Shown one piece after another: positions 1-34,270 of a stretch of DNA of 34,270 nucleotides; the first letter of the stretch is position 1; each line of letters starts with the position of its first letter. Where the stretch lies: the NCBI GenBank assembly GCA_964522905.1, contig CAZFXH010000279.1, forward strand, positions 1 through 34,270. Direction: 5' to 3'. Under the pieces are notes generated by a model. It did no database searches and was not told the DNA's origin. It saw nothing but the letters and a program-made list of their open reading frames with translations. The position numbers and the translations under genes are program-made. The stretch is from an uncultured Anaerolineaceae bacterium. Its GTDB lineage: Bacteria; Chloroflexota; Limnocylindria; Limnocylindrales; CSP1-4.

Positions 1-220
1 CCTCGATCAGGTCGCGCTTCACCGCGTCGAGGTCGAGGGTCTTGAACTCTTCTGCGTAGCTGAAGCCCTCGTCCATCGGAACGGAGAGGGGCGAGTGCTG
101 GTGGAGAACTTGCAGATCCAGTTGATTCGGCCACCAGTCCCGGTTCGAGTTCGGCCGAGACACCTTCGGAGTAGGGCTCGGGATCGCCGGGTTCTCGCTT
201 TCGCTGACGTTCTCAGTCAC
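1..220 (-). CDS. katG: catalase-peroxidase KatG, N-terminal fragment (gene continues beyond window start)
   Basis: Reverse translation from GTG at 218-220 gives [73 protein letters not shown]. The NRDWWPNxLxLxVLHQ and FxYAEEFKxLDLxAVKRD blocks are the canonical KatG N-terminus. A GAGAGGAGAA Shine-Dalgarno sits just upstream (about 226-237). Absent from the ORF track because it runs off the edge. Confidence 0.9.
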
Positions 221-255
221 GCGTTCCGTTCTCCTCTCACAATGCGAGCGTTGCC

Positions 256-672
256 TCAACGCCCAACAGACGGCGGTGTGGGATTCTGTCGCTGTCGTGG
301 CCTGCACGCCTCGAATCCGGTCTCGCCCATCCTCGCACTGGTCTGAAGGTCGCGCACGGCCGTACTCCCTGGGGCCGAGACCGAGCGTCCGCCCAGTCGC
401 GATGACCGTGAACTGGTCCGCGAGGCCTTCGAGCTGTGGCCGCCAGGCGCGGGGATCGTGGGTGTCCCATGGTCACGAGTCCCAGACAACCGCCATGCCA
501 TCCACACCTCGTCGTCCCCGTTCCGCCAGCCGGATGATCGTCGCATGACGTCCGGCATCGACGCGAACATGCGAGCGAAGCTGGCACGTACCTCGGCGCG
601 GCCCCGCACCGCCTCTCCCCGGTGGGCAGGCGCCTCGTCCGCGTAGTCCTCGGCGAAGCAGCGAGCGACCAT
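256..672 (-). pseudogene. possible degraded or frameshifted NTF2/SnoaL-like gene remnant
   Basis: The frame of ORF 256..903(-) reads MVARCFAEDYADEAPAHRGEAVRGRAEVRASFARMFASMPDV...[14 protein letters not shown], which is NTF2/SnoaL-like. The expected C-terminal half is replaced by Ser/Arg-rich sequence. A different reverse frame (about 360-470: [27 protein letters not shown]) carries the high-GC3 signal and is closed by an upstream TGA. Confidence 0.3.
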
Positions 673-688
673 CTGGGAATCTCCGATG

Positions 689-1327
689 CTACCCCGCTCG
701 ATCCACCGCGGCGCGCGCCGCCCGCAGCAGCAGTGCGTCGCCCCATGCCCGGCACAGGACCTCGATGAGCTCGAGCCGATCGACCGCCGTGACGAGGTCC
801 GGGCCGACCGATACGGCTCCGTGCCGCTCGAGGAGGGCGGCGCCGGGGAACGGCGCAGGCTCATCCGTGAGCGCCGCCGCGATCCTGCCCGCAAGATCGG
901 CACTGCCCATCTCGCCGAACCTCACGAAGGGCAGCCGGGGGAGGAGCAGGGCCGTCTCGGGCAGGGCGCCCGGATCGGGGACCTCGCCGGCGAGCGTCAG
1001 CCCCATCGATGCCGGCAGGTGAGCGTGGGCGACCGCGCCGACCTCCGGCCGCGCGGCGTGGACAGCAAGATGGACGGCCAGGTCCGAGGATGGCCCGAGG
1101 CCCGTGGGCGACCGTGCGTGGCCTCCAGCCGGAACGCCTGATGCCCGAGGCACCACGACGAGGTCGTCCGCTTCGAGTTCGTCCTTGCGCCGCCCGCTCG
1201 GCGTGATCAGGAGGCGGTCGTCATCGAGTCGGATCGAGAGGTTCCCCTCGCCGGCCGAGATCAGCCCGCGAGCCCCCAGCCGGCGCCCGGCCTCGAGGAT
1301 CGCCACGGTCGCAGTCGCCTGATCCAT
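689..1327 (-). CDS. class II aldolase/adducin-domain protein (fuculose-phosphate aldolase / MtnB-like)
   Basis: 212-aa ORF with GEGNLSIR, ITPSG and the His cluster HLAVH...AVAHAH typical of zinc-dependent class II aldolases. Confidence 0.85.
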   Translation of the reverse strand: MDQATATVAILEAGRRLGARGLISAGEGNLSIRLDDDRLLITPSGRRKDELEADDLVVVPRASGVPAGGHARSPTGLGPSSDLAVHLAVHAARPEVGAVAHAHLPASMGLTLAGEVPDPGALPETALLLPRLPFVRFGEMGSADLAGRIAAALTDEPAPFPGAALLERHGAVSVGPDLVTAVDRLELIEVLCRAWGDALLLRAARAAVDRAG

Positions 1328-1364
1328 CGACCAGATGCTACGGCACCGCGCTGCCCCCGACGGT

Positions 1365-1502
1365 CTAGGCGACGGCCTCGAGCGCGACGAAAGGATCAGG
1401 CGCGACCTCGGCAGCGATGCCGCAGCCGTCGCACGTGAGCAGCGTCAGCGCCTCGTCGGTGCTGGCCTCGCCCGCGCAGAGCGGGCATTCGATGGTGATC
1501 AT
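1365..1502 (-). CDS. small zinc-ribbon protein (45 aa), below the ORF-track size cutoff
   Basis: ATG at 1500-1502 is preceded by GAGGAG. Translation is MITIECPLCAGEASTDEALTLLTCDGCGIAAEVAPDPFVALEAVA, with paired CPLC...CDGC knuckles, high GC3, and the same strand as both flanking genes. Confidence 0.55.
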   Translation of the reverse strand: MITIECPLCAGEASTDEALTLLTCDGCGIAAEVAPDPFVALEAVA

Positions 1503-1565
1503 CTCGGGTGTGGACTCCTCGCTTCGGGTTGACCTGACCCGGAGTGTCGGAGCGGCCTGTGACAG

Positions 1566-2156
1566 CTAGCGTGTCACGCCGTAGCGGAAGCAACCCGGCA
1601 GGTGGTCGTCGACCAGGCCGACGCTCTGCATGAACGCGTACACGATCGTCGAGCCGACGAACCGGAATCCGCGTCGACGAAGGTCCGCAGACAGCGCATC
1701 AGACAAGGGCGTCGTGGCTTGCATGTCCGCGACCGTCGCTGTGTCTGGCAGTCGTGCGGGTGGCGACGGAACCACCGAGTCGAGATATGCATCGAACGAC
1801 CCGAACTCGGCCGCGGTGGCCAGGAAGGCCGCGGCATTGCCGATCGTCGCGTCGATCTTGGCGCGGTTCCGGACGATCCCGGCGTCGGCCATCAGCCGGG
1901 CCCGGTCGGTGTCGTCAAAGGCCGCCACGACCCGCGGCTCGAACCCGCGGAACGCCGCCCGAAACGCCTCGCGCTTGTTGAGGATCGTCGACCACGACAG
2001 CCCGGCCTGGAACGACTCCAGTGCAAGCCGCTCGAAGAGCTCGATGTCGTCGTGACAGGGCACGCCCCATTCCTCGTCGTGGTACGCGATCATGCGCGGA
2101 TCCGCGCCGGCGCCGGCCGCCCCCGACCACCAGCACCGCTCGAGCCCATCGGTCAT
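1566..2156 (-). CDS. tag: DNA-3-methyladenine glycosylase I
   Basis: RCWW, YHDEEWGVP, LFERLALESFQAGLSWSTILNKREAFR and IVRNRAKI are hallmark Tag motifs. Confidence 0.92.
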   Translation of the reverse strand: MTDGLERCWWSGAAGAGADPRMIAYHDEEWGVPCHDDIELFERLALESFQAGLSWSTILNKREAFRAAFRGFEPRVVAAFDDTDRARLMADAGIVRNRAKIDATIGNAAAFLATAAEFGSFDAYLDSVVPSPPARLPDTATVADMQATTPLSDALSADLRRRGFRFVGSTIVYAFMQSVGLVDDHLPGCFRYGVTR

Positions 2157-2352
2157 CCGAGGATGGTCACGGCACCGGCTCGAGGTCGAAGAGCGTGCTT
2201 CGCATGGATGGATCGTCGCTGGGTCGACTGGCGTTGAACACGGAACGGAACACCGAACCCGACACCTTCGTCGTTCCGGGCGATCCGATCAACGTCACGC
2301 TGATCAGCCGGCCCGAGACGCCGCGGTCTCGAAGGTCCAGTGCGGCCAGCCG

Positions 2353-2931
2353 ATGGGCCTACCGGACCGCTACGCTGTCGATATGGATCTCCACTGCTTC
2401 CTGGGGCACGGGGCGTCTGGGTCGGCCGCCAGCATGACACCCTACGTCAACGGCCTCCAGACCCGGGGCATCGCGGCGACCGCCATCGACCTGCCACGCC
2501 GGCGCGCGGAAGACGCGGTTCCGGCGTTTCGCGCGGTCGTCCCGAGTGAGCCGTGGGTCGTCGTCGGCGGTCAGTCCTTCGGTGGTCGCGTCGCCAGTCT
2601 CGCCGCGGCCGGATCCGGGGCGCCGTACGCCGCCCTCGTGCTGTTCAGCTACCCGCTCCATCCGCCCGGCTCCCCCGACAAGGCGGAGGCCAGGACGAGC
2701 CACTGGCCGCAGATCACGTGCCCGGTCCTGCTCCTGTCGGGCGAATCCGACCCATTCGCCAGGATCGACCTGTTGCGTGCTGCGGTGCCGAGGCTTGGCG
2801 GGCCGGCGGAGCTCGTTACTTACCCCAAGCTGGGCCACGGGGTCATGCCGATGCTCGACGATGCGCTCGACCGGGTCGCAGCGTTCCTGGAGAGCCACGT
2901 CCAGAAGGTTTCGTCCGACCCCTTGCCCTGA
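2353..2931 (+). CDS. alpha/beta hydrolase (KANL3/Tex30-type, dienelactone-hydrolase-like)
   Basis: FLGHGASG oxyanion region, GQSFGG nucleophile elbow, LLLSGESDPF and LGHGV. The ORF-track start at 2092 is an unlikely extension; ATG 2353 or 2383 are the plausible starts. Confidence 0.8.
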   Translation: MGLPDRYAVDMDLHCFLGHGASGSAASMTPYVNGLQTRGIAATAIDLPRRRAEDAVPAFRAVVPSEPWVVVGGQSFGGRVASLAAAGSGAPYAALVLFSYPLHPPGSPDKAEARTSHWPQITCPVLLLSGESDPFARIDLLRAAVPRLGGPAELVTYPKLGHGVMPMLDDALDRVAAFLESHVQKVSSDPLP

Positions 2932-2984
2932 CCGTCGTGTGGCCCTATCGTGGGCGACCCCCGGGAGGCCGGCGCCCACCGTCG

Positions 2985-3100
2985 CCATCCCGGTCCGGAT
3001 CCGAGTCGTTGCCGGAGAGCCCAGTCCGCGGGCCCCCGTGGTAATCGTCCGTCCCCGACCGGGCCGACGTTCGATGCGCTCACCATATCGATCCGGTAGG
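2985..3100 (+). promoter_or_regulatory. structured 5' leader; candidate ydaO-type (c-di-AMP) riboswitch
   Basis: About 180 nt of non-coding leader precedes a secreted cell-wall glycosidase gene. Blocks CCGGAUCCGA...GCCGGAGAGCCC (2995-3022), GUGGUAAUCG (3038-3047) and CCCCGACC..GCCGACG (3053-3069) resemble conserved ydaO segments. CCGGATC (2995-3001) can pair with GATCCGG (3090-3096), next to the RBS GGAAGGAG (3099-3106). The second pseudo-symmetric half is not clearly recognisable. Confidence 0.25.
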
Positions 3101-3111
3101 AAGGAGCCATA

Positions 3112-3954
3112 TTGCGAGTCCTGTCCGGCCGCCGAAGCGCGGTCTTCGTCGCTGCCCTCGCGACGATCCTGGTCCTCACCGCTACGAGCTCCGCGGCCAT
3201 GGCCGCCAAGGCCCCACCCGGTCTGGCGAAATTCAAGGTCGCCGTCGGCCGAATCGAGTCCGGCGGGAACTATTACGCCAGGAACGCATCGTCCGGCGCG
3301 TACGGCAAGTACCAGATCATGCCCTCGAACTGGCCATCGTGGGCGCGCCAGTACCTCGGCAACGCGAATGCCCGCCAGACGCCGACGAACCAGGAGAAGG
3401 TGGCATCGGGCAAGATGTCGTCGCTCTACCGCTGGCTCGGCAGCTGGAAGCGGGTCGCCTACTGGTGGCTGACGGGGTCTTCTCGGACCACGGGATGGTC
3501 GGGCTACGCGAAACGCTACGTCGCCAAGGTCATGCGCTACTACCGCGAGGCGGGCGGCAAGGTGGCGGCCCCCAAGAGCTCCGCCCGCTGGACCGCGAAC
3601 GAACGCTCCCCGGCCATCGACTACACCGGTTCATGGCAGCGCGCGAACCATCGGGGCTACGGTGGCGATCGCGTCGCCTACGCCACGAAGGCCGGCGCCA
3701 GCGCGAGCTTCTCCTTCACGGGCAGGAAGGTCACGTGGAACGGCCCGACGGGCTCGACCCGCGGCCAGGCGAAGGTCTACGTCGACGGGAAGTACGTCAA
3801 GACCGTGAACGCGTACCGGCGCTCGTTCGACGCACGCTCGACGCTCTTCCAGGCCAGCTGGAAGGCCGCCGGCGAGCATCGGATCACCATCGTCGTCGTC
3901 GGGACCAAGGGCCACCCGATGGTCGCCATCGACGACTTCGTCGTCACGAGGTAG
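3112..3954 (+). CDS. secreted lytic-transglycosylase-like protein with C-terminal beta-sandwich (carbohydrate-binding-like) domain
   Basis: TTG start after GGAAGGAG and a signal peptide (AVFVAALATILVLTATSSAAMA). SLT-type catalytic block GRIESGGNYYARNASSGAYGKYQIM. The C-terminus (YTGSWQR...FSFTGRKVTWNG...AKVYVDGKYVKTV...HRITIVVVG...IDDFVVT) looks like a jelly-roll binding module. Confidence 0.8.
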   Translation: MRVLSGRRSAVFVAALATILVLTATSSAAMAAKAPPGLAKFKVAVGRIESGGNYYARNASSGAYGKYQIMPSNWPSWARQYLGNANARQTPTNQEKVASGKMSSLYRWLGSWKRVAYWWLTGSSRTTGWSGYAKRYVAKVMRYYREAGGKVAAPKSSARWTANERSPAIDYTGSWQRANHRGYGGDRVAYATKAGASASFSFTGRKVTWNGPTGSTRGQAKVYVDGKYVKTVNAYRRSFDARSTLFQASWKAAGEHRITIVVVGTKGHPMVAIDDFVVTR

Positions 3955-4083
3955 ACCCGCGCGGCTCGCAGGACGGTCGAGGTCAAGGCGGCGCGTGAGC
4001 ACGAGAGCGAGCGCACTGGAGCGTGCGTGAGCGAACGCGCGGAGCGCGCCAACGCGGGCATCGGCCGTCCGGTGCGCCGCGCG

Positions 4084-4464
4084 TCAGCGGGCCGCCAGCA
4101 CCTCGATCTCGACCCCGTAGTCGGACGCGAGCGCGGTCACGCCGACGGTCGCTCGTGTCGGTGGCTCGGTCGGGAAATACTCGCGGTAGACGGCGTTCAT
4201 CGCGGCGAACTCGCTGAAGTCGCGCAGGTAGACCGTGCACTTCACCACGTCCGCGAAGCCCAGGCCGACCGCGGCCAGCAGGCGACGGACGTTGTCGAGC
4301 ATCGCGCGGGTCTCAGGCTCGATGCCGCCCGGAACCGCACCGTGGCCACCGGGTGCGTCCCCGACCTGACCGGCCAGGAACACGAAGCCGTTGGCCTCCA
4401 CGACCTGCGAGAACGGATAGTCGCTCGGCGGGATGCCCGCGAGTTGCGGGACGGACTTGGGCAC
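4084..4464 (-). CDS. RidA/YjgF-family reactive-intermediate deaminase
   Basis: GTG at 4462-4464 follows a perfect AGGAGG. VPKSVPQLAGIPPSDYPFSQVVEANGFVFLAGQVG...VVKCTVYLRDFSEFAAMNAVYREYF...PTRATVGVTAL is the Rid family signature. The ORF-track extension to 5037 runs through the tandem repeat and is rejected. Confidence 0.9.
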   Translation of the reverse strand: MPKSVPQLAGIPPSDYPFSQVVEANGFVFLAGQVGDAPGGHGAVPGGIEPETRAMLDNVRRLLAAVGLGFADVVKCTVYLRDFSEFAAMNAVYREYFPTEPPTRATVGVTALASDYGVEIEVLAAR

Positions 4465-4508
4465 GAGGCACCTCCTGTTCGTCGGAGTGTGCCGCACCAG
4501 CGGTCGGC

Positions 4509-4664
4509 CCGCTCCCGTCGCCTGCCACGCGACGCCAGCCCGTCGAGGTCGGCGGCTGCCGCTCCTCGACCCGCTCCCGTCGCTCCCCACGCGACGCCAG
4601 CCCGTCGAGGTCGGCGTCTGCGGCTCCTCGACCCGTCCCCGTCGCTTCCCACGCGACGCCAGCG
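4509..4664. repeat. 62-bp tandem repeat, 2.5 copies, each full unit containing a GC-rich hairpin
   Basis: Copies at 4509-4570 and 4571-4632 are about 92% identical; a partial copy spans 4633 to about 4664. Each full unit carries GTCGAGG-N15-CCTCGAC. It lies between the stop of the APH-like gene (4686) and the ridA-like start (4464). Confidence 0.9.
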
Positions 4665-4685
4665 CCTCTCGGACGCAATGCTGCG

Positions 4686-5798
4686 TCAGAGTCGGCGCTG
4701 GGCCGCCTCGAGCGCGCGCTTGGACCACCAGGCGAGGTCCTCGGCCGCCGAGATCCGCGACGGCAGGACCACGCCGGCTTCGGCGTCGAGTCCCTTGCGC
4801 CACCCGCGCAGCAACAGGCCGACGATCCAGGTCAGGTCCAGCTGGGCCTCCCAGTCGCCGGTCAGGGCGGCGAAGTCGTTCGCATCCCCGCCGAACCCCC
4901 ACCGGCCGCTGTCCCACTCGAGCGCCTGTCGATATTCCGCGACGATCGAGTCCGGCCTTGCCGGGAGCGAGCCGCTGTTGGACACCAGGAACCAGCCAAG
5001 ATCGACCGCAACGGGCGCCCGCAGCGTCATCTGCCAATCGATGAAGCCGACCCGGTCCTCCGGCAACAACGCGACGTTGGCGAGCTTCAGGTCACCGTGA
5101 AGTCCGACGGATGGCAGCTTCCCGATGGCCGCGACCAGGGGAGCGGGGTCCTGGCCCAGGCCGTGGACCAGCTCGCGCGCCGCCTCCGGCGCACGCCGGT
5201 CGAAGGCGTCCCAGCCCGCGAGGAACCGTGGCCCGACGGCATTGCCGGCCGCGGCATACGTGGCCGCAGCGGGCCGGGCCAGCAGCGTGAGCCGCTCCGC
5301 CAGGGGGCACCACGGTGGCGCCGGCTCGCCCTCGCGCTCGGTCGCCGACTCGAGCACGCGGCTCCAGGGCATCGCGTGCAGGCGCGCGACCGCTTCGATC
5401 ACCCGGCGCAGCGTGGGATCGTCGATCACCGGGTCGTGCCCGGGTCGTTCCCAGGCGATGAGCTCGGTCGACAGGTCGGGCATGAGGATCGCCACGCCAT
5501 CCCCGTCGGCCGCGGCGCCGAGATAGGCGATCGACGTGCGCGGCAGCCACGCCATCGCCTCCAACGGGCGGGCCGCGAGCCAGCCCTCGCGCAGGTCGTC
5601 GTCACGGGTCGCGCGGGCGATCCAGTCGGTGGCGAGCGAGGTGCGTTTCAGGACGTAGTGCCGGCCGACCGGATCGACAAGGCCCGTGAACGTGGCGCCG
5701 GACCACCCGTCCGCGGGGAACGCGTGCTCCGGGCTCAGCTCGAGACCGTGCTCGGTCAGCAGGTCCAGGAGCGTTCGATCGCGCCAGCCGACGGCCAT
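4686..5798 (-). CDS. aminoglycoside-phosphotransferase (APH)/choline-kinase-fold kinase
   Basis: Catalytic loop HGDLKLANV and metal-binding IDWQ, in a 370-aa protein-kinase-like fold. Confidence 0.85.
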   Translation of the reverse strand: MAVGWRDRTLLDLLTEHGLELSPEHAFPADGWSGATFTGLVDPVGRHYVLKRTSLATDWIARATRDDDLREGWLAARPLEAMAWLPRTSIAYLGAAADGDGVAILMPDLSTELIAWERPGHDPVIDDPTLRRVIEAVARLHAMPWSRVLESATEREGEPAPPWCPLAERLTLLARPAAATYAAAGNAVGPRFLAGWDAFDRRAPEAARELVHGLGQDPAPLVAAIGKLPSVGLHGDLKLANVALLPEDRVGFIDWQMTLRAPVAVDLGWFLVSNSGSLPARPDSIVAEYRQALEWDSGRWGFGGDANDFAALTGDWEAQLDLTWIVGLLLRGWRKGLDAEAGVVLPSRISAAEDLAWWSKRALEAAQRRL

Positions 5799-5802
5799 CG
5801 GG

Positions 5803-6219
5803 TCAGCAGGGCGCCGGGACGTCGTCGCTGCCGTCCGGGCCGCCGTCGAGGTACACGACGTGCGAATCGGGGCAGTTCCGGGTCAGGACGACGACCAGCG
5901 GCTCGAGCGACGAGGCGTTCTCCTCGACATGGATCTCGCCGGCCGGGATGTAGATGACGTCGCCGGCTCGCGCGCTCATCTCGTCCTCCAGCCCGCTCGG
6001 GCCCCAGGTGTAGCGCGCCTCGCCCGACAGGATGTAGATGGAGGTCTCGCAGTCGCCATGGTGATGGATCCTCGTCCGCTCGCCAGGGGCCGTGGACACG
6101 ATCGCCGTGTACAGCCGCTCGGCCCCGACCGTGGGCCGCGAGATCGCGATGGACCGCTCCATGCCGGGGTGCTGGCCCACGGTCGTATGTCGATCGGCGG
6201 GGCTGATACGCGTGGCCAT
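5803..6219 (-). CDS. cupin-domain protein
   Basis: HHHGDCETSIYILSGE...GDVIYIPAGEIHVE are cupin motifs 1 and 2. ATG at 6217-6219; the long ORF-track extension to 7206 is antisense to the PLP enzyme gene. Confidence 0.8.
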   Translation of the reverse strand: MATRISPADRHTTVGQHPGMERSIAISRPTVGAERLYTAIVSTAPGERTRIHHHGDCETSIYILSGEARYTWGPSGLEDEMSARAGDVIYIPAGEIHVEENASSLEPLVVVLTRNCPDSHVVYLDGGPDGSDDVPAPC

Positions 6220-6249
6220 CGGCCGATGATAGGCCGCTACCATCGGGCC

Positions 6250-7245
6250 ATGTCCGCTCCCACGCCGGAGATGCCGCGCTTTCGGCTGTTCGATGGGCCG
6301 TCGCCGCTCGCGCCACTGCCCCGTTTCTCCGCGGCACTCGGCGGGCGGGCCGAGATCTGGATCAAGCGTGAGGACTTGCTGCCGCTCGCGTTCGGTGGCA
6401 ACAAGCTGCGCAACCTCGAGTTCCTGGTCGGTGCGGCGCTGGCCGAGGGGGCGGACACGCTGGTCACGAGCGGGCGGCGCTGGTCCAACCACTGTCGGCT
6501 GACGGCGGCGGCCGGGGCGAAGGCGGGGCTCGCCGTGGAGATCGTCCTGTCCGGCCCACCCGCGTCCGCGCCCGGGCCAGGCCTGCGGCTGATGGCCGCG
6601 CTCGGGGCGGTGGTCCACCAGCTGCCGAGCGCCGACCGGGCTGCCCGCGATGCCGAGGTCGGCCGGGTCGCGCGCCAGATCGAGGCCCGTGGCGGTCGCC
6701 CGTACGTCATCGCGGTCGGCGGGACGGGCGCGGTGGGGGCGTGGGGGCAGCTCCAGGCGGCCACGGAGCTCTTCGACCAGGCCCTTGCCGTGGCCCTGAC
6801 CGTCGATGTCATCGTCGTGCCGTCGGCCACGGGCGGTACCCAGGCGGGGCTCATCGCCGGTGCCGCCGGCCGCTCCCCGGCGACACGCGTGTCGGGCGTG
6901 GTCGTGGGCCGACCGGCATCGGAGCTGCGCCCGGCGATCGCGACGATGGTGTCCGAGCTGATGGCCCGCGTGGGCACCGCCCCCGGCAGCGGGCCCGGCA
7001 GCGAGCCCGGCCCCATCGATCTGGACGAGACCCAGCTCGGGGACGGCTACGGCCGGCCGACTCAGGAGGCTGCGGACGCGGCGGACCTGCTGGCCCGGAC
7101 CGAGGGGATCCTTGTCGACCCGATCTACACGGCCAAAGCCCTGGCCTCGCTGGTCCGTCGCGTGCGGGGCGGAGCCTGGGACGGGCAGCGGGTCGTGTTC
7201 TGGCACGCGGGCGGCCTTCCCGGGCTCTTCGAGTCACTGGACTGA
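6250..7245 (+). CDS. ACC deaminase / D-cysteine desulfhydrase family PLP-dependent enzyme
   Basis: IWIKREDLLPLAFGGNKLRNLEFLVGAAL (PLP lysine), VTSGRRWSNHCR, PSATGGTQAGL and the LVDPIYTAKAL tail. ATG 6250 (alternative 6226). Confidence 0.88.
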   Translation: MSAPTPEMPRFRLFDGPSPLAPLPRFSAALGGRAEIWIKREDLLPLAFGGNKLRNLEFLVGAALAEGADTLVTSGRRWSNHCRLTAAAGAKAGLAVEIVLSGPPASAPGPGLRLMAALGAVVHQLPSADRAARDAEVGRVARQIEARGGRPYVIAVGGTGAVGAWGQLQAATELFDQALAVALTVDVIVVPSATGGTQAGLIAGAAGRSPATRVSGVVVGRPASELRPAIATMVSELMARVGTAPGSGPGSEPGPIDLDETQLGDGYGRPTQEAADAADLLARTEGILVDPIYTAKALASLVRRVRGGAWDGQRVVFWHAGGLPGLFESLD

Positions 7246-7270
7246 TGCCGCGACCACCGGGTCGGGGGCC

Positions 7271-7330
7271 GGCGCTTCCGTCACTCGCCGGCGCTGCCCG
7301 TCATATCGTCGGCGCTGCCCGTCACTCTCC
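7271..7330. repeat. three imperfect tandem copies of a ~20-bp unit (GGCGCTKCCGTCAYNYNSYC)
   Basis: Units are 7271-7289 ggcgcttccgtcactcgcc, 7290-7310 ggcgctgcccgtcatatcgtc and 7311-7330 ggcgctgcccgtcactctcc. They span a convergent intergenic region and the last codons of the permease gene. Confidence 0.75.
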
Positions 7331-8518
7331 GGCGGACCGCCACGCGTCGCGGACCTTGATCCGCCCCGCCGTCTGGAGCACCGCGCCGGCGTACACCCGC
7401 GCGCCGACGTTGAAGAGGACCCAGATCGCGGCCACGGTGATCGCGACCGATAGCAGGATCTCGAGCGGCCCGATCGCATCGAACGCGGCCCGGAGCGGCA
7501 CGACGAACGGCGCGGACGGCGGCAGGTAGGTCGCGACCTGTGCGACGAGTCCGGAGGGGTCGTTGATCACGGCGAAGATCGCAACGAAGTAGCTGACCAT
7601 GGCGATCATCGTGACGGGCGTCGAAGCGTTCGAGGCTTCCTCCATGCGCGACGCCAGGGCCCCGAGGAACCCGAGCGCCGTCGAGTAGAGCGCATAGCCG
7701 AGCACGAACCAGAGCGCCAGGAGCGGGATCGCGGTCGGGGTGGTTTCGGGCAGCACGAACCGATCGGTCAGCACGGCGGCTCCCAGGGCTGCCGCCACGA
7801 AGACGGCCAGCTGGATCAGCCCCAGGATGCCGATCCCGAGCACCTTGCCCATCAGGAGATCGCGCGGGCGAACGGTCGAGAGCACGACCTCCACGACACG
7901 GCTCTGCTTCTCCTCGACGACCCCCGTGAGCACGGTGTACCCGAAGCTGAAGATGCCCACCAGGATAAGGACGGCGCCGATGTTCGCGAACAGGAACCGG
8001 GCATCGTCGGCGTCGGTCTGTGGGTCGAGCGCATCGACGGCGGGCACCTGCTGGGCGGCAAGCAGGTCGGCGGGGGAGACGCCGGCGTCGGTCAACACGG
8101 CTTGCGTTCGCATCGCGACGACCGCCGCTGAGACGAGCTGGGTCACGGTCTGATCCGGCTCCTTGTCGAATCGGATCTCGCCCGGACCGGACAGGTCGGC
8201 TGGCACGATGGCGACGGCCGCGACCGACTCCTCGGCCAGGGCTGCATCTGCCCCGGCCTCGTCACCGAACGGCACGACCTCGACCTCCCGGTCGAGCTGG
8301 CCGGCGGTTGCCAGGATCGCCGTCGACAACCCGGGTGGCTCCGGTTGGACGACCCCGATCTTCGTGGCGTCGTCCTCGCCGAACAGCACCGAGGGCACGA
8401 TGAACGACCCGACCACGAGGGCGGTCGTGAACAGGACCGATAGGACGAACCCGCGGCTCCGACCCCGCTCGATGATCTCGCGACGTGCGACGAGCCAGAC
8501 GCTCCGCCAGCGACTCAT
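7322..8518 (-). CDS. ABC-2 type transporter permease (NatB-like)
   Basis: 398 aa with an N-terminal TM, a large loop and then a cluster of 5 TM segments. Its ATG overlaps the ATPase gene stop (ATGA at 8515-8518). Confidence 0.85.
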   Translation of the reverse strand: MSRWRSVWLVARREIIERGRSRGFVLSVLFTTALVVGSFIVPSVLFGEDDATKIGVVQPEPPGLSTAILATAGQLDREVEVVPFGDEAGADAALAEESVAAVAIVPADLSGPGEIRFDKEPDQTVTQLVSAAVVAMRTQAVLTDAGVSPADLLAAQQVPAVDALDPQTDADDARFLFANIGAVLILVGIFSFGYTVLTGVVEEKQSRVVEVVLSTVRPRDLLMGKVLGIGILGLIQLAVFVAAALGAAVLTDRFVLPETTPTAIPLLALWFVLGYALYSTALGFLGALASRMEEASNASTPVTMIAMVSYFVAIFAVINDPSGLVAQVATYLPPSAPFVVPLRAAFDAIGPLEILLSVAITVAAIWVLFNVGARVYAGAVLQTAGRIKVRDAWRSAGE

Positions 8519-9435
8519 GGCGTCTCCTCCGTGACCGACGACGGCGCCGGTGTCACTGCTTCCATGAAGAGCTCGGACAGTTTCGGCGGCTGGTAGGCGA
8601 ACGTCCGGACCTCGCCCGCCGCCCGGGCGCGCGCGAGGAGCGCATCGAGGTCGACGTCCTCGGAAACCAGCAGCTTCACCCGGTCGCCGCTGCGCTGCAG
8701 GACCGTCAGCTCACCCATGCCGTCGAGCCAGGCGCCGTCGGAGCCGACGACCTCGACTTCGAGGTGCCGACGCCCCGATCGCGCCTTCAGCTCATCGATC
8801 GCGCCCGCGGCCACGATCCGCCCGCGGGCGATGATCACGACGTCCTCGCACACATCCTCTACGAGGTCCAGCTGGTGGCTGCTGAAGACGACCCCGACGC
8901 CGGCCTTGGCCCGCTCGTTGACGACCTCGGTCATCGTCGCGATCCCGAGCGGGTCGAGCCCGGAAAAGGGTTCGTCGAGCACGAGCAGCTCCGGGTCGTG
9001 CGCCAGGGCGACGGCCAGCTGGACCCGCTGCTGGTTGCCGTGCGAAAGCTCCTCGAGCTTGGCCTTCGCCCGATCGCCAAGGCCCATCCGCTCCAGCCAG
9101 CGCGTCGCGGCCGCCTGCGCGTCCCGCCCGGAGAGGCCGTGCTGTTGGGCGAAATAGGACAGCTGCTCCGCGACCCGCATGCGTGGGTACAAGCCGCGTT
9201 GCTCGGGCATGTAGCCGAACCGCAGGCGGGCGTCGCGGTCGACCGGCGTGCCCATCCAGCGGACATCGCCGCGATCAGCCCGAGCGAGGCCGAAGATGCA
9301 GCGCATCGTCGTCGTCTTGCCTGCGCCGTTGGGCCCGAGAAAGCCGACGATCCGACCGGGTCGCGCCGTGAACGTGGCACCGTCGAGCGCCACGACGGGC
9401 CCGTAGCGCTTGGCGAGGTCGTTGACTTCGAGCAT
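8515..9435 (-). CDS. ABC transporter ATP-binding protein (NatA-like)
   Basis: Walker A GPNGAGKTT, signature LSHGNQQRV and Walker B LLVLDEPFSGLD. The likely start is MLEVNDLAKRYG at 9435. Confidence 0.9.
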   Translation of the reverse strand: MLEVNDLAKRYGPVVALDGATFTARPGRIVGFLGPNGAGKTTTMRCIFGLARADRGDVRWMGTPVDRDARLRFGYMPEQRGLYPRMRVAEQLSYFAQQHGLSGRDAQAAATRWLERMGLGDRAKAKLEELSHGNQQRVQLAVALAHDPELLVLDEPFSGLDPLGIATMTEVVNERAKAGVGVVFSSHQLDLVEDVCEDVVIIARGRIVAAGAIDELKARSGRRHLEVEVVGSDGAWLDGMGELTVLQRSGDRVKLLVSEDVDLDALLARARAAGEVRTFAYQPPKLSELFMEAVTPAPSSVTEETP

Positions 9436-9498
9436 ATCCCCCCGTGGTCGCTTCCGGCGCCGGCACCCGCAGGGCAGGAGCATACCGCCACGAACGAG

Positions 9499-9527
9499 GA
9501 CCCCGGCCTGTGCAGCAGGCCGGGGTC
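9499..9527 (-). terminator. GC-rich hairpin downstream of the cupredoxin gene
   Basis: GACCCCGGCCTG-TGCAG-CAGGCCGGGGTC, a perfect 12-bp stem 27 nt after the stop. There is no clear U-tract, which is common in high-GC genomes. Confidence 0.6.
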
Positions 9528-9553
9528 GGGAGCGGCGGAGAGCGAACGGATGG

Positions 9554-9964
9554 TCATTCGGCGGTGAGCGTCCCCTTCATGTCGGGATGGACTTCGCACC
9601 AGAACTCGTAGGCGCCGGCGGCGAGTGCCGGGACGTCGTACGTGACCTTGGTGCTGCTCACGATCTCGCCCTTGAACTTCTCACCCGAGGCGTCCTTGAT
9701 GGCGACGTTGTGCGGTGCGGCTTCCTGGTTGTCGAGGACGATCTGGAAGGCCCCGTCGGCGGGGGCCGTGATGGACGCCGTCAAGAACTTGAGGTCCTTG
9801 GCGACAACCACGATCCCGTCGCCCGCTGGGGCGGTGGCGGCCGGCGCGGAGGCGGCCGGGGCGGAGGCTGCCGGGCTGGACGTGGACCCAGCGGATGCCT
9901 CGGAACAGGCTGCGGAGATGGCGGCGAGGGCCACGAGGGCCAGGCTCAGGACGAGGCGCTTCAT
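9554..9964 (-). CDS. cupredoxin (type-1 copper, plastocyanin/amicyanin-like) lipoprotein
   Basis: Signal peptide with lipobox LAAISAAC and a Pro/Ala/Ser linker (PAASAPAASAPAATAPA). Copper ligands are in AAPHNVAI and FWCEVHPDM (C-x2-H-x2-M). AAGGAG RBS. Confidence 0.85.
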   Translation of the reverse strand: MKRLVLSLALVALAAISAACSEASAGSTSSPAASAPAASAPAATAPAGDGIVVVAKDLKFLTASITAPADGAFQIVLDNQEAAPHNVAIKDASGEKFKGEIVSSTKVTYDVPALAAGAYEFWCEVHPDMKGTLTAE

Positions 9965-10000
9965 CGGATCGGTGCTCCTTGTCGTCGCGTTGTCGGGCGC

Positions 10001-10024
10001 GCGGCCGGGATCGCTCCCGGCCGC
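10001..10024 (-). terminator. GC-rich hairpin downstream of the 4-TM protein gene
   Basis: GCGGCCGGGA-TCGC-TCCCGGCCGC, a perfect 10-bp stem 12 nt after the stop at 10036. Confidence 0.55.
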
Positions 10025-10035
10025 GACGGTTGGGG

Positions 10036-10461
10036 TCAGGCGCCGGCACCCTCTGGGCGGCGGCCGGTGACGAGAGCGGCGAACGATGCCAGCTCGCGCT
10101 TGACCACGGCGATGGGGTTGCCATCCATCCGGGCGAAGTCGACGGCGACCAGGACGATCAGCGCGACCTCGATGGCCTTGGCGATGTAGGCCGTCTGGTA
10201 GAACGGCCCCTGGATCGCCCAGCCGAGGATGGTGGTGAGGGCGTAGCCGATGAGGCCGAGACGCACCGCCCAGCGGAAGCGCACCGCGAGGGCGATCGGG
10301 GCGATCATCGCGACCGCGGCCACGGCGTAGCCGATCGCGTTCAGCGTGAAGAGCAGGCCACCCAGCGTCGAGTGGATGTAGCCGGTCGCCAGCGCCAGGC
10401 CCACGATGGCGGCGCGGGTGACGACGTCGGAAGCGCGGAGCTGCGTTCGGGTAGCGAACAT
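10036..10461 (-). CDS. small integral membrane protein (4 predicted TM helices), function unknown
   Basis: ATG at 10459-10461. MFATRTQLRASDVVTRAAIVGLALATGYIHSTLGGLLFTLNAIGYAVAAVAMIAPIAL... forms four hydrophobic spans. The ORF-track extension to 10773 is Arg-rich and unlikely. Confidence 0.7.
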   Translation of the reverse strand: MFATRTQLRASDVVTRAAIVGLALATGYIHSTLGGLLFTLNAIGYAVAAVAMIAPIALAVRFRWAVRLGLIGYALTTILGWAIQGPFYQTAYIAKAIEVALIVLVAVDFARMDGNPIAVVKRELASFAALVTGRRPEGAGA

Positions 10462-10654
10462 CTGGTGTCGGGACCTCAGCTTTCGGTGTGACCGGTCAGG
10501 CGTGCCGTGTCGTGCCGGTATCGTCCGGTCCGAGGCCCGCCGGTCGCGCCGGACAAGGAACCCCGATCCACCTCGACACTCGCCCCGGCGACCGCGCCGA
10601 CGTGCGACCACCTCGTCTTCGGCCGGATGACGTAGCGCATTCGGCCGAACGGCG

Positions 10655-13600
10655 ATGCGCGTCCCTGGCGGACCCGTCGTATCCTCGCTGCCGATGACCG
10701 CCCCGACCCGACCGCATCGCCGGACGCCCGCCGATCCCGACGGAGGGACGGGCGGGATCCACGAGCTCCTCACGAGCGCCGTCGAGGAGGCTGCCCGCCT
10801 GCTCGACGCGGACGGCGCGATGGTCTACCTCGTCGACCCCGCGACCGGGAACTTGCGGTTCGCGCATGACGCCGGCATCCGCAGCGAACGAAGCCGCGAC
10901 TGGGTGCGTGGCCTGGAGCTGGCGCCCGGGACAGGGATGTTCGGGCGTGCCCTCGTCGAGCGCGCCGTCGTCGTCACGAACGACTACGCGAACGATCCCT
11001 CGTTCCGCCACGCTCCGCAGACCGACCGCGTCGTCGAGGACATCGGGATCCGCTCGATGGTCGTGGCGCCGCTCGCGGCCGGCGACCAGGTCTTCGGGGC
11101 GATGGGTACGTTCTCCACCCGCGTCGACGCCTTCGACAAGGCCCAGATCGCGCTCGTCCGCTCGCTCGCGGATCACGCCGCCGCGGCCATGGCGAACACT
11201 CGCCTGATCGAGGATCTCGACCGGTCGCGCTCGGAGCTCGCCCATCGAGCCGAGGTCGAGCGAACGCTTCGGGAGATCAATGCCAGGATCTCGGCCGCGG
11301 CCGACCTCTCGAGCGTGCTGCAGCTCGCGGTCGACGAAGCGGCGCGCCTGTTGCACGCCGACGGTTCCCGGATCGACCTCGTCGATGCGGAGTCAGGCGT
11401 CCTCCGCTGGGCCTACGCCTCGGGCGAGGTCAAGCCCGACGACGAGGCGCGCTATGTCGATCCCGCCGACACACCCGAGCAAGGGATCGCCGGCCAGGCA
11501 TTGATCCAGGCGCGCCCGATCTGGACGGGCGATTACGCTGCCGACGAGAGCTTCCCGCACGGGCCCGGCGGCGACGCCTACGTTGCCGAATTCGGCATCC
11601 GCTCGGTCATGGCCGCGCCGCTGGTCGGGGAGGCTGGCCCCTTCGGCACGCTGTCGGTCTTCTCCACCCAGGCCGACGCGTGGCGTGACGCCGAGGCGGG
11701 CCTGCTCGAGTCGATCGCCGCGCAGGCGGCTATCGCCATCACCCGGACCCGGCTTCTCGATGAGCTCGACCGTTCCCGCAACGCCCTCGTCCGTCGCGCC
11801 GGAGCGGAGCAGGCGTTGCGCGAGATCGCGGCGCGAATCACCGCGATGCGCGATCCGTCGGAGATCCTCCAGCAGGTGGTCGAGCTCGCGAGTCGCCTGG
11901 TCGGCGGGCAGGGTGCGATCCTCGACATCCTCGAGCCCGGCACCGACCGGTTGCGCTGGGCGTTCGACGACGGCCTGCGGCACCTCTTCTCCGAGGAAGA
12001 GCGGGCGAAGCTGTGGATCTCGGTCGGCGAGGGCGCGACGGGGACGGCCGTCGCGGAAGACCGGGTGGTCGTCGCCGGTGACGACCTGGCGGCGCTGTTC
12101 CCGCCCAGCCCCGAATCGAGCGCCTTCTACGATCGCACCGGGTTTCGCTCGATGATCGCCGCGCCGATCACCGGTGAGCATGGCCCGCTCGGCGTCATCG
12201 AGGTCTACGCGGTGGTGCCGGACGCCTTCGACGGCGAGGACTCGGCCCTCATCCAGGCGCTCGCTGGTCAGGCCGGCATCGCCATCACGAACGCGCGGCT
12301 CATCGACGAGCTCGAGCGGTCGCGCGAGGAGAACGCCCAGCGCGCGGACGCTGAACGGACGCTGCGCGAGATCGCTGTCCGGGTCTCGTCGATCCTCGAC
12401 CCCGACACGGTGCTGACCCGGATCGTGGCGGAGTCCGCGCGCCTGCTCGACTCCGATGGAGCCCGCATCGACCTCTGGGACGAGGGGCTCGGAGCGTTGC
12501 GCTGGGCCTACTCGTCAGGCGATGCGATGTCCGAGGTCCCCGAGTGGGGTCGGACGGGTGGGCTCAAGCCGCGCCAGGCCGTGGCCGGTCTCGCCTTCGC
12601 CGAGCAGAAGCCGATCATGACCGAGGATTTCCTGGCGGACGAACGGTTCGAGACGACCCCCGAGATCGAGGCGTTCGTGCGTAAGGCCGGCATCCGCTCG
12701 GTCATCTCCGTGCCCTTGACCGGCGAGGGCGACGCTCCCCTCGGCGTGCTGTCGGTCGTCTCCCGTGAGCCCGGCGCCTACACCGACACCGAGGTCGAGC
12801 TGCTCACCGCCCTTGCCACACACGCCTCCATCGCGATCACGAACGCGAACCTCATGGAGCAGCTGGCCCGCTCGCGCGAGGACATCCAGCGGCGTGCGGA
12901 GGCCGAGGCCAGCCTGCGCCAGATCGCCGCGCGCATCACCGCGCTGCGCGAACCCGACGAGGTCCTCCAACACGTCGTCGACGAGGCGCGACGGCTGCTG
13001 CGCGCCGACGGTGCCCTCATCGACCAGTACGACCCGGAGAGCGGCACGCTCCAGTGGGCCTACGACGCCGGGCTCGAGCCCGACCAGCGCGAGGCGGTCA
13101 AGATGACCAACCTGCGCCTGGGTGAGGGTGTGTCCGGCAAGGCCGTGGCGGAAGCCCGGGTCATCCACGCCGGCGACTACCTCGAGGGCGAGTTCCGCCA
13201 CGACGAGCTCGCGGACTCGCTGGTCGAACGGGCCGGGGTGCGGGACCTGATCGCGGCCCCGATCATCGGCGAGGCGGGCCCGCTCGGCGCCATCGAGGTG
13301 ATGAGCCGGCGTCCGCACGCGTTCGACGACCTCGACGCGACGGTCCTCGGCGGCCTGGCGGAGCAGGCGGCCATCGCGATCACGAACGCGCGCCTGATCG
13401 ACGAGCTGGAGCGCTCGAGGCTGGCGCTCGCCCGGCGGGCGGAGACCGAGCGGTCGCTGCGCGACATCACGGCCCGGATCGCCGCGCTGACGGACCCCGA
13501 CGAGGTACTCGAGCGCGTGGTCGAGGACGCCAAGCGGCTGCTCGCCACCGACGGCGCGCACCTGACCCGGATGGGGCCCACGGGGACGTACCTCATCCCG

Positions 13601-16189
13601 GTCGTGGTGACCGGCGCGGGCGACGATGCCACGCGCGAATGGCTCCTGGGCATGCAGTTCCCGCTCGGGGCGGGCATCAACGGCCTCGCCGCGCAGGACA
13701 GAGCGCCCGCCTGGACCTTCGACTACGTGGCCGACCCACGGATCCCCCACGAGCCGGACGACGACTCCGTCGCGGCGCGACTCGGATTGCGTGGCATGGC
13801 CGCGACGCCGCTCCGCGCGCCCGGCGGCGAAGTCATCGGCACGCTCGCGGTCTCGACCGCGGAGCCGCGCATCTTCGAGGCCGACGACCTCGACCTGCTC
13901 CAGGGCCTCGCCGACCAGGCGGCGATCGCGCTGACGAATTCGAACCTCCTCGCCCGTCTGACCCGCGAGGAAGCCCGCTTCCGGGGTCTGGTCCAGACGA
14001 CCCCGGACGTCATCTGGCAGGCCGATCGCGAGGGCTACTTCACCTTCGTCGCGGATTCGGCCGAAGGGCTGTTCGGCTGGCCGGTCGAGGAGATCATCGG
14101 GCAGCACTTCGCCTTCCTCACCGCCCCCGATTCCATGCCCGTCGCCATCAAGTCGTATGCGGCCGTCGGCGCCGACCCAGAGCTCGTCGAACGCGTGCCC
14201 CTGACCCTGGTCCGTCGCGACGGGTCCACCTTCGCGGCCGAGGTCACGACGTCGGGCGTCTTCGAGGATGGCAGCTGGGTGGGTGCCCAGGGCACCGTCC
14301 GCGATGTCGGCGTGCGAGAACGGCTGGAGCGCGAGCTGCGCGATTCGGAGGAGCGCTACCGGTTTCTCGTCCAGAACGCCCCGGACCTGGTCTGGTCGAT
14401 CGGGCCCGACGCGCGTCTCACGTTCCTCTCGGATGCCGTGGAGCGGCTGACCGGCTTCCGGCCCGAGGAGCTCCTGGGCCAGCATTTCGGGGCGATCGTC
14501 CACGCCTCGTCGAGCGACGTGGCGGAGATCGACTGGACGGCCGCCATGAACGCGCCATCGCAGGAGGTGCGCGGTCGCATCAATCTCCAGCACCGCGACG
14601 GATCAGCGGTCCCGGCCGAGTTCATCGCCGTGGCGACGCTGGCCGAGGACGGCACGTTCGCGGGCGCCAACGGAGCCGTGCGCGACATGCGCGAGCGCGA
14701 CCGACTCGAGCGCGAGCTGCGGGCCTCCGAGGACCGCTACCGGACCCTGGCCTCGTCGTCGCCGGACCTGGTCTTCGCGACCGACGGGCAGGGTCGCTAT
14801 ACCTTCCTGTCCGATCGGGCGCAGACGACGCTCGGCTGGGATCGCACCGCGGCGATCGGCCGTTCGTTCATGGAGTACGTGGCCCCGGGCTTCGAAGCGG
14901 CGGCCGCCGCCAGCCACCAGGCGGTCCTCGATGCCCCCGAGCAGGTCCACTCGTCGCGGATGGACTTCCTTGACGGGTCGGGCAAGGCCGTCCAGCTCGA
15001 GATCAACGTCGTCGGCAAGGTCGAGGACGGCGAGCTCGTCGGGATCAACGGCGTGGCGCGCGATGTGTCCGAACGCGAGCGACTCGAGCGCGAGCTCATC
15101 CGATCGGAGGAGCGCTACCGGTTCCTCGTGCAGAACTCCCCGGACGCCGTCTTCTCCACCGACGTCGACGGGAACTTCACGTTCATCTCGGCGGCGATCG
15201 AGCGCCTGACTGGCTACACGGGGAGCGAGCTCGTCGGGAAGCGATTCGGGACGATCGTCGACGCGGAGGACCTCCAGGTCGCGGGCGGTCGCTGGGAGGA
15301 GCTCGTGACGGACCCGGACCACGAAGTCCAGGCCGCCCAGGTGCTGCGCGGTCGCGACGGTCGACGCACTCCGGTCGACGTCCGCGCGGTCGGCATCACG
15401 GTCGATGGCCGGTTCGCGGGCATCCAGGGCGCGGCACGCGACGTGAGCGACCAGGTCCGCCTGGAGCGCGAGCTGCGCCGCCAGGCCGGCGAACTGGCCG
15501 CCGGCGAGGAGCGGGCGCACCTCGCGCGCGAGCTGCACGACTCGGTCACCCAGGCGCTGTTCTCGATGACCCTCGTGTCGCGCTCCGTCGAGATGCTGCT
15601 GGAATCCGACCCCGACACCGCTCGGACGCACCTGGCCCAGCTGCGCGAGCTGCAGCGCGAGGCACTCGCCGAGATGCGCGCGCTCATCTTCGAGTTGCGG
15701 CCCGGCAATCTCGAGCAGGACGGCCTGGTCCGAGCCGTCAAGACCCACAGTGCCGCGCTCCAGGGCCGGCTGGGCCTCCCGGTGGTCGTGGAGAGCGACC
15801 TCGAGGAGCGGCTGCCGCTGGCGGCGGAGGAGGTCCTGTACCGCATCGCCCAGGAGGCACTCCACAACGTCGTGAAACACGCCGCTGCCCGACAGGTCCG
15901 CGTCGAGATCCGTCAGCGCGAGGGCGGCGTCCGGCTGCGCGTCGAGGACGACGGCAAGGGGTTCGACCCGACCAGCGTGCCGGATGGCCACCTTGGCCTG
16001 GCCGGCATGCGGGCCCGCACGGAACGGGTCGGCGGCACATTCGCCTGTGAGAGCCAGCCCGGGTCCGGTACGTCGGTCGAGGTGGAGTTTGGCCCGGGCG
16101 TGCTCGCGGACCTGCGAGCCGCAGCGTCCGCCGGCGACGCCGCGCGCACGACCCCCCCGGCCGGGACCCCGTCGATCCGCGACGGATGA
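10655..16189 (+). CDS. soluble multi-domain sensor histidine kinase: 6 x GAF, 4 x PAS, HisKA_3, HATPase_c (NarX/DesK-type core)
   Basis: 1,844-aa ORF (alternative ATG 10694) with no TM segment. H-box EERAHLARELHDSVTQALF (His codon 15536-15538), N-box EALHNVVKHA, G-boxes DDGKGF and GLAGMRARTERVGG. Confidence 0.92.
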   Translation: MRVPGGPVVSSLPMTAPTRPHRRTPADPDGGTGGIHELLTSAVEEAARLLDADGAMVYLVDPATGNLRFAHDAGIRSERSRDWVRGLELAPGTGMFGRALVERAVVVTNDYANDPSFRHAPQTDRVVEDIGIRSMVVAPLAAGDQVFGAMGTFSTRVDAFDKAQIALVRSLADHAAAAMANTRLIEDLDRSRSELAHRAEVERTLREINARISAAADLSSVLQLAVDEAARLLHADGSRIDLVDAESGVLRWAYASGEVKPDDEARYVDPADTPEQGIAGQALIQARPIWTGDYAADESFPHGPGGDAYVAEFGIRSVMAAPLVGEAGPFGTLSVFSTQADAWRDAEAGLLESIAAQAAIAITRTRLLDELDRSRNALVRRAGAEQALREIAARITAMRDPSEILQQVVELASRLVGGQGAILDILEPGTDRLRWAFDDGLRHLFSEEERAKLWISVGEGATGTAVAEDRVVVAGDDLAALFPPSPESSAFYDRTGFRSMIAAPITGEHGPLGVIEVYAVVPDAFDGEDSALIQALAGQAGIAITNARLIDELERSREENAQRADAERTLREIAVRVSSILDPDTVLTRIVAESARLLDSDGARIDLWDEGLGALRWAYSSGDAMSEVPEWGRTGGLKPRQAVAGLAFAEQKPIMTEDFLADERFETTPEIEAFVRKAGIRSVISVPLTGEGDAPLGVLSVVSREPGAYTDTEVELLTALATHASIAITNANLMEQLARSREDIQRRAEAEASLRQIAARITALREPDEVLQHVVDEARRLLRADGALIDQYDPESGTLQWAYDAGLEPDQREAVKMTNLRLGEGVSGKAVAEARVIHAGDYLEGEFRHDELADSLVERAGVRDLIAAPIIGEAGPLGAIEVMSRRPHAFDDLDATVLGGLAEQAAIAITNARLIDELERSRLALARRAETERSLRDITARIAALTDPDEVLERVVEDAKRLLATDGAHLTRMGPTGTYLIPVVVTGAGDDATREWLLGMQFPLGAGINGLAAQDRAPAWTFDYVADPRIPHEPDDDSVAARLGLRGMAATPLRAPGGEVIGTLAVSTAEPRIFEADDLDLLQGLADQAAIALTNSNLLARLTREEARFRGLVQTTPDVIWQADREGYFTFVADSAEGLFGWPVEEIIGQHFAFLTAPDSMPVAIKSYAAVGADPELVERVPLTLVRRDGSTFAAEVTTSGVFEDGSWVGAQGTVRDVGVRERLERELRDSEERYRFLVQNAPDLVWSIGPDARLTFLSDAVERLTGFRPEELLGQHFGAIVHASSSDVAEIDWTAAMNAPSQEVRGRINLQHRDGSAVPAEFIAVATLAEDGTFAGANGAVRDMRERDRLERELRASEDRYRTLASSSPDLVFATDGQGRYTFLSDRAQTTLGWDRTAAIGRSFMEYVAPGFEAAAAASHQAVLDAPEQVHSSRMDFLDGSGKAVQLEINVVGKVEDGELVGINGVARDVSERERLERELIRSEERYRFLVQNSPDAVFSTDVDGNFTFISAAIERLTGYTGSELVGKRFGTIVDAEDLQVAGGRWEELVTDPDHEVQAAQVLRGRDGRRTPVDVRAVGITVDGRFAGIQGAARDVSDQVRLERELRRQAGELAAGEERAHLARELHDSVTQALFSMTLVSRSVEMLLESDPDTARTHLAQLRELQREALAEMRALIFELRPGNLEQDGLVRAVKTHSAALQGRLGLPVVVESDLEERLPLAAEEVLYRIAQEALHNVVKHAAARQVRVEIRQREGGVRLRVEDDGKGFDPTSVPDGHLGLAGMRARTERVGGTFACESQPGSGTSVEVEFGPGVLADLRAAASAGDAARTTPPAGTPSIRDG
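10760..13945 (+). other. array of six tandem GAF modules (~183 aa / ~550 nt period)
   Basis: Each module ends AIAITNARLIDELERSR-x8-RAEAERxLREIAARI. The joint leucines fall at residues 184, 367, 549, 733, 914 and 1098 (nt 11204, 11753, 12299, 12851, 13394, 13946). Confidence 0.85.
13961..15450 (+). other. array of four tandem PAS modules
   Basis: Each is introduced by ERYRFLVQNxPD or EARFRGLVQTTPD and closed by G-x-VRDV/M-x-ERxRLERELR. Joints lie near nt 14320, 14695, 15072 and 15452. Confidence 0.85.
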
Positions 16190-16275
16190 CGTAGCTCGGG
16201 CCGGTCGTTCCGCCGACGGCTCCTCGGTCGAAGGTCGCTTTCGTTCACCCGTGCCGAGGGGCCACCATCTGAGGC

Positions 16276-16677
16276 ATGTCCGCCCTTGACGCCCGGTCCG
16301 ATGTGCCGCTGCGCATCGTGGTCGTCGATGCCGATGACCGGGTCCGCGAAAGCCTGATCGGACTGCTCGAAATCGGCGATCAGGTCCTGGTCGTCGGAAG
16401 CTCGGGCCAGGCGGAGACGGCGCTTGCCCTGGCCCGCGAGCATCGGCCCGACGTCGTCGTCGTCGACCCACGCCTGCCCGAAGTCGATGGCGGCGTGAGC
16501 TTCATCGGCGAGCTGCGAGTCTGCTGCCCGGACATCCGGGTCCTCGCCATGAGCTGGTCGGACGCCCTCGAGCGCCCGGCCATGGACGGGGGGGCCCACG
16601 GCTTCGTCCGCAAGACCTTCCGACCCACGGAGCTGATCGCCGCGATCCTTGCGGCGGGTCGGCCCGTCGACGCCTGA
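16276..16677 (+). CDS. stand-alone response-regulator receiver (REC-only) protein
   Basis: 133 aa with acidic pocket VVVDADD, phospho-acceptor context DVVVVDPRLPEVDG, Ser in VLAMSWS and Lys in GFVRKTF. There is no output domain. GAGG RBS. Confidence 0.85.
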   Translation: MSALDARSDVPLRIVVVDADDRVRESLIGLLEIGDQVLVVGSSGQAETALALAREHRPDVVVVDPRLPEVDGGVSFIGELRVCCPDIRVLAMSWSDALERPAMDGGAHGFVRKTFRPTELIAAILAAGRPVDA

Positions 16678-16756
16678 GGAGCCCGCTTTGCTAGACTCGT
16701 CGCCGTCCCCAACGATCCCGCCCACCAGCAGCGGCGCGACTGCGCCGGGAGCCGAC

Positions 16757-17422
16757 GTGAACGACAGCGCCCAGATCCGCGTGCTCATCGTCGACGACCA
16801 TGCGGTCGTACGCACGGGGCTCAAGGTGTTTCTCGACTTGCAGCCCGACATGGAGGTCGTGGGCGAGGCCGCCGACGGCTCGGAGGGCGTGGCCATGGCA
16901 CGCCGGCTGGAGCCTGACGTCGTCCTGATGGACCTCCTGATGCCGAACATGGACGGCGTGACCGCGATCGGACGCATCAAGGGCGAGCACCCGGAGATCG
17001 AGATCGTGACCATGACCTCCTTCATCGAGGAGGAGCAGGTCACCTCCGCCCTCGAAGCCGGAGCGTCGGGCTATGTGCTCAAGGACGCCGAGGCCGAGGA
17101 GGTCGCGGCGGCCGTACGCGCGGCTCACGCCGGCGAGGTCCACCTCGATCCGGCCGTGGCTCGCCTTCTCGCCCAGCGCATGCGCGATCGCAAGTCCCCC
17201 AAGGACGAGCTGGCGGAGCCGCTGACCGAGCGCGAGAAGGACGTGCTCCGCCTGCTGGGCCAGGGGATGTCCAACAAGGAGATCGGCTCCACCCTGTTCA
17301 TCACGGAGCGGACCGCCCGGACGTACGTCTCGAACATCCTGGGCAAGCTCGGGCTGGCATCGCGGACACAGGCAGCGCTGTACGCGGTCGAGCACAAGCT
17401 CGTGGACGCCCCGGGAGTCTGA
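16757..17422 (+). CDS. NarL/FixJ-family response regulator (REC + LuxR-type HTH)
   Basis: GTG 16757. IRVLIVDDHAVVR, DVVLMDLLMPNMDG, and the HTH LTEREKDVLRLLGQGMSNKEIGSTLFITERTARTYVSNILGKLG. Confidence 0.9.
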   Translation: MNDSAQIRVLIVDDHAVVRTGLKVFLDLQPDMEVVGEAADGSEGVAMARRLEPDVVLMDLLMPNMDGVTAIGRIKGEHPEIEIVTMTSFIEEEQVTSALEAGASGYVLKDAEAEEVAAAVRAAHAGEVHLDPAVARLLAQRMRDRKSPKDELAEPLTEREKDVLRLLGQGMSNKEIGSTLFITERTARTYVSNILGKLGLASRTQAALYAVEHKLVDAPGV

Positions 17423-17428
17423 CCCCTC

Positions 17429-18700
17429 CTAGTCGACCGAGAGCACGCGGTAGGTGACTGCCCCGCGTGGGGTCTTGACTGCGACCGCGTCGCCCGCCAC
17501 CGCACCCAGCATCGCCCGCCCGACGGGCGACGCGACGGACAGCCGTCCCGACGAGGGGTCCGCCTCGGCGGTGCCCACCAGCGTGTAGGTGTCGGTCGCG
17601 CCGCCGACCTCGACGGTGACCCGTGAGCCGAGGTCCGCGCCGGCCCCGGCCGCTGGCACCACGGCGATGACCGCCGCCCGAAGCTGCGCCTCGATCGCCT
17701 GGACGCGGCCCTCCAGGAACGACTGCTCTTCGCGGGCGGAGCTGTAGTCGGCGTTCTCCTTGAGGTCGCCGAGCTCCTTGGCGGCCCGGATCCGGGCGAT
17801 GACCTGCGGCCGCTTCACCCCGGTCAGCTCCGCGAGCTCTGCCCGCAGCCGTTCGGCGCCCTCGGCGGTCAATGTCGCGGCCGGCCCGCCGGGCGTGGCC
17901 GTCGGGGGCACCTCCGGAGCCCGTGCCGCTCCGGGCGCCGACGGGCTTCCGCCGCCACCGGCACGCGAGGACGTGGGGGAGGGGGATGGCGTCGCCCGCG
18001 CCGCGCGGCGCCGCGGTTCGGGCGGCTCTCCACGGGCTCCCTCGGCATCTCCGTCCGGAAGCACGACGACCCGGGTCGGCGGTGCGGCAGGCTCGACGGG
18101 TTCGGGCAGCAGCGAGCCGGTCAGGCCGCTCGCCTTGCGCTCCCCGGTCGGGCGGCGCAGGTTGGCGAACGGCAGGACGACCTCCGAGTCGCGCAGGTCC
18201 GCGCGGTCGGTGGCCGGGACGGAGGCGGCGAAAGCGGAGAGGAGTGCGTCCTCGTACTCCTCGACGGCCTCGGTCGCGGCCCACCACACCCGGGTCGACG
18301 GCAACGCCCGCAGCGTCATGAGCCAGTGGCCCCCGGCGTACGGCCGGCGGTCGCCGAGCGTCGTGCGCCCCATGGCGGCCAGCCGCCCGCTGATCGTGGC
18401 TGGGGTCGCGCCGACGTACAGCACGGTCTGCGACGGCAACCAGAAGGAGGCGAGCCGCGCGGAGAGGGCGCGCGACGTGGGACGGGCGCCGTCCAGCAGC
18501 AAGCCGGGGACGTGCTCGAGCCACTTGCCGACGCGGGTCAGCTCGATCGGGGCGGTCGGAAGGGGTGCCGGCAGCTCCACCAGGAAGACCCCTGGCGAAC
18601 GTCCCGGGACCGGGCGCCCCCACGGCAGCGGCCCGTCGGGGAGCAGGCCGACCTCCCGCAGCAAGCCGGGAGCGGAGAGCGGCCCATCGACGTCAGGCAT
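17429..18700 (-). CDS. greA: GreA transcript-cleavage factor fused to an N-terminal domain of unknown function via a low-complexity linker
   Basis: The C-terminal ~150 aa form a complete GreA (LTAEGAERLRAELAEL..RPQVIARIRAAKELGDLKENADYSSAREEQSFLEGRVQAIEAQL; C-domain VGTAEADPSSGRLSVASPVGRAMLGAVAGDAV). They are preceded in frame, with no stop, by ~85 aa of Pro/Ala/Ser/Gly-rich linker and a ~190-aa globular region. Start ATG 18700 (alternative 18748). The ORF-track extension to 19252 is antisense to the neighbouring gene. Confidence 0.8.
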   Translation of the reverse strand: MPDVDGPLSAPGLLREVGLLPDGPLPWGRPVPGRSPGVFLVELPAPLPTAPIELTRVGKWLEHVPGLLLDGARPTSRALSARLASFWLPSQTVLYVGATPATISGRLAAMGRTTLGDRRPYAGGHWLMTLRALPSTRVWWAATEAVEEYEDALLSAFAASVPATDRADLRDSEVVLPFANLRRPTGERKASGLTGSLLPEPVEPAAPPTRVVVLPDGDAEGARGEPPEPRRRAARATPSPSPTSSRAGGGGSPSAPGAARAPEVPPTATPGGPAATLTAEGAERLRAELAELTGVKRPQVIARIRAAKELGDLKENADYSSAREEQSFLEGRVQAIEAQLRAAVIAVVPAAGAGADLGSRVTVEVGGATDTYTLVGTAEADPSSGRLSVASPVGRAMLGAVAGDAVAVKTPRGAVTYRVLSVD

Positions 18701-18709
18701 CCGGGGGAT

Positions 18710-18735
18710 GGTACCCGCGTCGGACTCGCGGTACC
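18710..18735. promoter_or_regulatory. imperfect palindrome in the 46-bp divergent intergenic region
   Basis: GGTACC(C)GCG-TCGGACT-CGCGGTACC lies between the greA-fusion start (18700) and the hydrolase start (18747). Confidence 0.3.
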
Positions 18736-18746
18736 GTGCACTGCGC

Positions 18747-20135
18747 ATGGCTGATGCTCGGCCGCGTCGGACGCGGGTCCGGCGGGCCCTCCTGATCCTC
18801 GCCACCGTCGTGGTCATGAGCCTCGCCTCGATCGCGCTCGGCCCGGTACTCACCGCGTCCCTCGTCGCCGATCCGATCGCCGCGGCGCGGCCGACCGTGC
18901 TCCCCCAGCCGTCGGTCCGGTCCGAGGGCGACGCGGGCGCGGGGCAGGCGAGTCCCGTCCCGGCGACCCCGATCCCGGCGCCCCCGCTCGCCGCTCGCCC
19001 GCCCGTCGCCACGATCGTCGTACGGCCGCCTGAGCAGGCGGGTGTCAGCGTGACGGCGGCTACGCGGAACGCCCTGCAGAAGCGTCTGGACCAGCTGCGC
19101 GAGCGGTACGGCGTGCCCGGGATCTCGGTGACGATGCTCTTCCCCGACGGCAGCTCGTGGGTCGGTGTGAGCGGTGTGTCCGATGTCGCGGCAAAGACGC
19201 CGGTGACCGCCACGACGTCCTTCGCGATCGCGAGCGTGACCAAGACGTTCACGGCCGCCCTCGTGATGGCGCTCGCTCAGGACGGCACGATCCAGCTCGA
19301 CGAGCCGGTGCGGACGTATCTGCCCGAGCAGAAGGTCAACGCCAGGATCACCGTCCGCCAGCTGCTCGACCACACCAGCGGCCTGCGCGACTACTTCTTC
19401 CACCCCGCCATCGACAAGAAGCTCCTCGCCGACCGGAGTCGCCGCTGGGAGACCGCGGACGTGCTGAAGCACGTCGGCACGGCGTACTTCAAGCCCGGCA
19501 CCGGGTGGCACTACTCGAACACGAACTACTTCGTGCTCGGGATGCTCGCCGAGCGCGTGGGCGGGGCACCGCTCGCCGACCAGGTCCGCGCCCGCTTCCT
19601 CGAGCCGCTGGGGCTGCGCCACACCTGGTACCAGCCGACCGAGGAGGCGAGCCCCGACGGCGCCCGTGGCTACCGGTTCGCGTCCGGGGCGAAGGACGCG
19701 CCCGCCATCGACCTGTCCGACGGCAGCGGATTCATGCCCTTCACCTCCGTCGTCACCGCCGCGGCGGGCGCTGGCGGCTTCGCCTCGAATTCGACCGACC
19801 TCGCCCGCTGGGCGCGCGCCCTGTATGCCGGCGCCGTGCTTTCCGAGGATTCGGTCGACGCGATGCTCGGCGACATCAGCCGCACCGAGCCGTACAAGCC
19901 CCGGGTGCCCTACGGCCTGGGTGTGCAGCGCGTCGACCTCGACGGCGCGCCGTCGCTGGGCCATTCGGGCCGCCTGCTCGGGTTCCGCTCGGCCGTGCGC
20001 TGGTTGCCCGAGGACGACATCTCCATCGCCGTGCTCACCAACCAGAGCCGCACCGATCCGGGCATCTTCGTTCGCGCCCTGCTCAGGATCGCCCGGGTCG
20101 GGACGGTCTGCGTGAACTGCACCAGCCAGCGCTGA
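18747..20135 (+). CDS. serine hydrolase of the class-C beta-lactamase / D-Ala-D-Ala carboxypeptidase fold, membrane-anchored
   Basis: N-terminal TM (ALLILATVVVMSLASIAL), a Pro-rich spacer, then SxxK (ASVTKTF), YxN (YSNTNY) and the HSG triad region (LGHSGRLLG). Confidence 0.88.
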   Translation: MADARPRRTRVRRALLILATVVVMSLASIALGPVLTASLVADPIAAARPTVLPQPSVRSEGDAGAGQASPVPATPIPAPPLAARPPVATIVVRPPEQAGVSVTAATRNALQKRLDQLRERYGVPGISVTMLFPDGSSWVGVSGVSDVAAKTPVTATTSFAIASVTKTFTAALVMALAQDGTIQLDEPVRTYLPEQKVNARITVRQLLDHTSGLRDYFFHPAIDKKLLADRSRRWETADVLKHVGTAYFKPGTGWHYSNTNYFVLGMLAERVGGAPLADQVRARFLEPLGLRHTWYQPTEEASPDGARGYRFASGAKDAPAIDLSDGSGFMPFTSVVTAAAGAGGFASNSTDLARWARALYAGAVLSEDSVDAMLGDISRTEPYKPRVPYGLGVQRVDLDGAPSLGHSGRLLGFRSAVRWLPEDDISIAVLTNQSRTDPGIFVRALLRIARVGTVCVNCTSQR

Positions 20136-20153
20136 CACCGCCCCAGCGCCGCA

Positions 20154-20173
20154 CGCACCACGCGCGTGGTGCG
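20154..20173. terminator. perfect 20-nt self-complementary element downstream of the hydrolase gene
   Basis: CGCACCACGCGCGTGGTGCG, 19 nt after the stop. It could equally be a protein-binding palindrome. Confidence 0.45.
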
Positions 20174-20268
20174 GACGGTGGGACCATCGCACCTCCAGCG
20201 GGGGTACGGACGGGTGTTGACCTGTGCGACCATGGGGCGCAGCGTGGACGGACGCTTGCGGGGGCAGC

Positions 20269-20850
20269 ATGGATATCCAGGTCGACGCCTATACGGTCGG
20301 GGGGATGGCCCACGGGACCCTCACGGGTGCCGGGCACCTGCGCGACATCATCGAGCAGACCGGTGAGCTGGCACTCCACGGCGTCCGCTGGCGACCGCTC
20401 GGCGCGATCGAGGCACAGCCAGCCGGGGACCTCACTATCGCCATCGACGACGTCCTCGTGGCCGTGGCTGACGGCGAATCGGCCATCCCCGTCCACGCCA
20501 GTTGGCACGCCCTCCGGATCGAGGTGGGCCCGTATGTCATGGAGGGCGAGCTGCCGACGCTCCCGGGCTACGACCCCGACCGTGCGCTGGCCCGACCCAA
20601 CGGTGAATTCGTGCTGTTGCGGGATCCCCGCCTCGGTCGCCTCGAGGGGACGCTCGTACCGATCGGTCGCGAAGCCCTCGTGAACCGCTACAGCGTCGAG
20701 CGGGTCGAGGCCGACATCATGCTCGGCTTCTTCTTTCCGGGTGCCGTGATGCCCGATACCAGCGAGACCGACGCGCTGGAGCGTCGCCCCGCGCCGACCC
20801 CGTCAGCGGTCGACTCGACGACCCAGGAACCCGCGCCGCGTTCCCAGTGA
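20269..20850 (+). CDS. hypothetical protein (193 aa), no family recognised
   Basis: ATG 20269 after a G-rich RBS; consistent high-GC3 frame. MDIQVDAYTVGGMAHGTLTG...NRYSVERVEADIMLGFFFPG with a disordered acidic/Pro tail. Confidence 0.6.
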   Translation: MDIQVDAYTVGGMAHGTLTGAGHLRDIIEQTGELALHGVRWRPLGAIEAQPAGDLTIAIDDVLVAVADGESAIPVHASWHALRIEVGPYVMEGELPTLPGYDPDRALARPNGEFVLLRDPRLGRLEGTLVPIGREALVNRYSVERVEADIMLGFFFPGAVMPDTSETDALERRPAPTPSAVDSTTQEPAPRSQ

Positions 20851-20878
20851 GGGACCGACGCGACCTGACGCGGTCGCC

Positions 20879-22144
20879 CTAGCGGGAGCCGCCGGTGCCT
20901 GCCCCGGTCCGCCGGCGGACCGGCTTCCGATGGGCGTGATGTTCCTGCGTGACGCGGGCGTGTCCGCTGCGCATCCCGAGCGGCCGCGGCTCGGTCTCGC
21001 GATCCGGCACGAAGCCCTCCGCCACGGTCCACGGGATCGCGTGCTTGAGCATCCGCTGGACGCCGCGCAACAGGTCCACTTCGTCGATGCAGACCAGGCT
21101 GATGGCTTCGCCCTGGGCGCCGGCGCGCCCCGTCCGGCCGATGCGGTGGATGTAGTCCTGCGGGTTCCACGGCAGTTCGAAGTTCACGACGACCGGCAAG
21201 TCCTCGATGTCGAGGCCGCGCGCGGCGACATCGGTCGCCACGAGCACCCGGATGTCCCCGGTCTTGAAGCCTTCGAGGGCCCGGGTGCGCTCGGGCTGGG
21301 ACCGGTCGCTGTGGATGGCGACCGCGTCGATGCCATCGCGGTCCAGGCGCGTAGCGAGCCGGGACGCAGCCAGCTTCGTCCGGGTGAAGACCAGGACCTG
21401 GTTGAGGTTGCCCGACCGGATGAGATACGCCAGGAGGGCCTCCTTGCGATCGCGGTCCACCGGGTACACGAGCTGGCGGATGCCCTCGACCGTGGTGTTG
21501 CGCGGAGCGACCTCGACGGTCTCCGGATCCCGCAGGATCGTGCCGGACAGGCGCCGGATGTCGTCGGAGAACGTGGCCGAGAACATCAGGTTCTGGCGGC
21601 GCTTGGGCAGTAGCTCGATGATGCGCTGGATGTCCGGCAGGAAGCCCATGTCGAGCATCCGGTCGGCCTCGTCGAGCACGAGGATCTCGACCTGGCCGAG
21701 GTTCGCGACCTTCTGGCCCACGAGATCGAGCAGTCGTCCCGGGGTCGCGACGAGGATCTCGACGCCGGCGCGGAGGGCCTTGATCTGCGGGTCCATCGGG
21801 ATCCCGCCGTAGACGACGGTCGAGCGCAACGGCACGGTCCGACCGTATGTCCTGACGCTCTCGTCGACCTGCATCGCCAGTTCGCGGGTCGGCACGAGGA
21901 TGAGCGAGCGCACGGGATGGCGGGCGGGGGAGAAGGACGTGTTCGCCTGCGGCCGCAGGCGATCGAGGATCGGGAGCGTGAACGCTGCGGTCTTGCCGGT
22001 GCCCGTCTGGGCCGCGGCGAGCACGTCACGCCCAGCGAGAACGAGGGGGATGGCGGCTGCCTGTACCGGTGTGGGTTCGGTGTAGCCTTCCTCGGCGACG
22101 GTCTTGAGTAGATCGGCCGACAGGCCGAGCGAGTCGAAGGTCAA
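20879..22144 (-). CDS. rhlE: DEAD-box ATP-dependent RNA helicase (RhlE-like)
   Basis: TTG at 22142-22144 after AGGAG gives [52 protein letters not shown], collinear with the E. coli RhlE N-terminus. Motifs DEAD, SAT and [10 protein letters not shown] are present, with a basic C-terminal tail. The 105-codon upstream ORF-track extension is rejected. Confidence 0.9.
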
Positions 22145-22626
22145 GCGTGGCTCCTGCAGGGACCCTGGCCGTCGCGGGCGGGGCTCCGCGGGAGCGCGAC
22201 GGCGGCGACGGTCGGCGCGCGCAAGCGCGGCCGCACGAGGGCCGACCGGAGCATAGCCGAAATCGTCCGGGACGGGACCGCTCTCCCCCTGACCGAAGAC
22301 CCGGTGCGGACCCCGTACGACCGGTGTAGCGACGACGCGTCGCTTGCACTGGCATACTAGGGCGGAGCCCCCAGGCTTGCAGACACCAGACAGACAGGCA
22401 CAACAAAAGACTCGCCGCCCCCACGGCAGGACCCTGTCGATCACGTCGGGTGTCTTCACTCGACGGCCACGGTTCGGCTCACCCGAACCGCGTCAACCCC
22501 TCGCTCGCGATCACCGCGATCGAGCGGGCGTCCGTCTCTCGCGCGCGCTCGCGCCCCTGCCATGTGGCGGCCTCATCAACGTCACCGCGTCCAAACGCGG
22601 TGCTCCGGAAGAAGGAGGCAAGGATC

Positions 22627-23475
22627 TTGCCGGTACCCAAGAACGGCGCCCAGAGGGCGTCCAGCCACCGGTCACTTCGCCTGACCGCATTCGCCCTGGC
22701 GGCCGCGCTTGTCGTGGGTCTCGGTGCGATGGCGAACCCCCAGGAAACCAACGCCGCGAGCATCAAGGTCGTGGTGGTCGTCGGACCGGTCGGGTCCAAG
22801 ACCTCCGAGTACAAGAGCTCCGCCAAGTACTACGCCTCGCTCGCTCGGTCCTACGGGGCTTCCGTGAAGGAGATCTACAGCCCGTACGCGACGTGGTCCA
22901 AGGTCAAGGCTGCCGCCCAGGGCGCCAATCTGCTGATCTACCTCGGACACGGCAACGGGTATCCCAGTCCCTACGGCGCGTTCCAGCGCTACACCAAGGA
23001 CGGGTTCGGACTCAACGCCACCTCCGGCAACGGAAACTCGAACGTCAAGTACTGGGGCGAGTACTACATCGACCGCGACATCCAGATGGCGAAGAATGCG
23101 GTCGTCATCCTGAACCGACTCTGTTACGCGTCTGGCAACTCCGAGTGGGGTTCCGCCAATCCGACGAAGTCGACCGCCATCAAGCGCGTCGACAACTACG
23201 GCGCGGGGTTCCTGCGGGCAGGGGCGAAGGCCGTCTTCGCCGAGGCGATCTCGAGCGTCACGTACACGATCGGGGCCCTCTTCAGGTCCTCCCGTTCGGT
23301 CAACTCGATCTTCATGAACCATCCCGCTGCCAGCAGCGCGCGTGACTTCTACTTCACGTCTACCCGAACGACTTGGGCGCGGGCGCACCTCGATCCGCCC
23401 AGGGTCGGTAAGTACTGGCGGTCCGTCATCGGCAACCTGTCGCTGACTGCCACGCAGTGGCGCGCCGGCGGCTGA
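22627..23475 (+). CDS. secreted protein; possible clan-CD (gingipain/caspase-fold-like) cysteine peptidase
   Basis: TTG 22627 follows GAAGGAGG, with a signal peptide (LRLTAFALAAALVVGLGAMA). Alternating beta/alpha pattern has hydrophobic strands immediately before His-Gly (NLLIYLGHGNG, His codon 22948) and Cys (AVVILNRLCYASG, Cys codon 23122). The family call is inference only. Confidence 0.7.
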   Translation: MPVPKNGAQRASSHRSLRLTAFALAAALVVGLGAMANPQETNAASIKVVVVVGPVGSKTSEYKSSAKYYASLARSYGASVKEIYSPYATWSKVKAAAQGANLLIYLGHGNGYPSPYGAFQRYTKDGFGLNATSGNGNSNVKYWGEYYIDRDIQMAKNAVVILNRLCYASGNSEWGSANPTKSTAIKRVDNYGAGFLRAGAKAVFAEAISSVTYTIGALFRSSRSVNSIFMNHPAASSARDFYFTSTRTTWARAHLDPPRVGKYWRSVIGNLSLTATQWRAGG

Positions 23476-23497
23476 GTCCCCCAGGGACACGCTCACC

Positions 23498-23522
23498 GAG
23501 GCCCGGCGTCCAGCCGGGCCTC
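23498..23522 (+). terminator. GC-rich hairpin after the secreted-protein gene
   Basis: GAGGCCCGGC-GTCCA-GCCGGGCCTC, a perfect 10-bp stem 23 nt after the stop. Confidence 0.6.
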
Positions 23523-23544
23523 TCCATGTCCGCGACGCCGTACC

Positions 23545-24126
23545 ATGCAGGCCATGACTGCCACCGCGGACCGACTCTTCTTCACCGGCGATGAGGCGGC
23601 CGACCGGCTGCTCGTCGACGAGCCGTTGGCGATGCTGATCGGGTTCGCGCTCGACCAGCAGGTCACCGTCCAGAAGGCCTTCAGCGGCCCGCTCGAGCTC
23701 CAGCGCCGGGTCGGCCAACTCGATGCCACAAAGCTCGCAGCGAGCGATCCCGCGGAGCTGGACGCCGTATTCCGGAAGCCGCCCGCGCTGCATCGGTTCC
23801 CTGGATCCATGGCCGGCAAGGTCCAGCAGCTCGCCGCCGCGATCGCCACCGACTACGGCAACGACGCCGCACGCATCTGGACGGACGCCAAGGACGGCCC
23901 GGACCTCAAGCGCCGCCTGCTCGCGCTCCCCGGGATCGGCGAGATGAAGGCGACCGCGATCATCGCGATCCTGGGCAAGCGTCTCGGTCTGGCCCTTCCC
24001 GAGCTCGACGCCGTCATGCCCGCGCATCCGACGCTCGGGGATGTGGATTCGCCCGAGGCCCTGGCGTCCTACCAGGCCGGTAAGCGGGCCATGAAAACGG
24101 AGCAGCGAGCCGCCGCCAAGGGCTGA
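23545..24126 (+). CDS. HhH-GPD-superfamily base-excision-repair-like protein
   Basis: LLVDEPLAMLIGFALDQQV, FPGSMAGKVQQLA and the helix-hairpin-helix LPGIGEMKATAIIAILG. Confidence 0.75.
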   Translation: MQAMTATADRLFFTGDEAADRLLVDEPLAMLIGFALDQQVTVQKAFSGPLELQRRVGQLDATKLAASDPAELDAVFRKPPALHRFPGSMAGKVQQLAAAIATDYGNDAARIWTDAKDGPDLKRRLLALPGIGEMKATAIIAILGKRLGLALPELDAVMPAHPTLGDVDSPEALASYQAGKRAMKTEQRAAAKG

Positions 24127-24206
24127 CCGCCCGGCCATCCAGCCCGGCGGCAGGCGCGCGGAGCCGACAATGCCGCCCTGGTGCGGTCCGAGACGTCCAG
24201 CACGAA

Positions 24207-24233
24207 ACGACCCCGGCGGTTCGCCGGGGTCGT
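24207..24233. terminator. bidirectional-type hairpin between convergent genes
   Basis: ACGACCCCGGCG-GTT-CGCCGGGGTCGT, a perfect 12-bp stem. It is followed by TTTCG on the minus strand, consistent with terminating the small minus-strand gene. Confidence 0.65.
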
Positions 24234-24246
24234 CCGTCTGCGCGGG

Positions 24247-24408
24247 TTATCGCGGTTGGCCTGTCGGTACGAGCCAGGGACGGCTGTCCCGCTCGTCGAT
24301 GCCGGGTCGCGAGTCGACGCCGAAGCGGAGCGCCGCGGCCGCGAAGGCAACGAGTGGTGCGATGAAGAAGGCGGCCACAGCGAGGGCGGCCACGACCTGA
24401 TCAAACAC
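24247..24408 (-). CDS. small single-TM protein (53 aa)
   Basis: GTG 24406-24408 follows GGAAAGGAAGGG. MFDQVVAALAVAAFFIAPLVAFAAAALRFGVDSRPGIDERDSRPWLVPTGQPR has one TM followed by a RFGVDSRPG-type tail. Confidence 0.55.
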   Translation of the reverse strand: MFDQVVAALAVAAFFIAPLVAFAAAALRFGVDSRPGIDERDSRPWLVPTGQPR

Positions 24409-24459
24409 GTCTTTCGCCCTTCCTTTCCGGTCCAATCACGTCGACTCAAACCCGGCGTA

Positions 24460-24489
24460 TTGACATTGGACTGGTGATGTGTGCATCAT
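24460..24489 (+). promoter_or_regulatory. candidate promoter of the MocR gene (TTGACA-N18-CATCAT), possibly giving a leaderless or near-leaderless mRNA
   Basis: Perfect -35 TTGACA (24460-24465) and a -10-like CATCAT (24484-24489). In-frame ATGs sit at 24488 and 24497. The inverted repeat GTCCAAT (24430-24436) / ATTGGAC (24465-24471) overlaps the -35. Confidence 0.4.
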
Positions 24490-26077
24490 GACGAGTATGA
24501 ACGACCAGTCCAATAGCCAATCAGACACAAGTGGACTGAAAAGGCAATCGATGGTCTCCGCTGCCACGCTCGTCGAGCTGATCGGGCCATGGGCGGACGG
24601 TGCGGACCCGCTCAACGAGCAACTCGCCGGGGCGCTCGCGCGAGCCATCGACCTCGGCGTCCTGCCGCCCGGGACCCGCCTGCCGGCCGAGCGCGAGCTG
24701 GCGCGCGAACTGGCCCTCAGCCGCACGACGATCGTCGCCGCCTACGACCGCCTCCGGCTGGCGGGCCTGGCCCGAAGCCGCCAGGGGAGCGGCACCCGGG
24801 TGGCGGCGCGTCGACCGGGCCTGACCCAGGCCTACCTCGCCCCCCTGGCCGAGATGGAGTCGGACGCCGTGCTGATGCCGACCGTCGGCGGACCCATGTC
24901 TACCGCCACGACCACGGCCGCGACGGCACCGGCCGTCGGCCTGCTGACCCCGCTCATCGACGACGCCATCGAGCTCACCATCGGCGCGCTTCCGGCCGGA
25001 TCGATCGTTGCCGAGGCGATGGCGGCGGCTGTGAGGGACGACCTTCCGACCCTGCTCCTCGACAGCGGCTACGACCCGTTCGGCCTGCCGGCCCTGCGCA
25101 GCCAGATCGCCGCCTACCTGACCCGCCTCGGTGTGGCCACGGATCCCGACCAGGTACTCGTCACGAGCGGTGCGCAGCAGGCGCTCCATCTCATCGGATG
25201 GCAGCTTGGTGGACCCGGGAATGCGATCGTGATGGAGAACCCGAGCTATATCGGGGCCATCGACGCCTTCCGGACGACCGGCAACCGGCTCATCCCGATC
25301 CCGGTGGACGACGACGGCGGCCGGGTCGAGGTCATCGGCCTGCTCGGAGCCAGCGCACCCGTCCGACTCGTGTACGTCATCCCGACCTTCCAGAATCCGA
25401 CCGGCTCGGTCATGCCGGAGGGGCGCCGTCGCGAGCTCGCACGCATGGCCTTGGAGGCAGGCTTCCTGGTCGTCGAGGACCTCACGCCCGACCTGACGCT
25501 CGGGGTCGGCAGCCCGCCGCCCATCGCCGCCTTCGATCCGGGCGACCGGGTCATCACCGTCGGCTCGCTGAGCAAGCTCGCGTGGGGCGGACTCCGCGTC
25601 GGGTGGGTGCGCGCGTCGCGGTCGATCATCGATCGGTTGGTCGCCGGGAAGATCGTCGCGGACCATTCGTCGAGCCTCGTCACCCAGGCGATCGGCGCAC
25701 GGGTGTTCGAGCGGCTTGACGACGTCGCCGCCCGGAGCCGGCAGGCAGCCGCGGAACGGCGGTCCGTGCTGATGGAGGCGCTCGCCACCCGGCTGCCCGA
25801 CTGGACCTGGACCGAGCCCAAGGGCGGCCTCTCCCTGTGGGTGCGCCTGCCCGGGACGGACGCCGTCGCCTTCAGCCGCCTCGCGGCGACACTCGGGGTC
25901 GTGGTCCGACCGGGTCCGCTGGCGTCGCCGGACGGCGGCTTCCGCGATCACATCCGGATCGCCTATGGCTCGGAACCGGACCGGCTCGTCGACGGGGTGG
26001 AGCGGCTCGCCGCGGCCTGGGCCGCGTACACGCCGGCAACCCGCTCGAGCCGCCCGTCGCTGGCCGTCAGCGTCTGA
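24488..26077 (+). CDS. MocR-subfamily GntR transcriptional regulator (wHTH + class-I aminotransferase-fold PLP domain)
   Basis: The wHTH is LPAERELARELALSRTTIVAAYDRLRLAGLARSRQGSGTRV. A long linker leads to an AAT-like domain with the PLP-lysine context GSLSKLAWGGLRVGWV. Starts at 24479, 24488 or 24497 are all possible. Confidence 0.88.
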   Translation: MTSMNDQSNSQSDTSGLKRQSMVSAATLVELIGPWADGADPLNEQLAGALARAIDLGVLPPGTRLPAERELARELALSRTTIVAAYDRLRLAGLARSRQGSGTRVAARRPGLTQAYLAPLAEMESDAVLMPTVGGPMSTATTTAATAPAVGLLTPLIDDAIELTIGALPAGSIVAEAMAAAVRDDLPTLLLDSGYDPFGLPALRSQIAAYLTRLGVATDPDQVLVTSGAQQALHLIGWQLGGPGNAIVMENPSYIGAIDAFRTTGNRLIPIPVDDDGGRVEVIGLLGASAPVRLVYVIPTFQNPTGSVMPEGRRRELARMALEAGFLVVEDLTPDLTLGVGSPPPIAAFDPGDRVITVGSLSKLAWGGLRVGWVRASRSIIDRLVAGKIVADHSSSLVTQAIGARVFERLDDVAARSRQAAAERRSVLMEALATRLPDWTWTEPKGGLSLWVRLPGTDAVAFSRLAATLGVVVRPGPLASPDGGFRDHIRIAYGSEPDRLVDGVERLAAAWAAYTPATRSSRPSLAVSV

Positions 26078-26142
26078 TCGGGGCGACCGACCCACGCCGC
26101 GTTCCGGCCCCGCATCGCTGAACCCCGCTAGACTGGCCGACC

Positions 26143-26757
26143 GTGGCCGAACTTCCCTCAGGCTCACCGCCGCCCCATCGCCCCAGCGCCCGATCGGCGC
26201 GTCGCCCGCGCTTCGTCCTGCCCGACGACCACCATGACGAGCGAGCCGGCGAACGCATCGAGGCGTTCCTCGAGGGCCCTCCGGTCCGCGCGCGGCGGAA
26301 CCGTCGCTCCCGTCACCTGCGGTCCGAGAGCCTTCGCCGCGTCCGACCCGTCGTGCCCATGGATACCCGGACCGACTGGGATATCGCGCTCCGCCACGAA
26401 GACGCGCGTGTCGCCCGCTACGGTCGGCCCGCGGCGATCCTGGCCGTCCGGCTGCGCATGGCCACGACCAGCGTCCTGGACCAGTACGCGCATCGCATCG
26501 GCGGGGTGATCCGTCAGCAGGCGCGCGAGACCGACCGGGTCACCCGCTTCGGTCCGGATCGGTTCCACGTCCTGCTGCCCGAGACGCTCGAGGCGGAGGC
26601 GACCGTGCTCGCCGAGCGAGTCCGCATGGCCTGTGTCGCCCTCATCCCGGGATCGCTGGGTTCCGAGGTGGAGGTCCTGGTTGCGTCGGCCAGCACGTCC
26701 CGTGGCGGCACCCTCGCCGAGGCGCTGCGCTCGGTCAAGGCCCGGCTCGAGAGCTAG
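26143..26757 (+). CDS. degenerate GGDEF-domain protein (GGDEF replaced by GPDRF), Arg-rich N-terminal region
   Basis: RYGRPAAILAVRL...DRVTRFGPDRFHVLLPETLEAEATVLAERVRMA matches the central GGDEF fold, but the signature and upstream metal-binding Asp positions are substituted. An internal ATG at 26359 is an alternative start. Confidence 0.6.
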   Translation: MAELPSGSPPPHRPSARSARRPRFVLPDDHHDERAGERIEAFLEGPPVRARRNRRSRHLRSESLRRVRPVVPMDTRTDWDIALRHEDARVARYGRPAAILAVRLRMATTSVLDQYAHRIGGVIRQQARETDRVTRFGPDRFHVLLPETLEAEATVLAERVRMACVALIPGSLGSEVEVLVASASTSRGGTLAEALRSVKARLES

Positions 26758-26779
26758 CTGGCTGGGAAGAACAGCTAGC
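26753..26779. terminator. hairpin whose two arms contain the stop codons of the convergent genes
   Basis: GCTAGCTG-N11-CAGCTAGC. TAG (26755-26757) ends the plus-strand gene and CTA (26775-26777) is the stop of the minus-strand gene. Confidence 0.5.
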
Positions 26780-27164
26780 GCACCAGCGTCTCGAAAAGAT
26801 GCTCCAGCTCCCCGGCGGGGTCGTCGGTGAGGCCGGTGTGCACGTCCGACGGCTGGATGATCGTGCTTGCCGGCGACACCAGCCAGTGGAAGCGCTCCGC
26901 GATCGACAGGCGCGCGATCGGCCCGCCGTCCGGATCCCCGCGCGCGACGCGTTCGATGGCCACGAGGTGCGGACGCACCGTCGACGGGTCCGTGTCGGGT
27001 GCCAGGGCCGTGAGGCGCGCTTCGTGGAGCTCCGTGCGGGCACCGATGTACGACTTCGACCGGCACAGCAGCACGACCCCGGCGTTCAGGCACTCCCCGC
27101 GCTCCACCCGGGGAACGACGCGGATGATCGCGTACTGGTAGGGACTACGCGGCTCGTCGGGCAC
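26775..27164 (-). CDS. DUF3037-family protein (129 aa)
   Basis: GTG 27162-27164 lies 6 nt after GGAGGAGG (27171-27178). YQYAIIRVVPRVERGECLNAGVVLLC, ERFHWLVSPASTIIQPSDVHTG and ELEHLFETLV match my recollection of DUF3037. It overlaps the upstream kinase gene by 20 nt. Confidence 0.8.
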   Translation of the reverse strand: MPDEPRSPYQYAIIRVVPRVERGECLNAGVVLLCRSKSYIGARTELHEARLTALAPDTDPSTVRPHLVAIERVARGDPDGGPIARLSIAERFHWLVSPASTIIQPSDVHTGLTDDPAGELEHLFETLVR

Positions 27165-27930
27165 GCTCGGCCTCCTCCACGAACGGACGTCGCGCTGCCA
27201 ACCGGCGCTCCAGGTAGCGAACGTAGGCGGCCCGTTGGTCGTCGGCGTCGCCCACGGCGGCATCGTCGGGCAGCCACAGGTCGGGGATCGCGGCGACGAG
27301 CCGCTCGAACAATCCGCGGTCGAGCGCGGCGGCCAGGCGGGCATCGGCCTCGTCGATCGGACCCGCGAACGGCAGCAGCACGTGATCACGAGTGCGCTCG
27401 AACGGACGCTCGGCGTGCGCATCGGGGTCGCGCCACGTGTGATGGACGTAGAGCGCGGCCCCATGGTCGATCAGCCACGTCCGGCCGTGCCAGATGAGCA
27501 GGTTGGGGTTCCCGGCCGTCCGATCCGGATTGGTGGTGAATGCATCGAGCCACACGACCGCCGCGGCGGCATCGGGATCGACCACGGGCGACGCCCCGGG
27601 GTTGAACGTCAGGGCACCCGGCAGGAAGTCGAGGCCCAGGTTGAGACCGCCGCTGCGATGGACAAGCTCCTGCAGCTCCTCGTCAGGTTCGGCGTCGCCG
27701 AGGCTGCCGTCGACATCGATCGTCACGATCTCGGGCACTGGCAGCCCGAGCGCCCGACCGATCTCGCCGGCCAGCCATTCCGCGACGAGCGCTCGGGGAC
27801 CCTGGCCGGCAGCCCGGAATTTCACGACGTACAACCCGTCATCGTCGGCCTCGACGAGCCCCGGCATGGAGCCGCCCTCGCGCAGGGGCGTGACGTAGCG
27901 GGTGGCGGTCACGTGGCGCGGATGGGGCAT
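27145..27930 (-). CDS. HipA-like serine/threonine kinase-fold protein (261 aa)
   Basis: ATG 27930. LYVVKF (ATP-binding Lys), the catalytic-loop-like DAFTTNPDRTAGNPNLLIW (D..N) and metal-binding LIDHGAAL. No HipB-like HTH gene is adjacent. Confidence 0.75.
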   Translation of the reverse strand: MPHPRHVTATRYVTPLREGGSMPGLVEADDDGLYVVKFRAAGQGPRALVAEWLAGEIGRALGLPVPEIVTIDVDGSLGDAEPDEELQELVHRSGGLNLGLDFLPGALTFNPGASPVVDPDAAAAVVWLDAFTTNPDRTAGNPNLLIWHGRTWLIDHGAALYVHHTWRDPDAHAERPFERTRDHVLLPFAGPIDEADARLAAALDRGLFERLVAAIPDLWLPDDAAVGDADDQRAAYVRYLERRLAARRPFVEEAERARRAA

Positions 27931-28083
27931 CGCGCCGGAGTCTAGCGCTCCACGACGCGTGCAGGTTCGCAACGGTCTGTGGGCAGTTCGGCACGTCGGC
28001 GGTTACGCTCTCCCGGTACCCTAGAGCCATCAGTCGTCGATTCGAGCCTGGCGCTGGCCGAACAAGATCGACCAGGAGACAAC

Positions 28084-29061
28084 ATGACTGCAACCGTTCG
28101 CCGGCTCGACCCCGGACAGGAACTCGACGCGGGCGAGGCGTTGGCCATGGATCAGGGCCTGCTCGTCGAGCTGGAACCCGAGGCGGGTCGCCTGTACGAC
28201 CGCCACGCCAGGGTCGCCCAGGAATGGTTTCCCCACGACTACATCCCGTATCGCCTCGGACGCGACTTCGACAAGGAGCCCTGGACGCCCGATCAGCCGC
28301 GCCTGACGGGTGTCGCACAGACCGCCTTCGAGATCGGCCTGCTGACCGAGGACAACCTGCCCTCCTACCATCGGCTCATCCACGGCATGTTCGGCCGGGG
28401 CGACGGCGCATGGATCAGCTGGGTCGGACGTTGGCCCGCGGAGGAGGGGCGCCACGCGATCGTCCTTCGCGACTACCTCACGGTCACCCGCAACATAGAC
28501 CCGATCATGCTCGAGCGGGGGCGGATGACGCAGCTCCAGCAGGGCTACGACCACGCCTCCCCGACTACCCTGCGCGGTCTCGCGTACGTGGCCTTCCAGG
28601 AGCTGGCGACCCGCATCGCCCATCGCAACACGGGGCGCTACTCGGACGACCCCGTCGCGGACAAGATCATGGTCCGCATCGCCGCCGACGAGAACCTGCA
28701 CATGGTCTTCTACCGCGACATCCTGGCGGCCGCCCTGAAGATCCAGCCGTCGGCGGCCGTGCGGGCGATCGCCGACGAGGTCCTCGCGTTCGAGATGCCG
28801 GGCGCCGGCATCCCCGGGTTCATCCGCAAGGCGGCGCAGATCGCCAAGGCCGGGATCTATGACCTGCGGGTCCACCACGACGAGGTCCTGATGCCGATCC
28901 TGCGCCACTGGCGCATCTTCGAGCTCGAGGGGCTCGACGCCGCGGCCGAGGAGGCCCGTGGTCGCCTGGCCGATCATCTCGCCAAGCTGGATGCGGCAGC
29001 GACGCGGTTCGAGGAGAAGGTCGCGAACTCGGGCTTTCCCCGGATCGCCTCCACCGGCTGA
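28084..29061 (+). CDS. acyl-ACP desaturase (soluble di-iron, DesA1/DesA2-like)
   Basis: ATG after AGGAG. LLTEDNLPSYH, di-iron motifs AEEGRHAIVL and AADENLHMVFY, and FQELATRIAHRNT. Confidence 0.9.
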   Translation: MTATVRRLDPGQELDAGEALAMDQGLLVELEPEAGRLYDRHARVAQEWFPHDYIPYRLGRDFDKEPWTPDQPRLTGVAQTAFEIGLLTEDNLPSYHRLIHGMFGRGDGAWISWVGRWPAEEGRHAIVLRDYLTVTRNIDPIMLERGRMTQLQQGYDHASPTTLRGLAYVAFQELATRIAHRNTGRYSDDPVADKIMVRIAADENLHMVFYRDILAAALKIQPSAAVRAIADEVLAFEMPGAGIPGFIRKAAQIAKAGIYDLRVHHDEVLMPILRHWRIFELEGLDAAAEEARGRLADHLAKLDAAATRFEEKVANSGFPRIASTG

Positions 29062-29096
29062 CCGGTCGGCGGCGTCCTCGACCGGGGGCCGGTCAG
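29058..29096. terminator. hairpin embedding both stop codons of convergent genes
   Basis: CTGACCGG-N23-CCGGTCAG, with the inner alternative CCGGTCG-N10-CGACCGG. TGA is at 29059-29061 and TCA at 29093-29095. Confidence 0.5.
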
Positions 29097-29596
29097 AGTT
29101 GCGTCTGGAGGACCTGCCACACGGCGCCAATGGCCGTCAGGATCAGCCACAGGACGCCGATGACCAGGAGCACCACCCCGGCAAAGAAGGCCTGATCGCC
29201 CCGGGTGGACGCATCGGGCTCGAGCGCGTGGCGGCGGAACAGCGCCAGGTTCCGGGAGTTCGAGCGGAATGCGACGTCAAACAGATCGCCCAGGAGCGGG
29301 ATCGCGCCGATGACCAGGTCGATGACCAGGTTGACGACCATCCGGGCCAGGACGATCCTAGGGATACCGAACCGGGCCGCCTCTCCGATGACCCATGTGC
29401 CGACGATCGCCGAAACGGCGTCGCCCACGACCGGGATGAGACCGATGATCGGGTCGAGGCCGACCTTGACCGGCGTTCCCGGGATGCCGATGAGCTCATC
29501 GAGCGCATGCGTGACCCGTCCGATCCGGCGTTCTGCCGCCCGGAACCGCTCGGCGCGAGTGGCACCGATGACGTCGCCTTCCATCGATCCGTGCAT
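29093..29596 (-). CDS. DUF4112-family membrane protein
   Basis: LDELIGIPGTPVKVGLDPIIGLIPVVGDAVSAIVGTWVIGEAARFGIP...IDLVIGAIPLLGDLFDVAFRSNSRNL is the characteristic DUF4112 core. Confidence 0.85.
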   Translation of the reverse strand: MHGSMEGDVIGATRAERFRAAERRIGRVTHALDELIGIPGTPVKVGLDPIIGLIPVVGDAVSAIVGTWVIGEAARFGIPRIVLARMVVNLVIDLVIGAIPLLGDLFDVAFRSNSRNLALFRRHALEPDASTRGDQAFFAGVVLLVIGVLWLILTAIGAVWQVLQTQL

Positions 29597-29830
29597 CTCT
29601 CGAGTGTAGGCGCGATCGTGCGCATCCAGTCCAGGTATGGACGGATGTCCATGCCGGATTCATGACGGACGCCGAGTGGGGCCGCTCGACCGGGCGCCTA
29701 CGTTGTGTCCAGCACAAAACGGACCGCCGGACACCAAGACCTTCGACCGGCGGCGCGTCGACCCTCCGGCGGGATGCCGGGCGGCGGCGGAGCCGGCAAT
29801 CCTGACCGGACGGTGGTCCGAACACTGCTG

Positions 29831-29863
29831 AACTGAAGAACAACTGAAGAACAACTGAAGAAC
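29831..29863. repeat. perfect 3 x 11-bp tandem repeat AACTGAAGAAC (36% GC in a ~70% GC context)
   Basis: Units at 29831-29841, 29842-29852 and 29853-29863 are identical, followed by a decayed AATCGAA. The array lies in a 530-bp gap with no convincing gene. Confidence 0.95.
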
Positions 29864-29976
29864 AATCGAATCCCCGCTGACCGCTCGGATGTTTGGGGAC
29901 GCCGAGCGGTCAAGCGGATTCTCGGCGTCTGAGTACATGACGGGAACTGGCAGGTACGAGCGACAAACTGCTCGCC

Positions 29977-30162
29977 ATGGACCTGATCGAACTCACCCGC
30001 ACCATCCAGGCAGAGCGCGAACGGGAGATCGAAGCGGCGACCCGGACCGCCCGGCTGCTGGCGCCGGAGGAAACCTCGGAACCGCACGGCTGGCGACCGC
30101 GGTGGCTCCGACGGCCCGCAGCACCTCAGCGGCCGGTGTCCAGCGGCACGCTGTCGCGGTAG
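29977..30162 (+). CDS. candidate small ORF (61 aa), uncertain
   Basis: MDLIELTRTIQAEREREIEAATRTARLLAPEE... has a helical, protein-like first half and high GC3. It has no Shine-Dalgarno, and its Arg/Pro-rich tail overlaps the 3' end of the convergent WYL gene by 37 nt. Confidence 0.25.
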   Translation: MDLIELTRTIQAEREREIEAATRTARLLAPEETSEPHGWRPRWLRRPAAPQRPVSSGTLSR

Positions 30163-31124
30163 CGCTCGAGGATCCTGCCGGCGGTCCCCATCACCCGGTC
30201 GCGGATCTCGGCGGGTTCGAGCACCTCGAGGCTCGATCCGATCGACAGCAGCTTGCCTGGGACTTCGTCCGGCCAGGTCAGGGTCAGCCGAAGGCGCTCC
30301 CAGCCGTCGGGATCGGGCTCGTCCAGTCGCACGCCCGCAGCGAGGGTCGCCTGGCCGAACACGTCGGCGATCCGCCATTCACGGTCCTTCGGGATGCGGA
30401 CCGTGACCTCGACGGTGGGGACATCCCGCTCGTAGGCGGCGCTCGACTCCGCCCAGTACGCAGCGAGATCGAAGCCGGTCGGGCGTTCGACGCGCTCGTC
30501 GAGGACCATTGCCTCCAGGACCCGCGACGCTCGATACGTCCGGATCTGCCCGTCCGTGGCCGCGATCACGTACCACATGCCACCCTTCAGCACGAGACCC
30601 AGGGGAGCCACCGTCCGCTCGACCGGGTCGCGTGGGCCGGTGCCGCGTTCGTAGGTGATCCGCAGCGCACGGGCATCCCAGACCGCCGCCGAGAGAGTGG
30701 CGAGGTGCGGGACGGCGTCGCCCGCGTGGAACCAGCCGGCGACATCGAGATGGAATCGCTCCACGATGCGGGAGGCGCGCGAGCGAAGTTCCGGCGGCAG
30801 TGCGGCCATCACCTTGAGCTGGGCGGCCGCGACGACCGTGCCGAGACCCAGTTGCGCGGCGGGACCCGGGAGGCCGGCAAGGAACAACGCCTCAGCTTCG
30901 TCCGCGGTCATGCCCGTGAGCCGGGTGCGGTAGCCGTCCACGAGCCGGATCCCACCGAGCGGACCGCGCTCCGCGAAGATCGGGACCCCGGCGGCGCTCA
31001 ATTCCTCGACGTCCCGATGGACGGTCCGGACCGACACCTCGAGCTCGCGTGAGAGCTGGGCCGCGGTCAGGCCGCCACGGCTCTGGAGCAGCAGGAGCAG
31101 GTTCACGAGACGGGACGCGCGCAC
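30126..31124 (-). CDS. YafY/PafBC-type transcriptional regulator (HTH + WYL + WCX domains)
   Basis: GTG 31122-31124. HTH RLVNLLLLLQSRGGLTAAQLSRELEVSVRTVHRDVEELSAAGVPI, and WYL core VAPLGLVLKGGMWYVIAATDGQIRTYRASRV. Confidence 0.9.
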   Translation of the reverse strand: MRASRLVNLLLLLQSRGGLTAAQLSRELEVSVRTVHRDVEELSAAGVPIFAERGPLGGIRLVDGYRTRLTGMTADEAEALFLAGLPGPAAQLGLGTVVAAAQLKVMAALPPELRSRASRIVERFHLDVAGWFHAGDAVPHLATLSAAVWDARALRITYERGTGPRDPVERTVAPLGLVLKGGMWYVIAATDGQIRTYRASRVLEAMVLDERVERPTGFDLAAYWAESSAAYERDVPTVEVTVRIPKDREWRIADVFGQATLAAGVRLDEPDPDGWERLRLTLTWPDEVPGKLLSIGSSLEVLEPAEIRDRVMGTAGRILERYRDSVPLDTGR

Positions 31125-31143
31125 GGACGAAGCATAACGACAG

Positions 31144-31164
31144 ACATGACAGACCCTGTCATGT
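31144..31164. promoter_or_regulatory. perfect palindrome ACATGACAG-ACC-CTGTCATGT 20 bp upstream of the WYL regulator start
   Basis: 9-bp arms with a 3-bp spacer, inside the 54-bp gap between the PAC2 stop (31179) and the WYL start (31124). A candidate autoregulatory operator. Confidence 0.5.
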
Positions 31165-31178
31165 ACCGTCGCTCCTGT

Positions 31179-32048
31179 TCAGCTGCGGGGCTGGCCCTCG
31201 GTGCCGCCTTCGCGGAGGAAGCGCTCGATCTCCCCGATGAGGTCGTCGCCGGACGGGAGTCGCTGCTCGTCGACCAGCAGCTCGAGTCGCTCCACGTACT
31301 CCCGGGTGCTCTCCTCGAGGGCGGTCGCGGTGTCCAGGCGCGTGCGCAGCTGCTGCGCCTCATCGGCGAGGTCGCCGGACGGGAGCACGACGTCGAGGTG
31401 GCGGCCGAGTGCGATGAGCAGCTCGACGGAGGCGGCCGGGTACGGCCCGGAGACATAGTGGGGTACCTGGGCGAAGTAACCGACGGCCGGGATGCCGCTT
31501 TCGGCCATGGCCATCTCGAGCACGCTGACCGTCGCGGCCGGCACGCGCAGGAGCCCGGCCGGCCCGGGACGCACGTCCCCGCGCAGGCGGCCGGCCTCCG
31601 AGGTCGTCCCCAGGATCGGCACGGACCGGGTGTGCGGTACGGCCGCCGGGATGGCCCCGAGACTGATCCACTCGACCACGCCAAGCCGTTGCGCGATCTC
31701 GACGACCGCGGCGCGGAACCCCTGCCACTTATCGTCCGGTTCGGGCCCCGCCAGGACGAGCAGGTCGCGCTCCGAGACCCGGACCCGCCGGATCGCGAGC
31801 TCGGGCCAGTCCAGCTCCGCCAGTCGACCGTCCACGATCTTGAGCGTCGGACGGCGGGCGCGGTAGTCGAAGAGGGCATCCGCGTCGAAGGTGGCCACGA
31901 TCGGGGCGTCCTCGACGAGGTGATCGAGCGCGGTGGTGGCCGCACTACCGGCATCGACCCAGCCGTCGAAGGCGCCGACCATCGTCGGTGCGATGAGGTC
32001 GCCGGGATCCCCAGGCACACCCGGCCCAGCCAGCTGGTACAGGCTCAC
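31179..32048 (-). CDS. PAC2 (proteasome-assembly-chaperone-like) family protein
   Basis: GTG 32048 gives VSLYQLAG...LIAPTMVGAFDGWVDAGSAATTAL...FDYRARRPTL...LVLAGPEPDDKWQGF, a typical actinobacterial PAC2 pattern. The start is uncertain because no SD is present. Confidence 0.8.
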   Translation of the reverse strand: MSLYQLAGPGVPGDPGDLIAPTMVGAFDGWVDAGSAATTALDHLVEDAPIVATFDADALFDYRARRPTLKIVDGRLAELDWPELAIRRVRVSERDLLVLAGPEPDDKWQGFRAAVVEIAQRLGVVEWISLGAIPAAVPHTRSVPILGTTSEAGRLRGDVRPGPAGLLRVPAATVSVLEMAMAESGIPAVGYFAQVPHYVSGPYPAASVELLIALGRHLDVVLPSGDLADEAQQLRTRLDTATALEESTREYVERLELLVDEQRLPSGDDLIGEIERFLREGGTEGQPRS

Positions 32049-32177
32049 GGCGAAAGGATACGCGCGGCCCGGGATGGCGCCGCGGATCAGCCCGCCGTCG
32101 TCCGGGGCCGGAGAGCCGGCTCGTGGAAAAATGACACTCAGGACGTCCAGCGATGCACCAAGGAGGCCGATGACCTC

Positions 32178-32681
32178 ATGACCGATCCCACCCCGACCGC
32201 CGACCGCCCCAGGATCCCCACGGAATACGGCATCCCCAGATCGACGAAGGGCCTCCTGGCCTGGTCGCACCTCGTGGAGCGTCTGCTCGCCGCGACCGTG
32301 TACTGGGTCGCGACGTGCGGACCGGGCGGCGTCCCGCGGGTCCGCCCACTCGACGGCCTGTGGCACGCTGGCGTGCTGTACGTGGGCGGCAGCCCCAAGA
32401 CGCGCTGGGCGCGCGACCTCGCCGAGAACCCGCGGGTGGCGGTCCACCTCGACGACGGCGGCGACGCCGTGATCCTGGAAGGCGAGGCCGAACTGCTGGA
32501 GCATGGCGTCGACGCGACCCTGGCGGTCACCCTCGCCGAGCTGTCCAACGCGAAGTACCCGCAGTACGGGATGACCCCGGAGATGTACCGGGGCCCCGGA
32601 CAGTTCGCGATCCGCCCGAGGCTGGCGTTCGGGTGGACGAGCTTCCCCAGGGACGTGACCCGCTTCCGCTTCGACCGCTGA
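32178..32681 (+). CDS. pyridoxamine 5'-phosphate oxidase (PPOX)-family / F420- or FMN-binding split-barrel protein
   Basis: ATG 32178 lies 11 nt after AGGAGG. LLAWSHLVERLLAATVYWVATCGPGGVPRVRPLDGLWHAGVLYVGGSPKTRWARDLAENPRVAVHL is a typical PPOX-class fold pattern. Confidence 0.8.
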   Translation: MTDPTPTADRPRIPTEYGIPRSTKGLLAWSHLVERLLAATVYWVATCGPGGVPRVRPLDGLWHAGVLYVGGSPKTRWARDLAENPRVAVHLDDGGDAVILEGEAELLEHGVDATLAVTLAELSNAKYPQYGMTPEMYRGPGQFAIRPRLAFGWTSFPRDVTRFRFDR

Positions 32682-32708
32682 GCCGGGCGCTACGCCCGAC
32701 GGGGCGTT

Positions 32709-33956
32709 TCAGCCAGCTCCCTCGGCCGACGGCTCGGACTCCGCCGCGAGGAGGGCGACGGTCCGGCGCAGCCGGTCCGCCGGGTCGCCCTCGTGGTAGA
32801 CGCGCTCGGAGGGCTCGATCCGGTCGAGGAAGCTTCGATAGATGACGGCCTGCCGCGCGGCCGCGACCGGGGCAAGGAGTCGCGCGGCGCGCGTCGGATC
32901 GGCGCCAGGGACCATGCCCCGCCAGGCGGCGTCCCACCGCGCGCGAATCCCCGGCGCCTCCCCGGTCGGCGTGCGATCCAGGAATGCCGGCTGATCCAGC
33001 AGCGGCTGCCCGATGCCGCTGTCACCCCAGTCAAGGATGGTCATGGGGGCCGTCACCCCGTCGCCCCGCACGTTGCCTGGCGCGAAGTCGCCGTGGACGA
33101 TCGTGTCGGGCAGCCCGCAGGCCTCGACGGCCGCGAAGCGTGCGGGTAGTCCACGCAGGAAGCTGTCGAGCGTCGCGCGCTCGGCGGCGGCCAGCTGCTC
33201 AGCGGTTCGTTCGATGACGTCGGCCATCCCGGCAGGCAGGATCGTGCCGCGCCAATCCGGCAAGCCGATCGCGAGCAGCTCATCGACGCGCCCCGCCCAT
33301 GCCGCCTGGATCCGTACGAGGGCGTCGATCATCGTGAGCAGTTCGGTACCGGTCGCCTCGTAGCGATCATCGCCGGAGATCTCGGGCATGAGGATCCGTC
33401 CGCCGTCGGTCGCCAGCAGGACCGGCACGGGCTCGCCGGCCAGGCGTTCGATCATGGCGCCTTCGTGCGCGAAGAACTGCGGCACCACCTTGAGCCAGGC
33501 CGAGCCGGCGACGGTTGCCAGCTGCCAGATGCTCGACAGGTTCCAGGTCCGGATCTGCCTGGCGTCAGCGGTCCGCGGCCGACCGGCCCGGACAAGAACC
33601 GCATCCGCCCAGGCGAGGTCGGCAGCGGGGCCACCGACGTGCGCCCAGGGCAGGCGCAGAGGATGCTCGTCGAGGCGACCCGTCCAGGGGCGGACCGCCG
33701 CCCGCGCCGTCACGACATCCGGGGCGGCGACCTCGCCGAGATACGTCACCGCTCCGCCCGGGAAGCCCTCGCCATCGGTCTCGAGCAGGCGCAGGATCGT
33801 GGGCCGCAGCCCGAATCGTTTCCTGCAGGCGTCGACCACGGGCGCCGCGTCCTGCCACCAGGGAGACGAGACCGCCACGGTCGGCAACACGCCGATCACC
33901 GAACCGTCCGGTTCGACGAGGACGACGGTCGCGACGCGTGGCCTCGGCTGCGACAT
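32709..33956 (-). CDS. aminoglycoside-phosphotransferase-fold kinase with ~100-aa N-terminal extension
   Basis: Catalytic loop VHGDFAPGNV and metal-binding ILDWGDSGIG. Confidence 0.85.
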   Translation of the reverse strand: MSQPRPRVATVVLVEPDGSVIGVLPTVAVSSPWWQDAAPVVDACRKRFGLRPTILRLLETDGEGFPGGAVTYLGEVAAPDVVTARAAVRPWTGRLDEHPLRLPWAHVGGPAADLAWADAVLVRAGRPRTADARQIRTWNLSSIWQLATVAGSAWLKVVPQFFAHEGAMIERLAGEPVPVLLATDGGRILMPEISGDDRYEATGTELLTMIDALVRIQAAWAGRVDELLAIGLPDWRGTILPAGMADVIERTAEQLAAAERATLDSFLRGLPARFAAVEACGLPDTIVHGDFAPGNVRGDGVTAPMTILDWGDSGIGQPLLDQPAFLDRTPTGEAPGIRARWDAAWRGMVPGADPTRAARLLAPVAAARQAVIYRSFLDRIEPSERVYHEGDPADRLRRTVALLAAESEPSAEGAG

Positions 33957-34106
33957 ACTTCGCTACGCTCCGGCTTGACGGGCGACGATTCAGGAATCGA
34001 AATCGTCTATCGACGGAAATCGGGTTGCAGGGATACGGGGGACTTTGGCAGATTCCCTGCCGAACCAACCGGGCATCAGCATGCATCTGGCACGAGGAGG
34101 GACATC

Positions 34107-34270
34107 TTGCGGAGGAGCTTCGCGCGGTCCGGTCGACTCACGGCCGCGCTCGTCATCTCGATCCTGGTCCTGTGGACGTTCGCCCCGGCGGTCTCCGCGG
34201 ACGACGGCCTGGAGGTCACGACGCCCTACCCGGCCGTCGCGGTCGCCCCGGGCACGAAGGTCAGCTTCGA
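34107..34270 (+). CDS. secreted protein, N-terminal fragment (continues beyond window end)
   Basis: TTG 34107 lies 6 nt after GAGGAGGGA. MRRSFARSGRLTAALVISILVLWTFAPAVSADDGLEVTTPYPAVAVAPGTKVSF has a signal peptide with an AVSA-DD cleavage context. Confidence 0.6.
   Translation, partial: MRRSFARSGRLTAALVISILVLWTFAPAVSADDGLEVTTPYPAVAVAPGTKVSF

Follow-up and report, generated by a model that had tools for sequence, protein, structure and literature searches.

The window analyzed here, a 34,270-nucleotide stretch of DNA from a Limnocylindria-type Chloroflexota genome, carries two overlapping genes that encode a minimal HipA_2 Ser/Thr protein kinase and a 129-aa protein consisting of a DUF3037 domain only. 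We consider the locus to be a two-gene operon and probably a short-partner homologue of the toxin-antidote system known as HipAD, DS-6 or PDC-M66. The pairing of HipA_2 with DUF3037 has already been validated elsewhere, in homologues; the form found here is the short one, in which DUF3037 stands alone. The features of the locus are as follows.

27145 to 27930, minus strand: gene for a HipA_2-family (HipA-like) Ser/Thr protein kinase, 261 aa (open reading frame and translation, Pfam, PADLOC, PHROG and fold match).
Kinase residues E18-G19-G20-S21: Gly-rich loop.
26775 to 27164, minus strand: gene for the DUF3037 partner, GTG start, 129 aa, the DUF3037 domain alone, not extended at its C-terminus.
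27145 to 27164, minus strand: 20 nt shared by the end of the kinase gene and the start of the partner gene, read in different frames.
27178 to 27171, minus strand: internal Shine-Dalgarno-like sequence GGAGGAGG, 6 nt before the partner GTG, inside the Glu-Glu-Ala codons of the kinase.
26753 to 26787, no strand assigned: hairpin-forming sequence at the convergent gene ends, with an 8-bp inverted repeat, GCTAGCTG (26753 to 26760) and CAGCTAGC (26772 to 26779), and both stop codons inside it (read from the sequence).
27931 to 28084, no strand assigned: divergent intergenic region between the kinase and desaturase genes, where the promoter of the operon presumably lies.

Both genes of the pair lie on the minus strand, a point on which the preliminary description of this DNA was silent. 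The kinase open reading frame runs from an ATG at 27930 to a TAG at 27147 to 27145; an alternative in-frame TTG at 27972 would give a 275-aa product, and 261 aa is the length found in most close homologues. The partner reading frame starts with the GTG at 27164 and ends with a TAG at 26777 to 26775, and its start is preceded on the minus strand by the octamer and a 6-nt spacer (GGAGGAGG-CCGAGC-GTG). We found no HTH gene in the operon, which holds the kinase and DUF3037 genes only. Upstream, the pair is flanked by a divergent plus-strand acyl-ACP-type desaturase gene, the likely start of which is the ATG at 28085, with AGGAG just before it as read from the sequence; downstream, it meets a convergent plus-strand GGDEF-like open reading frame (26143 to 26757). 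A terminator-like stem followed by a T-rich tail was predicted on the minus strand at 26787 to 26774 (one site in the scan, with 0.3 expected), and a scan of the promoter region of the pair for a sigma-70-type consensus, which is uninformative for a Chloroflexota-type genome, found none. The gene map and translations agree with the preliminary description in its account of two co-oriented reading frames overlapping by 20 nt, of a partner GTG placed 6 nt past a perfect GGAGGAGG in the last codons of the kinase gene, of products of 261 and 129 aa (the latter with the DUF3037 peptides that it quoted), and of a kinase-first order with no HipB or other HTH gene and with oppositely oriented flanking genes.

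The kinase matched the Pfam family HipA_2 (PF20613; E = 5.6e-21, 75.3 bits, cut-off 27), the PADLOC profile PDC-M66A (E = 1.4e-22, profile positions 12 to 244 of 270) and phrog_3162 (E = 6.6e-24). A Pfam search for HipA_C, HipA_N and couple_hipA in the kinase found none of them even at E ≤ 1, an hhalign comparison with Escherichia coli HipA aligned only 22 residues (one helix) at a probability of 2.5%, and a search of PDB sequences with a profile of the kinase alone returned nothing. The earlier label "HipA-type" was therefore right as regards the HipA_2 family but does not extend to HipA_C or to any usable profile similarity to E. coli HipA. The translation contains LYVVKF, NPDRTAGNPNLL and IDHG, in which a Lys, an Asp..Asn catalytic loop and the Asp of IDHG had been picked out as kinase determinants. 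These picks (K37, D136, N141 and D155) proved sound: together with E51 they are invariant in an alignment of 28 kinases, comprising 27 of the short form and the experimentally studied phage HipA, and their spacing is normal for kinases. A structural model of the kinase, which is moderately confident (pLDDT 75), has a protein-kinase-like fold; its best structural neighbor is CtkA (E = 3.9e-5, probability 1.0, TM 0.46 to 0.50), and Shewanella HipA gave a weaker match (E = 0.11). Because the alignment with HipA fails, the catalytic assignment rests on invariance, spacing and fold, and on these grounds the predicted catalytic residues are intact.

The partner gave a full-length match to DUF3037 (PF11236; E = 1.1e-42, 145.4 bits, cut-off 22.6, profile positions 1 to 118 of 118), confirming the DUF3037 signature read earlier in the 129-aa product, and the Pfam check that had been proposed thus placed both proteins above cut-off, in DUF3037 and in a HipA-like family (HipA_2). 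Two longer profiles were matched only in part: PADLOC PDC-M66B at positions 4 to 128 of 281 (E = 4.8e-9) and phrog_5137 at positions 3 to 129 of 279. The AF2 model of the domain is compact, alpha/beta and very confident (pLDDT 96.5), and a Foldseek search with it against 350,542 PDB chains gave no match at E ≤ 0.001 (best E = 0.47, TM 0.23). HORMA-domain proteins headed the Foldseek results; these matches were nonsignificant (probability < 0.1), and we gave them no credit. The near-invariant polar residues of the domain are R15, R22, E24, N27, R91, S100, T101, Q104 and H109, and in the short-form clade R91, F92, W94, S100, T101 and H109 make up a near-invariant C-terminal motif that is largely missing from phage HipD.

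The preliminary description had taken the perfect Shine-Dalgarno sequence to imply translational coupling. The motif itself does not carry that argument, since GGAGGAGG alone is no rarer than chance in a window of 70.8% GC (3 matches versus 2.86 expected, with 56 of 100 shuffled sequences reaching 3), but comparison of homologous loci does support coupling. A Shine-Dalgarno core of at least 5 nt, mostly GAGGAGG, stands directly before the partner start in 62 of 79 homologous loci, and the kinase and partner genes overlap by 8 to 23 nt in 70 of the 79, the overlap being exactly 20 nt in 25 loci. As GGAGGAGG doubles as codons for the conserved C-terminal Glu-Glu-Ala of the kinase (FVEEAERAR), its conservation at the nucleotide level is not creditable to Shine-Dalgarno function alone.

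The gene neighborhood survey that had been suggested showed strict adjacency. The kinase gene lies immediately upstream on the same strand in all 82 DUF3037-anchored loci, which span five phyla (Chloroflexota, Actinomycetota, Acidobacteriota, Pseudomonadota and Myxococcota), and a DUF3037 gene lies downstream of the kinase in all three kinase-anchored loci. In an all-against-all BLAST of GC3-filtered six-frame open reading frames from these neighborhoods, we found neither a third gene conserved across phyla beside the pair nor a substitute for HipB; the second-largest cluster was an antisense shadow open reading frame of the kinase and does not represent a gene. Longer "DUF3037" representatives, considered as possible fusions with the kinase, were mostly read-throughs or merges in gene calling, and no convincing Rosetta-stone fusion was found among them. 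The short form, a kinase with a bare DUF3037 domain, is present in at least 586 species genomes. As far as gene organization can tell, the pair is a tightly coupled two-gene operon and a self-contained kinase/partner module, as the preliminary description had proposed; the adjacency is conserved, and there is no HipB or HTH partner.

One statement in the preliminary description turned out to be outdated, namely that such a module had not been characterized experimentally. The combination of HipA_2 and DUF3037 is the PADLOC candidate PDC-M66, and it recurs in DS-6/HipAD, in a pair of genes neighboring Retron-Sda1, and in the phage entry PV340545.1. DS-6 (DefensePredictor) is a validated anti-phage system that was renamed HipAD; a catalytic mutant of DS-6A loses defense, and AF3 predicts an interaction between the A and B proteins with an ipTM of 0.76 to 0.79 (PMC13092281). 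The Retron-Sda1 neighbor pair provides stand-alone defense against phage Bas51, independent of the retron RT and ncRNA; deletion of its kinase abolishes that defense and deletion of its DUF3037 gene is toxic, the kinase being the toxin and the DUF3037 protein its neutralizer (PMC12548924). The C-terminal half of HipD, about 150 aa, is DUF1829 or DNA-binding-like (PMC13092281, PMC12548924). These papers date from 2025 to 2026. In Escherichia phage PhiR5_1 (GenBank PV340545.1), genes annotated as "HipA toxin" (249 aa) and "HipD antitoxin" (275 aa) overlap by 4 nt in a lambdoid prophage immunity region, in the same order and with the same Pfam families as the window pair. By BLASTP, the window kinase is 26% identical to the phage HipA (E = 3e-17), and the window DUF3037 protein is 22% identical to the phage HipD (E = 3e-8) over HipD residues 3 to 125 only. 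The primary paper on HipAD is reportedly that of Brenes and Laub (2025).

The window pair shares with HipAD a HipA_2 kinase of about 250 to 260 aa followed by an overlapping, co-oriented gene that begins with DUF3037, the catalytic Lys, Glu, Asp, Asn and Asp, and the lack of a HipB; in the HipAD and Retron-Sda1 neighbor homologues tested, the two genes suffice. Unlike the 275-aa HipD, with its extra C-terminal half of about 150 aa, the window partner is 129 aa long and has no second C-terminal domain to bring it to the total of about 275 to 281 aa. The long form is prophage borne and patchy in E. coli (found at ≥99% identity in 284 of the 5,426 genomes), whereas the window pair is syntenic and vertically inherited, showed no sign of a prophage or defense island among the window genes scanned, and has relatives that were not found in viral contigs. 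With the Retron-Sda1 neighbor, the window has the same two families paired; the DUF3037 protein of that system, however, has a C-terminal region resembling the retron type III-A1 DNA-binding protein that the window protein lacks, and no retron is associated with the pair in the window, where the genes scanned include no RT. We counted against the toxin-antidote reading both the missing C-terminal half of HipD and the fact that the short-form motif is largely missing from phage HipD.

On the toxin-antidote reading, the kinase would be catalytically competent, and the DUF3037 protein would be made in step with it by way of the internal Shine-Dalgarno sequence and a start codon lying in the overlap with the end of the kinase gene. 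The DUF3037 protein would bind the kinase directly and hold it inactive, and loss or displacement of the partner, through stress, infection or a block in translation, would then allow the kinase to phosphorylate a cellular target and cause growth arrest. [quoted passage not shown] Because the partner lacks the C-terminal half of HipD, any DNA binding, autoregulation or trigger sensing by that half would be absent here or done otherwise.

The locus is chromosomal and syntenic, is under purifying selection, and has diverged together with its housekeeping neighbors. The window and four other loci (L001, L002, L085 and L087) share a syntenic block of PAC2, WYL/PafBC-like, DUF4112, desaturase, the pair, GGDEF-like, GntR-aminotransferase and DEAD helicase genes, within which the sequence identity of the pair tracks that of the neighboring genes. 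Both genes have dN/dS values of 0.08 to 0.24, no higher than those of the neighbors (compared without the desaturase) and with similar dS, the ratios being rough because dS, at 0.6 to 1.2, is near saturation. The two proteins keep to 129 and 261 aa over more than 100 clusters at 74 to 96% identity, identity of the pair between phyla is 50 to 60%, and in other phyla the neighbors of the pair are metabolic genes. A search of 2.9 million viral contigs found no short-form relatives, and no integrase, transposase, RT or defense genes were found among the window genes scanned. These features suggest that the window pair is stably inherited in the chromosome of a Limnocylindria-type Chloroflexota and is not carried as mobile cargo. 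Synteny, low dN/dS, the identity across phyla, the lack of viral-contig relatives and the lack of integrase, transposase or defense genes among those scanned are atypical for a toxin-antitoxin or defense module and were likewise counted against the toxin-antidote reading.

The same observations favor another explanation, that in this and related soil lineages the short form is a cellular kinase passed on vertically, with DUF3037 as its dedicated regulatory subunit or substrate, a housekeeping signaling pair with a physiological role instead of a poison-antidote or anti-phage one, of which the mobile long-form HipAD would be a derived, weaponized relative, or the reverse. The shared syntenic block, the neighbor-like identity and dS with low dN/dS, the fixed lengths, the conservation across phyla, the metabolic neighbors and the lack of viral relatives all fit it, and the near-invariant polar residues of DUF3037 suggest a specific site, such as a phospho-acceptor or ligand site. 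Against it, the sole experimental data for the family describe a toxic kinase neutralized by a DUF3037 protein in phage defense, stable inheritance is open to chromosomal toxin-antitoxin pairs as well, and no conserved third gene or pathway neighbor hints at a physiological role. We hold this explanation to be possible but doubtful. It is equally tentative to propose, in its fullest form, that the short form is no mobile poison-antidote or defense cassette but a kinase/regulator pair inherited vertically in Limnocylindria-type Chloroflexota, with close relatives of the pair in several soil phyla (Actinomycetota, Acidobacteriota and others), that in it a structurally unprecedented DUF3037 of about 120 aa is on its own the specific controller or the phospho-acceptor of a minimal HipA-like kinase, and that phage HipAD arose from it by addition of a C-terminal DNA-binding or sensor domain.

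We think it improbable that DUF3037 is instead an enzyme, such as a phosphatase or phospho-lyase, or a small-molecule sensor, reversing or gating the kinase modification chemically and not by stoichiometric binding. Near-invariant Arg, Glu, Asn, Ser/Thr, Gln and His residues cluster within the 129 aa of the domain, which would suit such a protein, as would the very confident compact alpha/beta model, and as DUF3037 is without a solved structural relative, no function is excludable by analogy. However, the C-terminal part of this residue set is not conserved in phage HipD, which nevertheless neutralizes its kinase (PMC12548924), the DUF3037 model matches no catalytic fold, and the tight coupling and conserved overlap are more easily reconciled with a stoichiometric partner than with a catalytic one.

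That the locus is a canonical HipBA system, with an ordinary HipA and an unrecognized HipB in the form of the GntR/MocR-like (24479 to 26077) or WYL/HTH (30126 to 31124) gene, is very hard to credit: these HTH regulators do lie within about 1 to 2 kb and are syntenic within the lineage, but they have the opposite orientation or intervening genes set them apart from the pair, and they are not conserved beside it outside the lineage, the kinase fails to match HipA in family, length (261 versus 440 aa) or profile alignment, and the strictly conserved partner is DUF3037. HipBA of E. coli K-12 resembles the window pair in having a Ser/Thr kinase with the Lys, the catalytic Asp-x4-Asn and the metal-binding Asp, and in having a small co-operonic protein that holds the kinase in check, as we infer for the window. 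It differs in that HipA is a 440-aa protein with N-terminal subdomains and matches to HipA_C and HipA_N, neither of which the 261-aa window kinase has, and in that its antitoxin is the upstream HTH repressor HipB, whereas the window partner is downstream, non-HTH and of unrelated fold.

In HipBST, a shortened HipA-type kinase is neutralized in trans by HipS, a small (about 100 aa) protein that does not bind DNA and resembles the N-subdomain of HipA, and structures of this system are present in the PDB. The window pair is like HipBST in combining a short HipA-type kinase with a small separate partner, and unlike it in its reversed gene order and lack of HipB. We rejected a HipS-like reading of DUF3037, as the HipA N-subdomain supplied in trans, because the DUF3037 model has no significant fold match among the PDB chains searched. 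CtkA of Helicobacter pylori (PDB 3AKK and 3AKL), the best structural neighbor of the kinase, is likewise a bacterial Ser/Thr kinase of compact build and belongs to the HipA/CtkA branch, although sequence identity is only 12 to 14%. The title of the PDB entry and the literature describe it as a proinflammatory, secreted effector, and no DUF3037 partner is known for it.

The HipA_2-DUF3037 pair has entered the literature only recently as an anti-phage toxin-antitoxin system (HipAD/DS-6), and the window form is a natural minimal version of it, a kinase with a bare DUF3037 domain. If the bare domain still neutralizes the kinase, neutralization would map to DUF3037, and DNA binding or sensing would fall to the C-terminal half of HipD. 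Should the short form prove neither toxic nor defensive, the family would span housekeeping and immune roles, and were the vertically inherited reading true, a toxin-antitoxin of immunity and a kinase switch of the housekeeping kind would descend from one ancestor. Either way, the pair is a compact, highly conserved and well-modeled system for structural and biochemical work. It also carries a warning for annotation, in that PDC-M66-type matches that defense finders return from soil bacteria may represent genes with a stable place in the chromosome and not mobile defense islands.

The kinase gene and the gene for its DUF3037 partner lie on the minus strand of the window, where the 20-nt overlap and the SD-like octamer 6 nt before a GTG described in the preliminary description were both confirmed. 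The flanking genes are oppositely oriented, as had been claimed (the GGDEF-like and desaturase ORFs are both on the plus strand), and all of the peptide motifs quoted earlier were found in the kinase and partner translations.

27930 (ATG) to 27147..27145 (TAG), minus strand, kinase ORF, 261 aa
27164 (GTG) to 26777..26775 (TAG), minus strand, DUF3037 partner ORF, 129 aa
Kinase/partner overlap, minus strand, 20 nt, different frames
27178..27171, minus strand, SD-like octamer GGAGGAGG, then the 6-nt spacer CCGAGC, then GTG
26143..26757, plus strand, GGDEF-like ORF, flank convergent with the DUF3037 gene
Flank divergent from the kinase gene, plus strand, acyl-ACP-type desaturase
26753-26760 and 26772-26779, 8-bp inverted repeat GCTAGCTG / CAGCTAGC, holding both TAG stop codons
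26787..26774, minus strand, terminator-like stem with a T-rich tail

Octamers of this type are statistically ordinary on their own (3 observed versus 2.86 expected in the window, at 70.8% GC), so translational coupling has to be argued from a comparison of loci. The DUF3037 gene and the GGDEF-like ORF converge, their ends being only 17 nt apart, and the inverted repeat and stem at 26753-26787 may be a shared bidirectional terminator.

The Pfam search suggested earlier gave a full-length match of the partner to DUF3037 (PF11236, E=1.1e-42) and assigned the kinase to HipA_2 (PF20613, E=5.6e-21); no NCBIfam model was found for either protein. The kinase also matched PDC-M66A of PADLOC (1.4e-22), and the partner matched PDC-M66B (4.8e-9), but only over positions 4-128 of that 281-position model. 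PHROGs matches were to phrog_3162 and phrog_5137, the latter confined to its N-terminal half. In an alignment of 27 diverse short-form kinases (those paired with a bare DUF3037 domain) and HipA of phage PhiR5_1, the invariant residues were E18, G19, K37, E51, D129, N134, D136, R137, N141, N143, and D155. We assigned K37 as the ATP-anchoring Lys, E51 as the helix-C Glu, D136 and N141 as the catalytic-loop Asp-x4-Asn, and D155 as the metal-binding Asp of IDHG (Asp-to-Asp spacing, 19 residues); the Lys, Asp, Asn, and IDHG positions picked out previously are all among these invariant residues. The AF2 model of the kinase reached moderate confidence (pLDDT 75), with low values in both the catalytic and the activation loops, and its best structural match was Helicobacter pylori CtkA (E=3.9e-5, prob 1.0), followed by Fam20, PI4K-II-alpha, and, weakly, HipA (E=0.11). 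A sequence-profile comparison with authentic Escherichia coli HipA aligned one helix and nothing more, and a kinase-only profile had zero matches among PDB sequences. Thus, the term “HipA-like” is right for Pfam HipA_2, fold, and motifs but does not extend to canonical HipA, as HipA_C and HipA_N gave zero kinase matches in Pfam even at E≤1; the window kinase is not a canonical HipA.

The HipA_2/DUF3037 gene pair as a kind is already known. One such pair, named PDC-M66 by PADLOC, adjoins Retron-Sda1; its anti-Bas51 defense needs the kinase, with the RT and ncRNA dispensable, deletion of its DUF3037 gene is toxic, and the authors concluded that the kinase is a toxin and the DUF3037 protein its neutralizer (PMC12548924). 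DS-6, validated and renamed HipAD, consists of a kinase (DS-6A) and DUF3037 plus DUF1829 (DS-6B); a catalytic mutant lost defense, and AF3 predicted that A and B interact (ipTM 0.76-0.79) and that the interaction with DNA is weaker (PMC13092281, which credits independent discovery to Brenes & Laub 2025). A tblastn search of phage genomes found an annotated “HipA toxin” (249 aa) and “HipD antitoxin” (275 aa) in Escherichia phage PhiR5_1, encoded just after cI with a 4-nt overlap and assigned by Pfam to HipA_2 and DUF3037 (residues 7-125), respectively. The window kinase is 26% identical to this HipA (E=3e-17) and the partner 22% identical to HipD (E=3e-8). The partner lacks the entire C-terminal half that HipD has. 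NCBI already uses the names “HipA family kinase” and “DUF3037 domain-containing protein.” With a PADLOC candidate, two experimental papers, and these GenBank and NCBI annotations, the central suggestion of the preliminary description, that the module was experimentally uncharacterized, does not hold. The accessible literature on the pair does not treat the DUF3037-only architecture or its inheritance in the manner of a core gene.

The AF2 model of the partner, built from a 44-sequence alignment, was very confident (pLDDT 96.5, pTM 0.88) and runs as three strands, four helices, two strands, and one helix. Foldseek found no significant neighbor among 350,542 PDB chains (best E=0.47, TM 0.23), so that the idea of DUF3037 as a HipS-like module is unsupported; the domain is without a solved structural relative. 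Among viral predicted structures, it matched only uncharacterized phage proteins of 125-287 aa. Near-invariant residues of the short-form clade fall into an N-terminal set (Y11, R15, V17, P18, R22, E24, N27, and G29), which is shared with phage HipD, and a C-terminal set (R91, F92, W94, L95, S100, Q104, H109, and G111), which it largely lacks. The metagenomic protein P0333 (385 aa) carries a full DUF3037 (6-123) and then a Fic/DOC domain (228-324), and is either a real fusion with another toxin-type enzyme or an adjacent-gene merge. Two other proteins look like gene-call merges: P0334 (DUF3037 plus nitronate monooxygenase) and P0297, whose C-terminal extension resembles pyridoxamine-phosphate oxidase by eye.

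When 1.84 billion representatives were searched exhaustively, 1,719 DUF3037 clusters were obtained at E≤1e-3, and nearly all of the nearest 150 are 125-140 aa long, making the short form a common architecture. Close homologues (74-96% identity) have nearly constant lengths (129-aa partner, 261-aa kinase), and those with a name are all “Candidatus Limnocylindrales”/Chloroflexota MAGs. With one genome scanned per GTDB species, at least 586 species had a relative; we analyzed 82 loci, the best 80 of these plus two from exact look-ups. The best 80 span Chloroflexota, Actinomycetota (Gaiellales, Solirubrobacterales, Acidimicrobiia, and Streptomyces), Acidobacteriota, Steroidobacteraceae, and Myxococcota. 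The neighborhood survey proposed earlier placed a HipA_2 kinase ORF directly upstream of DUF3037 on the same strand at 82/82 loci, and DUF3037 lay downstream at all three kinase-anchored loci; no third gene conserved across phyla was found beside the pair. The partner ends 0-10 residues from the domain end at 79/82 loci. With start codons assigned by prediction, the two genes overlap by 20 nt at 25 loci, by 23 nt at 14, by 14 nt at 11, and by 17 nt at 10. An SD core of ≥5 nt, typically GAGGAGG, lies a short way before the partner in 62/79. Because this motif doubles as the Glu-Glu-Ala codons of the conserved kinase tail FVEEAERAR, the two constraints are inseparable.

Four of the five Streptomyces loci (L068, L071, L077, and L081) have no overlap and no detected SD core, and their kinase stop lies ~71 nt ahead of the DUF3037 domain. 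Shortly after the pair, a gene for a short-chain dehydrogenase recurs in these four and in L076, L039, L055, and L069, and all five Streptomyces loci share synteny (SBP_bac_5 and UDG). In several long-read MAGs (L009, L011, L016, L040, and L086), the kinase or DUF3037 ORF looks split or truncated, through either indel errors in the assembly or genuine pseudogene formation; if genuine, such decay would matter for the dispensability of the pair.

In its genomic context, the window pair behaves as ordinary chromosomal genes do. A syntenic block common to the window and relatives at 77-92% kinase identity comprises PAC2, WYL/PafBC-like, DUF4112, and desaturase genes on one side and GGDEF-like, GntR-aminotransferase, HhH-GPD-like, and DEAD helicase genes on the DUF3037 side. 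The amino acid identity of the pair drops in step with that of its neighbors, and dN/dS values were 0.08-0.24 (kinase), 0.10-0.24 (DUF3037), and 0.11-0.44 (neighbors), with similar dS. In other phyla the neighbors are metabolic genes. The other window genes scanned were ordinary (aldolase, DNA glycosylase, ABC transporter, APH-like kinases, and a large histidine kinase with GAF/PAS domains alongside a LuxR-type regulator); no integrase, transposase, or known defense gene was among them. Peptide patterns from the same alignment that found the ≥586 species genomes detected no short-form relative in 2.9 million viral contigs, and the few plasmid matches (10 records) were mostly megaplasmids/chromids, 8/10 being non-mobilizable. 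In contrast, phage-type hipAD occurs in 284/5,426 complete E. coli genomes, in 282 of them at ≥99% identity, as is typical of prophage cargo.

We consider that the window pair is probably a short-partner homologue of HipAD, in which an active kinase would be bound and restrained by the translationally coupled DUF3037 protein and, once set free, would phosphorylate a target. What the present analysis itself shows is the homology, the gene structure, the intact catalytic residues, and the co-inheritance of the two genes; toxicity, neutralization, and defense would carry over by analogy from the long-form experiments. The main rival, in which the short form would serve as a housekeeping pair of either kinase and regulator or kinase and substrate, is favored by its stable, slowly evolving, non-mobile behavior, and we regard it as a serious though distinctly less likely explanation than a HipAD homologue. 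That DUF3037 is itself an enzyme is improbable, and a cryptic HipBA is very improbable indeed.

The 204-aa GGDEF-like ORF resembles a diguanylate-cyclase-like protein that has degenerated or been truncated, since its GGDEF match is partial and weak (residues 113-164, E=3.6e-5). It is syntenic in relatives but evolves faster than its neighbors (35-70% identity, dN/dS 0.29-0.44); gene calls in relatives give it 115-202 aa or join it to an F420H2_quin_red domain (L086 and L087). At 30126-32504 (minus strand), a PAC2-family (proteasome-assembly-chaperone-like) gene adjoins an HTH_11-WYL-WCX (PafBC-like) regulator, a block conserved in Chloroflexota-type genomes (the window, L001, L002, and L085-L087) that recalls actinobacterial PafBC/proteasome neighborhoods; in L087, PAC2 is flanked by two WYL regulators. 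Further features of the window are these.

Within 10655-17422, plus strand, giant 1,844-aa sensor histidine kinase (six GAF, several PAS, then HisKA_3/HATPase_c)
16276-16677, plus strand, small 133-aa ORF between the giant histidine kinase and the LuxR/GerE regulator
16649-17422, plus strand, LuxR/GerE-type response regulator
4686-5798, minus strand, APH-family (aminoglycoside-phosphotransferase-like) kinase gene
32709-33956, minus strand, APH-family (aminoglycoside-phosphotransferase-like) kinase gene

The two APH-family kinases are unrelated to the HipA_2 kinase.
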